Assembly: GCA_041653535.1 (NCBI GenBank)
Contig: JBAZFH010000002.1
Span: 80,160 to 144,159, forward strand
Length of the DNA: 64,000 bases
Origin: Patescibacteria group bacterium
GTDB taxonomy: Bacteria > Patescibacteriota > Patescibacteriia > JACRDY01
Direction of reading: 5' to 3'
The notes below the pieces were generated by a model that did not search any database, was not told the origin of the DNA, and saw nothing but the letters and a program-made list of their open reading frames with translations. Below are positions 1 to 64,000 of this stretch, piece by piece. Numbering within the stretch: position 1 is the first letter of the stretch; each line of letters starts with the position of its first letter. Both the position numbers and the translations under genes were made by a program.

Positions 1-37
1 ATCACGACAACGACGAGTACCTGAAGATCCGAATTAC

Positions 38-265
38 ATGGGTCCGATAGGGGGAGCAACAGCGTCTCAAAAAAAACACCCCCGCATGATATTTGAAGGA
101 AAGCACGAGAGTATTGATGAGCGAGATTTTGAAAAAAATCATTCAGTGCTTAACGAAGATAAGCCAATGTGGGTAACAATAGATATTAGCGAAACCGATC
201 CGTCAGTAAAAGACAATCCTTCACCTATCATCGCGCCGCGAGTGCGCCGACTAGACCTTGATTGA
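38..265 (+). CDS. small hypothetical protein (paralog A; conserved C-terminal TDPS..SPI(I/L)APRxRRL motif)
   Basis: ORF from track; its C-terminus is shared with the next ORF at protein and DNA level; no family recognised. Confidence 0.3.
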   Translation: MGPIGGATASQKKHPRMIFEGKHESIDERDFEKNHSVLNEDKPMWVTIDISETDPSVKDNPSPIIAPRVRRLDLD

Positions 266-277
266 AGGGGGGACAAA

Positions 278-547
278 ATGAGAATAATACCTGAATTTGA
301 CGATCCAAACTACTGTGGCTGGGTTGGCGCGTGTACCTGCTTTAGGAGATTGCCGCATTCTCGGTGGCACCAGAACCCGAGGGCAGTATTGGTTAGCGAA
401 CGCAAGTTTGAACCTCTGCGTGTTCAACAGCGTCGGCGGAAAATGCCTGCGTTTGAAACGGAAGATATTACCGAAACCGACCCTTCGGCGGCCGGTAAGT
501 CTTCACCTATACTCGCGCCAAGAGAGCGTCGGCTGAATTCCGTATAA
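278..547 (+). CDS. small hypothetical protein (paralog B of the preceding ORF)
   Basis: C-terminal ~25 aa similar to ORF 38-265 (ETDPS...SPILAPRERRL). Confidence 0.3.
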   Translation: MRIIPEFDDPNYCGWVGACTCFRRLPHSRWHQNPRAVLVSERKFEPLRVQQRRRKMPAFETEDITETDPSAAGKSSPILAPRERRLNSV

Positions 548-606
548 ATATCTATGGGGCGAGAGACGGTCCTTTCGCCCCCAGTTTTCTAAAAAGGAGA
601 TTTGCC

Positions 607-1011
607 ATGAACGATATCTTTATAAGAATCGTATTAGGGCATCTGGTCGGAGACTATCTGCTGCAAACCAAACATATGGCGTTGCGCAAATCTGATAAAG
701 GCTGGACCGGGGTTAAGCAATGCTTGATTCATTGCTTTATCTACACTGCGACTATTTGCCTTTTTGCTTGGTGGGTAGACCCGCTCTTTATTGTGTTGGT
801 TTTTGTCAGCCACTACCCCATCGACCGCTGGTCACTCGGTGGCGCTTGGTTAAAGATGATCCGTGGACGTACCTTTGTCGCAGCCTATACTTCGACCGAC
901 AAATACCGCGAATTTGACGTCGCTTTCACTAGTATTGTCTACACCGTGACCGACAACACCATGCATATCGTTTTGTTGTGGTTGATTGTACGGTTGCTGA
1001 TTGTCTGCTAG
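607..1011 (+). CDS. membrane protein, possibly DUF3307-like (HLVGDYLLQ motif)
   Basis: hydrophobic segments; N-terminal GHLVGDYLLQ recalled from DUF3307 proteins; ATG follows a GGAG. Confidence 0.4.
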   Translation: MNDIFIRIVLGHLVGDYLLQTKHMALRKSDKGWTGVKQCLIHCFIYTATICLFAWWVDPLFIVLVFVSHYPIDRWSLGGAWLKMIRGRTFVAAYTSTDKYREFDVAFTSIVYTVTDNTMHIVLLWLIVRLLIVC

Positions 1012-1020
1012 GAGGAAAAA

Positions 1021-1404
1021 ATGGAAAATGACTGTCCTTACCAGTTTCACGAGTTTAGTGTTGGTGATCGAGTGGTATTAACGGATAATATTCTTCTCCA
1101 GATGCAAAGGGAAAAAAATGGCGGTGTAACTATTAGCGGTCCAGGTTTGTATGAGGAAAATATTCCTTTTGAACTGGCTAGTCCCGACAATATTTACACG
1201 GTGTCGGCAGTAAAAAAAGAAACCCGCGGAGTTTGGGAGTCCACGTTTCAGCTTTGCGAGGAGACTCTGGAGTTCTATGACTTTCTTTTAATAGAGGTCG
1301 AGGGATATCCTGGTCGTTTCTTCATGTCATATTTTTTTAAGACGGCACGTAAGACATCCTCCATATCACGACTTTTACGAGTTGTTAGGCGGTCCGGACG
1401 GTAA
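1021..1404 (+). CDS. hypothetical protein
   Basis: ORF follows an RBS (aggaggaaaaaATG) and ends at an intrinsic terminator. Confidence 0.4.
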   Translation: MENDCPYQFHEFSVGDRVVLTDNILLQMQREKNGGVTISGPGLYEENIPFELASPDNIYTVSAVKKETRGVWESTFQLCEETLEFYDFLLIEVEGYPGRFFMSYFFKTARKTSSISRLLRVVRRSGR

Positions 1405-1421
1405 GCGTTAAACATCAACAA

Positions 1422-1455
1422 AACCCCTGTGCTTCAATAGCATGGGGGTTTTTAA
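1422..1455 (+). terminator. intrinsic terminator (hairpin + T-run); copy 1 of a duplicated 40-nt module
   Basis: aaaacccctgtgcttcaatagcatgggggttttt. Confidence 0.6.
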
Positions 1456-1636
1456 GTATGCAGGAGCTTGGTTTATTTCCTGCATACCGTATATCCCAAA
1501 GGGATCGCTTCGCGACTTACCCTTGCATACCTTTTTGTTTGACGGGTTGAATGTATATGTTAAGATATAAAATCATCACGTTAGTTATTTGAAAATTTAA
1601 AATATCAGGTGTCAAATTACTTGAAAGGAGGGCGCG

Positions 1637-2419
1637 ATGTTGAGACGAGGGGTTAACCACGTCAATTACTCTGGTGGCGATTTTTCTGAGGGGCGACCGT
1701 CAAAAAACAATCTTGTTATCGAAATGTTTGGTTCAGAAGAGGCGTTTCGAGAAGCAGAACGACAGATGATGGCTGACCTCGAAGCGCGAGAAAAAACTGC
1801 CAAGGAAAAAAGGCAACATGAACTCTATGGAGATAAGAGGAGTAAAAAGGAAATCGAAAAAGCCAAACAGCAGGAATACCGTCTGGCTGTTCGTTGGCGC
1901 ATGTTGTCAGGAATACAGGAAGCTGCGCCGGTAGCGGGTTTTGCCGTTGGCGATAAGATCACTCCGTTGCGGGTTGTTGGTCCAACCGAAAGAGTCGAGG
2001 AAGACGAACAGATTTGGATTCATCGTCCGTGCATTGATGCTTGGCATGGCCCTATTATGGTCCGATGGCCAGAAGGAGCAGGCTTTTTGCCCACCTCGTT
2101 GAAACCGGGCAAAAGCTACACGGTAACCAAGGTGGCGCGTTACGGTTGGTTTAACAAATACGTAGGAGCGGACGCTGATCCTTTTTTTGGAAACCTTCTT
2201 CGTAGCTACACTGTTGAAGAGTTTTATTACGTCCAGTTGATTCAGTTGGCAGGTCAGGGAGACAAATGGTATAGCGCGCCGTTTTTCGTTCGCTTTGGTT
2301 TATGCGCCGAAGGTCAAGATCCTTTTCCCGCCAAGTTAAACCGTCTTTTCCGAGATGGTCGCGGTGATTGGGTCAAAAAGATTTCGGGCAAACCCATCAA
2401 GCAGAAAAAAAAGAAATAA
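1637..2419 (+). CDS. hypothetical protein (moderately GC-rich)
   Basis: 260-aa ORF with an RBS-like aaggagg upstream and the same terminator module downstream. Confidence 0.45.
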   Translation: MLRRGVNHVNYSGGDFSEGRPSKNNLVIEMFGSEEAFREAERQMMADLEAREKTAKEKRQHELYGDKRSKKEIEKAKQQEYRLAVRWRMLSGIQEAAPVAGFAVGDKITPLRVVGPTERVEEDEQIWIHRPCIDAWHGPIMVRWPEGAGFLPTSLKPGKSYTVTKVARYGWFNKYVGADADPFFGNLLRSYTVEEFYYVQLIQLAGQGDKWYSAPFFVRFGLCAEGQDPFPAKLNRLFRDGRGDWVKKISGKPIKQKKKK

Positions 2420-2429
2420 TCATCAACAA

Positions 2430-2462
2430 AACCCCTGTGCTTCAACAGCATGGGGTTTTTTA
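2430..2462 (+). terminator. intrinsic terminator; copy 2 of the duplicated module
   Basis: catcaacaaaacccctgtgcttcaacagcatggggtttttt, nearly identical to 1411-1455. Confidence 0.6.
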
Positions 2463-2531
2463 ATTAGTATATAGGTCTTAGTATTTAGCGGTTAGCCAAA
2501 TACTAGATACCAAGACCTAAATACTTGCTTG

Positions 2532-3008
2532 TTAATTGCTAGTTCGTTTTTTTATATCGAACTGCTTTAGACAATAGCCCGCGGCGCCGACCACGATCAA
2601 GATGTCGGCGATATTGAACACCGGCCAGAAATTAAAATTGATATAATCAATCACTCCCCCGTAAGCCAGCCGGTCGATCAGGTTGGATAGCGCGCCAAGG
2701 ATGATAATAGTCAAAAAGATAGCTGCAGAAACTTTTTTATTTTGGTATTCTTTGATAGTTATGTAGACGAGAAATAAAATAACCACGCCGGTGATGGCCG
2801 AAATAATTTTTTGACTATCGCTGCCAAAAAGGTCGAGACTAAAAGCCATTCTTTCGTTTTGCCAAAACTGTAAGGTGAATATTTTAAAATCCCGAATCAC
2901 TTCGGGATTTTTTAGCAAATAAAATTTTATTAATCGGTCAAAGGCAAATAGAATGAAAATGACTAGGTTTAAAACGGTAATTCGCAGCGTTTTCATGGCT
3001 GATTTCAA
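2532..3008 (-). CDS. lspA: lipoprotein signal peptidase (signal peptidase II)
   Basis: 4-TM protein with the GALSNLIDRL and FNIADILIV motifs characteristic of LspA. Confidence 0.85.
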   Translation of the reverse strand: MKSAMKTLRITVLNLVIFILFAFDRLIKFYLLKNPEVIRDFKIFTLQFWQNERMAFSLDLFGSDSQKIISAITGVVILFLVYITIKEYQNKKVSAAIFLTIIILGALSNLIDRLAYGGVIDYINFNFWPVFNIADILIVVGAAGYCLKQFDIKKRTSN

Positions 3009-3367
3009 GACACTTTAGTTAGGCGATTTTTGCATGATATACATGCGGAAGAAGACGGACGGGCAAGCAGCCTTTTTTCATCAATCGGTTTGCCGCAGTA
3101 TTTGCAGATACCGTAAGTGCCATCATCGATATGCTTTAACGCTTTTTCAATATCGTGTAAGCTGGCCTGCAAGCTTTCTTCGATCGGAAGGTTATCGCTG
3201 TATTCCGCAACTTCAGCGGCATTATCATCTTCTTTGTCGCCGAATTCGGGAAATTTAGAATCAGTGGCGTCTTCATTACCGCCGGTAAAGACCGATAATT
3301 CCTTTTCTATTTTTTCTTTGCGTTCCAAAAGGTCGTTTTTTATTTTTTCTAAAGTTTTCTTGTTCAT
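3005..3367 (-). CDS. DksA/TraR-family C4 zinc-finger protein
   Basis: C-terminal CKYCGKPI...RLLARPSSSACISC four-Cys motif; acidic N-terminus; 4-nt overlap with lspA. Confidence 0.75.
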   Translation of the reverse strand: MNKKTLEKIKNDLLERKEKIEKELSVFTGGNEDATDSKFPEFGDKEDDNAAEVAEYSDNLPIEESLQASLHDIEKALKHIDDGTYGICKYCGKPIDEKRLLARPSSSACISCKNRLTKVS

Positions 3368-3799
3368 ATAAAGATTTGTTTTGTTTACCTCATTATAGCC
3401 TAAACAGATACTAAATAGCCAGTGTTCGGCTGGATAGTAGGCGTAATTATCTCAAAACAGCAGCTTTTGTCAATATTGGTTAAAATTTAGACAAAACAAA
3501 AAGGCGCAAGCTATAACCCAAATTTGTATTAATACATGGTTGCCGCGCCTTATGCGCTCGGGAAACACTTTATGGTCGTCCGTCACTTATTGGCAACATT
3601 GGTTACCCGCAAGTGGTGGACGACTCATAAATAGACTTTTTGCCCGAACAATGATGATTTTTCAAAACGTTTTTTGCCCCTGAAAACGTTACCGATTCAC
3701 CGGATCTTGGTAAATAGTGGATTTAGCACTTCTACCATTTTGCTTTTTGTTTTTTGTTGGGTAAGGGAGCTTCTTACCGGTTTAAATAAGATCGAGTAA

Positions 3800-4015
3800 A
3801 TTGGTGCATAGATAACGGAAGTTATCTACACATGTATTATACCATATATTTTAAACCACATCAATTTACGCAAGTGTTGTTTTTTGTTTAAGTTTAGATG
3901 AAAAAAAATGTGGATATTTACGTATTTTTTATTTTCTGTTCTTTTTTACTTTAAATTTTAATCAAGATGTTAACAGGATATCCACAAATAATGAAAAAAT
4001 GTGGATAAAGATTGA
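3800..4015. promoter_or_regulatory. cluster of DnaA-box-like 9-mers in a 640-bp AT-rich intergenic region (candidate oriC)
   Basis: tgtggataa (perfect, rc TTATCCACA) at 4003-4011; atatccaca at 3981-3989; tgtggatat at 3909-3916; ttatctaca at 3816-3824; AT-rich tract 4020-4045. Confidence 0.4.
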
Positions 4016-4044
4016 TTTAAAAATTTATTTAATTTTAAATAAAA

Positions 4045-5505
4045 CTATTTTAGACAGCCAGATATACCATAATCGGTCATTTTGAATGCCGAAATACTAA
4101 AAACTTCCCTATATCTAGCCAAAAAATTATTAGCCATGGTTTCTTGGAAGTTAAAAAACATTTGTGGATTAGCAATCTTCTGGCAAAAAGAGGTTAAATT
4201 AATGTTTTTTTCGCCGTTTATTAGCTGTTTAGTGGCGTCGAGCGATGTTGAGAGAATCAAGACGTCATCAATCTGCCCAAAAATAATTTTTAGTTTTGGC
4301 GCCTCTAGGTATTTTAGTTCGTATTTTCCGATTATTTCCGTTTTGGCGTCAAATCTTTTGGGATTAGCTACTAACTCGGTGTATATTGATTTATCCGGTA
4401 GCGACCTTTTTACTTTTTCGGGATACTGGTGGGCGAGGATGTTTTGTAGAATCCTATTAACGGTTTCCAGCGAGTTTTTGTCTTTGTTTTTTATGATAAA
4501 AGTATAAAACAGCTTGTTATCTTCTTTGGTAATAATGATTTGTGTTTGATTGTCCAAATATTTTTCTATTTCCGGAAAAGAAAACCGAAAAGTTTGTTCA
4601 TATGCTTGCCAGGTGCTGAATAGGTCTAAAAATTCTTTTGGTGAAAATTTTTGTAGCTGAACGGAAAAAAGACGGGAAAAATTCAAAAAATTTTCAGCGG
4701 CAATAGAAAAAGTTGTACTTGGCGGCAATTTTTTGGTGATTAGGTTGGCGCCTTTACCAAAATCGATACTTGATTTAATGTTAAAGTTAAAATTTTTATC
4801 TGCCGATATGTAAAAAGCTTTTATGTCGTTGTTTTTGAGGTAGTTTTGTAAAAGGGAAGAAAATATGGGAAAAGAAAGGTTTTTTTGTAATATTTCAGGG
4901 CGTAAAAAAATTTTTAACAAACCACGATCGTAAGCAGATAGCCAGCGATTGTTTTTAACGATCGACTGTTGTCGCTTGATTATGGTCGGGGCAGGAGCAG
5001 AGGTGTCCAGAGGGGCGATCAAATAGCGGCTGCCGGCGAATATTATTGTTTTTTGTCCGGAAATAATATTTTTTATTTCTTTTGGTTTTAGTATTTTGAT
5101 AACAAAATACCAATTATCGTCTTTGTTTAAATAAAGTCCGATTTCCCGGTCAATGTGGTTTTTGACAACAGAGATGTCAAAAGGCGGTAGTCCAGACATT
5201 CTTTCATCAATATCATCAAAAAATATACTGAAAAATTTTTCCGCCGGCGTACCGCTTTGTTCCAGGGGTAAATAGTTAAGATGTATATATATTTGCGCGT
5301 CAGCGGGGACAAATTGCGCTAGGTTGTCACCATTACGATTGCGACTGATAGCTAAAAATAAAATCCCGCTGAATATTATAATGATGGCGAGTAAAAATAA
5401 GATTGTTGCCAGGTGGCGAGGGCGGATGAGTTTGAGTTTTGCGAGTAGACGCTGGATCATGGTTTGATTATAACAAATAACAGGGTAATAGAGTAACGGG
5501 GGCAA
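4045..5505 (-). CDS. membrane-anchored hypothetical protein (N-terminal TM helix; start may be the internal Met at 5460)
   Basis: 486-aa ORF with a single N-terminal hydrophobic helix; no recognised domain. Confidence 0.5.
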   Translation of the reverse strand: MPPLLYYPVICYNQTMIQRLLAKLKLIRPRHLATILFLLAIIIIFSGILFLAISRNRNGDNLAQFVPADAQIYIHLNYLPLEQSGTPAEKFFSIFFDDIDERMSGLPPFDISVVKNHIDREIGLYLNKDDNWYFVIKILKPKEIKNIISGQKTIIFAGSRYLIAPLDTSAPAPTIIKRQQSIVKNNRWLSAYDRGLLKIFLRPEILQKNLSFPIFSSLLQNYLKNNDIKAFYISADKNFNFNIKSSIDFGKGANLITKKLPPSTTFSIAAENFLNFSRLFSVQLQKFSPKEFLDLFSTWQAYEQTFRFSFPEIEKYLDNQTQIIITKEDNKLFYTFIIKNKDKNSLETVNRILQNILAHQYPEKVKRSLPDKSIYTELVANPKRFDAKTEIIGKYELKYLEAPKLKIIFGQIDDVLILSTSLDATKQLINGEKNINLTSFCQKIANPQMFFNFQETMANNFLARYREVFSISAFKMTDYGISGCLK

Positions 5506-5684
5506 CTATAGAAATATAAAAGACACATAAATTGAGGCTCAGTATTGACAAAAAAATGTGTTTATATTAAGCTGCGACGATGCCTTTTGAAAATTGAATA
5601 TAGAGTAGAAAATAATGTTTTGTTAAAGGTTCGGGAAAGTGAACAGAGCCAATTTTTGGCTCGCTAAACCAAGGGAGACTTGAG

Positions 5685-6485
5685 ATGAAGATGAAAATGG
5701 CGTTCTTTTTTTGTGTGGTTATTTTCGTCGTGTCGTTGATCGGTTGCACGGTCGCTCCTAAAGCCTGCGAGGAAGCGGTGCTTGTCAAACAGCCGTGGAT
5801 TTTCGGCTCCGGTGGTATCGACCCGACGCCCGTTAAAACCGGTCTGAAATACGTGGCGCCGAGCACTCACGCGGTGATCGTTTCGACGTCGCCGCAGCAG
5901 TTTGCCATTCATTTTGACGATTTGATGTCAAGTGATGGCGTTCCGCTGGATTTCGATAGCGTGATCCGGCTCCAGGTTCTGGATTCGGTTAGTCTGGTCA
6001 AAAACTTCGGCGCCGACTGGTATAAGTTGAACGTCGAGAAGGAATTTATGAATCGAGTTCGGCAGGCCGTGCGTAAGCATGGCATGAACGAGACGGCCAT
6101 CAATACCGTTGCCATCGACGCTATCGACGCGGAGGTGTCGGAGGAGATGACCAAGTATCTAAAAGAGAAGACTGTTCCGGTCGCCCTTATCGGAGTGACG
6201 ATTGGAAAGGCGAATCCTCCCGACGCGATCAAATCGCAACGGATCGCGACTGCTGAGCAACAGCAGCGTATCCTGACCGAACAACAACGGAAGCTGGCGG
6301 AAGACCAACGCAAGCTGGCGGAAAAGTCCCGCGCTGCCGCCGATAACGCTTATCGGGAAGACATGTCGTTGTCTCCTGATCAATTTCTGCGTCTTGAAAG
6401 CATCAAGATGCAGCGTGAAGTTTGTTCCGGCGGCAAATGCACGTTTCTTTATGGCGGCGCATCCGCCGTCTATGACGTGAAATAA
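5685..6485 (+). CDS. SPFH/band-7-like lipoprotein (GC-rich)
   Basis: signal peptide with an LIGC lipobox; SPFH-like core; C-terminal QQQRILTEQQRKLAEDQRKLAE coiled coil; GC content well above surroundings. Confidence 0.55.
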   Translation: MKMKMAFFFCVVIFVVSLIGCTVAPKACEEAVLVKQPWIFGSGGIDPTPVKTGLKYVAPSTHAVIVSTSPQQFAIHFDDLMSSDGVPLDFDSVIRLQVLDSVSLVKNFGADWYKLNVEKEFMNRVRQAVRKHGMNETAINTVAIDAIDAEVSEEMTKYLKEKTVPVALIGVTIGKANPPDAIKSQRIATAEQQQRILTEQQRKLAEDQRKLAEKSRAAADNAYREDMSLSPDQFLRLESIKMQREVCSGGKCTFLYGGASAVYDVK

Positions 6486-6499
6486 TTTTTTTCAGCACC

Positions 6500-6533
6500 A
6501 AAAACCCCGTACAAAGATGTACGGGGTTTTTTA
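6500..6533 (+). terminator. intrinsic terminator
   Basis: aaaaccccgtacaaagatgtacggggtttttt. Confidence 0.65.
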
Positions 6534-6595
6534 TAACCTTTTGCCCTGCGCGGGCGGCGGATACTTTCTGCAAACAGAAAGTATCAAAAGATTTT

Positions 6596-6697
6596 CTGGG
6601 GTGGCATAAGCCCGAGTTTTATAGCACCTTACGGTTCTCTAAACCCGCCTCGTCCGCCGCGGCGGACTTCGGCTCGGGGCAACGCCACCCCAGAACC
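6596..6697. ncRNA. GC-rich structured intergenic element (possible small RNA or repeat)
   Basis: 11-bp closing stem tctggggtggc/gccaccccaga; inner stem cccgag/ctcggg; 16-bp palindrome gtccgccgcggcggac. Confidence 0.3.
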
Positions 6698-6825
6698 CCC
6701 GAGGTTTAGCATTTTATCTTTTTAAAAATAAAGTCAAAAGTATTCCCGTGTAGTCCGCGGTGTTACTGGCGTTTTTCTAAATACTATATACCAGCCCCTA
6801 TATACTCAACCGTGGTTAGAAAACA

Positions 6826-6858
6826 AAAACGTCCCGTTATAAACAGGACGTTTTTTAT
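6826..6858 (-). terminator. bidirectional hairpin terminator downstream of pnp
   Basis: aaaaacgtcccgttataaacaggacgtttttt. Confidence 0.55.
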
Positions 6859-6871
6859 TTAAGGGTAAAGT

Positions 6872-9139
6872 TTAGAATCTTGGTTTGCGAGGACCACCAC
6901 GATGAGGACCGTTGTTACGACCGTGGTTATTGTCACGCTCTCCGCCAGCCGCGCGTGGATCGTCTTTGTAGTTTGGATCCAGTCGTTTTATCGAGAGATT
7001 AATTCTACCTTGATCGTCAATTTCTTTGACAATTACTTTGACCTTGTCGCCGATATTTACCACATCGGTAACTTTTTCAGTCCGACCGGCTGCTAGCTCG
7101 GAAATATGCACTAGACCGTCTTGCTTTGGTAGGATTTCAACAAAGGCGCCAAAGTCCATTATTCGAACAACAGTACCTTCGTAAACTTCGCCGGCTTGGA
7201 CTTCTTTGACGATATTATTGATCCAATCAACGGCTTGTTTTACTTTTTCCTGATCAATACCTGTTACCATCACTAGACCGGTTTGTTCGATGTCGATTTG
7301 TACGCCAGTGGCGTCAATGATTTCATTAATCACCTTGCCGCCAGGTCCGATAACTTCGCGAATCTTATCAACTTTGATATAAAAGGAAACGATACGTGGA
7401 GCATAAGGTGACATTTCTGCTCGTGGAGTCGGAATTACTCGTTCCATGACATCGAGGATTTTTTCGCGACCGGCTTTGGCGCGAGATAAAGCTTGTTCGA
7501 TAATATCTAGATCAAGACCGTCGGTTTTAGTATCCATCTGGACGGCGGTAATACCGTCGCGAGTGCCGGTAACTTTGAAATCCATACCGCCAGCTCCGTC
7601 TTCTAGATCTTGTAGATCGGTCAGTAGTTTATATTTGCCACTGCCATCGCTAGCTAGACCAATAGCCACACCGGCGACGTGCTTTTTGATCGGCACGCCG
7701 GCGTCCATTAGTGCCAGAGACGATCCGCAGGTTGATCCCATAGAGGACGAACCGTTGGAACTCATAACTTCAGAGACTACGCGAATAGTGTAAGGGAAAT
7801 CTTCCTTGGCCGGTAGGACCGGGATCAAGGCTTTTTCCGCTAAAGCGCCGTGACCAATAGCGCGTCGGCCAACAGAGCCCATGCGGCCAGTTTCGCCATA
7901 GCTATATGGAGCATCGTTGTAATGATGCATGTAGCGTTTTTTGCCGTCTTCTTCCATTGAGTCGAGAGTCTGTTCATCTCCAGGTGAACCAAGAGTCACG
8001 GTAGAAAGGATTTGAGTCTCGCCGCGATTGAACAGCGCTGAGCCGTGAGTGCGCGGGAGCAGACCGACCTCGCAAGCCAGCGGGCGGATTTCATCAAGTT
8101 TACGTCCGTCGACACGTTGGTCGTTTTCCAGTATCGCTTTAGTAATTTGCACTTCGATAAATTTATCAAAATCTTTCAGGACCTTTTTACGGTTCTCTTT
8201 GCTCACTTGCTTTTCTAGCAGCATCGCTTCTACCTTTTCTTTTAACTCATCTAGGACGATATGGCGTTCTCTTTTAGTTCCTTTTGGGGTGTTAAAAAGA
8301 TACTGGTCAAGGTTTTGCAAGATAAAGGTGTGGGTCTCAGCTTCGATTTCTTCATAAGCTTTTTCCGCTTCCACGGCTTCTGTCGGAGTTTCTTCTTCGG
8401 GAAATTCAGCTTCGGCTTTTTCTTCGATTACTTCGGTCATTGAGATTTTTTCCTTACCTACCGCGGCGCGAATTTCTTCTATGAATTCAATTAATTTTTT
8501 GCCGTGTTTCATGCCAAAGGCAACGGCGTTATAAAAGTCAGATTCGCTGATTTCGTTGGCCGCGGCTTCAAACATCATTACTTTTTCTTTGGTCATAGAA
8601 AAAGCGATATCGCAAACGGATTTTTCTCTGGCGGTATAAGTCGGGTTGAGTACCCATTCGCCGTTGATTTGTCCGACACGGATACCTGCTAGCGGTCCGT
8701 TCCATGGGATATTGGAAATGTGCAGGGCAATCGACGCGGCGATCATGCCAACGACATCGGGATCGTTTTCACCATCAACGGAAAGCGCGGTGAGTATCAC
8801 TTGGACTTCATTGCGCAACTGTTCCGGAAAAAGCGGGCGCATACCGCGATCGATCATACGACCGGAGAGTACGGCTTCGTCGGTTGGTCTGCCTTCGCGT
8901 TTGATAAAGCGGCTGCCTTTGATTTTGCCGGCAGCGTACATTTTTTCTTCATAATCAACCATGAGCGGGAAGTAATCTATTCCCTCTCGCGGTTCCGGTG
9001 ACATAACGGCCGTAGCCAAAATAACCGTATCTCCGTATTGGACGGTACAGCTGGCATTGGTGTGTAGGGCTAGTTTCCCTACTTCTACTGTGAGTTTTTG
9101 GCCGGCAAACTCTGTAGAGAAGTTTTTCACTTCTGACAT
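6872..9139 (-). CDS. pnp: polynucleotide phosphorylase (polyribonucleotide nucleotidyltransferase)
   Basis: two RNase PH domains, KH and S1 domains; conserved PNPase motifs; position after rpsO. Confidence 0.95.
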   Translation of the reverse strand: MSEVKNFSTEFAGQKLTVEVGKLALHTNASCTVQYGDTVILATAVMSPEPREGIDYFPLMVDYEEKMYAAGKIKGSRFIKREGRPTDEAVLSGRMIDRGMRPLFPEQLRNEVQVILTALSVDGENDPDVVGMIAASIALHISNIPWNGPLAGIRVGQINGEWVLNPTYTAREKSVCDIAFSMTKEKVMMFEAAANEISESDFYNAVAFGMKHGKKLIEFIEEIRAAVGKEKISMTEVIEEKAEAEFPEEETPTEAVEAEKAYEEIEAETHTFILQNLDQYLFNTPKGTKRERHIVLDELKEKVEAMLLEKQVSKENRKKVLKDFDKFIEVQITKAILENDQRVDGRKLDEIRPLACEVGLLPRTHGSALFNRGETQILSTVTLGSPGDEQTLDSMEEDGKKRYMHHYNDAPYSYGETGRMGSVGRRAIGHGALAEKALIPVLPAKEDFPYTIRVVSEVMSSNGSSSMGSTCGSSLALMDAGVPIKKHVAGVAIGLASDGSGKYKLLTDLQDLEDGAGGMDFKVTGTRDGITAVQMDTKTDGLDLDIIEQALSRAKAGREKILDVMERVIPTPRAEMSPYAPRIVSFYIKVDKIREVIGPGGKVINEIIDATGVQIDIEQTGLVMVTGIDQEKVKQAVDWINNIVKEVQAGEVYEGTVVRIMDFGAFVEILPKQDGLVHISELAAGRTEKVTDVVNIGDKVKVIVKEIDDQGRINLSIKRLDPNYKDDPRAAGGERDNNHGRNNGPHRGGPRKPRF

Positions 9140-9239
9140 ATTTAGTTTGTTTAGCCCGGCCGCAGATTATTGTTACGTGGCTGACTACAAAAATAGTCAG
9201 GTCATCTAACAACAATGTTATTGGCCGGATTGTTTAATT

Positions 9240-9306
9240 GGTAGCGGGTAGTGAGTAGCGAGTACAGAGCAGATATTTTTACTCACTACTCGCTACCCAC
9301 TACTCG
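9240..9306 (-). promoter_or_regulatory. pnp 5' leader stem-loop (16-bp imperfect hairpin)
   Basis: ggtagcgggtagtgagtagcgagta ... tactcactactcgctacccactactcg between NYN gene and pnp start. Confidence 0.4.
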
Positions 9307-9312
9307 TTGATA

Positions 9313-9819
9313 TTACCTTTTTCCGATCAAATATTTCCGTGGGTTGTCGTCCAGGTTGATAAAGTCATCAGCCGCTTCAATCAGTTTAGCCGAAGTGGTT
9401 TTGCCGAAAGCGACAACTTCCACCATGCAGCCTTTATTTTCCTGGAGATATTTTACCATCGGGATAAAATCTCCGTCGCCACAGACCAGAATGATCGAAT
9501 CCAGTTTGTCGGCAAGTTTGATAGCGTCAACAGCGATGCCGACATCCCAGTCGGCTTTTTTGACTCCGGAAAAAAATATTTGCAAATCTTTGCTTTTTAC
9601 TTCAAAACCTTGCTTGTCCAGCGCGCCAAAAAATCCAGACTCTTCTTTGCTTTTTGATTCAATGACATAAGCGATAGCACGAATTAATTTGCGTTCGCCA
9701 ATAGCCGTTTTGAGTATTTCTTTGAAATTAACATTGGCGTGATAAAGGTTTTTTGCCGAGTGATACATGTTTTGCGTATCAACCAGCACGCCGACTCTTT
9801 GATCTTTATGTTTTATCAT
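9313..9819 (-). CDS. NYN-domain (LabA/DUF88-like) RNase
   Basis: GVLVDTQNMYHS and CGDGDFIPMV motifs typical of the NYN domain; sits between rpsO and pnp. Confidence 0.75.
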   Translation of the reverse strand: MIKHKDQRVGVLVDTQNMYHSAKNLYHANVNFKEILKTAIGERKLIRAIAYVIESKSKEESGFFGALDKQGFEVKSKDLQIFFSGVKKADWDVGIAVDAIKLADKLDSIILVCGDGDFIPMVKYLQENKGCMVEVVAFGKTTSAKLIEAADDFINLDDNPRKYLIGKR

Positions 9820-9945
9820 AAAACGTGAATTTTAAATTGGTTCTAAGTTATAAATTTTTGAAACTGACTTTGAAAAAAAGACTAGTTAAAAAATGAGCTA
9901 AAAATCAGAAAAGCCCGGAGCCGGGCTTTCCATAAAATATATAGA

Positions 9946-10317
9946 TTAAGGAGCGTCTTCTTTGACCGGCTCAACCGCTTCTTCCAGCTCTTCAACCGGT
10001 AAACCGAGTTCGTCTTCTTCAGCCTTTCTATTTTCCTCGGCGATTTCTTTACTTACTTTGATTTTTAGAGCTTTAACTAACTTTTCCCATTCTTCCAGAT
10101 TTTCCTTCCGTAGATATTTGAGAAGTTTCTTACGTTCGTTTACTTTTTTGATCAAACCGCGCCGAGACGAATAGTCATGTTTATGATCTTTGAGGTGACC
10201 AGTGAGTTCTTTGATTTCTTCGGTCAAGATAGCAATCTGAACCTGCGAAGAACCGGTGTCACTGGCGTGAGTGCGATACTTGGCGATAATTCTGTCCTTT
10301 TTTTGTTTGGTTAGCAT
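9946..10317 (-). CDS. rpsO: 30S ribosomal protein S15 (with C-terminal acidic extension)
   Basis: QVQIAILTEEIKELTGHLKDHKHDYSSRRGL; start set at the internal Met; precedes pnp. Confidence 0.9.
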   Translation of the reverse strand: MLTKQKKDRIIAKYRTHASDTGSSQVQIAILTEEIKELTGHLKDHKHDYSSRRGLIKKVNERKKLLKYLRKENLEEWEKLVKALKIKVSKEIAEENRKAEEDELGLPVEELEEAVEPVKEDAP

Positions 10318-10535
10318 AAATCCTTGGTTTTGGCGCGCCGCCGAGTAGAGGGTTGCAAGTCCCGAAAACCCAGTCAGCCGTCTATTAATTAAGTAATAGA
10401 ACAATATCATAGGATACAGGTTCAGTCAAGACGGACGTCGGGAGGAGTATTATTAGCTATTTAGATTCGCAGACTTGCTATAGATACGAAAAACGCCATA
10501 CGGATTTTATCCGGTGGCGTTAAAATTGGTTGTGT

Positions 10536-10754
10536 TTACTTTTCGCCCGCTTGGTTCGTAGCCGCCATTTCTTCGATTTTAATCCTGATAAGATCGGGCA
10601 TCGGTTTGGACGGTATTTTCCCGGCGGCGGCTTGGGCTACTTGCCATTCGTCCGGGCTCATCACGTCGACCTGGTTGCTGTTATCGAGCAGAACGTCTTC
10701 CAGAAGATTTTTTAGTGGATGGTCGGGTTTCTGTCCTTTTTTTGGCATTGGCAC
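10536..10754 (-). CDS. small hypothetical protein
   Basis: 72-aa ORF only. Confidence 0.3.
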   Translation of the reverse strand: MPMPKKGQKPDHPLKNLLEDVLLDNSNQVDVMSPDEWQVAQAAAGKIPSKPMPDLIRIKIEEMAATNQAGEK

Positions 10755-10922
10755 CTCCTTTTGCGAGTATTGGCTATATTGTTAGATTATGTCGTTTTAT
10801 GGTCTTTGTCAATGTATTTTTTAAGTAGTATGTTGGGTTTTATCAAAGGTTGCCGTAATTGACGCTTTATTATTTTTTTGTTAGTTTCAAAATAACAGTT
10901 GTCAAAAACAAGGGAGGCAAAT

Positions 10923-11408
10923 ATGACGGATGAGGACACTCAGGCGATTCCGAGAGCGGATTGCTATGATCCGAAAAAATGGCGGGACTTAAAAAACCGC
11001 GCCAGAAAGCACGAAAATGCTAAAATTGATTGGGCGGCAATCGAACAGGCTGTAAAACAGACCGTGCCTGAGATAAAGAAATTAGTGGACGATTTTTTGG
11101 TCGCTAATCCAGGATGGAAGGTTTCTTTTTTCTGTTTAGATTTGCCGCCGCGGATTGAGATTTGTTTCGCCTTGGACTGCGAAGCGCGGCAAAAAAGAGA
11201 AACCGTTGTTAGTTCCCAGCTCGGCGTGATCGCCCGGAAAATTAGCCCGGACGAAACGGACATGGTAGCGACTTTTGTCGCCCAGATCATGACCAAAATT
11301 GGATTTAAGGTAAAAAGAATCAGTCACGTCAGTTTGACCGAGATTCTTGAATATCGGATCCATCCGGAGTACGGTAAATTTACCAAAACCCCGGTCGCGA
11401 CGACGTAG
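10923..11408 (+). CDS. hypothetical protein
   Basis: ORF with RBS aagggaggcaaatATG; terminator follows at 11429-11466. Confidence 0.45.
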   Translation: MTDEDTQAIPRADCYDPKKWRDLKNRARKHENAKIDWAAIEQAVKQTVPEIKKLVDDFLVANPGWKVSFFCLDLPPRIEICFALDCEARQKRETVVSSQLGVIARKISPDETDMVATFVAQIMTKIGFKVKRISHVSLTEILEYRIHPEYGKFTKTPVATT

Positions 11409-11428
11409 GTTGCCGTGAACATAAAATC

Positions 11429-11466
11429 AAAAACCGTTCGGAAACATTTCCGGACGGTTGTTTTTT
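11429..11466 (+). terminator. intrinsic terminator
   Basis: aaaccgttcggaaacatttccggacggttgtttttt. Confidence 0.6.
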
Positions 11467-11680
11467 AACCAGTCAAACTAACCTCTGTCGATAGATGCGA
11501 GCCGGTTTTTTCCCACTGTGCCTCTGGACGCCTGCCTGCCGGTAGGCAGGGGGCAGGCCGAGTTTTTAGAAATAAAGAAGTTAAAAACTTTTGGCGGTAA
11601 ACTTGCTAGCGCATGTTGTACTGGCATCTGCTGCTTCGCCTACGTCACTTTAAATAAAAAAATAAATTTACGAGCAGGGT

Positions 11681-12316
11681 TTAGGAGCGATCAATAAATT
11701 CTATCTCTTTAGCAATTTCGGCTTTCCATTTTTCCGGCGGGACGTCTTTGCACTTGTCTTTCATGTCGCGGATCAGTTGGAAAAATTTGTCTATCTTTTC
11801 GGCGGCAGCCTCTTTTTTTTCCAAACCGAAAAGGTAGTTGAGCGGTGAGTATAGATTGCCGAACTCTTCAAACTGTCTTGGTGCGGCGGTTTTACCTTTT
11901 ACTATGCCGAGGTTGTTCAGAATCCTTAGCATCTTGGGGCAAAGCTGAGTGGAACAAGTCGGCACGCGAAAAGAGTTTAGGGCACAGCCACTGCGGCGCA
12001 ATGCCGGACAAGGACCGTTACCGGGCAGGCGGCGTTTGCCTACTTCTAGCCAGTTGGAATTTTTTTCGGCCAGTTTTTTACTCCAGCCAGGACCGTTCAT
12101 GGCTTTCTGCGCCCGGTCGATAAAATTCCAATGATCCTGTACTTGGTTATCGAGCAGGCAGCAACACATTTCGTCGCGGTCGATAAAGCGTCCTTCTTTT
12201 ACCATTTCCAGACTTTTATCAAAGCAACGTTTGCATAAATCGTCAAAAACGCGAAAAAAACCGATCAGTTCTTTTTCGGCTTGGCGGTAGATGGTGAGTT
12301 TTTGGCGTTCGTTCAT
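11681..12316 (-). CDS. cysteine-rich hypothetical protein
   Basis: 211-aa ORF with multiple Cys clusters (MCCCLL, PCPALRRSGC, PTCSTQLCP). Confidence 0.45.
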   Translation of the reverse strand: MNERQKLTIYRQAEKELIGFFRVFDDLCKRCFDKSLEMVKEGRFIDRDEMCCCLLDNQVQDHWNFIDRAQKAMNGPGWSKKLAEKNSNWLEVGKRRLPGNGPCPALRRSGCALNSFRVPTCSTQLCPKMLRILNNLGIVKGKTAAPRQFEEFGNLYSPLNYLFGLEKKEAAAEKIDKFFQLIRDMKDKCKDVPPEKWKAEIAKEIEFIDRS

Positions 12317-12413
12317 GTTGTTAGGAGGATAGGATTATTATAGAAGCAGTTGGTTAAAAGTCAAAGGGAGGCTTGCGCCATTTGAGTAAGTGTCGTAAAA
12401 TAAACACATTGTT

Positions 12414-13388
12414 ATGTCGAAAACTGGAAACAACCTAATCACCGATTTTCTCGAGTATCTGGAAATCGAGCGTGGACGATCGCAGGCGACTATCCGCAAC
12501 TATGATTTTTATCTGCGGCGTTTTTTTGATTGGGCGATTAAACGACAGAAGAGTTTTGATGTTAAAGATATTGATTCGCAGGCTATCAGACAGTATCGGT
12601 TGTTTCTTAACCGTGCCGTTGATGACAGAGGAAAGCAGCTTAAAAAAAGCACGCAAAATTATCACCTGATTGCTCTGCGGACGTTTCTCAAATTTCTTGC
12701 TAGAAATGATATCAAATCTTTGTCTCCGGAAAAAATCGAGCTGGCCAAACAGTCCGAACGCCAGATCGAATATTTGGAAGGGAGCGATCTTGGTAAATTT
12801 CTCGAAGCGCCGTTGCAAGTTGATGAGCAAAAAATCATCCAGCTGCGCGACAAATCAATGCTGGAAACGTTGTTTGCCACCGGGCTTCGTGTTTCCGAAT
12901 TAGTTAATCTTAGAAAAGATCAGGTGAATCTGAATAAAGACGAATTCACCGTGCGCGGTAAAGGAGATAAGCTGAGAATAGTTTTTCTTTCCAACCAGGC
13001 CAAATATTGGATTAAACAATATTTGGAAAATCGCAAAGATGCTTCGCCGTTTATGTTTGTCAGTCATGACAGGGCGAGGCAGTCCAGGTCTGGTGTTAGC
13101 GGCACCAAAAAAGATATTTTAGAAGAAGTTGAACATCTGACGCCACGGTCGGTGCAGCGGATAATCAAGAAATATGCTCAGATGGCGGGTATTACCAAAA
13201 AAATCACGCCGCACACTTTGCGTCATAGTTTTGCCACTGATTTATTGACTTCCGGCGCTGATATCCGTTCCGTGCAAAGTTTACTCGGACATTCATCGAT
13301 TACTACTACGCAAGTGTACACTCATATTGCCGATCAGCATCTCAAAGAGGTTTATAAAGCGTTTCATGGAAGGAAGATGAAGAAATGA
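12414..13388 (+). CDS. tyrosine site-specific recombinase (XerC/XerD family)
   Basis: core-binding N-domain; C-terminal RHSFATDLL...GHSSITTTQVYTHI with catalytic R-H-R-Y residues. Confidence 0.85.
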   Translation: MSKTGNNLITDFLEYLEIERGRSQATIRNYDFYLRRFFDWAIKRQKSFDVKDIDSQAIRQYRLFLNRAVDDRGKQLKKSTQNYHLIALRTFLKFLARNDIKSLSPEKIELAKQSERQIEYLEGSDLGKFLEAPLQVDEQKIIQLRDKSMLETLFATGLRVSELVNLRKDQVNLNKDEFTVRGKGDKLRIVFLSNQAKYWIKQYLENRKDASPFMFVSHDRARQSRSGVSGTKKDILEEVEHLTPRSVQRIIKKYAQMAGITKKITPHTLRHSFATDLLTSGADIRSVQSLLGHSSITTTQVYTHIADQHLKEVYKAFHGRKMKK

Positions 13389-13530
13389 GTATATAGTGGT
13401 TAGTATATAGTATATAGGGAGCAAATAGAGTATTTGTGTTTTATGGATATATAATTTTGGTCGTTGACTTTATGGAAAAATCTGCTAAAATATACTAACG
13501 TTATTGAAAAAAATTTGATTATTTGTTATT

Positions 13531-13612
13531 ATGCGCCCGTAGTTTCCTCCTTTGTCCGCTGCGGCGGGCTTCGGCGGACAAGCAATGGATAGATATGTGG
13601 GCGCAATTTCGT
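13531..13612 (+). other. degenerate duplicate of the tRNA-Arg 5' region interrupted by a GC-rich hairpin
   Basis: ttatgcgcccgtagtt + 38-nt GC insert (gtccgc..gcggac hairpin) + caatggatag + tgggcgca; no anticodon or T arm. Confidence 0.5.
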
Positions 13613-13625
13613 TTGTTTCTTTTAT

Positions 13626-13697
13626 GCGCCCGTAGTTCAATGGATAGAACGAGAGCCTTCTAAGCTTTAAATCTAGGTTCGATTCCTAGCGGGCGCG
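13626..13697 (+). tRNA. tRNA-Arg(TCT)
   Basis: cloverleaf folded by eye: acceptor gcgcccg/cgggcgc, anticodon loop cttCTaa, T-loop ttcgatt. Confidence 0.8.
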
Positions 13698-13733
13698 GAG
13701 ATAATTAACAATTATTAATTAGTATTTGAATAT

Positions 13734-13809
13734 GGTGGCTATAGTGTAATGGTTAGCACTCGACTCTGTGGAAGTCGCGGTTCGGGTTCAAATCCCGATA
13801 GCCACCCCA
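13734..13809 (+). tRNA. tRNA-His(GTG) with G-1 and encoded CCA; attL of the integrated island
   Basis: acceptor gtggcta/tagccac, anticodon loop ctGTGga, T-loop ttcaaat; extra 5' G. Confidence 0.8.
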
Positions 13810-15393
13810 CAAGGCACTCTTCTTTACGGAAGAGTGTTTTGTTTTGGAAATTAAGCCAATTTGGACAGGTTCTAAGGTTTTTATTTCTTCCAACCCAGTT
13901 TTTACAATTTCAAAGGGTTTTTGCAGGTTCAAAGATAATTGACGGTCTTTCAAAATAAAACCAGAGCCTAAAGATATTAAGATAGTCTTTTTAGTATCTA
14001 AGTCGCCGTTTTTAAACCAATGACGCGCATAGCAAGAGAATTCAAAAGTCTTCTCAACGTTCTCCCTCCAGTTGTCAGCTCGGCTTTCATAATTTTTTAA
14101 TTGCTCAGCCATTTTTTCCCTCTCTTGCAAAAGTTTATTTTTCCGTTCAGTATATTCGGCATCATTTATTAGTTCACTTATTCTCATTGAAAGCAGGCTG
14201 TCTAATTTCTTTTCTACATTATCGTAAGCTTTTTGTTGGGTGGCTCGGATTATTTCTCTTTCCTTAATCTCACCATCATTAAGATTGTTGAGCCATTTTA
14301 TAGCCCAGTTTTTAAAATCTTCTGGTATTTGTATTTTTTCTAAATAAGCGTCAACTTGTTTTTCGAGCTCTTTTATCTCGAGGGTTTTTTGGCTACACTT
14401 CGGGCAAACATTTTTCCCCTTGCCACAGCGATAGTAGGTGTAATGGTGGGCGTTGCCGTTTTTTTGTTTCTTGAATTTTTCCTCCGCAGTTATCATAGAG
14501 CCACACTCTCCGCAGCGTATAAGCCCCGTAAACGCAAAATTATGCGTTTTAGGGCGTGACTTACCCTTTCTACCCAGTATCTCTTGTACGCGCCAAAAAT
14601 CATCTTCTGTGATGATTGTTTCATGTGCCCCCTTGTACCACTCGCCCCTATATTGGAATTTTCCAAAATAGAATGGGTCAGCCAAAATTCTATAGATAGT
14701 ACTCTCAGCCATTGGTCTGCCACCCTGTCTTTTAGTTTTAGGAGTTAAATATCCCCATTCATTATTCATCTTGTCTAACACTTGAGCGACAGTATATTTT
14801 TGGGTCAGAATCAACTCGAAAGCCTTTTTAATTAATGGCAACCTTGCGGTATCGGGTAGGAGTTTCTTGTCCCCTTGTTCGGAGAGTTTGTCTGGTAAAT
14901 ACCCTGGCTTAGCTCCAGGCAACCACCCCATTTTTACTTTTTGCATCAGCCCCCTAATTGTATTTCGGCGTAAGTCGATAATAAATTGGTTCGCTACCCC
15001 AAACTCCATATTCATAAGAAGCACATTGTCTCCTGGATAGTAGTCTCTCTCGGGAGTTTTAATGTGTTTAATAATACCTTGCTGCAAAAGCCAATTAATT
15101 CTGCCACCATCTATTGGGTTCCTAGCTAGGCGGTCTAATTTCCAACAGATTATACCCTGCGCCTCTCCGTTTTCTATTCTCGTAATCATCTCATTGAAAA
15201 TTGGGCGCCCTGGGCTTTTAGCCGACATGGATTCTTTGAATATATGTATGCTGTTTAAACTAAACTTTTTCGCCGCCTCCTCACTAGTTGAAAGCTGCGC
15301 GGGAATAGATAAGGCTTGCCTGTCTTCCGCGGCTTCAGACTTTCTAGCATAAACGAAGTACTTTATAGTGTCTAAATTTTCCAAATTAGTCAT
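13753..15393 (-). CDS. large serine recombinase (resolvase/invertase N-domain + recombinase domain + zinc ribbon)
   Basis: N-terminal YARKSEAAEDRQALSIPAQ with catalytic Ser; C-terminal CGECGSM...YYRCGKGKNVCPKC zinc ribbon; 3' end overlaps tRNA-His. Confidence 0.85.
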   Translation of the reverse strand: MTNLENLDTIKYFVYARKSEAAEDRQALSIPAQLSTSEEAAKKFSLNSIHIFKESMSAKSPGRPIFNEMITRIENGEAQGIICWKLDRLARNPIDGGRINWLLQQGIIKHIKTPERDYYPGDNVLLMNMEFGVANQFIIDLRRNTIRGLMQKVKMGWLPGAKPGYLPDKLSEQGDKKLLPDTARLPLIKKAFELILTQKYTVAQVLDKMNNEWGYLTPKTKRQGGRPMAESTIYRILADPFYFGKFQYRGEWYKGAHETIITEDDFWRVQEILGRKGKSRPKTHNFAFTGLIRCGECGSMITAEEKFKKQKNGNAHHYTYYRCGKGKNVCPKCSQKTLEIKELEKQVDAYLEKIQIPEDFKNWAIKWLNNLNDGEIKEREIIRATQQKAYDNVEKKLDSLLSMRISELINDAEYTERKNKLLQEREKMAEQLKNYESRADNWRENVEKTFEFSCYARHWFKNGDLDTKKTILISLGSGFILKDRQLSLNLQKPFEIVKTGLEEIKTLEPVQIGLISKTKHSSVKKSALWGGYRDLNPNRDFHRVEC

Positions 15394-15401
15394 ATTTGCC
15401 T

Positions 15402-15614
15402 CTATTTTGTCGTTTCGCCTTCTTTGCCCTCTTTATCTTCCTTGGGGTTTGTTAGTCGGTTGTTTCCGCAAAATTGGCAACCTTTCCGATAGAAAGGCAG
15501 TATAAAAATCCAAAGTCCGCCGGTGACCAATACGGCGATAAATGTGCCGAAAGTAAAATGCCTTTTTGAGGTGACGTTCCTTTTACAAAGAACGCAATAG
15601 CCGAATCTTCGCAT
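15402..15614 (-). CDS. small membrane protein with CxxC pairs
   Basis: 70-aa ORF: CVLC...CQFCGNN plus a TM helix. Confidence 0.3.
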   Translation of the reverse strand: MRRFGYCVLCKRNVTSKRHFTFGTFIAVLVTGGLWIFILPFYRKGCQFCGNNRLTNPKEDKEGKEGETTK

Positions 15615-15869
15615 AAATGTCTATTTATTAATTAATTTTATAGCCATACTACTAAAACTGCTCGAAACTAGATAAAGCTACTAAGATTTATTCAAAATTA
15701 CCTCGTTTTGTAGTTTGACAACTAAAAAGCCCCCACCCATCGGTTTTTACGAACTTGCGTTCGTATGTGCGTCAACACTAGCCGAGGATGAGGGCATCCT
15801 AAGTGTTGACGCACAAAGTTGTATTGATATTCTACCGCTGTTTTAGGCATAAATCAATACTTTCGTGCT

Positions 15870-16217
15870 TTATTTGTCGAATAATGAACGCCATTCCTCT
15901 TGTGTTCGTGGGCGCATGCTTTTGAGTCCATATAATCTTTTTTCAGAATCCTCGATGTTTTTGGATATTGCCTTTTTGTGCTCTGTGAGAGCTTTAATTT
16001 GGTTAGGGTTCATGGAGTATAGCGAGCTACCCTGTTTATCAATCAGTTCTTGTTCATATTTTGTTATTCTGCGCAGGTTCCAAAAATCTAAGGCGATATC
16101 TTCCACCAATTCGATTTCTAGTTCGGTGACTGGTTTTAGTATCAGCCTCATCCTCTCTTTCAATTTAGTAAGTTCCTCAAGATTATCATTGTTAGTTAAG
16201 GAATTTTCATTTTCCAT
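15870..16217 (-). CDS. hypothetical helical protein (island cargo)
   Basis: ORF; start overlaps the stop of an upstream 48-aa ORF. Confidence 0.35.
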   Translation of the reverse strand: MENENSLTNNDNLEELTKLKERMRLILKPVTELEIELVEDIALDFWNLRRITKYEQELIDKQGSSLYSMNPNQIKALTEHKKAISKNIEDSEKRLYGLKSMRPRTQEEWRSLFDK

Positions 16218-16357
16218 ACTTTTTGTAGTTATTAATTATTTTATCTAAAAAACCAGCAATGGTTTTGGTGTCTCTGTTATCGTCCAGATAATCCCTTTGT
16301 TTTGGGTCAATACGCACCAGGGCTTTAAATCTCGTTTTTCTTTTAGTTGATGTCATA
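16211..16357 (-). CDS. 48-aa ORF, possibly a ribbon-helix-helix DNA-binding protein (antitoxin-like)
   Basis: MTSTKRKTRFKALVRIDPKQRDYLDD: basic beta-strand then helix; ATGGAAAATGA stop/start overlap with the downstream gene. Confidence 0.25.
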
Positions 16358-16671
16358 AGTATACTTAATAGCTCCCTCTGGCTCTCCTGCCCGAATAGAC
16401 ACTTGTTCGCCTGGTTTTTAGATGGGACTGCCCGAGAATCTCGTCTCGGTCAAAGCAGTTTTTATCATTCGGTGTAGGTGTCGCCGTCGGTCGCTATCTT
16501 AATTCAGTTAATTGATAATTGAATTAAGATAAAGACCATTATTTTTTGATTGGCTTGTATATAGTTTTAAATAGATTCAAAAGGTTTGTAGCTTGTTTGG
16601 CGGCTTCAGCGCTACTAATTTCTATCCCGCAGCTATCCTTATATATTTGTTGAAATTCTTTTATAGCCGTT

Positions 16672-16923
16672 TCAGTCAGCATAAACTCTGCTTTTTAACT
16701 CTTTAAGAGTATTGAAATAAATTAGCGGGTCGACGGTTAGTCCATGAGCCCAAAATAATTGTATTAGTTGGTCTAAATACTCGTCTCGTCTTATAAGGAA
16801 TTTTATTTTTTGTGGGTTTTCTTTGTCTGTTGCTTCTACGCAATATCCGAGGCAACCGAGCGTCGCACATAAGGAAAGGTCAGAGGTCTTAAAATAATCA
16901 TTTTCATTTAATTTTTGGGTCAT
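16672..16923 (-). CDS. hypothetical protein
   Basis: 83-aa ORF. Confidence 0.3.
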   Translation of the reverse strand: MTQKLNENDYFKTSDLSLCATLGCLGYCVEATDKENPQKIKFLIRRDEYLDQLIQLFWAHGLTVDPLIYFNTLKELKSRVYAD

Positions 16924-17065
16924 ATAATTTTCATTAATTTTGTTTTTATTATGACAAAACCACCTATCCGGTGTTGAAAAGGTGGTTTTTATTAAACAAA
17001 AAATAGCCTTAATTTGGCTATTATTTATTTAGCTTTCTACGTTTTAGGTAAAAAGATTACCACTT

Positions 17066-17815
17066 TTACTTTTTTGTTTTTTTATTTTCAACCCAAACCT
17101 TCCTGCCTTTTACGTGGAAAGAGAATCTTTTATTAAGACCGTTTCTTTTTAATGTCCTTTGTATTTCCTTGATGGTGGTTTTTATTTTTTCAATTTTTTG
17201 CCATTCATTATAGTCGTCGGTCAGTAATCCGTTTTTTTGGTCTTTTGGCTCTTGAATTATATTAATTATCTCATTCGTAGAAGTGGCTAAGCCAAAATAG
17301 TCCCAGAGACGTTTTATTAGCCTACCTTGCCTAGTGTTATATTTGGCGACTTTTATATTCCTACTGTCAATATTTAAATAACAAAATTTAATATTCCCTT
17401 CTTTTTTGATAGAAACTTTACTGGTAGTTTTATCATTAGATGGGTATTTTAAATTTTTTATTTGTAAAGAATTTTGATAGGCGGTAGCTTTTGTTTTGTA
17501 TGATTTCTTAAAATTTTTAAATTCATTTTTAAATTTTTGTTCGTTAGTAGAAAATTCGAAATAACCATTAATATCTTCTTCAAGTGGGTATTTAATATTT
17601 TTTATTACCCCCTTCTTCTGCAATATTTGAAAAGCCCAAATTCTTCCTTTGATAAGTTCGGTTAGTTCTACACCCTTTATCCCTTTATTGTATTTATTTG
17701 CTACCCACCCGCCTAGCAATGGTATTTTAATTTTATTTTTCTCGGATACAAAGAAGCTCCTTATTTCTTGCAAGGCATTCCAGACTCTCTCTGTTTCCTT
17801 TCTATCTAAATACAT
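17066..17815 (-). CDS. lysine-rich hypothetical protein (island cargo)
   Basis: 249-aa ORF, no recognised domain. Confidence 0.4.
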   Translation of the reverse strand: MYLDRKETERVWNALQEIRSFFVSEKNKIKIPLLGGWVANKYNKGIKGVELTELIKGRIWAFQILQKKGVIKNIKYPLEEDINGYFEFSTNEQKFKNEFKNFKKSYKTKATAYQNSLQIKNLKYPSNDKTTSKVSIKKEGNIKFCYLNIDSRNIKVAKYNTRQGRLIKRLWDYFGLATSTNEIINIIQEPKDQKNGLLTDDYNEWQKIEKIKTTIKEIQRTLKRNGLNKRFSFHVKGRKVWVENKKTKK

Positions 17816-17974
17816 TAATCTTAATTTTAATCTTAATTTATATTCTTATTTTAGCACTTTTAGTTAGTTCTTTAAAGATGAAAATCAGCCAGAGTTTACC
17901 CGTTATGTATTTATTCAGAAAATGAGCTATAATTAAACTCGCAGTCTTGCTGGAGTATTAAAACATTAAAATGT

Positions 17975-19165
17975 ATGGAAAATCCTATTTTTATACCAAA
18001 ATTAATCCAAAACGAAGCTGGCTTTGTAGATAAAATAAAATTGCCAGCTATTTTAATGGACGCTAATATTGTTGCCTTTTCCCCTAAAATATCCGGCAAG
18101 ATAAGAGCGTCTGCAGATAGTTTTATTATCAATCCGGTCACTAATTTTTTTGTTGAAAATTCATTCATAGGCAAAAAAGCATTTAAGAAGTTGCCTACGG
18201 CTCCAGCTAAGCCCTATAGAGTTGAAGAGCTATTAACAAACGAAAAGTTAAGACGAGATGAATTGGTTTGGAAAAATATTGAGTATCAGATTAACAATAA
18301 AGCTAATATAATTATTATCCCTTACATTTATTCTGACAGCATTAATGATTCCAAATTCGGAATAAATTTAAGTATGATTTCTGACGCTTTAAAATTATTA
18401 AAAGTAAATAAAATAAATATCCCAGCGTATGCCATGATTAACATGGGCTCAAGTGTTTTGAATGATTTTACTGGACTAAATAACTTGATAGAAAGATACC
18501 GTGATGATTTTAATGACAAGATAAATGGTTTTTTTATGATGTTTGACGGCTTTGATTGTAGAAAAGCCGTGGATGATTCATTAATGGGTTTAGCCTATTT
18601 AACATTTTATTTGTCCGAGAATAAAAATACCTTCATTTTAAACCTGGGTGATTTTGGGGATGTATTATGTGCTATAGGTGCAAGGGGATATAGTAGCAGT
18701 TTGGGCGGTGGTGAAATATTTAATGTAGAAAAGCTATCCAAGGAAACTAAGAGTCGAGGCAGAAATCATAAAATTTTCTCTTACGTGCCCGAGGTGTTTG
18801 ATTATTTAAATAATGAATCATTAAGAAAAATTGGTTATAAATGTCCCTGCTCTATTTGCGATAATGGAATACCTAATGGCTGGAATAACGCAAAAGCCCA
18901 TTTTCTAAACAGAAAATTGGAGCGGATGGATAATTTAGCCAATTTAAATCGTGACCAGAGAATTGATTTTATTAAATTAAAAATTGAGCAAGCCGTTGAA
19001 CTAATATCTGTATATAATGCAAATTTTGCATTATCTATAAAGACGGATTTTTTGCTAAGATGGAAGAATGTTTTGGAAAAATCACGCCACTGGTCTTATA
19101 GCAAGCGAGAGACTGAAGCGGTGGATTTAGATAAAATAATTGAAGAAGCTAGAAAAAACAAATGA
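17975..19165 (+). CDS. tRNA-guanine transglycosylase (TGT)-like / DpdA-like protein
   Basis: NGFFMMFDGFDCRKAV resembles the TGT GIDMFDCV catalytic-Asp motif; C-terminal YKCPCSICDNG...AKAHF matches the TGT CxCxxC...H zinc site; N-terminal NPIFIPKL resembles TPxFMPV. Confidence 0.5.
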   Translation: MENPIFIPKLIQNEAGFVDKIKLPAILMDANIVAFSPKISGKIRASADSFIINPVTNFFVENSFIGKKAFKKLPTAPAKPYRVEELLTNEKLRRDELVWKNIEYQINNKANIIIIPYIYSDSINDSKFGINLSMISDALKLLKVNKINIPAYAMINMGSSVLNDFTGLNNLIERYRDDFNDKINGFFMMFDGFDCRKAVDDSLMGLAYLTFYLSENKNTFILNLGDFGDVLCAIGARGYSSSLGGGEIFNVEKLSKETKSRGRNHKIFSYVPEVFDYLNNESLRKIGYKCPCSICDNGIPNGWNNAKAHFLNRKLERMDNLANLNRDQRIDFIKLKIEQAVELISVYNANFALSIKTDFLLRWKNVLEKSRHWSYSKRETEAVDLDKIIEEARKNK

Positions 19166-19608
19166 GAATCGTGCCAGATACAAATTTATTAATTCAAGGA
19201 TTGCTTTTTAGAGGCACAGCTAGAAAAATAATCAACTTGGCTTATGAGAAAAAAGTTGATTTTTATGGTAGTGCGAATTCTTTTAATGAAATAAAAAGAG
19301 TAGTCTACTATTCTCGATTTAAAAAATACCTTGAGAATGAAATATTTTCCCCAGAAAAAATAATGATTTCTTTTAAGTCCCTCATCACCGTTGTTTCTAT
19401 AGACTCAAAATATAAAAATTCAAAATTTGTCGCCGATGATGCAGATGACGATGAGTTTATAAGAATAGCTAAGACAGTACAATCAAAATTTATTATTTCA
19501 AGCGATAAGCATTTAAAGAATATAAAAAAAGTCGACGATATAAGAATCGTCGAGCCAGAAATTTTTTTGAAGATATATCCAACTATATCAGGAAAAACAT
19601 TTTTTTAA
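19162..19608 (+). CDS. PIN-domain nuclease (VapC-like)
   Basis: MRIVPDTNLLI start, acidic DDADDDEF and SSDKHL motifs; start overlaps upstream stop (AAATGA). Confidence 0.65.
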   Translation: MRIVPDTNLLIQGLLFRGTARKIINLAYEKKVDFYGSANSFNEIKRVVYYSRFKKYLENEIFSPEKIMISFKSLITVVSIDSKYKNSKFVADDADDDEFIRIAKTVQSKFIISSDKHLKNIKKVDDIRIVEPEIFLKIYPTISGKTFF

Positions 19609-20259
19609 TTGTTGTTTTCCTAAGATAAACTCAGCGGCTAAATTAAACTTATGCCTATTTAAGGGTCGAGTGGCTTTTACTCGACTTATTTTTTTTGTAT
19701 GCTTATCGGGGTCAAATAAAATTAATCCTATATTATGTTTTTTAAGTAGCTCGCGGTCTACTAGATGACCTCTAGCAGCTGGCATGGCTAGGTATGCTTT
19801 ATTAGCAAAAGATTTATATCTATTGGCTTGCACAAATCCCTTTTTCCAATCTTTAAGTTTGGCTTCAATGGCAATGATTTCTTTAGCGATGGGCATCCAA
19901 CCATTTATCTTGAAATAGTATTTGTTATCAACTTTTTTTATAAAGCCATTATTTTCTAGGGTTTTTAAATATTTATATTTTAGAGTTGCCTTTGGAATAT
20001 TTAGATTTTTAGTTAGGCTGTTTAGGTCAACTTTTTTATTAGCGCCTAGCTCTGGCAAGTAATCAAAAATTTTAAAAAATTCCTCATTTTTTATTTTTTT
20101 GTATTGTTTGTTTTTGTTTCTGATGGCGCACTTATCTGGATTGACTCTAAATAGGACTAAATCTGCAACCCCATAACCAACGCCAACCTCCCTTTTGGTT
20201 AAGAAACCTTCCTTAATGAATTTTTCTTCCAAAAGTTTGACAAATTTTTTTTCTGTCAT
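19588..20259 (-). CDS. PD-(D/E)xK-fold nuclease with inserted winged-helix domain
   Basis: GYGVADLVLF ... IAIEAKLKDWKKGFVQANRY (D...ExK) with a wHTH segment between; converges on the PIN gene with ~20-nt overlap. Confidence 0.5.
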   Translation of the reverse strand: MTEKKFVKLLEEKFIKEGFLTKREVGVGYGVADLVLFRVNPDKCAIRNKNKQYKKIKNEEFFKIFDYLPELGANKKVDLNSLTKNLNIPKATLKYKYLKTLENNGFIKKVDNKYYFKINGWMPIAKEIIAIEAKLKDWKKGFVQANRYKSFANKAYLAMPAARGHLVDRELLKKHNIGLILFDPDKHTKKISRVKATRPLNRHKFNLAAEFILGKQQLKKCFS

Positions 20260-20357
20260 AATAAAATTATAGCATAGTTTAAAGTAATACTGAAATCCAC
20301 AGTCATCCGCCCCGTTAGGGTTTTTATTACCCCAGATTTTTTATTGGAATTTTGTGT

Positions 20358-20660
20358 TTAAGGTGCATCGACAGTATCTACGGTTTCTAAGTCGTCTAGA
20401 GCCCATTCCATATCATCGCAGCTAGACCATGAATAGTCTTGAGCATCTTCTATGTTAGAATTACACTCCTCTATGTTGTTGTTGGCTTGTTCTAGGGCAT
20501 CTTGATAACTATAAAGTTGGTTTTCACAATAGTAAAGTTGGCTGTCGTAATAGAGAAGTTGGTTTTTCATTTCCTCTGTAGCTTGATTATTTTTCCATAT
20601 CCAAATACCACAAACTAGTATAACTAAAAAGATTAAAATTTTTAGCTGTTTTACCCCCAT
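20358..20660 (-). CDS. membrane-anchored acidic small protein
   Basis: N-terminal TM helix, acidic Cys-containing C-terminus. Confidence 0.35.
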   Translation of the reverse strand: MGVKQLKILIFLVILVCGIWIWKNNQATEEMKNQLLYYDSQLYYCENQLYSYQDALEQANNNIEECNSNIEDAQDYSWSSCDDMEWALDDLETVDTVDAP

Positions 20661-20848
20661 ATATTAATCATTTTTTTTAATCAATTCTTTCCAAACGTAA
20701 ATAGTTAATATTACGAACGGTATTGGTGCTAACGCAATTGCATCACTGTTCGGCTTTTCAATTATAACCGACCAAGCGAAGTAAACCGATAGAATTAGAA
20801 TGATAATTCTGAGCCAACGAAAAAAATTTTTCATATAAATAAATTAAT

Positions 20849-21247
20849 TTATTTTTTCTTAGCTAGCCAATATCCACCAGCTCCAGCTCCGCCTAGTCCC
20901 AAAACCCAAGCCCAGGTATTATCTGATTTATCAGAAGAATCTTGTTCGGAGTTGATTTTAGCAATTGGTCGCTGATTAACTTCGAGTTTAGGGATTTCAT
21001 ATTCTGGTGCGGGTTCTGTTGTTCCTGTCCCATTAGCTCCGTAAGTGCTTTTTATGGGCTCTTCTGGCTGAGGCAAAGCTTTAGCTTGGTGGCAATGATA
21101 TTCGCCCGTGCCGAGACCCCAAGAGGAGCAATTTGTTCGACAGGTATGACAACCAGAAGCATCGGTTCTGCCAGGATGTGCTTGAGCAATCAGAACAAAG
21201 CTAAAAGAGGCAATAAATAGTGCTATAGATAGGGATACTTTGTACAT
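20849..21247 (-). CDS. secreted YHYH-like small protein with C-terminal hydrophobic anchor
   Basis: signal peptide; HPGRTDASGCH...GEYHCH resembles YHYH-domain proteins; C-terminal GLGGAGAGGYWLAKKK. Confidence 0.4.
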   Translation of the reverse strand: MYKVSLSIALFIASFSFVLIAQAHPGRTDASGCHTCRTNCSSWGLGTGEYHCHQAKALPQPEEPIKSTYGANGTGTTEPAPEYEIPKLEVNQRPIAKINSEQDSSDKSDNTWAWVLGLGGAGAGGYWLAKKK

Positions 21248-21499
21248 ACTTTAATCATATCGGAAAATGGTGATAATTTAAATAGGGCGCTTTTGTTTCA
21301 AGAAAATAAACCCGTAGAGTTTCAATTATCTCAATCAATCCGTTTCTAACTTCCTTTCGCCCGCCACCCCATAAAAAAGCATTTGCCTTTTGGCATAATG
21401 CTTTTTTATTTTGTAAGACTGAGGGGTTTGAACGGTCCGCCAGCTGGCGGATGCCCAGGGCGATGAACCCAGCTGCGGGGCTCTGCAGCTGGGGACGAG

Positions 21500-21517
21500 A
21501 TCCCGATAGCCACCCCA
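21500..21517 (+). repeat. attR: 18-nt direct repeat of the tRNA-His 3' end
   Basis: exact match to 13792-13809. Confidence 0.65.
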
Positions 21518-21882
21518 TGAAAAATTCTCACCGCTTCGGCGGTTGAGAGGTTTTTATTTTTTTAATTTTAAAAGGCTTGCCTTGCGGCAAGTCTTTATAA
21601 TTTTTAGTTATCAGGGGTTGACGTAGTGGTCAAACCTGTTATACTAACCGCACTTATGGTTCAGCTTGAGCCTAGGATAATAAATAAAGACAAAGGTATG
21701 ACACATTTTGATGATGAGAACACTGAAGCTACCGCTACCGAAGCTACCGAAGCTGAGGTTACTCCTGAAGCAACAGAAGAAGAAACTGTTGCTACCCCAG
21801 AAGAGACTGGCGACCAAGCCGTCTAACTCTCCAGCGATTATTCGCTAAAAAAAGTAGAGCCCTTAAATTGGGCCCTATTTTT

Positions 21883-23046
21883 TTATTTAATCGCGTTAGC
21901 CACTGTCGCAACTAATCCCGGATCAAAAGCGCTTGGTAATATATTGTCTTTTTTTGGCTCCACCACCCGGGCGGCGATATTTTCCGCAGCTTTGGTTAAC
22001 ATTTTATCGGTGATTTTGACCACTTTATTGTCCAGCGCTCCGCGAAAAATTCCCGGAAAAGCCAAGACATTGTTTATTTGGTTGGCAAAATCAGATCGTC
22101 CGGTGGCAACTATTAGCGCTCCAGCAGCTAGCGCCTCGTCGGGCATGATTTCCGGTGTGGGGTTAGCCATGGCAAAAATTATTGGGTCAGGATTCATCAA
22201 TTTAATCAGTTCCGGTTTTAAAGCTCCGGCGACGCTAACACCGATAAAAATATCCGCACCTTTTAGCGCGTCAGCTAGGCTACCTTTGATGCAAGCGGTG
22301 TCATCCTGATCGCGGAGACAAGCTAGGTTGGTGAGCTTGGCCAACTTTTCTTTAATCGGATTGAGACCGTCGCGGTTTTTATAAATAGCGCCTTGGCTGT
22401 CACAAACGACGATATTAATAAAACCATAAGCAAGTAAAAAATTAGTAATAGCCAGCCCGGCTGCTCCGGCACCACTGACAACTACGCGTACAGACTCTTT
22501 TTTTTGCCCTTTGACTTTTAACGCGTTAATTAACGCTGCTAGCACTACTACTGCTGTTCCCTGCTGATCATCGTGGATTACCGGAATCGACAGTTCGTTT
22601 CTCAGTCTTTCCAAAATTTCGAAGCATCTTGGCGAGGAAATGTCTTCGAGATTGATCCCGCCAAAAACCGGAGCGAGCTGTTTAACCGCTCTAATAATTT
22701 CTTCCGTATCTTGTGTGTCCAGGCAAATAGGAAAAGCGTCCACTCCGCCCAACTCTTTAAACAGTAATGCCTTCCCTTCCATTACCGGGATGGCGGCGAG
22801 CGGACCGAGGTTGCCCAGACCTAAAACGGCAGAACCGTCGGAAATAATCGCGATCGTATTTTTTTTGAGAGTGTATTCATAAGCCAGCTGCGGATCACGG
22901 GCGATCTCTTGGGAAACCTTGCCCACGCCAGGCGTGTATGCCAGCGACATGTCTTGTTTGGTTTTGAGTGGTACTTTACTGCGCACCTCCAGTTTGCCCT
23001 GATATTTTCTATGCAAATCTAGAGCCGCTTGTTCGATTGGGGTCAT
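21883..23046 (-). CDS. NAD(P)-dependent malic enzyme (short form)
   Basis: N-terminal malic-enzyme domain (LAYTPGVG...) and Rossmann NAD-binding domain (VVSGAGAAG). Confidence 0.9.
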   Translation of the reverse strand: MTPIEQAALDLHRKYQGKLEVRSKVPLKTKQDMSLAYTPGVGKVSQEIARDPQLAYEYTLKKNTIAIISDGSAVLGLGNLGPLAAIPVMEGKALLFKELGGVDAFPICLDTQDTEEIIRAVKQLAPVFGGINLEDISSPRCFEILERLRNELSIPVIHDDQQGTAVVVLAALINALKVKGQKKESVRVVVSGAGAAGLAITNFLLAYGFINIVVCDSQGAIYKNRDGLNPIKEKLAKLTNLACLRDQDDTACIKGSLADALKGADIFIGVSVAGALKPELIKLMNPDPIIFAMANPTPEIMPDEALAAGALIVATGRSDFANQINNVLAFPGIFRGALDNKVVKITDKMLTKAAENIAARVVEPKKDNILPSAFDPGLVATVANAIK

Positions 23047-23163
23047 ATTTTTTTAGATTAATTCAAGAAGTGATTAAATTTTAGTCTTTTTGGGTTGTCC
23101 TGTCTAGTAAACGGAGGTAAAAAGAAAAACCGCTCCGCTATGTAGTGGAACGGTTGTTTTGGT

Positions 23164-23580
23164 TTATTTGGCGAGCGCCTTCTGTCGTAAGAGGCCATTT
23201 TTGATCTCGTCGCCTTTACCGACGATAATTTTGACGAGACGTCGGTTGTCGAGATTGTAGACAACAATTAGGTGAGTGATGATCTGGGAAGGCTTCACGA
23301 GAGAGAAAATCAATTCCCAATCCTTTTCGTTGTTTTTCGGCGATGGGGCTTTTTCGATTTTGAGGTGAGGGTTTTGGAAATCAATGTCTTCGAACCATGC
23401 CATCCAGATCTCGTGGCGTTTATTGACGCACGGGTTTTCAATTTTTGCGAAGTCAGCAATACCTTCTTTTTCCTTGTATTTGGTGACGAAGATGTGTGTT
23501 CTGTACGCGTACCATTCTTTTCTCACCGCCCACAAAAAAGGAAAATCCCGCAACATTCGCACCATTCTCTTGTGTAACAT
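23164..23580 (-). CDS. hypothetical protein
   Basis: 138-aa ORF; weak resemblance of the C-terminus to RelE/ParE-type toxins, not supported further. Confidence 0.35.
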   Translation of the reverse strand: MLHKRMVRMLRDFPFLWAVRKEWYAYRTHIFVTKYKEKEGIADFAKIENPCVNKRHEIWMAWFEDIDFQNPHLKIEKAPSPKNNEKDWELIFSLVKPSQIITHLIVVYNLDNRRLVKIIVGKGDEIKNGLLRQKALAK

Positions 23581-23757
23581 TTTTCCTCCCCATCTTTAAG
23601 CTCGATCGAGCCGGGTCGGGATTGGAGGCAAAATTGCCTCGGTCTTTGTTTTTACCATAGTAGCCACTTTTTGTCAATATACTAGTGATTTTATGAAAAA
23701 GAAAAAGACCCTTGAAGTTATCGCTGGGTCTTGATATTAACTTGTTTTGTCGGAAGC

Positions 23758-24360
23758 CTAATTTGCCTCGGCTTCCTTGTTTTTTGACTCAATCGGTTCC
23801 GGAGAACATTCCGGAGGGTAATAACCGATCGTTTTATAAACGGTCGTTCGAAATTTTGCCAACATCATAATTTTTTCCAACCCCTGCGCTTTGATGACAA
23901 TGGCAAGGGAGACAGCGGCGATTTCCGCCGCAAACAAGATGGTGGCAGGAATGGCAACCATCCACCCTGTGGCGCCGGAGAAATATGTCGCCGCCGTAAG
24001 CATAACGGAAGCGGCAAAGAAAATAACCGACTGAATGAGTCCGATAATACTCATTTTTTTGTCGGCTGTTTTGTACGTTTCTCTTAGCCAAAGAGAACCT
24101 TCTTGGTAGTACATTTCAATCTGCGCCGGGTTTTCTTTGGCGGCAATGACAACGAGCATTTTTCGGCACGTTTGTGCGAGAACGTCATTGTCGTTTTTCG
24201 CCATACACAGTTGCAAAGCTCGTTCATAGTTCGCCGCTTCCACGAGCCTGGTTAGCCCATGGATAAACCCTCCGGCGCTATATTGTTTTTTTATTTGTCG
24301 TTTAGTTAAAACTACCCCAAGCACCATCAAAATAGTCATCGCCCAAAACAAATAAATCAT
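23758..24360 (-). CDS. membrane hypothetical protein
   Basis: 200-aa ORF with 3-4 TM helices. Confidence 0.45.
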   Translation of the reverse strand: MIYLFWAMTILMVLGVVLTKRQIKKQYSAGGFIHGLTRLVEAANYERALQLCMAKNDNDVLAQTCRKMLVVIAAKENPAQIEMYYQEGSLWLRETYKTADKKMSIIGLIQSVIFFAASVMLTAATYFSGATGWMVAIPATILFAAEIAAVSLAIVIKAQGLEKIMMLAKFRTTVYKTIGYYPPECSPEPIESKNKEAEAN

Positions 24361-24578
24361 TCTTTTTCCTCCTTTTTAGTAGGTGTTTTTGTCAAAGTAT
24401 CATTATACAATATCATAAGTTTTTATTTCTGTCAATCTTTTTAAGATTTATTATCTATTTTAGATAAATATTAATATCTATGTCTATTTAAAGTTTTTTG
24501 TTATTCTTTAGCTACTTGACAGCTATGTTAGAAATATATAACATAGGGGTATAAACTAATAATTAAACAAAAAGCATT

Positions 24579-25124
24579 ATGACCGCCAAACAATTTTTAT
24601 TTTTTAAATTAATAGTAGTGGTGATTCTGGCCGGCGTTGTCTCCTCTTTTATTACTGTCGGTAATTATGTAATACCGCTTTTGGTATTAATGACAGCAGG
24701 AGTGCTTCTTTATTTTATAAAAAAAAGAGTCAAGGATGTTATGGAAGACGAACGCGATTTTGAAATCGCCGGCAAAGCCGCCAGGTATGCGATGACAATT
24801 TTCAGCTTAGTTGGTGGAGTGGTTATTATTGTTATTTTTGCTTTACGCCATACCAATCCAGATTTAGAGCTGGTCGGCTCAGTGTTTGCTTATGCGGTTT
24901 GTTTTTTGTTGCTTTGTTACAGCCTGTTATTTAAATATTTTCAACAATCTCCCGGCAGCCGTCGACGATATGTTTTGTCGGTTGTAATAGTGGTCGTACT
25001 CTTTTGTTTGTTGGTTTTTGGTTTGCGCTTATTTTCCGGTGAAGATAATTGGATTTGCCAAGGCGGGCAATGGTTACAACACGGTCAACCCGACTTTCCC
25101 GCTCCCGCAGAATCTTGCAGATAA
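24579..25124 (+). CDS. DUF2178-like membrane protein
   Basis: 4 TM helices with a MEDERDFEIAGKA segment; immediately followed by an XRE regulator, a known pairing. Confidence 0.45.
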   Translation: MTAKQFLFFKLIVVVILAGVVSSFITVGNYVIPLLVLMTAGVLLYFIKKRVKDVMEDERDFEIAGKAARYAMTIFSLVGGVVIIVIFALRHTNPDLELVGSVFAYAVCFLLLCYSLLFKYFQQSPGSRRRYVLSVVIVVVLFCLLVFGLRLFSGEDNWICQGGQWLQHGQPDFPAPAESCR

Positions 25125-25133
25125 GCTTTGTTT

Positions 25134-25328
25134 ATGCAAAATAAAATAAAAGAGTTACGAAACAAGCTAGGGCTGACTCAGGAATATCTTGCCAGCAAAG
25201 TTGGCGTGCGGCGCGAGACCATAGTTTTTCTCGAACAGGGGAAATATAATCCTTCGCTACAACTAGCGCACAATATAGCCGTAGTGCTAGAGGTGAAGGT
25301 TGACGATTTATTTTTATTTGAAAAATAG
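25134..25328 (+). CDS. XRE-family helix-turn-helix transcriptional regulator
   Basis: [32 protein letters not shown] classic HTH_3. Confidence 0.8.
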
Positions 25329-25530
25329 ACGGTTGGCAAAATAAAGAAGAGAAATCCGTTTTATTATGCGGCAGAACGGATTTTTAAATTATTTTGTGAT
25401 AAATTTGTGAAAAAATAACGCGCCTGAGCGCCAATTTCGCCGTCTTCGGCAGTGATGATTGGGGCTTGTGGTTCTTCGCTAAGATCGAAAAAAAAATGAT
25501 CAAGGTAGATAATGGGATAAAACGGTTTGA

Positions 25531-25929
<399 letters not shown>

Positions 25930-25964
25930 TGGCTAGACTTTAGTCTCTATATAACTCCTACCCA

Positions 25965-25994
25965 CTTTGGGTGGGAGTTTTTAGTTAAAAAATT
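25965..25994 (+). terminator. intrinsic terminator
   Basis: ctcctacccactttgggtgggagttttt. Confidence 0.6.
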
Positions 25995-26027
25995 TTTAAA
26001 ACCCCGGGAGTTGTCCCGGGGTTTTTG

Positions 26028-26318
26028 TCAGCCGTTTGCCGCTTTTTCCCTTTCTTTAATTTTCAGTTTGTCGTGTTGTTTGCTGTCTCCGACAAAGGAA
26101 AAAGCATCAAGCTGTTCTCTCTCAAGAATTTCCGTTACTGCGGCGGAAATCCTTTCTTCATCCGGACAATGGTCGCCGGACCCTAGATTATATCGTAGGT
26201 GCATAACCAGCATCGCCACCGCCATATCTTTGCCGATTATTTCGATCACCATGTTGATTCCCTTGATGCCGTCGGTTTCAAGAATTTTTGCCGCTCGCTG
26301 CAGCACTTCAGAAATCAT
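26028..26318 (-). CDS. hypothetical protein
   Basis: 96-aa ORF. Confidence 0.35.
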   Translation of the reverse strand: MISEVLQRAAKILETDGIKGINMVIEIIGKDMAVAMLVMHLRYNLGSGDHCPDEERISAAVTEILEREQLDAFSFVGDSKQHDKLKIKEREKAANG

Positions 26319-26446
26319 TTATAAATCCTCCCTTTTTTAAGACCTCGATTTGATTTTATAGCTTAAGCTGTTCTCTCATTTTTGTCAATATTTTACCCGC
26401 TAAAGAAAAAACGCTCTAGGTGTCTAGGGCGTTTTTTAAAAAAAAG

Positions 26447-26788
26447 TTAATCTTCTTCCGGCTGAAGGCGTTTTTCCAAATCCCGGAAAAAATTTGTCAT
26501 GCTGGCAATTTCCATTTGAATATCTCGGATAATTTTCAGCGTTCGGATCCGGGAATTTATGTCCGCCGTCAGTTCTTCAATCGTCTGCGCGTTTGCGCCG
26601 TTGCCGTTGACGACATTCATGAGAGTGATGAGCATGTCTTGATCGGTGTTTTTTATGGCTTGTTCCAAGATGTTGATTAGTTCCGAAATGTCTTTATCCA
26701 GCCAGTCAAAAGAAAGCCCTGCCATCTGACCCAGTTTGGTAGCGAAATTGCCAGCCAAATGAGAAAAATTTTTTCTATCCAGAGCCAT
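26447..26788 (-). CDS. hypothetical helical protein (possibly PhoU/DUF47-like)
   Basis: 113-aa all-helical ORF; family assignment weak. Confidence 0.3.
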   Translation of the reverse strand: MALDRKNFSHLAGNFATKLGQMAGLSFDWLDKDISELINILEQAIKNTDQDMLITLMNVVNGNGANAQTIEELTADINSRIRTLKIIRDIQMEIASMTNFFRDLEKRLQPEED

Positions 26789-26909
26789 TATTGCCTCCTT
26801 GGTAGGGGGAAGAGAGTATTTACTCTTGGTTAAAATGTTCAGTGTCGTTTATGTTAGGTTACAGTCGGGTAAAAGTCAAGAATATTAGGGTTTTACTTTT
26901 GTTCCGGTA

Positions 26910-27488
26910 TTGTTAGAATATGTTATATATATGACAAGCGGTAATATCAAAAAAATAACCGATTACGTGTTTATTAACTCCGTACCTTGCCGAGCCGACG
27001 TAGCAATAGTTTTTGGCACTAGGCATTCCGAGCCAATAGACCTGGTCGCGAAATTGTGTCAGAATGGTCATGTTGAGAAAGTCGTATTGTCTGGTGGTGT
27101 TAACAGTCAAACAGGACAAGTAGAGGCCGAGGTAATGAAAAATCTTTTGGTTGGAATCGGAATAGACGAGAGTCGATTGATAGTAGAGAATCGTTCAACC
27201 AACACGCTAGAAAACGTTATTTTCTCAAAAAATGTGATCAGCGAGCAAATCGGTCTGGAAAAAATTGGAACTATCATTGCGGTGGTAAAACATTTCCATG
27301 CTAGACGCGCCGTCATGACTCTTCGAAAACATTTTCCTAAAAATATAAAAATAGTGCCGGTAGCTTACGATATCCACGGCTTCGGCAAAGAAGACTGGTA
27401 TAATTGCGATGATGGTATCGAGAAAGTGATGGGAGAGTTGGAAAAAATAGAAAAATATCTAGATAAAGGAGATATTGAGGAATTATAA
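26910..27488 (+). CDS. DUF218 (YdcF/ElyC-like) protein
   Basis: ENRSTNTLENV and surrounding fold motif of DUF218. Confidence 0.55.
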   Translation: MLEYVIYMTSGNIKKITDYVFINSVPCRADVAIVFGTRHSEPIDLVAKLCQNGHVEKVVLSGGVNSQTGQVEAEVMKNLLVGIGIDESRLIVENRSTNTLENVIFSKNVISEQIGLEKIGTIIAVVKHFHARRAVMTLRKHFPKNIKIVPVAYDIHGFGKEDWYNCDDGIEKVMGELEKIEKYLDKGDIEEL

Positions 27489-27497
27489 AAAATTATT

Positions 27498-28709
27498 ATG
27501 CTTTATTATTTTATCCTAGGACAATCGTCTAAACTATCCGTTGCTGAAATCTGCGCTTATTTGCAGAGAGCCGGTATCGATTTTAAAATAAACAAATTTT
27601 CCGACGAAGTATTGGTTTTAGAGACTAAAAAAGAAATTGACGCAGAAAAGACTTTAGACTGTCTGGGCGGCACTATAAAAATCGGACAGATACTGCTTGA
27701 CTCGCCTTCAATCAAAATTTCTCCAGAACTTGTTACCTCCAAGCTAAAAGTATCAACAACCGATTCCAAGTTTCATTTTGGTTTTTCTACTTATCAACTG
27801 GTCAAATACAATTTCCGTCTGCCGCGAAATTTCGGTCTGGAGGTAAAACGTTTACTAAAACAAAAAGGTATTTCTTCGCGGCTAGTTACTTCCAACGAAC
27901 CAAATCTTTCCTCTGTTACTGTGGCCAAAAATCGCCTACTCAAAAACGGCGCAGAGATTTGTTTGATTATTGACAAAGATAAAGTCTATATCGGTCAAAC
28001 GTTGGCAGTGCAAAAATTCGGTGAATATTCACGACTAGACTATGGTCGACCGGGACGCGACAGTCTTTCCGGTATGTTGCCACCAAAAGTAGCCAAGATG
28101 ATGGTTAATATTGCGGCGATAGAAAGCAGTAAAGCAAAAATTTTGGATCCGTTTTGCGGCAGCGGAACAGTACTGCAAGAAGCGGCATTGCTTGGTTATA
28201 CCGATCTGATCGGTTCGGATATTTCGACAAAGGCGATCGAAGACACTAAAAAGAATTGGGAGTTTCTTACTGCCAGTAGTTCATCGGTAGTCGATAGTCA
28301 TTTAGATATTCATGTTCTTGACGCCACTAGACTTTTTTTAAAAATTAAACCAGGCTCTGTTGATACTATCGTTACCGAACCGTTTCTTGGTCCCCCGCTG
28401 CGAGGCGGCGAATCGTTGAGAGAGATTAAAGAAATTACCGATAAGCTTGCGGCATTATATTTTAAATCCTTTGGTGAGTTTAAAAAAGTATTAAAACCTG
28501 GCGCCAAAGTAGTGATAATTTTCCCGATAGTAAAAAGCCGACCGTCTATTGGCAACGATCAGCTAGAGCAGATAAAAAAACTTGGTTTTACTTCGGATTG
28601 GGATTTGCCCAAAGGAGTTGAATCTATTTTGACAGAGCGACAGTCGATCATCTATTCTCGACCAGGGCAAAGAGTAGAAAGAGAAATATTTGTTTTTAAA
28701 TTAAAATAA
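27498..28709 (+). CDS. SAM-dependent RNA methyltransferase (THUMP/RlmL/Trm14-like)
   Basis: DPFCGSGT motif I; TEPFLGPP motif IV-like; N-terminal THUMP-like region. Confidence 0.6.
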   Translation: MLYYFILGQSSKLSVAEICAYLQRAGIDFKINKFSDEVLVLETKKEIDAEKTLDCLGGTIKIGQILLDSPSIKISPELVTSKLKVSTTDSKFHFGFSTYQLVKYNFRLPRNFGLEVKRLLKQKGISSRLVTSNEPNLSSVTVAKNRLLKNGAEICLIIDKDKVYIGQTLAVQKFGEYSRLDYGRPGRDSLSGMLPPKVAKMMVNIAAIESSKAKILDPFCGSGTVLQEAALLGYTDLIGSDISTKAIEDTKKNWEFLTASSSSVVDSHLDIHVLDATRLFLKIKPGSVDTIVTEPFLGPPLRGGESLREIKEITDKLAALYFKSFGEFKKVLKPGAKVVIIFPIVKSRPSIGNDQLEQIKKLGFTSDWDLPKGVESILTERQSIIYSRPGQRVEREIFVFKLK

Positions 28710-28769
28710 TTTTTTGAGTGGATCAAAAAAACTGGCAGGGATTACCCCGCCGATTTTTTGGGAAAATAG

Positions 28770-28802
28770 AAACCCCGTACTAATAAAGTACGGGGTATTT
28801 TG
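28770..28802 (+). terminator. intrinsic terminator
   Basis: aaaccccgtactaataaagtacggggtatttt. Confidence 0.6.
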
Positions 28803-29227
28803 TTAAGGCGGGAGTTAACCGTGCGACCGTTGTCCTAGACTAACGACTAGGAACAATCGCTCTACCACTCCCAAGGAGAAATGATCACCCCCTCTCATAG
28901 GAACGAGTTGTTTAAAACCTCATTTTTTCGGACGAAGTTTTTCAACAGCCTCATTTCTCCCCCTCCTTTCTTAGGCAGGCTGGGTTAATCGAAATAGCGG
29001 TCCAACAACCAAAAGGCGCCGTTACCTATCAGCTCTTTGGCCGTTCCGCCGATCTCCTGATAAACCGGAAGTGCCAGTTTATCATAGAGATATTGGAGCA
29101 AAAAGACATAAAAAAACGGAGGGCAAATTGCGCATAGAAAAAGTTTTTCTTTGGCATTCATTTTTTTCCCTCCTTTGGTATTTTTCTTGATGTTCTAAAT
29201 ATATTGTAGCGCGTTCGTGGAAAAAAG

Positions 29228-29292
29228 CTAGGTGGTAGCTGGTAGTTGGTAGCTGGGGATAAATAGGAGATTGGTAGGTGGTAATTAGGGGT
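29228..29292. repeat. low-complexity GGTAG/TAGG tract (left arm of inverted repeat flanking a four-helix-bundle gene)
   Basis: gctaggtggtagctggtagttggtagctgggg...ggtaggtggtaattagggg; inverted partner at 29705-29733. Confidence 0.55.
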
Positions 29293-29340
29293 AAAAAGTT
29301 TAGATATTTTTAACATCTTATCCTTTATTCTGATTCTATT

Positions 29341-29703
29341 ATGAGTAATTCAATAAAAGACTTTACGGATTTAGAAACCTGGTGGGAAGCCCAGCGCCTA
29401 CTTTTAGAAATCTATAAAACAACCGAAGACTTTCCTAAAGACGAACTTTTTGGGTTAGTTAGTCAGATTAGAAGAGCTTCTGTTTCTGTTACGTCAAACA
29501 TTGCCGAAGGTTTTTCTAGGTATTCTTTGGCGGAGAAAACAAGATTTTATAATATAGCCTATAGTTCTGTCGTCGAAGTTTATAATCAATTGATTGCAGC
29601 TAAAGACTTGGGTTATATAAAAAAAGAATGCTTCGAACAAAACATTTTGATTATAATCAGCGTCAAAAAATTGATTAACGGTTTGATAAAAAGTCTCTGT
29701 TAG
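29341..29703 (+). CDS. four-helix-bundle protein (TIGR02436; 23S rRNA intervening-sequence protein family)
   Basis: FPKDELFGLVSQIRRASVSVTSNIAEGFSR family signature. Confidence 0.8.
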   Translation: MSNSIKDFTDLETWWEAQRLLLEIYKTTEDFPKDELFGLVSQIRRASVSVTSNIAEGFSRYSLAEKTRFYNIAYSSVVEVYNQLIAAKDLGYIKKECFEQNILIIISVKKLINGLIKSLC

Positions 29704-29704
29704 T

Positions 29705-29733
29705 CACCCCAACTACCAACTACCACCTACCAT
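29705..29733. repeat. right arm (CCAACTACC tract) of the inverted repeat flanking the four-helix-bundle gene
   Basis: ccccaactaccaactaccacctacca = reverse complement of the upstream tract. Confidence 0.55.
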
Positions 29734-29734
29734 T

Positions 29735-30814
29735 TTAATTACTAAACCTAAAATGACAAACATCGCCGTCTTGCATGACATAGTCTTTACCCTCGATCCG
29801 CAGTAGACCTTTTTCTTTGCAACCAGTTTCACCATAGGCGACAAAATCCTGCCAGCGACAAACTTCGACGCGGATAAAACCTTTTTCAAAATCGGTATGG
29901 ATCCTGCCTGCTGCTTGCGGCGCAAAACTGCCACGCTGTACTGTCCAGGCGCGAGTCTCATCTGGACCGGAGGTAAGAAAAGTTATGAGATCCAAAGTTT
30001 CGTAACCTTTTTTAATCAGCTGATCAAGGCCGCTTTCTTCAAGTCCCAATGTCTGTAAATATTCTTTTTTTTCTTCATCAGCAAGTTCAGCTAGTTCGGC
30101 TTCAATTTTTGCTGAAATGGGAAGAATCAAATTTTTATCTATGCCTTTGATTTCCGGCAATGGGTTTTTGACCGCGCCTTCGTCGACGTTTAAAATATAC
30201 ATTACCGGTTTGGCGGTCAGTAGATTGAACTCTTTGATCATGCTTTTTTCATCATCGGTTAAATCAAGAGAATTGACCATTGTACCGGCTCCTAATTTTT
30301 CTTTTATTTTTTTTACCAATTCTAGTAATTTGGTGTCTTCTTTACTGACGCCAGATTTGATCTTCCTTTCCAGATCGCCAACACGCTTGGTGATTGTTTC
30401 CAGATCTTTGAGCGCTAGCTCGGTATTGATCACTTCAATATCAGAAGCAGGATCAACCTTGCCACCAGACTCGATAATAATATTTGGATCAGTAAAATTG
30501 CGAACCACTTGAGCAATAGCATCGACTTCGCGAATATTGGCTAGGAATTGATTACCCAGTCCTTCACCAACCGAAGCGCCTTTGACTAGTCCGGCAATAT
30601 CAACAAATTCAATCACTGTCGGGACGATCTTTGCCGATTTTGCCGCGTCAGATAGTTTTTGCAATCGTTCGTCAGGTACCTCAACAATACCCACGTTTGG
30701 TTCGATAGTACAAAAGGGGTAATTGGCAATATTGATTTGTTTTTTGGTCAGAGCTTTGAAAAGCGTTGATTTACCAACGTTTGGCAGACCGACAATACCG
30801 ATGGATAGAGACAT
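29735..30814 (-). CDS. ychF: ribosome-binding ATPase YchF (Obg-family GTPase)
   Basis: [15 protein letters not shown]-loop; C-terminal TGS domain. Confidence 0.9.
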
Positions 30815-30817
30815 GAA

Positions 30818-30865
30818 AATTAGGAATTAGGAACTGGGAATTAGGAGCTGGGAGCTAGGAACTAT
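30818..30865. repeat. low-complexity TAGG/CTGGGA tract abutting the ychF start codon
   Basis: aattaggaattaggaactgggaattaggagctgggagctaggaact. Confidence 0.5.
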
Positions 30866-30939
30866 GTTACCTTTATTTATTGATAAAATCAACTATTATC
30901 GTTTGATTTAACTATGATTTACTGTATAATATTGTCATT

Positions 30940-31881
30940 ATGTTTTCTCTTGCCACCATATCTCATTTTCTTATTATTATTCTCGGACTTTGCGTTTTTG
31001 AGATTATTTCGAGTATTGATAATGCTGTAGTCAACGCCCATGTTCTCAAAACCATGCCGGAACGTTACCGCAAGATTTTTCTGTTTTGGGGCCTGCTTTT
31101 TGCTGTTGTTCTAGTACGCGGTCTGCTACCTTTTGTTATTGTTTGGATTGCCAATCCGGCACTTTCGGCGCTAGAGGTAATACGCGCTTCTTTTTCTTCC
31201 AGTGATCAAGTTGCCGTCTCGCTAGAAACGTCAAAACCATTGCTACTACTCGGCGGCGGCATGTATCTTTTCTTAGTTTTCTTGGCCTGGCTTTTCTTAG
31301 AAGAAAAAAAATATGCTTTTCTGGTCGAACATTTTATCCATCGCCAGTCAGTCTGGTTTTACGCCATCTCGTCGATATTTTTCACTACGATTATTTATCT
31401 AGCGATCAAAACCAATCCGATGCTAGCCCTAGCCGCCGCTATTGGTACTACGGCATTCTTTATCACCGATGGTTTTAAGAAAAACGCCGAAGAGCAAGAA
31501 AAAAAATTAGTCAGTGGGTCAAACATGAGCGCTTGGAGTAAAATTTTATATTTGGAAGTACTTGACGCTTCTTTTTCGATCGACGGCGTAATTGGTGCTT
31601 TTGCTTTCACACTTTCTATTCCCCTGATTATTATTGGTAACGGCATTGGCGCATTTGTTGTCCGAGAGTTTACTATTCGCGGCATCAACCTTATTTCCAA
31701 ATTTGCTTATCTAAAAAATGGAGCGATGTATTCCATCGGTATGCTCGGCACTTTAATGGTTTTGGAAAGCTTCGGCAAGCATTTTCCTTTTTGGGTGGCG
31801 CCAATAAACACCTTTTTACTTCTAGGTTTTTTCTTACTGCTATCTTATCTGGAGGTGAGGAAACAGAGTGAGATTAAATAA
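30940..31881 (+). CDS. integral membrane protein, TerC/DUF475-like
   Basis: multi-TM with SIDNAVV motif. Confidence 0.45.
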   Translation: MFSLATISHFLIIILGLCVFEIISSIDNAVVNAHVLKTMPERYRKIFLFWGLLFAVVLVRGLLPFVIVWIANPALSALEVIRASFSSSDQVAVSLETSKPLLLLGGGMYLFLVFLAWLFLEEKKYAFLVEHFIHRQSVWFYAISSIFFTTIIYLAIKTNPMLALAAAIGTTAFFITDGFKKNAEEQEKKLVSGSNMSAWSKILYLEVLDASFSIDGVIGAFAFTLSIPLIIIGNGIGAFVVREFTIRGINLISKFAYLKNGAMYSIGMLGTLMVLESFGKHFPFWVAPINTFLLLGFFLLLSYLEVRKQSEIK

Positions 31882-31886
31882 CCCTT

Positions 31887-32921
31887 TTATTTTTTGAGGA
31901 AATCATCGAAAATATCGATGGTTTTTTTGATGTCAAAAACAGATGCCCCTTTGTCGGTGCCGGTTATTTTCGGACCCAGTTCGAGATTGATAACATTAAA
32001 TCGTTCCTGCGTAATTACGCTATTTTTAACAACAAAACCAACCAGATCAAGGAACCTTTCTTTTTCTTCGGGTAAATGTTTAAGGAATTTGTTGATACCA
32101 ATATGGCTGTCGAGCTGATAAGACAGTCCCCAGACGATCATTTGCCATAAATAAGTTTTTGATTTTGTATGCGTTCCGTTGATTATTTTGCGATAATTTC
32201 AGTGCGGTGAAACCAGATGGGCGTAGTTGATTTTTGGTAAAAGTCCGTATCGCAGTAAGTCTTTTTTAATTTCTTCATAATCTCCGCCGTAGTGTATTAA
32301 TGTATGGCTGAAATCAAAGGTAATTCCCCAATTTTCATTGTTTCCCCAGCGTTGAACAAGAGGTTCAAAATCTTTAAGATCTGAACCAAAACATCCGCCG
32401 TGAATTTCGCCGCAAACCGTTTCGATATTAACTATTACGCCGTTATCTGCGGCTATAGGTAGTACTTGTTCAAAAATTTTTCCTATTTGCAAGGTATTGT
32501 CGTCAAAAGATTTTTTTCTTCTGCCCAAGTGAATAGTGATAATTGCCGGTTTATCGGTACCAGGAGAGACGTCTTTTAGCCGGCGTAAAAATTTTATTTG
32601 TTCAATCAGTAATTTAACCCCGTCTTGCGGGTTGGCTAGATAATCAACTTGATTGCTGAGTAGACCAAAGGCGATTAATCCGTGCAGACGGAGTCCGTGC
32701 TCGCCGTTAGTTAGCGGCATCTTTTTTTCTTTAAAAAGATTGATTATTTTTTCCGCCGCGCCCTTTTTTAGCTCGATTTTTTTCCAATCCACCAGCGGTG
32801 GCGACAAAAAAAGCGTCGGTTCTACGCCGCTGATTTTATTTAAGGCTTCCCGTGCCGTTGGAAAAATATAGGAAAATGCCTTGAGATAACGATAAGCTGA
32901 GCTAGGAATGATGAAATTCAT
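31887..32921 (-). pseudogene. sugar-phosphate isomerase/epimerase (xylose-isomerase-like TIM barrel), apparently frameshifted
   Basis: two consecutive ORFs (32199-32921 and 31887-32141) in different frames together cover one domain (HLG...NIETV...FDFSH | ...LDSHIGIN). Confidence 0.45.
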
Positions 32922-33325
32922 AAAATATAGTTTGATATATACTATTGTATTCTCTTAGGCGTAAAAAGCAATCAGGTCATAAGCAGGTTGACTTTTTTTG
33001 CTTTTAATCGATTCTATTGTTTAAAGTGCGTTGTGTTTTATTAGCTTAACAAATATGTTTGTTTCGTCAATAATCAGTAAAATATTAAGATATCAAGGTT
33101 TATTTAACTTTTTAAAGATAATAAAAAGGCTAATATTTATTTTTTTGAAAAATCTTATTATTTGGCGGAGATGTATTTTTGCCTACGCCGGAGCAAGCGT
33201 AATGGCGCGGTAAAATGCCGGTATTGAAAACAAAAGAACACCATCTGTATTGCAAAATGATGTTCTCTTTTATTGGCTCCATTCGTTACGACTGAAGCCA
33301 AACTATTATATTTCTCTCTTGTGAA

Positions 33326-33568
33326 TTATATTAGTCTCTTGTTTCTAAAGGTCATACCAGATGCTGTCTTTAGATATTTTTCAAAATCCAAAGCCCGTTT
33401 TTTGTCATCAAAAGCGGAATAATAAAGCATTTTCCACGGCTTAAACTTATTGGTATGAGGAGATTTTCCTTTATTATGATCAGCTAACCTTTCATCAATA
33501 TCTTTTGAAAAGCCAGTGTAAAACTGTTTTGGAAAATTTACGCTCTGGATGATGTAGACGTAAAACAT
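33326..33568 (-). CDS. GIY-YIG nuclease family protein (YhbQ/UPF0213-like)
   Basis: MFYVYIIQS...YTGFSKDIDERLADHN GIY-YIG motifs; ~80 aa. Confidence 0.8.
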   Translation of the reverse strand: MFYVYIIQSVNFPKQFYTGFSKDIDERLADHNKGKSPHTNKFKPWKMLYYSAFDDKKRALDFEKYLKTASGMTFRNKRLI

Positions 33569-33590
33569 TTGATTTGATTATTACCTATTG

Positions 33591-33702
33591 GCCGTGCCAT
33601 CCGTAGCTCGCGACAAGAATAGCAGTGTAAACGTCAACAAAATACAGCCCTCCTTCGCTCTTCGAGCTACGGAGGATATTCTTCGCTCTAGTGAGCGAAG
33701 AA
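33591..33702 (-). repeat. conserved ~110-nt structured element, copy 1 (between tRNA-Ala and the GIY-YIG gene)
   Basis: shares a 27-nt 5' block and a 58-nt 3' block with 34982-35094; internal stems ccgtagctcg/cgagctacgg and ttcgctc/gagcgaa. Confidence 0.5.
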
Positions 33703-33778
33703 TGGTGGACCCTACCGGGCTCGAACCGGTCACCTCTTCCATGCCATGGAAGCGCTCTACCAAATGAGCTAAGGGCCC
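33703..33778 (-). tRNA. tRNA-Ala(GGC), CCA encoded, G3:U70
   Basis: gggcccttagctcatttggtagagcgcttccatGGCatggaag...ggtccacca. Confidence 0.8.
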
Positions 33779-34215
33779 CCACACCAACCTTAAACCGTCG
33801 GTAATTTGTTAAGAATAATGATTTTAACAAAACGACGTTTTAGTACTTTGAATAGTCTAATCAAAGTTGGTTTGGGGGCAAGCCCAAGAATAAATTAAGG
33901 ATAAAAGTTAATCAACGAACCAAATGCTTGTCCGCCGCCTGTCTACGCGAAGTTCGCCGCGGCGAACGAAGGCAGGAAGCCCGAATGTAATGAGGGCGAA
34001 GGTGGAAGCTAATGGCCCAAAACTAAATAAAAAATTAAAAATCAAATATCAAAAATATTGTACGATGACAGTATTTTAGCAAATTGGACGAATAATGCAA
34101 CAAGGTAGTTATAGTATAAGAAAACTGAATTAAAACAGCTTCGGTATTTATTTTAAATATTTTACGACTCTTGATTTTGTTTAATTTTAGATATTATTTA
34201 CCACAACCACCATTT

Positions 34216-34250
34216 ACCATCTACAAATTTGTTTCACGTGAAACATTTTT
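34216..34250. repeat. left terminal repeat containing the perfect 16-bp palindrome TGTTTCACGTGAAACA
   Basis: accatctacaaatttgtttcacgtgaaacattttt; inverted partner at 36388-36422. Confidence 0.55.
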
Positions 34251-34270
34251 TCTTCTTAGCGAATTTGACT

Positions 34271-34303
34271 GGATAAAAAGATGGTAGTAATATATTATTG
34301 TCT
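34271..34303 (+). promoter_or_regulatory. sigma70-like promoter (TTGACT-N17-TAATAT)
   Basis: ttgactggataaaaagatggtagtaatat directly upstream of the structured region. Confidence 0.45.
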
Positions 34304-34446
34304 GAACGGCTAAATTTCCTCGACCATCCTTGAGAGAGAACAGTTTTGAACAAACAGCCAGACCAGGCAGCCAGCATTTTTTTACTGCCGTTCAGACGTC
34401 AGTCAATCAGTCGGGTCTCACATGGGACCCGACTTTTTATTTTTTG
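34297..34446 (+). ncRNA. candidate small RNA (~150 nt) with closing stem and intrinsic terminator
   Basis: closing stem tgtctgaacggc/gccgttcagac; terminator gtcgggtctcacatgggacccgac + T8; promoter upstream; no ORF. Confidence 0.4.
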
Positions 34447-34981
34447 CCACTACCCTTTTTATTGCTAAGGTGGCTTACTCCTTTTTGCCTCAAAAGACAA
34501 GAGGTCTAGGGAAAGGGGAGTAGTGGTAAAATATAAGAAAGTACCATAATTTTTGACAAAATCATCTGAAAAAGATAAAATAATAGCATGATTTATTCGT
34601 CGAGCAGCCATTTTTAATAGCTGCCGCAACCTTTTTGGCAACGTGTATTGGCCACGTTGGACGAATAGATTATTCCGTGAGGGGCATCCGCCTTACCGCG
34701 AAGATGATCGTTTAACGACGGAACGACCATACAAAACGACTACCAAACCTAGCCGGCCAATATAAGCAATGTCTTTTGACGCTCAGCTTTATATACGACT
34801 AGCCAAGAATGTAGTACGTCGTTCACCTACCCAATAGAACGCTTCGGCGTTCTTTTTAATTCCTTACAGGAAACCCCGCATGACCAAAGCGCCCCGAAGC
34901 TGGGCGCGAATGGAGTGCGGTGAGGACGTTGTTTACAACGAAAAACGGGGGTATTCCCCCACTGTCTTTTAAATAATTTTG

Positions 34982-35094
34982 ACCGTGCCATTCGTAGCTT
35001 GCGACAAGGGAAAAGAAATAAGTAACTTATAGCTCTCCTTCGCTCTTCGAGCTACGGAAGACATTCTTCGCTCTAGCGAGCGAAGAATAGTGGG
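34982..35094 (-). repeat. conserved ~110-nt structured element, copy 2 (abutting a tRNA-Val 3' fragment)
   Basis: accgtgccattcgtagcttgcgacaag ... ctccttcgctcttcgagctacggaagacattcttcgctctagcgagcgaagaatagtgg. Confidence 0.5.
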
Positions 35095-35150
35095 CATACG
35101 TGGATTTAAACCACGGACCTCTGTCGTGTGAGGACAGCGTCCCGCCCGCT
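35094..35150 (-). pseudogene. tRNA-Val-like 3' fragment (anticodon arm + T arm + 3' acceptor only)
   Basis: shares acctctgtcgtgtgaggacagcg with the intact tRNA-Val; no 5' acceptor or D arm. Confidence 0.5.
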
Positions 35151-35205
35151 TTGTCTAGCGATAAGTAATAAACTTGTTATATTTTAGAGGCAAAAAATGA
35201 TATTC

Positions 35206-35282
35206 TGGTGGGTTCGACAGGATTTGAACCTGTGACCTCTGTCGTGTGAGGACAGCGCTCTAACCAACTGAGCTACGAACCC
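35206..35282 (-). tRNA. tRNA-Val(CAC), CCA encoded
   Basis: gggttcgtagctcagttggttagagcgctgtcctCACacgacag...cgaacccacca. Confidence 0.8.
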
Positions 35283-35350
35283 TCTAATTAATAGACGAAG
35301 CTAGGCGGGCGGGTATAACCAGCTGAGCTATATGTCCCGCGATAAATAAA
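35283..35350 (-). pseudogene. tRNA 5' fragment (acceptor + D arm, then GC-rich hairpin)
   Basis: gcgggacatatagctcagctggttatacccgcccgc on minus strand; no anticodon or T arm. Confidence 0.4.
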
Positions 35351-35369
35351 AAGTAATTAGACAAGTTAA

Positions 35370-35978
35370 TTATTCTTGTTCCGGGAATTTATCGGGAAAA
35401 AGACTGAAAAAAGATACTTCTCCGGTATTTTTGTTAATTTTAACACCTGGTTTCTCTAATATTTCTGATCTTGGCATATTGATCTGATGACTACTTAAAG
35501 CAACTTTTATACCTGCAGAGATAATATCACCCGCATTAAATAGCCTTATTTGGCAGTCAGAAATTTTTAAGCCGTAACTTTTAAGCCTGTATTTTAGCTG
35601 ATTAATTAAATCTTCAGTAATTCCATTTTCGAGATTTAGCGAAAGATGCAACATTCCGGCTATTTTCCTTTCAGGTTTAGCCAATGTTATAATGGCACAA
35701 GATATTGGCAATGCTTCTAGATAATCGATATTATCTTTTTCTCCAATAATGTCTAAATCGTCGGTAAAAACCTCTCGTGATTTTATTTTCTCAGAAGAAC
35801 AACCAATGTAGTTCTGCTTTTCCGGGTTTTTACCGGTTTTTTCTTGGTATAGCCTATCTGCTTCCAATATCCCCTTTGCCAGACATTCAAAAACAATCTT
35901 TCCGCCGGCGGAGTTGTCCCGATAAATAAATTTTTTTAATTCTTCGGTATGGTTTGCTTTTGGTTCAAATTTTTCCAT
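35370..35978 (-). CDS. hypothetical protein
   Basis: 202-aa ORF inside the tRNA cluster; no family recognised. Confidence 0.4.
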   Translation of the reverse strand: MEKFEPKANHTEELKKFIYRDNSAGGKIVFECLAKGILEADRLYQEKTGKNPEKQNYIGCSSEKIKSREVFTDDLDIIGEKDNIDYLEALPISCAIITLAKPERKIAGMLHLSLNLENGITEDLINQLKYRLKSYGLKISDCQIRLFNAGDIISAGIKVALSSHQINMPRSEILEKPGVKINKNTGEVSFFSLFPDKFPEQE

Positions 35979-35990
35979 AAATTTAGATAT

Positions 35991-36064
35991 TTGGTGGACC
36001 TAGGCAGAATCGAACTGCCGCTTCTACAATGCGAATGTAGTGTCATACCACTAGACCATAGGCC
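35991..36064 (-). tRNA. tRNA-Ala(CGC), CCA encoded, G3:U70
   Basis: gggcctatggtctagtggtatgacactacattCGCattgtag...ctaggtccacca. Confidence 0.7.
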
Positions 36065-36142
36065 CACGGTAAGTAAAAAGTTAAAAGTAAAAAAATACAG
36101 CACTCTCCCCTTTTTACTTTTTAATTTTTACTTTTAAAATTC

Positions 36143-36215
36143 GCCCACGGAGGGAATTGAACCCCCAACCTTTTCCTTAGGACGGAACCGCTCTATCCAT
36201 TGAGCTACGTGGGCA
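36143..36215 (-). tRNA. tRNA-Arg(CCT)
   Basis: gcccacgtagctcaatggatagagcggttccgtCCTaaggaaa...ccgtgggcg. Confidence 0.75.
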
Positions 36216-36221
36216 TAAAAA

Positions 36222-36293
36222 CGTCCCCGAGAGGACTCGAACCTCTGTTACGGGCTTCGGAGGCCAGCGTCTTATCCATTGGACGACGGGGAC
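36222..36293 (-). tRNA. tRNA-Arg(CCG)
   Basis: gtccccgtcgtccaatggataagacgctggcctCCGaagcccg...tctcggggacg. Confidence 0.7.
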
Positions 36294-36387
36294 AAATTAG
36301 TATATGGGTCTTGGTGTTTAGGTCTTAGAGCGAAACATTTGGTATTTGTATTTTTCCTATATACTATATACTAAGACCTCCATACTA

Positions 36388-36422
36388 ATTTTTGTTTCAC
36401 GTGAAACATTTTTGTAGATGGT
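36388..36422. repeat. right terminal repeat containing the TGTTTCACGTGAAACA palindrome
   Basis: aatttttgtttcacgtgaaacatttttgtagatggt; gtagatggt is the reverse complement of accatctac at 34216. Confidence 0.55.
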
Positions 36423-36575
36423 ACGCGATGCTTGGTAGAAATAAACTCTAAAATTAAACTAATTCAAGTGTCGTACAATGTATTACTAAACTTTAGAAAT
36501 TTTTAATTTGCTTTTTGATAAAACTAACAACGGTGGTATAATTCTAGCTGATAATCTACTTAAAATCAATCTTTT

Positions 36576-37652
36576 ATGGAAATAATTCTTGGAATCATAA
36601 TACTCGCGCTTTTATTGGCCATTGGCATAGTTGCCTATTTGTATAGTAAAAAAGGACAAATTACCACACCGCCTGCCGATCAGAACAGTTTATTACTAAT
36701 TCAGAACCAACTCAATGAATTAACTCGGACAATCGATAGTAAAATAGGAGAGTCGTCAAAAATGATGAACCAGTCGGTAATTACTCAGTTTTCCGAGTCG
36801 CAAAAATTGATAAAAGAAATCACCCAAGAGCTTTCTCAAGTAAAAGAAACTGGCAAAAGAGTGGAAGGCTTTGCTGATCAGTTGCAAAGTCTGCAAGATA
36901 TTTTAAAAAATCCAAAGCAGCGCGGAATACTCGGAGAATATTATCTGGAAGCTGTGCTGAAAAATGTTTTGCCGCCGGGCAGCTATCAGATGCAATATAA
37001 GCTTGGTAAAGACGAAGGTGGAAAAGATTTGATTCCCGATGCCGTAGTTTTTGTCAAAGATAAAATCATTCCGGTTGATTCCAAATTTTCTCTAGAGAAT
37101 TATAATCGCATCGTCGAGGAAAAAGATTCGGCAGAAAAATCTCGTCTAGAAAAACTTTTCGTCAACGATCTTAAAGAACGTATTGTCGAGACCGCAAAAT
37201 ATATTCAGCCAAGCAAGGGGACTATGGATTTTGCTTTTATGTTTATTCCGCACGAAGCGATTTATTACGATTTGATTGTAAATAAAATCGGCGCTCTCAA
37301 AGAAGATACGGAAAGTCTGATCCAGCGCGCTGCGTCGAAATATAAAGTAATTATTGTTTCGCCAACATCTTTTTTAGCTTATCTGCAAACGGTTTTGCAG
37401 GGACTGAAAGCCATGCAAATCGAAGAGCAAGCAAAAGATATTGTGAAGCGCGTTGGTGACCTGACAGTGCATCTGAAAAAATATGCAGAAAAATATGACA
37501 AGCTTGGTCGGTCGCTCAGCACGGTAGTAAATCAATACGATGATGGCGCTAGTGAGTTTAAAAAAATAGATAAAGATTTGATTCGTATTAGCCAGACCGA
37601 TGAAGCATTGGGATACGAGCCGTTGAAAATAGATAAACCGAGAGGGGAGTAA
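36576..37652 (+). CDS. rmuC: DNA recombination protein RmuC
   Basis: N-terminal TM, long coiled coil, conserved RmuC C-terminal domain (FAFMFIPHEAIYYD...VIIVSPTSFLAYLQTV). Confidence 0.85.
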   Translation: MEIILGIIILALLLAIGIVAYLYSKKGQITTPPADQNSLLLIQNQLNELTRTIDSKIGESSKMMNQSVITQFSESQKLIKEITQELSQVKETGKRVEGFADQLQSLQDILKNPKQRGILGEYYLEAVLKNVLPPGSYQMQYKLGKDEGGKDLIPDAVVFVKDKIIPVDSKFSLENYNRIVEEKDSAEKSRLEKLFVNDLKERIVETAKYIQPSKGTMDFAFMFIPHEAIYYDLIVNKIGALKEDTESLIQRAASKYKVIIVSPTSFLAYLQTVLQGLKAMQIEEQAKDIVKRVGDLTVHLKKYAEKYDKLGRSLSTVVNQYDDGASEFKKIDKDLIRISQTDEALGYEPLKIDKPRGE

Positions 37653-37787
37653 AAAAATATAAAATTTTTATAAAAAAGAAGGGACGGAAATATTTCCGTC
37701 CTTTTTGTTGTTATTGGTCGAGATTTTTTTGTGCTCGACATTTGTTGGTGGTCGGTCGTATCCGGCTAATTTTTTCGTTTTGTTTTC

Positions 37788-38030
37788 TTACGGTGTGAAG
37801 ACGTGTCTGCATTTTGGGCAGGTCACGTTGTTGTTATTGTTGATGTCGTTGTAAGCTTTTACAGCCTTACTCCCGCCAAGCCGATAAAGCTCGGCTATTT
37901 GAGCGCGTTCTTCAGCGGCATTATTGTTTGAAGGAGAGGCGTAAGGATCTCCTCCGATAATCACGCCAATAATAAACAATATAAACGCGATGAGCAGTAA
38001 CATTCCTTCGCTAGGCATTTTAACCTCCAT
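37788..38030 (-). CDS. small membrane protein with C-terminal CxxC
   Basis: 80-aa ORF: TM helix and CPKCRHVF. Confidence 0.3.
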   Translation of the reverse strand: MEVKMPSEGMLLLIAFILFIIGVIIGGDPYASPSNNNAAEERAQIAELYRLGGSKAVKAYNDINNNNNVTCPKCRHVFTP

Positions 38031-38179
38031 AAATGAAGTAGCATCTTTTTAATGTTCCAGATTATAAATAATATCGTTTTATACACTTTAGTCAATAGCA
38101 GATGGCAATATTTACATACATTACTGGTTTATCTTGACTAATTCTAGGTAATTATCTATACTGACAACACTTGATTGGT

Positions 38180-38220
38180 CTAACGACTAACCACTAACGA
38201 CTAACCACTAATGACTAACT
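38180..38220. repeat. low-complexity CTAACGACTAACCACTAA tract abutting the rpsT start codon
   Basis: ctaacgactaaccactaacgactaaccactaatgactaact. Confidence 0.5.
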
Positions 38221-38487
38221 ATGCCTATTAAACAAGCAGCCAAAAAGGCTCTGCGACAAACTATCACCAGAACCAGTCGTAATTTAGACGTAAAAAAGAA
38301 ATTGGAATTTTTGGAAAGAAATATTAAAAAAGCTTTTGCCAAAAATAATTTAGAAGAGGTAAAAAAAGTCTATAAGGAATTACAGCAGGTGGTCGATAAA
38401 GCGGCAAAAAATAAAGTTTTTCACAAAAGCAAGGTTGATAGAATGAAATCTCGTTTGATGAAAAAGATCAACGCTTTGAAAAAATAA
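38221..38487 (+). CDS. rpsT: 30S ribosomal protein S20
   Basis: MPIKQAAKKALRQTITRTSRN ... typical S20. Confidence 0.9.
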   Translation: MPIKQAAKKALRQTITRTSRNLDVKKKLEFLERNIKKAFAKNNLEEVKKVYKELQQVVDKAAKNKVFHKSKVDRMKSRLMKKINALKK

Positions 38488-38498
38488 ATGAATTTAAA

Positions 38499-38527
38499 AA
38501 ATCCGGCGCTAAGCCGGGTTTTTTTGT
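38499..38527 (+). terminator. intrinsic terminator
   Basis: aaaaaatccggcgctaagccgggttttttt. Confidence 0.6.
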
Positions 38528-38555
38528 GTACCAAGGTGGGGTGACGCTCCGTTGT

Positions 38556-38690
38556 CATCCTGAGCCTGCGAAGGATCCCTCTTTATAACCCATGTACGGG
38601 AAAAACAATCTTCACGTAATCATCGACGGTTACGTTTTAATATTCGCGTTTAGCTCTTTTCCGGAGGGATCCTTCACTTCGTTCAGGATG
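38556..38690. repeat. MITE-like element: ~28-bp imperfect inverted repeats around a ~75-nt core
   Basis: gtcatcctgagcctgcgaaggatccctc ... gagggatccttcacttcgttcaggatgac. Confidence 0.5.
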
Positions 38691-38736
38691 ACAGTAGGGT
38701 TTATCCTGGGCGTAGGTGAGGGATTTGGAATGACAG

Positions 38737-39687
38737 CTAACTCATTATTTTCGCTAGCAACAAATCAAAAAGCACCACACTGTCGGCATAGCTGGTTTTT
38801 ATTTTTATATCCGTTTCCAGTAAAAGAGAGTAAATATTTTTTAGTTTATCCAGGGAAAAATTTCTGATTTGTGCCAAAGCTTTTTGTGCGACAAAAGGGT
38901 GAATTTTTAGTTGCGAAGCGATTTGTTGTTTGTTTGTCGATCCCAAATCTTTAATAAGCAGCAGAATACGAAATTGACGAATCAACATTGAAAGTAAATA
39001 AAGCTCATTGGCGCCGGAGTTTAGTTGATCATCGAGTAGTTTGTGAGCAAGACGGTGGTTTTTATTTGCTATGGCATCAATAAAGTTAAAAATATTATCA
39101 TCAAACTTGCTTTTAACTAAGGTAACAACGTCATCAGCTTCGATGGTTTTTTTGTTTTTGAAAGCGATCAATTTGTCTATTTCCGAGTTAACCGTCCACA
39201 AGTCGTTACCTACCATCTCGGAAAGTTTGACGATTGCTTCTGAGGAAATAGCACCGCCACGGCGTTTGGTTTCCAGATGAATCCAGTTGCGGAGATCGCT
39301 GTCACGCAGCGGATCAAAGCGCTGAGCGTATTTTTCTTTGTTTAGTCTTTTGAAAAGCACGGTGCGTTCGTCCGGTTCACCTGGTTCCCAAAAAACAATG
39401 ATATTGTCTTTGGTTAAATTTTCTTTTTCTAGTACTTCGATTACTTGCCGACCGACTTCCTTATTTTTATTTTGACCAAGCAGACCGCTAACTACGATCA
39501 TGCGTTTGCGCGCTAAAAAAGGCGGCGTGGCAATAGCCGAATTAAACTCCTCAACTTTCATTTTGGCGCCATCGATAAAAGTCAGGTTGAGAGATGACTC
39601 GTCAACGTCTTTGAGGAATTTTTCCTTTAGCTCGGTTAATTTGTGATGGCTGCGATAAGTATCGGGACCATATAGGAAGAAGATCAT
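38737..39687 (-). CDS. holA: DNA polymerase III delta subunit
   Basis: MIFFLYGPDTY start, length and helical C-terminus; upstream of polA. Confidence 0.7.
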   Translation of the reverse strand: MIFFLYGPDTYRSHHKLTELKEKFLKDVDESSLNLTFIDGAKMKVEEFNSAIATPPFLARKRMIVVSGLLGQNKNKEVGRQVIEVLEKENLTKDNIIVFWEPGEPDERTVLFKRLNKEKYAQRFDPLRDSDLRNWIHLETKRRGGAISSEAIVKLSEMVGNDLWTVNSEIDKLIAFKNKKTIEADDVVTLVKSKFDDNIFNFIDAIANKNHRLAHKLLDDQLNSGANELYLLSMLIRQFRILLLIKDLGSTNKQQIASQLKIHPFVAQKALAQIRNFSLDKLKNIYSLLLETDIKIKTSYADSVVLFDLLLAKIMS

Positions 39688-39690
39688 AAA

Positions 39691-39730
39691 ATTGGTAGTT
39701 GGTAGATGGTAGCTAGGGACTAGATTAGTC
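39691..39730. repeat. low-complexity GGTAG tract abutting the holA start codon
   Basis: aattggtagttggtagatggtagctagggactagattag. Confidence 0.5.
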
Positions 39731-39828
39731 TAGCCCAAATAGTAGGGGAAGGCAATTTATCCTAAGAGTCGTTCCGGGTTTTTTGTGATCAAAAAGGACG
39801 ATCAGAATAGTCGCCCTTCCTCTATACT

Positions 39829-42591
39829 CTATGCTATTCTTTCCGTTTCTCCCCAGTTATCACCAACTTCCACATCAACCACTATTGGCACGCGAAGCTT
39901 GTAAACATTTTCCATAGTGTCGCGCACCAGCTTGGCGACTTTTTTTACCAGCACGTCTTTGACTTCAAAAACCAACTCGTCGTGAACCTGTAAAACCATT
40001 TTTACTTCATTTGGCGCAAATTCTTTTTTGATTACCTTATCAATTTCAATCATGGCAAGTTTGATCAGGTCAGCAGCGGTTCCTTGAATCGGTGCGTTGA
40101 TTGCCATACGCTCTGCCGCGGCGCGAATTTGTCCAACGCCGGAATTGATGTCTGGAATATAGCGAACGCGACCAAACAGCGTTTCGACATAGCCTTCTGC
40201 TTTAGCGAGGCGAATAGTCTCTTCTAGATACTCTTTGACTCCGGAAAAGCTTTCAAAATATTTTTCGATAAATTTCCGCGCTTCATCAACAGAAATCTTG
40301 GTTCGCCAGGACAGACCGTAAGCGCCCATGCCGTAGAGAATGCCAAAGTTAACAGCTTTAGCATTGCGGCGCATTTCTTTAGTTACTTTTTCCAGCGGCA
40401 CATCATTAATCGCCGCCGCGGTTGCTTGGTGGATGTCCTTTCCTTCTTCAAAAATTTTCAACATCTTTTTATCTTTAGCCAGTGACGCCACGATGCGCAG
40501 TTCGATTTGCGAGTAATCAGCTTTGAGTATTTTATAGCCTTCTTCTGCAATAAAAGCGCGGCGGATTTTGCTGCCGAGTTCGGTACGGATAGGAATGTTT
40601 TGTAGATTGGGGTCAGATGAAGAAAGGCGACCGGTAGCAGTCACGGTTTGATTGAAACTAGTATGAACGCGGCCGGTTTTTTTGCTGATCAGTTCGGGAA
40701 GAGCGCGGGTATAAGTGGATTGCAATTTGGCTAGCTCACGGTGATCAGAGATATAGTCAATAATTTTGTGGCGACCGCTCAGTTTTTCCAGCTCCGGCGC
40801 GGCGGTAGAAATACCGGTTTTGATTTTCTTTATGCCTTCGCTGGAGATTTTGAGCCGGTCAAAAAGCACTTCTTTTAACTGTAGCGGCGAATCGATATTA
40901 AAGCTGATGCCGGCTATTTTGTAGATTTCTTTGTCGATTTTTTGCCGGTCTTCTTCCAGTTGTTTATCGAGCTTATCGAGAAATTTTTTGTCGATTTTTA
41001 CGCCAGTGGTTTCCATTTTGGCTAAAATTGGTATCAACGGCATTTCGATTTTTTCCATCAGACCAAGAATGTTTTTTTTCTCTACTTCGGAATACAATTT
41101 TTCAAAAAGTTGAAAAGTGTAGTCGGCATCTTCCGAGCAATAGTCGGCCACGCGGTTAACATCGACTTGTTCCAGGGTGATTTGTCCTTTGCCCTTGGGA
41201 CCAATCAGCGCAGTGATGGGAGTCATCTGATAACCGATTTCGGTAAAGGCTAAAGTATCCAGGTCGTGAGCGCGACTACCGGGATTTAGCAGGTACGAAG
41301 CAATCATAGTATCAAAATAAACCCCGCCAACTTCGAAGCCGGCTTGTTTTAAAATCTCGATGTCATATTTTAGGTTATGACCAATCTTTTTCACCTTGTT
41401 GTCTTCAAGTACGGCGCGCAGCTCGCGGCTCGCAGCTCGCGGCTGCTCGTTAAAAACTAGATAATAAGCCTCGCCTGATTTCCAGCAAAAGCCGATGCCT
41501 AAGAGTTTTGCGGTTATCGTGTCTAGACTAGTAGTTTCGGTATCAATAGCGATAGTATCTTGTTTTTTTAGTTCTTTGATAAAGCTTTCGTAGCTTTTTT
41601 CATCGGCAACGAGGTGATAGCCTTTGCGGATTTTGAAATCGGCACTAGGAGCTGGGAGCTGGGAGCTAGGAGCTCCAAATAAATCGCCTTGTTTGGTTTC
41701 CGCCACTGCTTTGCCGCTGATGTCTGGTAGGCGAGATAAAAGAGATTTAAATCCAAGATGCTGAAAAAGATCAAAAACTTTTTTCTGGTCAGGCGGGACA
41801 ACTTTGTTCTCGTTGAGCCTAAAATCTATCGGCGCGTCGAGTACGATCGTTGCCAGATGCTTTGACATCTTGGCATCTTCCTCGTGTTCGACTAGTAAAG
41901 CGCGATAACGATCTTTGATTTTTTTATCGCCTTTTTTAGCTGCTGCCAAAACTTTTTCCAGTGTGCCAAATTCCCGCAGCAATTCAACAGCGGTTTTTTC
42001 GCCGATACCTTTGACCCCGGGAATATTGTCCGAAGCATCGCCGCGAAGCCCTTTGTAGTCAATCATTTGGTATGGTTTCAGACCGTAGCGTTCTTTTACC
42101 GCAGCAGCGTCATAAATCACAGTATCGTTAACTCCGCGTTTGAGAGTAAAAACTTCCGTGTCGTCGTCGATTAGCTGCAGTGTGTCCATATCGCCGGTGA
42201 CGATAATGCTTTTGACCTTACCTTCGGTTTTATGACAAATGGTGCCGATCAGGTCGTCAGCTTCAAAACCATCAAGTTCATAAAGCGGAATATTGAAAGC
42301 TTTGGCTAAATTTTTGACGATTGGGATCTGGGCGTAGAGCTCGTCTGGTTGTTTGGTGCGCGTTGCTTTGTACTCTTTATATTCTTCGTGACGAAAAGTC
42401 TTTTTGGCTTTATCTAAGGTTAAGGCAATATAGTCTGGTTTTAGCTCTTTGTAGATTTTAAATAATATCAAAGCAAAGCCATAAACGGCGTTTACTAGTT
42501 GGCCGTCTTTGCTGGTGAGTGGTGGCAAAGCGTGAAATGCCCGGTGGATCAGGGCGTTACCATCGATGACAATTAGTTTTTCTTGTTTCAT
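39829..42591 (-). CDS. polA: DNA polymerase I
   Basis: 5'-3' exonuclease, 3'-5' exonuclease and polymerase domains (KLKSTYTDAL-like region, RRxAKAVNFGILYG, QVHDELVFE). Confidence 0.97.
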   Translation of the reverse strand: MKQEKLIVIDGNALIHRAFHALPPLTSKDGQLVNAVYGFALILFKIYKELKPDYIALTLDKAKKTFRHEEYKEYKATRTKQPDELYAQIPIVKNLAKAFNIPLYELDGFEADDLIGTICHKTEGKVKSIIVTGDMDTLQLIDDDTEVFTLKRGVNDTVIYDAAAVKERYGLKPYQMIDYKGLRGDASDNIPGVKGIGEKTAVELLREFGTLEKVLAAAKKGDKKIKDRYRALLVEHEEDAKMSKHLATIVLDAPIDFRLNENKVVPPDQKKVFDLFQHLGFKSLLSRLPDISGKAVAETKQGDLFGAPSSQLPAPSADFKIRKGYHLVADEKSYESFIKELKKQDTIAIDTETTSLDTITAKLLGIGFCWKSGEAYYLVFNEQPRAASRELRAVLEDNKVKKIGHNLKYDIEILKQAGFEVGGVYFDTMIASYLLNPGSRAHDLDTLAFTEIGYQMTPITALIGPKGKGQITLEQVDVNRVADYCSEDADYTFQLFEKLYSEVEKKNILGLMEKIEMPLIPILAKMETTGVKIDKKFLDKLDKQLEEDRQKIDKEIYKIAGISFNIDSPLQLKEVLFDRLKISSEGIKKIKTGISTAAPELEKLSGRHKIIDYISDHRELAKLQSTYTRALPELISKKTGRVHTSFNQTVTATGRLSSSDPNLQNIPIRTELGSKIRRAFIAEEGYKILKADYSQIELRIVASLAKDKKMLKIFEEGKDIHQATAAAINDVPLEKVTKEMRRNAKAVNFGILYGMGAYGLSWRTKISVDEARKFIEKYFESFSGVKEYLEETIRLAKAEGYVETLFGRVRYIPDINSGVGQIRAAAERMAINAPIQGTAADLIKLAMIEIDKVIKKEFAPNEVKMVLQVHDELVFEVKDVLVKKVAKLVRDTMENVYKLRVPIVVDVEVGDNWGETERIA

Positions 42592-42597
42592 AAATAT

Positions 42598-42636
42598 GAT
42601 GGTAGGAGGCTAGGATAATAGGAGGCTAGGATTAGT
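42598..42636. repeat. low-complexity GGTAGGAGGCTAGG tract abutting the polA start codon
   Basis: ggtaggaggctaggataataggaggctaggattag. Confidence 0.5.
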
Positions 42637-42712
42637 TGTTGGAACGACACGCCCTCTGGGCGTGTTATCGTGCACGATGCTTTAAACGTAAGGCATGAAA
42701 TATGTAACATGA

Positions 42713-42763
42713 AACAATCTTAAATAAACTTTCGTTTCGTGTTTCATGTTATGTGTCTTATTT
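42713..42763. promoter_or_regulatory. 12-bp perfect inverted repeat (TAACATGAAACA ... TGTTTCATGTTA) upstream of polA; related to the TGTTTCACGTGAAACA palindrome
   Basis: taacatgaaaca at 42713-42724 and tgtttcatgtta at 42752-42763. Confidence 0.35.
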
Positions 42764-42832
42764 TACCATTTATTGCTGAATAAAAAAACCGTTAGAAAAC
42801 TGACGGTTTTTGGGAGACCATGACCGGATTTT

Positions 42833-42882
42833 CTCCCTTCGGGAGATGTCCCCTCCAGAGGCGGGCAAGCCGCAGGGACAGA
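42833..42882 (+). repeat. ~50-nt structured direct repeat, copy A (flanks tRNA-Cys)
   Basis: tctcccttcgggagatgtcccctccagaggcgggcaagccgcagggaca; the copy at 43019-43068 is identical. Confidence 0.6.
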
Positions 42883-42915
42883 ACCGGTGAGGTCTTAAAC
42901 TAGACGGGGTGAAAA

Positions 42916-42986
42916 AGGCCTGGACCGGATTTGAACCGGTGATAAGGGTTTTGCAGACCCTTGCCTTACCACTTGGCGACCAGGCC
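42916..42986 (-). tRNA. tRNA-Cys(GCA)
   Basis: ggcctggtcgccaagtggtaaggcaagggtctGCAaaaccc...ggtccaggcct; discriminator U. Confidence 0.8.
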
Positions 42987-43018
42987 ATAAAAGAAACAAA
43001 CGGTAAATTGTTAATGTT

Positions 43019-43068
43019 TTGTCTCCCTTCGGGAGATGTCCCCTCCAGAGGCGGGCAAGCCGCAGGGA
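43019..43068 (+). repeat. ~50-nt structured direct repeat, copy B
   Basis: identical to 42833-42882. Confidence 0.6.
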
Positions 43069-43176
43069 CACAGACCCTTGCCTTATCCGCCGCGGCGGAC
43101 GACGTGACCGAACAAAAACAGTTTAACAAAAATATATTTAAAAATCAATGTTTTTCTAAAATATTTTGTATAAAGA

Positions 43177-43214
43177 AAAAACCGAGCTAAGTGTGACACT
43201 TGCTCGGTTTTTTA
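43177..43214. terminator. bidirectional hairpin terminator
   Basis: aaaaaaccgagctaagtgtgacacttgctcggtttttt. Confidence 0.55.
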
Positions 43215-43232
43215 AAATGGTTGATTAGGGCT

Positions 43233-44702
43233 TTAACGACTTCCGTCGACCAGCCCTTTTTTTAGTATCGACCCAGCCCTATTGATCAGGCCGGGAGCGA
43301 TACACTGGGAAAACATTCTGAACGACTCACCGCGTTGGCGGTGGTCGAAAAATCGACGAAAAAGCTGGGTTGTCCCTCCTTCGGTGAGTATCGTCGGAAG
43401 GACGAATCGTTCGCCGTTTTTTTCGACGAGGATCATCCAATCTTCCTCGCCGTATAATTGTTGGACATTGAAACCGATTGGTTCCAGGGCGGTTTTGACC
43501 GCGGTCAAAACTTGTTGGTAATTCCAACCGGCGAGACTTCCGGCGCGCGTCATAATTTCTTTTTCCAAATCATCGATATTGATTTGGTTATCCGATGCCG
43601 GATGATTGGAATCGGATGATGAATTATGGGGGTAGCTGTTGTAGCCGTAATCGCCGGGATTCTGGACGGCATCGAAATTAATGAACCCGCCGCCCTTTTT
43701 TTGCTTTACGCCATTATTTTTGTTGTTCTTAGTCTTCGCAACAAAAATAGCGACTAAGGTTACGATCACTCCGCCCAAGAAAAGAGCGAAGTAGATCAGT
43801 GGGGAGTCTTTTTTTGGATTGACGATCGAATCTATTGCCGCTTGGCAAGCGGCAATTTTAGACTCGCGATCGGCTTTTCGGGCTTTCCATGCCTCAAACT
43901 GACCGCTATATTTTTCGTTTTCCGTCGTCACCGCTTCCGGGACGATATAGGAGATAGAAAATTCCTCTACGTCTTCCAACGCGGTGAAGACAAAGTTAAT
44001 GCCTTCCGGATCGGAAGGTAGTTTTGGCTTAATCGGTTGATCTTGCGCTTTTGCGCGGATCACGCCGGTGCAGCCGACCTCGCCATTTGCCGTGATCTCC
44101 ATTTTTCCGGTGCAAACCCTCCCGGTTGCACTGTAGGAGATATTCTTCATTTCCGGCAGTTGCCAGAAATTGTAAACTTCGCCCCTTTGCATACTGACGG
44201 TTTCGGTTTCCTTGGAAACAGGCTTGTACCCCGTCAGCAGCTTTTGTGGCTCAGGATCGTTCACCTGAGCGATTGTCAAAGCCTCGATTTTTCTTTGTAC
44301 CTCTTCGATTTTGTCGACGGCGTGGTGAACCCGTCGGAGAAACATCTCGTCCGCCACGTTCGGCGCACAAGATTTTAGAATACCGCTTCCAAGGAGGAGC
44401 AGCGCCATCAAGATGGCAAAACCGCTCCACTTGCCTGTTTTCAACGATCCTCGGACAGCGAGTCCGATGATGACGACCGCGACAACCGGGACGAGGTTCG
44501 TCCAGGTCAGCCAGCCGACCATGAACGGTACGGCAATCAGGGCGACGGTCGCCATGATGGCGATCATTTTCCAATTTTCTTTCAGTTGCTCGACCAGCTT
44601 ATCCAAGCCGGTGTTACCTTCGGCGGTATAGCCGAGGTTGTTGCTCTTTTCATCAATCGGCGGCTTGGTCGGCCGCGGAGCTGGTTTTTGTGACATTGTC
44701 AT
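43233..44702 (-). CDS. GC-rich multi-pass membrane protein, unknown function
   Basis: 489-aa ORF with several TM helices; GC about 50%; downstream partner of the SPFH gene. Confidence 0.5.
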   Translation of the reverse strand: MTMSQKPAPRPTKPPIDEKSNNLGYTAEGNTGLDKLVEQLKENWKMIAIMATVALIAVPFMVGWLTWTNLVPVVAVVIIGLAVRGSLKTGKWSGFAILMALLLLGSGILKSCAPNVADEMFLRRVHHAVDKIEEVQRKIEALTIAQVNDPEPQKLLTGYKPVSKETETVSMQRGEVYNFWQLPEMKNISYSATGRVCTGKMEITANGEVGCTGVIRAKAQDQPIKPKLPSDPEGINFVFTALEDVEEFSISYIVPEAVTTENEKYSGQFEAWKARKADRESKIAACQAAIDSIVNPKKDSPLIYFALFLGGVIVTLVAIFVAKTKNNKNNGVKQKKGGGFINFDAVQNPGDYGYNSYPHNSSSDSNHPASDNQINIDDLEKEIMTRAGSLAGWNYQQVLTAVKTALEPIGFNVQQLYGEEDWMILVEKNGERFVLPTILTEGGTTQLFRRFFDHRQRGESFRMFSQCIAPGLINRAGSILKKGLVDGSR

Positions 44703-44718
44703 TGTTCACTCCTTCCTG

Positions 44719-45903
44719 TTAAGAAGACTTGTCAGGAGACTTCCCACTTTTTTTGCCGCCGCTGTTTACCGAAAGTTCGGCGCCAAAACCCTTGAAGTTG
44801 ACATCACCGAGCAGTAACGCCAGGGCGAGTGCCTGCGGGTAGGTGATATTTTGGATCGACCTTACGTACTGCTCCAAAACTTCTTTGTCGCGGAGCATGG
44901 CTTCTTGTTCGTCGATCGCCTTCTGAATGGCGGGCGACGCCTTCACATTTTGGATCACCACTGAAGTAGCTTTGATGCCAAAACGATCCAGCCCTTCGAC
45001 GCTGGGAAGCGCTACCCACTCCCAGGAATATTCACTCTGCGGTTCGACATCAACCTCTCCTGTGGAGGTCTGCATTGTTTTCAGCGCGTAATAACCTCCC
45101 CAGTTGATGATCTCCATTAGCTGACGCGAGAATTCTTTTTTTTCTTCTCGGGTCAGATGCATGGCGGCGTTGAGCGCCAAATCACCGAAAATGAAATTGA
45201 TTGCCGCTTCCACCTTTTGCTGGATGATTTCTTGAAATTCATCCTTGGAGAGCTCTGTGAGAAACGACACGGCGCTGTCTTTAACAATAGCCGGGTCTTC
45301 TCCGTCACGGTTGATCTCAAACGTGGTGGAGAGGTTTATGAATACTGTTGGCGTACCACCAATCACGCCTCTTTCGACAGCGGCCATAATTTTATCGATC
45401 AGAGTCGGGGGAATCGTATCGCCGATATTTTTTTTCAGACCTTCGGTGATCTCGGCGAGGTTCGGCAAAGCCGTGTTTGTTTCAAACGCCGGAACGTCAA
45501 CCGGCAACTTACGCAGGTTGACTGTTCCAATGTGCATGTCGTGCCATTTCAGGACGACAAGACTTGTCTTCGGTCCGAGGATAAAACGAAGACCTCGTCT
45601 TTTTCCTCTTTCGAGGACCGTTCCGCTTAGTGCCTTTCCCAGCACCACTAAATGATTATCTTTGACTTGGCAAATCAGGGGGATTGGCCCCGTCATGCCG
45701 GCTTCCCAGATGCCGAAGAGCGGCTGACCTAAAAATGTCGTAGACAGGGCGTTTAGCCAGCTCACGATTTTTCTGTAGATAGATTGGAACATTACGTTCC
45801 TCCTTTCGAAGAGAAGAGTAGAAGTAATCTTGTTTCCGTCTTGCTCGTAGCAAAACGGGGTTATTTCCGTTGTTTTGTTCTTATATAGACACTGAATTTT
45901 CAA
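44719..45903 (-). CDS. SPFH/band-7 (flotillin/stomatin-like) domain protein, GC-rich
   Basis: SPFH-like beta/alpha core (LVVLKWHDMHIGTVNLRKLPVDV...) followed by coiled coil. Confidence 0.5.
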   Translation of the reverse strand: MKIQCLYKNKTTEITPFCYEQDGNKITSTLLFERRNVMFQSIYRKIVSWLNALSTTFLGQPLFGIWEAGMTGPIPLICQVKDNHLVVLGKALSGTVLERGKRRGLRFILGPKTSLVVLKWHDMHIGTVNLRKLPVDVPAFETNTALPNLAEITEGLKKNIGDTIPPTLIDKIMAAVERGVIGGTPTVFINLSTTFEINRDGEDPAIVKDSAVSFLTELSKDEFQEIIQQKVEAAINFIFGDLALNAAMHLTREEKKEFSRQLMEIINWGGYYALKTMQTSTGEVDVEPQSEYSWEWVALPSVEGLDRFGIKATSVVIQNVKASPAIQKAIDEQEAMLRDKEVLEQYVRSIQNITYPQALALALLLGDVNFKGFGAELSVNSGGKKSGKSPDKSS

Positions 45904-46018
45904 TGTTCAGAATATATAATCATAGCATATTTGGTATTTTTTGTCAACAGAAAGAAGGTGTATTTTTTGTAATTAAAAAATGGCTAGAAATAGCCATTTT
46001 ATTAAGTTTTTATTGATT

Positions 46019-46498
46019 TTAGATAGAGCCGATCATTCTTAAGAAAAAGGTAAGTAAGGCATAACTGGAAAAAACAACCAAAATACCGACTATTGACCAC
46101 ATCATAATATCACGACCTCTTTTAACTTTTTCTTCGTTTCCGCCGGAAAATATCCAGAAAAAACCGCCGATCACGAACATTAGAAAGGCAAGTCCGCCAA
46201 TAGGGATGATGGCGGCGCGAGCAACGCGAGCGGCTATTTCAGCAATATTCACCGAATCAATATCAGCCGCGGTTAAATCTTTTTGGACTTTTATGTCATC
46301 TTCCTCGTTTGGATTTAGCGGGTTGGGAATTTTAATTCTATCGCCAAAACCAGTTTGTTGTTCAGAATTACTTTCTTCAGAATTACTTTCTTCACTATTA
46401 TCCTGAGCAAAAACTGGTTGGGCAAAGTAATTAAAAAAATAGATAGCAATAATCAAAACGCAAATAATTGAGATAAATTTTGGTATGATTCTTTGCAT
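46019..46498 (-). CDS. small secreted/membrane protein, TrbC/VirB2-pilin-like topology
   Basis: signal peptide, SNSEE repeats, two C-terminal hydrophobic helices. Confidence 0.35.
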   Translation of the reverse strand: MQRIIPKFISIICVLIIAIYFFNYFAQPVFAQDNSEESNSEESNSEQQTGFGDRIKIPNPLNPNEEDDIKVQKDLTAADIDSVNIAEIAARVARAAIIPIGGLAFLMFVIGGFFWIFSGGNEEKVKRGRDIMMWSIVGILVVFSSYALLTFFLRMIGSI

Positions 46499-46560
46499 AA
46501 AAGCCTTGTTTTTATAGGTTTTTTAGCTTGCTATATTATATCACGATAAGGACAAAAAAC

Positions 46561-46596
46561 AAAAAATCCTGCGTTTTTGCAGGATTTTTTAAAAAA
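46561..46596. terminator. bidirectional terminator
   Basis: aaaaaatcctgcgtttttgcaggattttttaaaaaa. Confidence 0.6.
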
Positions 46597-46612
46597 GACA
46601 GTTTATTTAATC

Positions 46613-47167
46613 TTAGAGAAGTTCAACTTTTACATACTTTACGCCAAAAGCTTTGGCCGCTTCTCGGGTTTTCATCCAGATGTCCATTCTCTGGGTATAG
46701 CGGGCGTTCATTCTGTCTTGAACGGTAAAGACGCGGTCACCGAATAATTCCGGCATACGGATTTCTGAACCAAAAGGGAGAAAGTTGGCAGCAACCACGT
46801 TTTCTTGGTTGTTTTCACAAAGGTTAAAGCCATTTGCGGTAATACACGGGGTGCTGTCACATTGATCAACGGTGCTGGAATAAGCAGTAATAGTGATCCA
46901 AATGGTTTTTTTAGCTTCTTTGTCCATAGCCATAGGTAAAGACTTACTATTAAGATCAACTTTTGCTTCCGGAAAACGAAGGTCGGTTGTTGCAGTAGTT
47001 CCTTCTATTTCAGAATAGTTTTGATTTTCAAGGCTTTGAGCTAAAGTTATCTGAGGAAACATAAATTCTACCAAGAAAATAGCTAAAACCGTCATTTCCA
47101 GCCATTTACAGTTTAAATGCTTGGCTAATTTTAGGGAATTTTTTACAAGTTTCTTCAAATTATGCAT
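46613..47167 (-). CDS. 3D-domain protein (MltA/RlpA-like cell-wall-binding)
   Basis: ITAYSSTVDQCDSTPCITANG...LPFGSEIRMPE...DRMNARY 3D-domain signature; signal peptide. Confidence 0.7.
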   Translation of the reverse strand: MHNLKKLVKNSLKLAKHLNCKWLEMTVLAIFLVEFMFPQITLAQSLENQNYSEIEGTTATTDLRFPEAKVDLNSKSLPMAMDKEAKKTIWITITAYSSTVDQCDSTPCITANGFNLCENNQENVVAANFLPFGSEIRMPELFGDRVFTVQDRMNARYTQRMDIWMKTREAAKAFGVKYVKVELL

Positions 47168-47418
47168 ATTGTTGCTATTAATAGTATTATAAAAACCCGC
47201 ATCTTACGGGTTTTTGTTTTTATTAATCTAAGATTATAGCATAACTAAGTTATGCTGTCAAGAGTGTAGTAAATCTTAGCAAGCCAAACCGATTCGGTCA
47301 AGGGTTTGTTTCGGCATAAACAAGATATTGCTTTTTTCCTCTTTGTGTATTAAACTTCTAGCACCGAACGTTGATTAACTGAAAAAATTTGCTATAATTT
47401 GTTTGTTTTTAAGTGTTG

Positions 47419-47492
47419 GGGCATGTAGCTCAGATGGTTAGAGCGCGTCACTGATAATGACGAGGTCGGAGGTTCGATTCCTCCCATGCCCA
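47419..47492 (+). tRNA. tRNA-Ile(GAT)
   Basis: gggcatgtagctcagatggttagagcgcgtcactGATaatgacg...cccatgccca. Confidence 0.8.
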
Positions 47493-47496
47493 CTTT

Positions 47497-47546
47497 GCCG
47501 AGGTAGCTCAGTGGTACCTGCCTGCCGGCAGGCAGGGAGCGAAGGA
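47497..47546 (+). other. duplicated 5' portion of tRNA-Phe, split by a 20-nt GC palindrome
   Basis: gccgaggtagctcagtggta + cctgcctgccggcaggcagg + gagcgaagga; the same 30 nt are contiguous in the intact tRNA-Phe at 47796. Confidence 0.55.
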
Positions 47547-47555
47547 TAAAAAAAT

Positions 47556-47795
47556 ATGCAGTATTTTATTTATGTTATAAAAAGCAAAAAGGATGGTCGA
47601 TTGTACGTTGGAATGACATCCGATCTTGAAGAAAGGTTGTTTTATCATAATGCCGGTTATCAATTTTCGACAAAAGGATATAGGCCGTGGGAAATAGTAT
47701 ATTCAGAAAGAGCGGCTTCTAGATTGTTGGCTAGACAGCGAGAAAAATATTTCAAGAGTGGTTGCGGAAAAGAATTTTTAAAAAGTTTTATTTGA
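47556..47795 (+). CDS. GIY-YIG nuclease family protein (YhbQ/UPF0213-like)
   Basis: MQYFIYVIKSKKDGRLYVGMTSDLEERLFYHN; stop codon directly abuts tRNA-Phe. Confidence 0.85.
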   Translation: MQYFIYVIKSKKDGRLYVGMTSDLEERLFYHNAGYQFSTKGYRPWEIVYSERAASRLLARQREKYFKSGCGKEFLKSFI

Positions 47796-47870
47796 GCCGA
47801 GGTAGCTCAGTGGTAGAGCGAAGGACTGAAAATCCTTGCGTCGGCGGTTCAATCCCGCCCCTCGGCACCA
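47796..47870 (+). tRNA. tRNA-Phe(GAA), CCA encoded
   Basis: gccgaggtagctcagtggtagagcgaaggactGAAaatcc...cctcggcacca. Confidence 0.85.
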
Positions 47871-47880
47871 CTTCATTTTT

Positions 47881-48153
47881 ATGTATTACCTATATTTACT
47901 AAAAAGTAAAACTGACAATAAATGTTATATTGGTTCTACAAACGACTTAAAGAGGAGGCTGGAATAACACAATAAAGAATTAGTTGTTAGTACAAAATCG
48001 AAAAGACCATTTGAACTTTTGTATTATGAGGCTTACAAAAACGAAAAAGATGCTAGACTTAGGGAAAGCAGGCTTAAGTTGAAAAGCAGGGCATATGAAC
48101 AATTAAGGAAAAGATTAAAAAATAGTATAAAAGAAAGTGAAACTGCTGTGTAG
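47881..48153 (+). pseudogene. GIY-YIG nuclease gene interrupted by an in-frame TAA at 47965-47967
   Basis: MYYLYLLKSKTDNKCYIGSTNDLKRRLE*HNKELVV...; GIY-YIG motifs lie on both sides of the stop. Confidence 0.6.
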
Positions 48154-48226
48154 TTGGAAGGAGCGTCCGCCCTGGGCGGATGAGACCAGCGAGTTTGAGT
48201 CCATTATTGGTCAACAATTTATTTAT

Positions 48227-48300
48227 CGGGGTGTAGCTCAGTTGGCTAGAGCGCGTGCTTTGGGAGCATGAGGCCGCAGGTTCGAGTCCTGTCACCCCGA
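48227..48300 (+). tRNA. tRNA-Pro(TGG) with C1:G72
   Basis: cggggtgtagctcagttggctagagcgcgtgcttTGGgagcatg...gtcaccccga. Confidence 0.75.
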
Positions 48301-48315
48301 TTTTCAGAAATATTA

Positions 48316-48575
48316 TGGATGACCTAGAAAAAGAAATAGACCTGATCAAAGAACGCAACAAAAGAGTAGAATCGGATAAAGCCTGGGAACTAAGTTTTTT
48401 TAGAAAACTAGTTATTGCTATTTTGACTTATATCCTGATCACTCTTTTTTTCTTAGCTGCCGGAATAGAAAAGCCGTTTGTTAATGCGCTAGTGCCAACA
48501 GTTGCTTTTATTTTATCTGGTTTATCTTTGGCATTTTTTAAGAAAATTTGGTTAAAATATTTTTATAAAAAATAA
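48316..48575 (+). CDS. small membrane protein
   Basis: 86-aa ORF with two TM helices; the track ORF start at 48255 lies inside tRNA-Pro and is rejected. Confidence 0.35.
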
Positions 48576-48589
48576 TCGCGCGGGTATCG

Positions 48590-48661
48590 TATAGCGGTTA
48601 TTATCTCAGTTTTCCAAACTGATGATGCGGGTTCGACTCCCGCTACCCGCTGATAAAAAAT
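48590..48661 (+). tRNA. tRNA-Gly(TCC)
   Basis: gcgggtatcgtatagcggttattatctcagttTCCaaactga...ctacccgct. Confidence 0.8.
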
Positions 48662-48708
48662 AACCAATAATCTGGTTATTTTTTATTTTTAGTGTTACTG
48701 TTGAGTAT

Positions 48709-49302
48709 ATGCTTCAATATCTTATTTTTATAGCCGCTATCGTTCAATTGATGGGATCTCTCTTGTATGTTAAAGAAACTCTTAAAGGTAAAAATAAGCC
48801 AAACAAAATAACCTGGCTAATCTGGTCATTGGCTCCTTTTATCGGCACTGCCGCAGCTATGAGTAACGGAGTGGGTTGGGCGGTGTTGCCTGTTTTTATG
48901 TCGGGGTTTGGCCCATTTTTAATATTTATATCATCTTTTTATAATCCGCAATCTTATTGGAAGCTAGGGTTTTTTGATTATGTTTGTGGGGCGCTAGCTA
49001 TTCTTGCTTTAGTCTTGTGGGCAATAACAAAGCAGCCGATAGCGGCTATATTATTAGCGATAACCAGTGATGTTTTGGCGGCCATACCAACGGTTATAAA
49101 AACTTGGCGGTATCCAGAAACCGAAACCGTACAGCCCTACATTACCAGTTTGTTTGGTGCTCTGACCGGGTTTTTTGCTATCAAGGTTTGGATATTATCA
49201 GCCTATGCTTTTATCACCTACCTAGCTCTGCTAGATAGCTTTGTTGTGATTATGTATTACTATCGTTTAAAAAAGAAGGCTTCTTATGCACAGAATCAGT
49301 AA
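48709..49302 (+). CDS. membrane hypothetical protein
   Basis: 197-aa ORF with 5-6 TM helices. Confidence 0.45.
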   Translation: MLQYLIFIAAIVQLMGSLLYVKETLKGKNKPNKITWLIWSLAPFIGTAAAMSNGVGWAVLPVFMSGFGPFLIFISSFYNPQSYWKLGFFDYVCGALAILALVLWAITKQPIAAILLAITSDVLAAIPTVIKTWRYPETETVQPYITSLFGALTGFFAIKVWILSAYAFITYLALLDSFVVIMYYYRLKKKASYAQNQ

Positions 49303-49942
49303 GTATAAAATCACCAGCAAAAATATTGATTCGACGGCGGGTCGCGTGCTTAGCGACAAAGATTTTCTAAAAGTAATGTCGGAGTACGAAAAGACTTTAG
49401 TTGTTCCAGATAAAGGAAAAAAGGGAGTTATTCTTTGTCCAGTCGGGCAGGTGGGTGCGGGTAAAACTACGGTGGTAAAGCCGCTGGCCAAAAAGCTTGG
49501 TTTGTTGCGAATCTCTATGGATGAGATCCGCCGGATATTACTGCGCGATGGATTTAACTTAGTGCGAACCAAAGAAATGTTTTTGCAGTTGATGCTTAAG
49601 TATTTGGATCGTGGCTATGATTTTGTTGTTGATGCGGATTGTTCGCGAGATGTGAGTTTGATAAAAAAGATTGCCAAGGATTACGGCAAAAAAGTCATCT
49701 GGATCCACGTGAAGCCGCCGGAAAAGTATATTTTAAACAAACTAAAAAATTATAAACACTCTTGGCTTTTCAAAGATTCGGCTGAAGCGATCGCTTGCTA
49801 CCGCGCTCTCAAAAATATCCGTCGTGGTGTAGAAAAGAGAATAAAGTTTTTTTATACTTTCGATCCGTCAAAACCGGATCTAAATAAACAGGTTGAAAGA
49901 TTTTTAGTAAAATTGAATAAAGAGTCGACCGTGGGTCGATAG
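49286..49942 (+). CDS. P-loop NTPase / kinase-family protein
   Basis: ILCPVGQVGAGKTTV Walker A and DADCS Walker B-like motif. Confidence 0.5.
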   Translation: MHRISKYKITSKNIDSTAGRVLSDKDFLKVMSEYEKTLVVPDKGKKGVILCPVGQVGAGKTTVVKPLAKKLGLLRISMDEIRRILLRDGFNLVRTKEMFLQLMLKYLDRGYDFVVDADCSRDVSLIKKIAKDYGKKVIWIHVKPPEKYILNKLKNYKHSWLFKDSAEAIACYRALKNIRRGVEKRIKFFYTFDPSKPDLNKQVERFLVKLNKESTVGR

Positions 49943-49954
49943 TCTCCGTAGGGG

Positions 49955-49995
49955 CGATTCATGCCTGCCCGCCTCTGGAGGGAATCGCCCCTACC
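49955..49995 (-). repeat. third, inverted, partial copy of the tRNA-Cys-flanking repeat
   Basis: gcctgcccgcctctggaggg is the reverse complement of ccctccagaggcgggcaagc; embedded in a 13-bp stem gtaggggcgattc/gaatcgcccctac. Confidence 0.45.
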
Positions 49996-50023
49996 ATGAC
50001 CAACACCCAGAACATGGCTAATA

Positions 50024-50057
50024 AAAAATCCGTGTCTTACTGACACGGGTTTTTTAT
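50024..50057. terminator. bidirectional terminator between the P-loop gene and 16S rRNA
   Basis: aaaaaatccgtgtcttactgacacgggtttttt. Confidence 0.6.
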
Positions 50058-50157
50058 TTAACAACCAAAATGTGATAGAAACGCACTAACTGTAAAGTTG
50101 ATTAACCGCTCGACCAAAATTTTTACCTTAATAAAAAGGTAAAAACGTCTCTCCTTA

Positions 50158-51641
<1,484 letters not shown>

Positions 51642-52337
51642 GAGTTTTTAATAAAAGCTCTAGAAAAATTTTAGGTTTTTTTAATGAAAGCCCAAAAAAA
51701 CATTATACGAGGGCAAGGTTTTTACGCCCTGCCAATAAAAGATCAAATAGAAATAGGCGATTAACCACTATAAAGTGGTGGTTTCTATCACACTTCGATT
51801 GTCAACGACCTTTTTCGTTTTTTCTAAATTTAGCTAACGAAAAAACAGTGCCGGCCAAATCAGCTCCCCCACTTCCTACGCCATTTTTTATAAATCTGGG
51901 TAGAAAGTTGAGCCGTTATTTTCACTCCTCTAAGGCTCTGGAGTGAAAAGTGGGGGATACTCAGCCATCACTGTTTTTTCACTACTTATCACTCCTGCTA
52001 ACAAGCGGGGGGACAGTATAGGTCCAAAATTGAATTGTTATGTATTTTGGAGGAACTTTTTAACCTTAAAATTTAGGTGGTGTTATTATATATCATCCAT
52101 AAATGTTGTCAAGGGGAGAACGAGGGATGGAGAAAAGGATTTCTTGGATATATATATATTCTGTATCCGGCACCATGTTTTCTCGGTTTTCTTAATCTTT
52201 TTGACTTTTAGTGCTAATTTTACTATATTAACCCGTGTGGGATAAAACCGCTACGCCTAGTAGGTCTGGCGACCCGCACTTTGACAATCCTAATCTACTG
52301 CTCTGAAAGTCGGAGCAACGGAAAAAAGGAGAGGAAA

Positions 52338-53228
52338 ATGGATCAAAAGAAGAGGCTACGTAGTTTTGGCGTTCTGATTTTATACAACCCTTGGACCGGC
52401 AAGCAAAACGAGTTGATTGAACTGAACGATAAAGCCTGGGAAAAAGTAAATGACAAAGATTGTTTTACTTTTTCCGTGTATGGTTCTTGCGATGAGAATT
52501 GGTCTCAACAAGAAAGCCATGGTCGTTCTTTGTTCACCATCGTCATCGACAACAAAAACGACAAATCTTCGTTAAGGGATCCCGAAGAGGTTCTTAATAA
52601 CCTCGATACTATTGTCGGATTGATGAGCAAATATCGTTTCTTTGAAAACGATATCGGCACCAAGGTGGTCAAGGAGTTTGTTTCTTTGGTTATTCCTGTG
52701 TTTGGTAGCGCGGTGAAGCGTTGGCTTAAAGCCGGCATTGACGATATTAAGGATGATGAAGTTAGTGACCTTTATGGTTTGGCTGTCGTCCTGCGGAACA
52801 TTTTAGAACTTCATCAGGAAAGAAATACCGGTGGGTTAGTTGCAACTAAAAAAGCGATCAACGCCATCGAAATGTTTTTCCGTGGCATCTCGGAGGAAGT
52901 CAAAAAAATGTTGGAAGCGGAGCCGGTCGGATTGGTTATGCGGGTTCGCGGCGAGGAAAAACAAAATTCCAAGCCTCCACGAAAATTGCAACTCGGTGAT
53001 CAAATGTATTGGAATCAAATGAGCCGAAAGATTGGTTTTAGACGTGGTGATGACCGACTGTGTCTTGATTCTGACGACGATGACAATATTACCATTCCTG
53101 TCAGTATACAGGAAGAGGAAGAGTTTTATCGTTTGGCGCGGATGATCGCCTCAACTCATCGTTTGAAGGTGAATATTATTCCGCAAAATTTGCCGTGGTA
53201 TTTTGTGGTTGAGTTCGTCGCGTCATAA
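52338..53228 (+). CDS. hypothetical protein
   Basis: start chosen at the Met after RBS aaaaaggagaggaaaATG (track ORF begins at 52281); no family recognised. Confidence 0.45.
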   Translation: MDQKKRLRSFGVLILYNPWTGKQNELIELNDKAWEKVNDKDCFTFSVYGSCDENWSQQESHGRSLFTIVIDNKNDKSSLRDPEEVLNNLDTIVGLMSKYRFFENDIGTKVVKEFVSLVIPVFGSAVKRWLKAGIDDIKDDEVSDLYGLAVVLRNILELHQERNTGGLVATKKAINAIEMFFRGISEEVKKMLEAEPVGLVMRVRGEEKQNSKPPRKLQLGDQMYWNQMSRKIGFRRGDDRLCLDSDDDDNITIPVSIQEEEEFYRLARMIASTHRLKVNIIPQNLPWYFVVEFVAS

Positions 53229-53441
53229 AAAAAATATCAGTGCATATCTGTAACGCTTAGCGGCACTGTGGTGAGCATTTCTTTGCTCGCACTAATTTAG
53301 TGTTCCGCCAGCCGTCGCAAATGATGGATTGGGACAAGTTCGATTAACAACATTCAACAAAACCCCGTTAGAAACGACGGGGTTTTTAAATATTAGAAAA
53401 ATTTAATCTTGGATATTATAGGGTCAAAATAGGCCCTATTT

Positions 53442-54095
53442 TTATTTTTTGCTTATCCCTTTTCGCCACTCGGCGATTTTTTTGTGGTCACCGGAAAGGA
53501 GGATTTTTGGCACACGCCATTTTTGTTTGCCGGCAGTAAAAACTCCCGGGCGAGTGTAATGAGGATATTCTTTGTAGTTTTTGTCGCCAGAAAAGGTTTC
53601 TTCTTTCGTCGATTCGTGTTTACCTAGCACACCGGGGATCAGTCGTGTCGTTGCTTCGATCACAGTCATAGCTGGTATCTCTCCGCCGGATAGGACATAG
53701 TCGCCAGTTGAGATTCTTTCATCAACTAGTTTTTTGATTCTTTCATCAAATCCTTCATAGCGGCCGCAGAGCATTATTATTTGATCGTAGGTCAAAAACT
53801 TTTGCGCCATCTTTTGGTCAAACTTTTTTCCGGCTGGGTCAAACATTATGACGTGTGTTTTTTCGGCGCGTTTAATCTTTTTTAAAGTCTTATAAAAAGG
53901 CTCAACCATCAGTAGCATTCCCGGACCGCCACCATAAGGTCGATCGTCGACAGTATGATGTCGATCGGCAGTAACCTCGCGAAGATTGTGGATCCGAATT
54001 TTCACCTTCTTTTTTTTCTGGGCGATCTTAAGAATCGACTCGTTGATATAAGAATCGAAGATACGGGGAAATATTGTGATAATATCGAAAAGCAT
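53442..54095 (-). CDS. trmD: tRNA (guanine37-N1)-methyltransferase
   Basis: MLFDIITIFPRIF...RPYGGGPGMLL...LCGRYEGFDER TrmD signature. Confidence 0.92.
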   Translation of the reverse strand: MLFDIITIFPRIFDSYINESILKIAQKKKKVKIRIHNLREVTADRHHTVDDRPYGGGPGMLLMVEPFYKTLKKIKRAEKTHVIMFDPAGKKFDQKMAQKFLTYDQIIMLCGRYEGFDERIKKLVDERISTGDYVLSGGEIPAMTVIEATTRLIPGVLGKHESTKEETFSGDKNYKEYPHYTRPGVFTAGKQKWRVPKILLSGDHKKIAEWRKGISKK

Positions 54096-54099
54096 AAAT

Positions 54100-54152
54100 A
54101 GGATGATAAGAGGTTAGGAGGGTAGGATGTTAGGATGTTAGGAGGGTAGGTG
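54100..54152. repeat. low-complexity TAGGATG/GGTAGG tract (left arm; also abuts the trmD start)
   Basis: ggatgataagaggttaggagggtaggatgttaggatgttaggagggtaggtg; inverted partner at 54604-54650. Confidence 0.55.
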
Positions 54153-54245
54153 AAATAGTTTAAAAATATTTAATAATTTTTTTTAGATCTATTTAATCTA
54201 CCATTAGCTATATTCTAGACGCTTTAACTAATAACTGCAAATTCT

Positions 54246-54605
54246 ATGACAACCAAATCGTTTCGTGATTTAATCGTCTGGCAAAAAAGCTTCGAGCTAA
54301 CTAAAGAAATCTATCAATTAACCAAATTATTCCCAAAAGACGAGCTATTTGGCTTAACCTCTCAGATTAAGAGAGCGACCGTTTCTGTCCCCTCCAACAT
54401 CGCTGAAGGGTGCGAAAGAGGCTATAAGCAAGAATTGCTTAGGTTTTTATTGATTGCCCTCGGTTCTGCCGGCGAATTAACAACTCAATTATTGATTGCT
54501 AGAGATTTGAAAATGGCAGAAAAAAAATATTTTATAAAATCCGAAGGGCTACTATTAGAAACGACTAAATTATTACATTGTTTTATCCGCAAGCTTAAAT
54601 CTTAA
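54246..54605 (+). CDS. four-helix-bundle protein (TIGR02436; 23S rRNA IVS protein family), second copy
   Basis: FPKDELFGLTSQIKRATVSVPSNIAEGCER signature. Confidence 0.8.
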   Translation: MTTKSFRDLIVWQKSFELTKEIYQLTKLFPKDELFGLTSQIKRATVSVPSNIAEGCERGYKQELLRFLLIALGSAGELTTQLLIARDLKMAEKKYFIKSEGLLLETTKLLHCFIRKLKS

Positions 54606-54650
54606 CATCCTATCCTTATATCCTCCTAACATCCTATCCTCCTATCTTCC
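54604..54650. repeat. right arm (CATCCTA tract) of the inverted repeat flanking the four-helix-bundle gene
   Basis: aacatcctatccttatatcctcctaacatcctatcctcctatcttcc. Confidence 0.55.
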
Positions 54651-54711
54651 TGTAAAAAACAAAAACCGCCGATTTTTCAACCGACGGTTTTAGTATCTAA
54701 AAGTTCAAAAT

Positions 54712-55074
54712 TTAGATTCTCAGATTGTCAACGTCAGAAGTGTCAATATCGACATGATCATTACGATCGTTGCGATTGTCGCTTCTGCGAACGTGGGTAG
54801 AACCCTCTGGTTCGTTGATTTTCAAGTTAACGCGAGCGTTGTTTTTTGCACCGACAATTTTGAGAAGAGTGCGGATCGCTCTAGCAGTTTGACCCTGGCG
54901 ACCGATAACATAGCCCATATCGGCTGGGTTGATGGACAGGGTGATAAGAACACCGCGTTCATCGATTGTGCGCACGGTCTTGACGTCTTCCGGGTGTGAT
55001 ACGATTGATTTGACCACATCCTCGACAAACTTTTGATCGAGTTCCATAGTTTCTTCATTTACTTTATTAAACAA
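54712..55074 (-). CDS. KH-domain RNA-binding protein (YlqC/UPF0109-like)
   Basis: VIGRQGQTARAIRTLLKIV GxxG KH motif; genomic context of rpsP and trmD. Confidence 0.7.
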   Translation of the reverse strand: MFNKVNEETMELDQKFVEDVVKSIVSHPEDVKTVRTIDERGVLITLSINPADMGYVIGRQGQTARAIRTLLKIVGAKNNARVNLKINEPEGSTHVRRSDNRNDRNDHVDIDTSDVDNLRI

Positions 55075-55229
55075 CTCGGTTAGTTACCCAAAAGGGACTT
55101 AACCGTAATTAGCTATCATTATAGCAGATAGATCCATTTTGTCAATAATTTAAGGTAAAAATGTTTAAATTTACTTGATTTTTTTCTTTAAATATGCTAA
55201 AATTTAAAAAGATAAAATAAATTATTTTT

Positions 55230-56927
55230 ATGCCAAATAAAGAGAATAATTCCCTTTTTAGACCAGTAGGAAAAGAGAAAAAAAGGACAGCCGAGCAAGA
55301 AGTTGCCTTAGAGGTTTTGTTGGAGTTTTTACTTGTAAAACATGCTCATAAAGTCAATGAGGGAAGCAAAGGTGTTATTTATCACCTCAATACTACCGAA
55401 GTGGCGGCTGACATTATGGCTTCTTTGGAAAAAACAGATACCAGGCTAGAGTCAGAGGAGGCTCTAAAAGTTTTGAAAATATACAATCCAGGAGAAGGGG
55501 TGGAAGAGTTTGCTATGCAGAGTATGGCTTACGAGATAGTTGAAACAGCGAGGCAAATGGGTATGACTGATTTGGCGTCGGTTCCCAAGCCAATACTTTT
55601 TAAAAAACTAAAAATAAAGTCAGAGGATCAAAAGATGTTGGAAGGTGACGGTATAGAGTTTGATGATGATGGTGATGTGGAAATGATAGTAATGGATTTT
55701 ATTCACGGAGAGGATCTAGCGACTATTTATTATAAAGCAGTGGTCTGGGATCGACTACAAAAAGAATACCACGCAAAAGGAGCAAGTCCCGACAGCCCAG
55801 AGTATCAGACAGCAAAGCAGGCTTTTGACGATATTTGTCGTAATGGTTTTGATCGGATCAGCCAAGAAGCCACCGCCAATCTTTTTAATCAGACCAGAGC
55901 GCTCGATTCCAGTGGTGTAGAAAGAGAAAACACCAAAAGGCTCTGGGATAAATTGCGTGAGATAAAATTTTCTTTATCTGGTGATATTCCGCGACAGATA
56001 GAGCGGACTATTCGGCTTTTTGAAGCCTGCGGTTTTGAATACCTCGATGGTCATCAGAGAAATTTTATGGTTTCTGGTGATATCCGTTCTTTGGGCGGAC
56101 CGGACGCACCGCAGACATCTATTATTGACTACGGCAAAGCGGTAAAAAGAAATCAGCCCATATCTACTATGCCTGATAGATACAAAGATCAGGTGATGGG
56201 GCAAGAAGTTTCTTATCGTGATCCGCATAGTATCGTGACAGAGATAAATATGATCAACAAGGTAATCACGGCTAGTCCGGAATCAAATAAACAAGAAAGA
56301 ATAAAAGAAGTCAGAGGTCTGATTGATACGGAAAAGAAAAGCGCTAGACACAAAAATTTGCTAGCCGCTATCAGTGCCCAAGGAACCGAAAAGTCAGTGC
56401 CGGCTATTGAGCAATTAGCAAGAAAAGCACATCCGGACAAAGATTATGGGGTTGGTTTGTGTACCGCAGTTTTGTCTTTGATAGAAAGTGGCGAACTGTC
56501 GAAAGCAGAATCTGTTGCTTATCTGCAGGATGTTTTGGAAGAAACAACGATAAAAGAAATAATTGGCTCAGCTTTTTTACAAGGCAAAACCAGGGAAGAT
56601 CTGGTTGTTGAAATGCAAAAGATAGAGCAAAAAGAAAAGAAGGCGGTAAAGTCCGGTAAAGAATTGTCGGAAAAAAGTAAAAAAATGAAACAAGTTTTAA
56701 ATAAAGTCTTGCCATATCTGGAAGAAATAAAAGCCGAGGTTGATGATTTGCGAGGCGTGCCGGGACAACTAACTACTGAGGTTAAAAACAACTTTAGGGT
56801 GATTGGTCAGTTCTTGACGCTACTTGATTCTGGTGACACCCAAGCAATCGAAAGACAGCATATTTTTTCATTGCAGGATAGAGAAGTGATTGAGCAAGTA
56901 GCAAAAAAGTTTTTGTCGATAACTTAA
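55230..56927 (+). CDS. atypical protein-kinase-like fold protein with C-terminal helical extension
   Basis: glycine-loop-like EGSKGVIY; candidate lysine in LKVLKI; hinge IVMDFIHGEDL; catalytic-loop-like LDGHQRNFMV; DFG-like IIDYGKA. Confidence 0.45.
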   Translation: MPNKENNSLFRPVGKEKKRTAEQEVALEVLLEFLLVKHAHKVNEGSKGVIYHLNTTEVAADIMASLEKTDTRLESEEALKVLKIYNPGEGVEEFAMQSMAYEIVETARQMGMTDLASVPKPILFKKLKIKSEDQKMLEGDGIEFDDDGDVEMIVMDFIHGEDLATIYYKAVVWDRLQKEYHAKGASPDSPEYQTAKQAFDDICRNGFDRISQEATANLFNQTRALDSSGVERENTKRLWDKLREIKFSLSGDIPRQIERTIRLFEACGFEYLDGHQRNFMVSGDIRSLGGPDAPQTSIIDYGKAVKRNQPISTMPDRYKDQVMGQEVSYRDPHSIVTEINMINKVITASPESNKQERIKEVRGLIDTEKKSARHKNLLAAISAQGTEKSVPAIEQLARKAHPDKDYGVGLCTAVLSLIESGELSKAESVAYLQDVLEETTIKEIIGSAFLQGKTREDLVVEMQKIEQKEKKAVKSGKELSEKSKKMKQVLNKVLPYLEEIKAEVDDLRGVPGQLTTEVKNNFRVIGQFLTLLDSGDTQAIERQHIFSLQDREVIEQVAKKFLSIT

Positions 56928-56957
56928 AAATATCTCTGTTTTTTAGATAAAAAAGAA

Positions 56958-56990
56958 AACCGCTCGCCTAGGCGAACGGTTTTTGATTTG
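56958..56990. terminator. hairpin terminator
   Basis: aaccgctcgcctaggcgaacggttttt. Confidence 0.5.
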
Positions 56991-57377
56991 GATTTAATCC
57001 AGGATTTCTATTGGCGACCGACCAATAGTCTTGCCGCCTTTGCCTTTCCACTGCAGTTTGTTTCCTTCACAGGAGACACAAACGACTAACCCTCGCTCTT
57101 TGGCCTTTTTTTTCAGTAAATCGAGTTGTTTTTTTTGGGCAGTGGTCAGGACAATTCTTTTTTTGGACTCCTTTTTTTTCTTGATTTTTTGCATGTTCAT
57201 GATGTTTTCCCTCTCTTGACCCCATTAATCCAAATAAAAAATATTGAGCTAAGGTATATTAGGATAAAGATAATAATTTGTCAAGGTAATGACAAGAATT
57301 GACTAGATGCTATTTTGATAAAAATAAAAACCGGCAACCTCGATGAGGCTGCCGGTATGGATGTTTGTGTCCAGAGG

Positions 57378-58037
57378 TTATTTTTTGGTTTTTTGTTCGA
57401 ATACCGACCAGGCGAAAATTTGCGCTAGGTCGTCCTGCTCTACCGGTTCCAGAAAGCTTTGTTCAAGCCAAGCCCTTGTCGTAGCAAGATCTGTCTCGAG
57501 ATTTTTTGCTACCGGCCGGACAAAGGTGTGGCGCTCCAATGCTTCTCGGAAGATAGTGATCACTCCGAGCAGTCGATGAACGATCTGCATCAAGCCGCTC
57601 GCGCGTTGACTTAATTTGCAAATCATTTCGTTCTTTTCCGTGACCGTTTTTGTGAGCTGCTCATTACGAGTCAGTTGACTCGCGAGTTGCTCCTTCAATT
57701 CGGCGTACGTCGGCCCACCATCTTGGGGCTTGTCCCAACTTGCGCCGGGGATCGCCGCGCCGGAACGGATGTCGAGCACCAGCTCGGCCATGGTTTTCAG
57801 CTCTTCGGGCTTGCAAGCTCCTTCGATGGTAAACTCAAAGTAGCTCACCGCCGCCTTGCCGCTGGTGTGTCCGATTTCCAGCGACACTTCCAGTTTGACC
57901 CCGTCTTTTTGGTAGATGCCGCGCTGGCGACAGCCGCCGCTAAGCAGACTGGTTTCGGTCCATTTGATTCTGACCGAAGCACTCATAACCGCCGCCAGCA
58001 GCTCTTCCGGCACTCGACCTTCGAGTATATCTAGCAA
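57378..58037 (-). CDS. GC-rich hypothetical protein (TTG start)
   Basis: 219-aa ORF with GC about 50% against ~38% background; preceded by a 28-aa ORF with a good RBS. Confidence 0.45.
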   Translation of the reverse strand: MLDILEGRVPEELLAAVMSASVRIKWTETSLLSGGCRQRGIYQKDGVKLEVSLEIGHTSGKAAVSYFEFTIEGACKPEELKTMAELVLDIRSGAAIPGASWDKPQDGGPTYAELKEQLASQLTRNEQLTKTVTEKNEMICKLSQRASGLMQIVHRLLGVITIFREALERHTFVRPVAKNLETDLATTRAWLEQSFLEPVEQDDLAQIFAWSVFEQKTKK

Positions 58038-58340
58038 CTTGAGGTCGACGTGATAAGTCTCGCCTTGATTAAATTGTCAAAGGCGAATTCCCGCAATTTC
58101 TTTCTTGTCCTTATTGCCGGGAACTTCTTTTGCTTGGGTAGAGTCAACAAACAAGCGAATAACCATGGTACACTTCCTTTCTGCCAACTTTTGGTCCGGT
58201 GGGTCGGTGGTCCGCCCATCCGAAGTTGGTCAGTAAATTGGGAACGATCAATTCCTCACACTATGTGAGAGAATACTAAACAATATCATATTTTATAAAT
58301 ATTGTCAATAGTAGCTCGTTACCAATGCTTATAAATAGCA

Positions 58341-58369
58341 AAAACCCCTATATTTAGGGGTTTTTGATA
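58341..58369. terminator. bidirectional terminator downstream of rpsP
   Basis: aaaaacccctatatttaggggttttt. Confidence 0.6.
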
Positions 58370-58391
58370 GGAGTAGTGTGGAAATAGTTTT

Positions 58392-58802
58392 TTAGGCAGT
58401 AGCAGCTGGTTCTTCTGGTTTAACTTCTGGAGCTGAAGCGGCTTCAGCTGGTGCAGCAGGCGCTTCTGGGGCAGCCTCTGGAGTAGCAGTAGTAGCAGGC
58501 TTTGGAGCGGCTTCAGCTGGTTTCTCGGTCTTTACTAAACGAAAGGCTTTCACCTTTTTACCTTCGACAATTTTTTGGTCAACCAAAAGATTGTGAACCG
58601 TTGGAGTGGGTTGGGCGCCTTTACTTAGCCAATATTTGATTCTTTCAGTATTAAACTGGATAGTTTTAGGATTGGTTCGTGGATTATAAGAACCGAGATA
58701 CTCGATAGCCTTGCCTAGATTGTCTTTGGCACGGTCAAAAATAGCTAAACGGTAAGTTGGACGTTTTTTCGCGCCAAATCTGGCTAAACGTATTCTAATC
58801 AT
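58392..58802 (-). CDS. rpsP: 30S ribosomal protein S16 (with Ala/Pro-rich C-terminal extension)
   Basis: MIRIRLARFGAKKRPTYRLAIFD typical S16. Confidence 0.9.
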   Translation of the reverse strand: MIRIRLARFGAKKRPTYRLAIFDRAKDNLGKAIEYLGSYNPRTNPKTIQFNTERIKYWLSKGAQPTPTVHNLLVDQKIVEGKKVKAFRLVKTEKPAEAAPKPATTATPEAAPEAPAAPAEAASAPEVKPEEPAATA

Positions 58803-59047
58803 AGTATAAAATAAAGGGTTTTATTTAATAGTCACGGTTGAGCACAATGACGGTAGGAATAGAATAACAAAACGGCTTAATTTAGTCAAGGACGTAAAGT
58901 AGGGGGTGTGGCATCTTGTCAAAAGCGTATTTTAATCATGTGTTAGACATTTCGTATCTTGTTTATAACTTTTTGAAATATTGACCTAAGCGGTATGCGG
59001 GCGGATAATTTATTAATAAATGGTAATTTTTAATTTTACGAAAAGAT

Positions 59048-59341
59048 ATGGATTTTCCCGAAAGCCAGAAGAGTTCTATTGCTAATAGCTCGACGCTAAA
59101 AAAAGTAATGTCCAAAGACGCAGCGTCTTTAATCGCTGAAATCGATAATTTGCGTACTAAGATAGACGCGGCAAAGGTTTTTCTAGCGGAGAATGAAAAT
59201 ATCGATCCGGGTGTGATTAATGTTACCGAAGCGGAAATCTCCCGTTGTCAGGAGCGAATATATTTTTTGGAGCGAGAGGTGGAAAAGTTTGACCGTGATA
59301 GCGGGCTGAAGAAAAACCAAAAAAATAATCAGCAAGATTGA
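59048..59341 (+). CDS. hypothetical coiled-coil protein
   Basis: 97-aa ORF; terminator at 59363-59396. Confidence 0.35.
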   Translation: MDFPESQKSSIANSSTLKKVMSKDAASLIAEIDNLRTKIDAAKVFLAENENIDPGVINVTEAEISRCQERIYFLEREVEKFDRDSGLKKNQKNNQQD

Positions 59342-59455
59342 AAAATATAAATTAGTTAAATAAAATCGCCTGGTAGTTATCGGGCGATTTTTTTTGTTAT
59401 CATAAAAAATCTCGCCATACAGCGAGGCGTTGTTACTTTGTGGGTCATGGTTTTA

Positions 59456-61729
59456 TTATTTTGCCCATTGTTCACCTTCTTCCAGTTTCACTGAAAGTAA
59501 TTTTGAGATTCCGTCATCACCCATGGTGACACCATATAAAACATCTGCCCGACGCATGCTGGCGCGATTATGGGTAACTACTATAAATTGGGTTTGCGCT
59601 GCTAATTTTTCCAAAATAGCCGCTAGCCGTTCGGAGTTGGCTTCGTCAAGAGCCGCATCGACTTCATCGAGTACAACGAACGGAGATGGATTGCAGGCAA
59701 TAATAGCACAAATTAAAGCAATAGAAGTCATTGCTCTCTCACCACCGGAAAGAGTGTTGAGACTGGCTATTTTTTTGCCTGGAGGACAGGCCTTGATATC
59801 TACTCCGCCATATTCGTATTCAACGTTGGTTTTCTTATTATTTATTTTCACTTCTTGTTCGTTTTCGGTTTCCTGTTCATCGTCGTCATCTTTTGGTTTT
59901 ACTTCAAACATTATTTTTTCCAGAGAAGCGCGACCGCCGGCAAAAAGAATAGTAAAGTATTCCCCAAATTTTTCATTAATATTTTTGAAAGTTAGATCAA
60001 AGCGCTTGTGAATGTCTTCATCAAGTTCTTTTATTACTTTTCTAAGAGAGTCGATAGCTTTTATTAAATCGTCATATTGCGTCTGCAAAAATTCAAAGCG
60101 TTCTTTAATTTCTTCATATTCTTTGAGGGATTCCTCGTCCAGACCGCCGATGAGTTCGAGTTGATGCTTAACACGCTGGATTTTTTCGTAGTTTTCAGCC
60201 ACTTCGCTTTTTGGCAGCTCGGTTCCTTGGTTGCGGATTTCTGTTCTCAGTTCTTCAACAGCGACTTCGCGTTCAATCTCGTTTTCCAGATCTTCCTTAC
60301 GGGTTTCTAGTTTCGCCAGCTCTACTTTGATGTCGTTGAGTTCTATAGAAATAGTATTGATTTCGGTTTGTTTGCCGGAAAATTGTCGCTGCAATTCGAA
60401 AAACTTACCCTTTTTTTGTTCTTGAGATTTGTTATGGTCGGTTATTTCCGTTTGCACTGTTTGTAATTCCTTTTCTATCGCGTCAATTTCGCTGTTTACC
60501 AGTTCCAATGTTTTAATCAGCTCGTCATCAATTTCAATTTCTTCTTCATTAGGTTGTTTTACTTTTTTGAGCAATTTTTTGAGTCGATCGATTACCGTTG
60601 TCGTTTTTTCTTTGGCGTGACCAAGGTGTGACAGCTCTGTTATCTGATCAAGGTGATCTAGCAGTTGGCTGTGCAAATCAAGCAGTGCTTCTATTTCTCG
60701 CGCCATTTCTGTCGCAGAAATTGGGATGAATTCTCTTTTAGCTTCTTGTTTGGCAACATTGATTTTATGTTGCAGCGAAAGTTGTTTTTCCCGCAATGCG
60801 TTTTTTTTATCGAGCGTAGCGCTAAACTTTTTTTGCAAAGCAGCAAAAATTTCCTGACCTGATTCTTCTTGCTCTAGGGAATCAAGCTGTCTTTGGATGG
60901 CAGCGATTTCTTTTTGTTCTATTTCTATTTTTTTATTTAGTGTCAAAAATTGTTCATGATAGTTTTTCCATTGGTGAGAAATTTCGAAATATAGCGCGCC
61001 GTAATATTGTTTTTGTAATCCGTGCAATTCTTGTTCCACCTCTTCGCGTTTTTCCAAACGTTTGACCATGCGGCCGAGTGAGCGGTAGCGCGGACCAAGC
61101 TCGCCCAGGGTGATTTCGGTTTGTTTGAGATTATCCTCGGTTTTTTCCAGTCGAGAGATGGTTTGGTCTTTTTTGATCTGGTATTCTTTTACTCCGGCTG
61201 CCTCATCAAAAAATTCTTTACGCTCGGCTTGCGAGGCGACCAGAAAATGGTCAACCATGCCTTGTCCGATAACACTGTAAGTGCGTTGACCAAAGTTGGC
61301 TTTAGCAAGAAGTATTTGGATATCTGCGAGACGAACCTTTGTTTTATTAAGTAAATATTCTGATTCGCCGTCGCGGTATAGCCGGCGGGTGATTACCAGC
61401 TCCGAATAGTCTATTGCCGCTGAACCGTCTTCATTGTTTAAATAAAGAGAAACCTCTGCCATACCCATACGCGCTTTGCGATCTGAACCAAAAAATATGA
61501 CGTCTTCTGATTTTTTCCCGCGCAAAGTTTTCATTGACTGTTCACCGAGTACCCAGCGGATGGCGTCGGCGATATTGGACTTACCGCTGCCATTGGGACC
61601 GACGACGGCAGTAATGCCTTTACCCTTGCCGTTGGCCGAAGGGAATTCTAAAATCGTCCGCCCAGCGAACGATTTAAAACCTTGGATTTCTAGTTTTTGC
61701 AGATACATAAAAGCTGTTTTATTATACAA
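59456..61729 (-). CDS. smc: SMC-family chromosome-segregation ATPase (short, apparently hinge-less, 757 aa)
   Basis: N-terminal GFKSF...VVGPNGSGKSNIADAIRWVLGEQS Walker A; coiled coil; C-terminal LSGGERAMTSIAL and VLDEVDAALD; no hinge motif seen. Confidence 0.8.
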   Translation of the reverse strand: MYNKTAFMYLQKLEIQGFKSFAGRTILEFPSANGKGKGITAVVGPNGSGKSNIADAIRWVLGEQSMKTLRGKKSEDVIFFGSDRKARMGMAEVSLYLNNEDGSAAIDYSELVITRRLYRDGESEYLLNKTKVRLADIQILLAKANFGQRTYSVIGQGMVDHFLVASQAERKEFFDEAAGVKEYQIKKDQTISRLEKTEDNLKQTEITLGELGPRYRSLGRMVKRLEKREEVEQELHGLQKQYYGALYFEISHQWKNYHEQFLTLNKKIEIEQKEIAAIQRQLDSLEQEESGQEIFAALQKKFSATLDKKNALREKQLSLQHKINVAKQEAKREFIPISATEMAREIEALLDLHSQLLDHLDQITELSHLGHAKEKTTTVIDRLKKLLKKVKQPNEEEIEIDDELIKTLELVNSEIDAIEKELQTVQTEITDHNKSQEQKKGKFFELQRQFSGKQTEINTISIELNDIKVELAKLETRKEDLENEIEREVAVEELRTEIRNQGTELPKSEVAENYEKIQRVKHQLELIGGLDEESLKEYEEIKERFEFLQTQYDDLIKAIDSLRKVIKELDEDIHKRFDLTFKNINEKFGEYFTILFAGGRASLEKIMFEVKPKDDDDEQETENEQEVKINNKKTNVEYEYGGVDIKACPPGKKIASLNTLSGGERAMTSIALICAIIACNPSPFVVLDEVDAALDEANSERLAAILEKLAAQTQFIVVTHNRASMRRADVLYGVTMGDDGISKLLSVKLEEGEQWAK

Positions 61730-61881
61730 TATTGTAAAAAGAAAAACAAAGGTTTTAGCGGATAATTTGGGATTTTATCTTGACGTAATTTATAAAAAGT
61801 GTTAAGTTAAGATATTGAATTTTGACAATAAATTAATTACCAAAAGCCAATAGAGTTTCGAATCTCGGAAAGGAGATATAG

Positions 61882-62949
61882 ATGACAACGGATAAAATCT
61901 TCAGAAGGCTTTCGAAATTATTACCCGCCTCTCATGAAGACCTGGTTTCTTTAGCGCAGAGGTGGAAAAAAAGCATGGTACGACAAGAAATAAAGAAAAC
62001 CGTGCGTAACAAAGGAGAGGGAAGCTTTTCCATGGCTATAAGGCATGTAGATGTTTTATGGTCAGAAAATACTAAAACTGCGGCTGCAAAGAAGGCTGCC
62101 GCGCAAGACATTCATTCTTGTTATCCTAATATCGGATTAGTGTTCAGGGTTTTGTTTTGTTTCGCGGCTTTATGTATTATACCTATTGCGATATATTTAG
62201 AGTGGAGCTTGAAGGTATCCCTGATCTCTGTTTTTTCGTTTGGATTTTTTGCTTTCGTGCAAAGACCTATTGCCTATCTTTTTGAGTGGCGTGCTGCCAG
62301 GAAGGCATTGCTGCAGGAAAGACTTGATGCCGCCGGCGACGTGGAGGACGTCGTCGTCGATTATGCAAAAGATATAATCAGTAAAGAAGAATTTTTGATG
62401 ATTGGCGCAGAAAGCCGATATCAGAAATTGTTTGATAAGTTGCAAAGCGCTCGCAACCAAATCGGTGCTCTTCTTGAAGAATTACGTTTGGTTGTGCAAA
62501 CCGGAGAGACTTATTGTGGCAGTCGCGTGGAGCAAGCGATCAAGCGCGCCGAGGCTATTATTTCCAAGCTCGATGACAATATCAATGATTTACAAAAATG
62601 GCGCGACGTAGTGGCAGCGCATTTTTCGGATTGTTTGACGCGAGCGAAAAAAATGTCCGGACCGCTCCACGAATATCGCTTGCTCAAACAAGTCGATAAG
62701 CTGGAGCTTGTCGGCGAACGCTTAGCTTTTGATACCGCTGAGTTTATTTCCAGCTCAAGTGCAGAGCTGGTTCAGCGGCTTAGCACTGCGGAAGGGTTGA
62801 TCATGCAGACGTATGACGATGTTAATGTTCGTAATCTTGTTGAGAGCACGAAGTTACATTTGGTGAATATCGAAACTTTTCCGATGTTGGAAATCGACGG
62901 TGCGGTGAACCGTATCGTTGAAAGCGGCAAAAAGATTAACTTCTCATGA
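61882..62949 (+). CDS. membrane hypothetical protein
   Basis: 355-aa ORF with RBS aaaggagatatagATG, two central TM helices and helical C-terminus. Confidence 0.45.
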   Translation: MTTDKIFRRLSKLLPASHEDLVSLAQRWKKSMVRQEIKKTVRNKGEGSFSMAIRHVDVLWSENTKTAAAKKAAAQDIHSCYPNIGLVFRVLFCFAALCIIPIAIYLEWSLKVSLISVFSFGFFAFVQRPIAYLFEWRAARKALLQERLDAAGDVEDVVVDYAKDIISKEEFLMIGAESRYQKLFDKLQSARNQIGALLEELRLVVQTGETYCGSRVEQAIKRAEAIISKLDDNINDLQKWRDVVAAHFSDCLTRAKKMSGPLHEYRLLKQVDKLELVGERLAFDTAEFISSSSAELVQRLSTAEGLIMQTYDDVNVRNLVESTKLHLVNIETFPMLEIDGAVNRIVESGKKINFS

Positions 62950-63163
62950 ATTATTTACTCCCTGATAGTTATTGTCAGGGAGTTTTTTTATTGGTGATTA
63001 ATAGCCGGAGGGCATTAATTAGTGTCCTGATTACTAGATTATCGATCTTCGGTTAATAAATTATTGACAAAAATCATTATATTTGATAAACATAGTTAAT
63101 GTTCATTACATATAAATTAAGCGATTTAATAATCGTTTTTGCCGTAAAAGGAGGAATGGTAAA

Positions 63164-64000
63164 ATGAAAGTGGCTATCATTATCAGTAGGGAGCTGCGAG
63201 AGGATGTCGAGGCGTTTTTTGCCAGGCTTTCGCCACCACCGGACGACATTTTGGAGGTATTTGGTTTTTCTCTTGATAACATGCCGACCGAGCAGGAAGT
63301 TCGGAGAGCTTACGGCGAGATGGTAAAAAAATATCATCCCGATGGCTTTTTCCAGTTTCAAGATAAAGAAATTTTGGAGAAGACCGACTATATTTTTCGG
63401 ATTATTCGGGGTGCTTACGAGCGTCTCGATACCATGCAGAAGATCATTGATTATCAGGAACAAGCCGCGGCGGGTGCTGTCAAAAACGCAAAAAGTCAGC
63501 GACTGCAGCGAGACTTGCAAGGTATTATTGCCTTTGACAAGGCAATGGGATGTTTGAATTATAAGGACTACCGCAGCGCTGTTGAGTTTTTCAAAATCGC
63601 TTTGGACATCAATCCGTCCGATCAGGATCGGATGAGCTATTACGCTTGGGCGTTATTTAAACTGTCTTTGCAAATCAAAGAAGATGCAGCTCGCGCTGTT
63701 GCTGAAGGAAGAAAGATTGACAACAAAGAAGATTTCGTCGAGATGCAGGCGAGGTCGCGGGATCTTCTAAATCAGGCAGTGGAAAGAAATAAGAAAACCG
63801 CATCCATCGCTTATTTATTCCTGGGGCATATTTATTTGTCCGAGGGACTGATCGAGATGGCGGAGACTAATTACCACCTGGCTTTAGCGCGCAATCCGAA
63901 TTTAGCGGAGGCGATTCGCGTTTTGCGCAATATCGACATCAAGCGCCGTCAAAAAGAAGCCGAAGCCCTGGAAGCTTCAAAGGGTATGTTTGTTCGTTGG
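63164..64000 (+). CDS. J-domain (DnaJ-like) protein with TPR repeats, 3' truncated by the window edge
   Basis: EVRRAYGEMVKKYHPDGF (HPD motif); TPR-like repeats (YKDYRSAVEFFKIALDINPSD...); RBS aaaggaggaatggtaaaATG; open to window end. Confidence 0.75.
   Translation, partial: MKVAIIISRELREDVEAFFARLSPPPDDILEVFGFSLDNMPTEQEVRRAYGEMVKKYHPDGFFQFQDKEILEKTDYIFRIIRGAYERLDTMQKIIDYQEQAAAGAVKNAKSQRLQRDLQGIIAFDKAMGCLNYKDYRSAVEFFKIALDINPSDQDRMSYYAWALFKLSLQIKEDAARAVAEGRKIDNKEDFVEMQARSRDLLNQAVERNKKTASIAYLFLGHIYLSEGLIEMAETNYHLALARNPNLAEAIRVLRNIDIKRRQKEAEALEASKGMFVRW

Follow-up and report, generated by a model that had tools for sequence, protein, structure and literature searches.

A candidate selfish nuclease cassette in bacterial tRNA transcription units: GIY-YIG genes inside partly duplicated tRNA genes

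The tRNA-Ile-Phe-Pro-Gly array

The window analyzed here is the whole stretch of 64,000 nucleotides from a Patescibacteria contig, and all positions refer to it. It contains an array of tRNA genes interleaved with small GIY-YIG nuclease genes. The order of parts given by the first-pass annotation was confirmed at its coordinates; the parts, with additions, are:

47371..47398, + strand: promoter-like site TTGATT-16-TG-TATAAT, 5′ of the array (consensus match only, 10/12 plus extended -10)
47419..47493, + strand: tRNA-Ile(gat), the first gene of the array (ARAGORN; Rfam tRNA 76.5 bits)
47497..47516, + strand: 5′ fragment A, tRNA-Phe positions 1-20 (20/20 versus 47796-47815)
47517..47536, no strand: perfect 20-nt palindrome P, CCTGCCTGCCGGCAGGCAGG, at the D-loop/D-stem junction between GGTA and GAGC
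47537..47546, + strand: 5′ fragment B, tRNA-Phe positions 21-30 (10/10 versus 47816-47825)
47556..47795, + strand: GIY-YIG gene 1, 79 aa, intact, predicted Slx1/UPF0213 type (Pfam PF01541, E 3.4e-14)
47796..47870, + strand: tRNA-Phe(gaa), intact (ARAGORN; Rfam 71.9 bits)
47881..48153, + strand: GIY-YIG gene 2, pseudogene with in-frame TAA at 47965-47967 (Pfam E 4e-17 when read through)
48151..48203, + strand: degenerate tRNA-Pro copy, positions ~14-64 (local alignment score 40 versus a shuffled 95th percentile of 29)
48226..48301, + strand: tRNA-Pro(tgg), intact (ARAGORN; Rfam 68 bits)
48315..48575, + strand: 86-aa ORF, predicted membrane protein, stop 4 nt 5′ of tRNA-Gly
48580..48651, + strand: tRNA-Gly(tcc), the last gene of the array (ARAGORN; Rfam 61.4 bits)

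Fragment A begins 3 nt after tRNA-Ile and matches tRNA-Phe with a BLAST E value of 3e-6 (search within the window). It covers the acceptor 5′ strand, the D-stem 5′ strand and the D-loop, and fragment B covers the D-stem 3′ strand and the anticodon-stem 5′ strand. What had been described as a 50-nt duplicate of tRNA-Phe is a real duplication, but its tRNA part is only 30 nt long (20 + 10) and reaches 50 nt when the palindrome is counted. The perfect 20-nt palindrome and the start of tRNA-Phe directly after the stop codon were both confirmed: gene 1 runs from an ATG at 47556 to a TGA at 47793-47795, and the stop ends at tRNA-Phe position -1. Rfam, searched at gathering and E-value thresholds, contained no match to the fragment-palindrome leader, whose folding energy is unremarkable (z = -1.0).

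The second GIY-YIG gene does start 10 nt after the CCA of tRNA-Phe (ATG at 47881) but is broken by the in-frame TAA, which falls at the residue preceding H31. The halves on either side of this stop both match the GIY-YIG profile in the same frame. The terminal TAG of gene 2 sits in the decayed tRNA-Pro copy, in which the anticodon arm has been replaced by, or has diverged to, the hairpin tccgccctgggcgga. Gene 2 and the 86-aa ORF, which matched no Pfam family above threshold, are both missing from the syntenic tRNA array of one related locus (L029). A search of the array region (47250-48750) returned one promoter-like site and no terminator-like sites. An assembly artifact was ruled out, since isolate genomes and independent assemblies show the same layout.

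The nuclease family and its tRNA neighbors

The window holds three GIY-YIG ORFs only, all of which match Pfam PF01541 (E 3e-14 to 4e-17) with scores of 53.3, 62.7 and 62.8 bits against a curated cut-off of 22.6. Residues Y6, Y17, G19, R27, H31, N32 and E63 are invariant in the family alignments and are all present in gene 1. An AlphaFold2 model of the gene 1 protein (pLDDT 90) aligns with Slx1 at a TM of 0.75 and an rmsd of 1.6-1.8 Å (1.6 Å over 70 columns). Foldseek returned 1zg2 (E 7e-5) and, with an E value above 0.6, I-TevI (TM 0.5-0.6); the family profile matched the PDB sequences of 1ywl (5e-6), 1zg2 (2.5e-5) and SLX1 (1e-4). The protein is predicted to be a minimal Slx1/UPF0213(YhbQ)-type GIY-YIG nuclease, nearer to Slx1/UPF0213 than to I-TevI/UvrC in both sequence and fold, and the label “YhbQ-type” given to it earlier holds, since the family matches both UPF0213 and the Slx1 fold. 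With described UPF0213 (YhbQ) and Slx1-like proteins (PDB 1zg2, 1ywl; PMC1564403) it has in common the family and the fold, in minimal form without an auxiliary domain, and the conserved Tyr/Tyr/Arg/His/Glu.

Values of dN/dS in 20 close pairs with estimable dS ranged from 0.03 to 0.18, indicating strong purifying selection. Together with the invariant catalytic residues and the Slx1-like fold, these low values argue for a protein that is probably active. The 79 aa of gene 1 are entirely catalytic domain and include no DNA-binding module for a long recognition site. This counts against homing, in which such a bare domain would have to recognize its site by itself.

A genome scan yielded at least 563 confirmed relatives of the nuclease. 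Loci were analyzed for the best 80 of these, which come from Bacteroidota, Patescibacteria and Ignavibacteriota. Among these best 80 of at least 563, a same-strand tRNA overlapped the stop codon or started at most 10 nt after it in 56, compared with ~0.001 such cases per locus expected from the background density of non-adjacent tRNAs. The overlaps are mostly -10 or -23; at -10, U8-A9-G10 of the tRNA is the TAG stop codon. A tRNA lay within 300 nt at 69 of the 80 loci, and a 5′ piece of the same tRNA was found upstream in 63 of these 69. The same search gave such a piece in 4 of 61 control regions and, on the reverse strand, at none of the 69 loci. The 5′ pieces were split by an insert of at least 19 nt at 52 of the 69 loci, with a modal insert length of exactly 20 nt, and 37 of 60 inserts lay between NNTA and GARY, that is, between positions 21 and 22. 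P itself (at most 3 mismatches) was present within 200 nt upstream of the ORF at 51 of the 80 loci, usually at this D-loop position. The family occupies ~12 tRNA identities.

Several loci depart from the basic layout. Two different GIY-YIG ORFs stand in tandem at one tRNA-Asn (L038), and tandem cassettes also occur at L002, L044 and L034. In mirror-image forms the intact tRNA comes first, followed by the ORF and then by a 3′ piece with P. At L004 a tRNA-Asn whose anticodon loop contains a long insert follows the cassette. At L031 and L067, tRNA copies containing P form tandem arrays next to the gene. Besides gene 2 of the window, decayed copies include truncated ORFs at L026 and L066. Downstream of the intact tRNA, a 3′ tRNA fragment was found at only 8 of 63 loci; insertion of a gene-plus-tRNA unit into the anticodon loop, which should leave such a fragment, was rejected on this count.

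Integration into tRNA genes, which are classical target sites, leaves partial copies of them behind (10.1101/2022.07.05.498093). The window has such a case at tRNA-His: a serine recombinase gene is present, and an 18-nt repeat of the 3′ part lies 7.7 kb away. The partial copies at the GIY-YIG genes could be read in the same way, as attachment-site scars of larger integrase-driven elements of which the nuclease genes are leftover cargo. The repeat, however, is the 5′ and not the 3′ part of the tRNA, the “element” is only ~250 nt long and has no integrase, and its compact layout recurs in more than 60 species. The anatomy of the cassette contradicts integrase scars, and we regard them as a highly improbable source of the duplications.

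Occupied sites, empty sites and the cassette model

The explanation that we favor, by a modest degree of belief and from sequence comparison, is that the locus carries a homing-type nuclease cassette, dispensable and probably selfish, that resides in tRNA transcription units. No description of this class of cassette was found in the open-access literature searched. The Ile-Phe-Pro-Gly operon would have been colonized twice by a compact cassette consisting of a stand-alone ~80-aa nuclease gene that a partly duplicated tRNA gene encloses. On its left side, behind the promoter position of the tRNA, would stand the old 5′ part of the tRNA (1 to ~30), disabled by the 20-bp palindrome, and to the right, at or overlapping the stop codon, the complete working tRNA. 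Copy 1 (Phe) is intact and copy 2 (Pro), with its stop codon and degenerate tRNA copy, appears to be decaying. The nuclease mRNA would form a long 5′ leader of the tRNA precursor, and the RNase P cut at tRNA +1 would free the tRNA. In this way the insertion would cost the host little, as splicing achieves for an intron-borne endonuclease. For spread, the nuclease would break a tRNA gene, and repair from a cassette-bearing copy, with tRNA sequence as homology, would copy the gene in and leave a partial tRNA duplication behind. Recombination between the direct repeats could later remove the cassette cleanly.

The idea that these GIY-YIG genes are mobile, tRNA-targeting elements came from the first-pass annotation. 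Their tie to tRNAs (the 56 of 80 loci above) supports it in part, as do empty sites in Bacteroidales, and mobility itself is suggested by these comparisons. The presence/absence check that had been proposed was positive in Bacteroidales, in a lineage with good sampling. There, orthologous tyrS-cvpA-tRNA-Arg(cct) sites carry the cassette at L012, L021 and L031 and are cleanly empty at L239-244, L248-253, L260 and L261, in at least four other lineages. The promoter is conserved in occupied and empty sites alike, and the tRNA fragment of occupied sites starts 189 nt from cvpA, compared with 190 nt for the tRNA of empty sites. CvpA of L012 is ~80% identical to that of L031, which is also occupied, and 86-89% identical to those of the empty lineages. 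These sites suggest that the cassette is gained or lost as a unit and is dispensable, although the pattern could come from losses alone. Among relatives of the window itself, the flanking 197-aa protein had no homologs above ~60% identity, and three long contigs with homologs of the flanking protein showed no synteny to the window.

In a tree of the 80-aa protein, clustering is mostly by tRNA type and host clade, and the three proteins linked to tRNA-Phe do not form one group. This scatter, the tandem cassettes, the mirror-image forms and the range of tRNA identities may reflect repeated insertion. Two Pedobacter species have the cassette but not its flanks in common, and flanks are syntenic within Bacteroidales and Chitinophagales pairs. 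The earlier reading of the 5′ tRNA segment and palindrome as a target duplication or homing footprint is not supported as it stood: both are a conserved part of the unit rather than a passive scar, with the 5′ piece kept identical to the neighboring tRNA and the palindrome kept 20/20, while the synonymous sites of the adjacent gene are saturated.

The same data can be read in terms of a non-mobile accessory host gene, an Slx1-like nuclease kept for a benefit to the cell such as the processing of R-loops or branched DNA where tRNA genes are strongly transcribed, or the management of palindromic repeats. Its place in a tRNA operon would then provide strong co-expression, the 5′ piece and palindrome would be a cis-regulatory or stabilizing leader, and the empty sites would reflect gene loss only. 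Low dN/dS over saturated synonymous divergence, clades that follow tRNA type and host family, the syntenic flanks just mentioned and a leader piece that is conserved rather than decaying all agree with this. So does the published view of prokaryotic Slx1-like proteins as vertically inherited repair enzymes (PMC1564403), in a classification that mentions neither tRNA linkage nor partial tRNA duplication nor the palindrome. The distribution on mobile DNA also agrees with a host gene: the family was absent from PLSDB plasmids, and among phages a few had matches, at only ~35% identity. A vehicle for horizontal transfer was thus not seen, and carriage on plasmids or phages was rejected. Hard to reconcile with a host gene, however, are the close relatives that have the same promoter and tRNA but cleanly lack the gene, and the interleaving of occupied with empty lineages. 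Single genomes carry several divergent copies on different tRNAs (three in the window), different ORFs are stacked at one tRNA (L038), some copies are pseudogenes and the Phe-linked genes are scattered in the tree. Moreover, a regulatory leader need not copy the neighboring tRNA, and compensatory changes were found in 0 of 632 stem pairs of P. We consider a non-mobile host gene unlikely.

Further points weigh against the cassette explanation. The intact tRNA beside the gene keeps any target that lies within the tRNA, and in the mirror-image form the tRNA also keeps its native leader. The clustering by tRNA and host and the strong purifying selection agree with prolonged vertical residence at least as well as with frequent homing.

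Seg proteins of T-even phages have ~200 aa or more, carry a DNA-binding domain and belong to the I-TevI/UvrC branch. To our knowledge, Seg genes have neither a partial target-gene copy nor a conserved palindrome at their flanks. The present genes, by contrast, encode an 80-aa Slx1-branch domain, are chromosomal and are fused to tRNA +1, with a split tRNA 5′ piece. Common to both are an intron-less GIY-YIG gene between tRNA genes and the mode of spread that is expected: the allele without the gene is broken, and gene conversion then carries flanking markers along. T4 SegB, a free-standing homing endonuclease of the GIY-YIG type, is encoded within a cluster of tRNA genes (PMC2330249; review PMC2988022), and it promotes segmental amplification (PMC13096335). 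The tandem amplification of neighboring segments reported for SegB has its likeness here beside the gene at L031 and L067.

Three further systems resemble the cassette in part. In collaborative homing (cyanophage psbA), a free-standing endonuclease is paired with an intron that interrupts its target. Here, an insert in a spare target copy beside the nuclease gene could likewise provide immunity, but P, at 20 nt, is unable to splice, and the working copy of the tRNA is uninterrupted. In fungal mitochondria, Paquin and colleagues reportedly described (in 1994 and 2000) endonuclease ORFs that carry a replacement for part of the host gene, the displaced part becoming a pseudogene, and GC-rich double-hairpin elements are said to occur in the same mitochondrial genomes. 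An interrupted gene healed by partial duplication and a gathering of GC-rich hairpin mini-elements are common to both settings; the fungal ORFs differ in their protein-coding organelle targets, in a duplication at the 3′ end and in endonuclease architecture. Inserts of a selfish or semi-selfish kind are known from tRNA genes of this phylum, and at L004 such an insert and the cassette occur together. Unlike these inserts, the cassette has no ribozyme and lies outside the mature tRNA, and processing of the 5′ leader, not splicing, would make it neutral.

If the cassette explanation is true, the UPF0213 family, for twenty years “uncharacterised” or a “putative repair nuclease”, would hold a large clade (at least 563 members) that behaves selfishly. 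The cost of insertion would have an unusual answer, namely residence in the 5′ leader of a self-duplicated tRNA from which it is removed by tRNA processing. In genomes of Bacteroidota and Patescibacteria, many partial tRNA calls that look odd, and many breaks in assemblies, would be accounted for. The question would then be raised whether an 80-aa nuclease with no DNA-binding domain recognizes a structure (cloverleaf or cruciform) rather than a sequence, and the nuclease would be linked to a 20-bp palindrome whose conservation extends across phyla. For tool developers, the minimal size of both enzyme and site could be of interest.

Palindrome P and other tRNA-associated inserts

P consists of 5′-CCTG followed by a 6-bp hairpin, and the window contains two copies. 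It is not peculiar to the tRNA-Phe site. As a REP-like repeat it is widely dispersed: at least 120 metagenome stretches contain it, in most cases not near any GIY-YIG gene, and so do 35 viral contigs. Within 400 nt, a family GIY-YIG gene accompanied 9 of 127 metagenome and 1 of 42 viral P sites, counts that are weak evidence either way because many P-bearing contigs are short. P is far more widespread than the cassette, and its presence there may thus be incidental. It is conserved at the sequence level, with 600 of 632 stem pairs matching the consensus. As to selection on RNA, G·U versus A·C changes (17:10, no compensatory pairs) were not informative.

REPs are short GC-rich hairpin repeats with a 5′ GTAG that flank a RAYT gene, and RAYTs are HUH/Y1 enzymes. 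P, dispersed across metagenomes, likewise is a short GC-rich hairpin with a fixed 5′ tetranucleotide, CCTG, and flanks a nuclease gene, but the adjacent enzyme is a GIY-YIG and not an HUH/Y1 protein, and we know of no REP counterpart of the tRNA-gene context. By analogy, the primary substrate of the nuclease might be the 20-bp palindrome family, which would be cut and thereby spread, with nuclease genes lying beside palindromes as RAYT genes lie between REPs, and with tRNA duplications and tandem arrays as collateral of breaks near the gene. The conservation of P across phyla and its dispersal suit such a system, as does its position next to the ORF in both cassette orientations. The variant 20-mers CCTGTCTACCGACAGGTAGA and CCTGTCTGCCGCCAGGCAGA keep the hairpin (5-10/15-20) through double changes. 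In nested palindromes, read by eye, the outer copy is split after position 9 or 11. GIY-YIG enzymes typically leave a 2-nt 3′ overhang, and these are the positions where a symmetric cut of that kind would fall. The tandem P-bearing tRNA copies at L031 and L067 can also be compared with the amplification by SegB (PMC13096335). Against a palindrome-centered system stand the scarcity of family genes near P, on many short contigs, and the fact that a hydrolytic nuclease alone cannot insert DNA. Outside tRNA contexts, P flanks showed no clear target motif. A Y1 transposase, the usual REP partner, lies near one related locus (L256), so that another enzyme may move P. We find it rather doubtful that the palindrome is the primary substrate. 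The targeting of P to loops of larger hairpins was set aside as only a weak enrichment, with flanking stems of at least 7 bp at 6% of P sites and 1.6% of controls.

A broader reading, to which we give a small share of belief, would make minimal Slx1-type nucleases and the 20-bp CCTG-hairpin palindrome one new kind of selfish system, a GIY-YIG counterpart of REP/RAYT. The nuclease would cut stem-loop junctions, that is, the cloverleaf loops of tRNA genes and the center of the palindrome. Nuclease gene and palindrome copies would become fixed at those breaks, and tRNA genes, with their RNase P processing, would serve as a safe harbor.

Elsewhere in the window, further structures lie at or near tRNA genes:

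33326..33568, - strand: GIY-YIG gene 3, 80 aa (Pfam E 3.8e-17), downstream of tRNA-Ala(ggc) at 33703-33778
13532..13593, + strand: ORF-less analogue at tRNA-Arg(tct), 31 nt 5′ of the intact tRNA-Arg at 13625-13698
42815..43114, - strand: tRNA-Cys (42916-42986) between its own 5′ and 3′ pieces (from sequence comparison)

Sequence within 135 nt of a tRNA end makes up about 5% of the window; by a rough estimate, all three of three GIY-YIG genes would fall there by chance with a probability of ~1e-4. The “same footprint” once proposed for tRNA-Arg is a real split copy but contains another insert and is analogous only: positions 1-13 (13532-13544) and 14-24 (13583-13593) flank a 38-nt GC hairpin (13545-13582) placed between positions 13 and 14, and its excision in silico restores 24/24 nt of tRNA-Arg. 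The 5′ piece of tRNA-Cys (43114-43009) carries a 14-nt palindrome (43099-43086) and, in the anticodon, a 49-nt GC element (43070-43022). An identical 49-nt element (42880-42832) occupies the T-loop of the 3′ piece (42896-42815), and excision of the element restores tRNA-Cys positions 18-47 and 44-71. A further structure of the same kind is present at tRNA-Val. The tRNA-Arg, tRNA-Cys and tRNA-Val structures may be ORF-less relatives or relics of the cassette.

The third GIY-YIG gene is indeed present downstream of tRNA-Ala but is set apart from it by a 118-nt repeated hairpin element (33585-33702). The 38-nt Arg hairpin, the 49-nt Cys element and this 118-nt Ala element were not found in any of 238 loci analyzed, and the three were rejected as widespread families for that reason. 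The hairpin repeat near tRNA-Ala (D5) has a second copy in the window at ~34983-35093, and P, for its part, can sit in frame inside a primase gene.

The tRNA array and its nuclease genes

The window, at 41% G+C, is a piece of a Patescibacteria (CPR) chromosome; apart from common housekeeping genes it includes a 16S gene of bacterial type. The order of tRNAs, duplicated tRNA-Phe segment, palindrome and GIY-YIG genes given in the first-pass annotation was confirmed, coordinates included.

Features of the tRNA-Ile-Phe-Pro-Gly array
47419-47493: tRNA-Ile, followed by a 3-nt gap
47497-47516: copy of tRNA-Phe positions 1-20 (20/20 identity, E 3e-6)
47517-47536: perfect palindrome CCTGCCTGCCGGCAGGCAGG
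47537-47546: copy of tRNA-Phe positions 21-30, followed by 9 nt
47556-47795: gene 1, a 79-aa GIY-YIG ORF whose TGA ends 1 base ahead of the tRNA-Phe start
47796-47870: intact tRNA-Phe, followed by 10 nt
47881-48153: gene 2, the second GIY-YIG ORF
48226-48301: tRNA-Pro
48315-48575: predicted membrane-like 86-aa ORF, its stop 4 nt ahead of tRNA-Gly
48580-48651: tRNA-Gly

A good extended -10 promoter match lies upstream of tRNA-Ile, and no terminator-like sites were found within the array. The only GIY-YIG matches in the window were the three ORFs already annotated: genes 1 and 2, and gene 3, which lies downstream of tRNA-Ala(ggc) beyond a 118-nt repeated hairpin element. Two features of gene 2 had been overlooked: an in-frame TAA at 47965-47967 and a decayed tRNA-Pro copy 3' of the gene. 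Thus, the gene-then-tRNA layout is found here again, with the intact tRNA-Pro one step beyond. The 86-aa ORF fits exactly between tRNA-Pro and tRNA-Gly and is missing from the syntenic array L029; it may represent a different type of gene occupying a tRNA leader.

The label "YhbQ-type" proved correct, because the family profile hits two UPF0213 proteins of solved structure, EF2693 and BH0048, as well as the SLX1 nuclease domain, the predicted structure resembles Slx1, and the protein is a catalytic domain alone with no additional module. The AlphaFold2 model of gene 1 (pLDDT 90) superposed on Slx1 at 1.6-1.8 A (TM 0.75), the fit to I-TevI being much poorer. Residues Y6, Y17, R27, H31 and E63 are invariant in the family. 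In a 2006 survey of the superfamily, prokaryotic Slx1-like proteins count as repair enzymes inherited vertically, with no mention of a link to tRNA genes (PMC1564403).

A recurrent and dispensable tRNA-linked unit

Scanning one genome per species gave at least 563 confirmed relatives, the best 80 of which were studied. They come from Bacteroidota, Patescibacteria, Ignavibacteriota, one Planctomycetia MAG and several MAGs labelled Gammaproteobacteria. At 56 of the 80 loci a same-strand tRNA overlaps the stop codon or begins within 10 nt beyond it, and at 8 more it lies within 100 nt; judging from how densely other tRNAs occur there, about 0.001 adjacencies of this kind would be expected per locus. 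Overlaps of -10 (21 loci) and -23 are the most frequent; in the -10 overlap the TAG stop is supplied by the tRNA's own U8-A9-G10. Of the 69 loci that have a tRNA downstream, 63 carry a 5' piece of this tRNA within 400 nt ahead of the ORF (controls, 4/61 and 0/69). It begins precisely at tRNA position 1 in 41/69, usually ends at position 27-35 and is usually separated from the ATG by 0-20 nt. An insert of at least 19 nt, with a modal length of exactly 20 nt, interrupts this piece at 52/69 loci, and 37 of 60 inserts are located at the last D-loop base, NNTA|GARY. The window's palindrome (up to 3 mismatches) occurs within 200 nt 5' of the ORF at 51/80 loci, independent of tRNA type (five Arg isoacceptors, Asn, Met, Phe, Lys and Leu).

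Several variants of this layout were found. In mirror-image loci the intact tRNA and its terminator precede the ORF; downstream of the ORF lies either a 3' piece or an almost complete copy, whose D-loop, anticodon loop or T-loop contains the palindrome. Full-length tRNA copies with a D-loop palindrome form tandem arrays beside the intact gene in loci L031 and L067 and occur singly in L015 and L022. Cassettes can also be stacked: L002 contains two identical units, and in L038 a tRNA-Asn copy follows each of two distinct GIY-YIG genes, with a comparable arrangement in L044 and L034.

At a further locus, L004 (about 4252-4600), the tRNA-Asn 3' of the GIY-YIG gene carries a ~300-nt anticodon-loop insert, for which reason ARAGORN reported no tRNA there. 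This insert would fit the group I introns that have been described at 35/36 in work on Patescibacteria tRNA genes, which does not cover the cassette layout (PMC13011429). In L021, L048, L068, L254 and L255, N runs or contig ends fall right at the cassette/tRNA repeats; such structures probably break short-read assemblies and are hence under-reported.

The duplicated segment had been read as a target duplication or homing footprint. Among 20 close pairs with estimable dS, dN/dS was 0.03-0.18 and dS was mostly 1-2, so that synonymous sites are saturated. Pairs this far apart still have the palindrome at 20/20 and a 5' piece with no difference from its partner tRNA, whereas a scar evolving neutrally would by then have diverged. 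Either gene conversion or selection therefore holds these parts in step with the tRNA, and a passive footprint is not borne out.

Only two arrays, L029 and L022, are syntenic with the window; L029 reads Ile-[piece+palindrome]-gene-Phe-Pro-Gly, without gene 2 or the 86-aa ORF. Presence and absence were examined at L012, where a cassette sits on tRNA-Arg(cct) beside cvpA and tyrS and for which CvpA homologs 83-97% identical are abundant. The order tyrS-cvpA-tRNA-Arg(cct) is retained on contigs that represent four distinct CvpA protein clusters, 86-89% identical to L012, and in all of these contigs the tRNA is intact, with neither a GIY-YIG gene nor the palindrome. The promoter TTGACA...TATACTTTTGCGACTGAAAT is identical in every aligned sequence, occupied or empty. 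At empty sites tRNA +1 directly follows the promoter, 190 nt from cvpA; at occupied sites the split 5' piece starts there instead, 189 nt from cvpA, and the ORF and then the intact tRNA come after it. The comparison of orthologous empty and occupied sites was thus positive for the family at this Bacteroidales site, rather than at the window's own. CvpA of occupied L012 and occupied L031 is only ~80% identical, below the identity of L012 to the empty lineages, which argues for several gains or several precise losses.

The unit, which is dispensable, has three parts: the conserved nuclease gene, an interrupted piece from the 5' (or 3') portion of the tRNA, and the complete tRNA itself. The piece fills the ancestral tRNA position behind the tRNA promoter, and the ORF ends at tRNA +1. 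The nuclease gene would be transcribed as the leader of the tRNA precursor, from which RNase P would separate the tRNA; at loci with the stop codon within the tRNA, processing would remove it from the transcript, which would keep nuclease levels low. Gain could occur when a break in a tRNA gene is mended from a copy that holds the cassette, the tRNA sequence providing the homology; the observed 1..x-ORF-1..76 form is one of the viable products. Loss could follow from recombination between the repeats.

Three features argue against simple homing of the cassette: the protein has no DNA-binding domain, the intact target adjoins the gene, and the distribution is largely clade-wise under strong purifying selection. 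In a neighbour-joining tree, weak because it rests on about 80 residues, most proteins cluster by tRNA type and host clade (Leu; Met in Flavobacteriaceae; Arg-tct; Arg-cct; Asn in CPR), while the three Phe-linked proteins are scattered, gene 1 falling among Asn-linked CPR genes. Some locus pairs have syntenic flanks; two Pedobacter species have only the cassette in common, as do L029 and L022. No family member was found in PLSDB plasmids, and phage matches were limited to a few Rhizobium phages (~35% identity). Of the proposal that these are mobile, tRNA-targeting genes, the tRNA linkage and dispensability stand and mobility is probable. The cassettes are akin to free-standing homing-type nuclease genes, the closest precedent being SegB of T4 (PMC2330249). 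Partial tRNA genes have been ascribed in the literature to integrating elements and CRISPR; we found no open-access paper combining GIY-YIG, tRNA and palindrome, or YhbQ and GIY-YIG.

The palindrome as a dispersed repeat

Stem pairs of the palindrome match the consensus in 600/632 cases with 0 compensatory changes; it is conserved at the level of sequence. The exact 20-mer, of which we found no mention in the open-access literature, occurs in at least 120 metagenome contigs and 35 viral contigs. A family gene lies within 400 nt at 9/127 metagenome and 1/42 viral sites, and a tRNA within 600 nt at 11/127 metagenome sites, many of these contigs being short. The palindrome is thus an independent and widely dispersed element. 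It is also found in low-complexity intergenic repeats, and a second window copy with one mismatch (CCTGCCTGCCGGTAGGCAGG, 11531-11550) is intergenic, without tRNA-like flanks. In locus L075 (898-917) it is read through in frame inside a 638-aa DnaG-primase-like ORF (…DPEIKD-LPAGRQE-PKYVNTPET…), reminiscent of the palindromic elements within Rickettsia genes. Nested palindromes occur, the outer copy split, as read by eye, after position 9 or 11. Two other 20-mers at neighbouring positions in tRNA pieces retain a CCTG head and 6-bp hairpin via double changes, an organisation that we take to resemble REP elements. Enrichment of larger hairpins around the palindrome was weak.

There are three candidate roles: the palindrome may interrupt the spare tRNA copy, conferring immunity or lowering repeat homology; the nuclease may bind or cut it; or it may be an unrelated repeat that persists only in dispensable tRNA copies. 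That palindrome and nuclease form one system seems to us unlikely. L256, a Bacteroidales lineage with a rearranged tRNA-Arg site, carries a 113-aa Y1_Tnp ORF (IS200/IS605 or RAYT-type; 4756-5097) 1.7 kb from cvpA, which bears on which enzyme moves the palindrome.

Other partial tRNA copies and elements in the window

The same footprint had been claimed at tRNA-Arg(tct). An interrupted copy does exist there, and excising its insert recovers 24/24 nt of tRNA, but the insert differs (38 nt, at position 13|14). At 42815-43114 an intact tRNA-Cys is nested between its own 5' and 3' partial copies with no ORF. Both pieces are split by one 49-nt GC-rich two-hairpin element (copies 98% identical), in the anticodon of the 5' piece and the T-loop of the 3' piece; the 5' piece has an additional 14-nt palindrome in its D-loop. 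The tRNA-Pro of L022 (about 3060-3300) is likewise nested between its own halves, and a partial tRNA-Val copy lies downstream of tRNA-Val in the window. Intact tRNAs flanked by partial copies that have GC hairpins in the loops are therefore a theme of this genome, whether the nuclease gene is present or absent.

A common leader, aatttNcgtttgtttcttttat, lies immediately 5' of intact tRNA-Arg(tct) (13605-13624) and tRNA-Cys (43009-42987, minus strand), both of which sit 3' of their own partial copy. The shared sequence points to a common origin or processing signal of the "replacement" copies.

Inverted repeats of 87 nt (34159-34245 and 36393-36479, 80% complementary) enclose four tRNA genes, the tRNA-Val partial copy and a ~700-nt GC-rich stretch (about 34250-34980). 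The latter has no long ORF and no Rfam match; it could be a structured RNA that lacks annotation, or an element that has decayed. The final 18 nt of tRNA-His (13735-13809) are repeated at 21500-21517, and a gene for a 545-aa large serine recombinase (13753-15393, minus strand; Resolvase, Recombinase and Zn_ribbon_recom domains) starts inside or beside this tRNA; the interval 13735-21517 resembles an integrated element of 7.7 kb whose attachment repeats come from tRNA-His. Two ORFs of 119-120 aa (29341-29703 and 54246-54605) encode 23S_rRNA_IVP four-helix-bundle proteins, each bracketed by inverted heptamer-like quasi-repetitive arms (TGGTAGC.../TAGGATG...; regions 29233-29732 and 54110-54649). 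Low-complexity repeats like these arms surround many palindrome copies in metagenome contigs.
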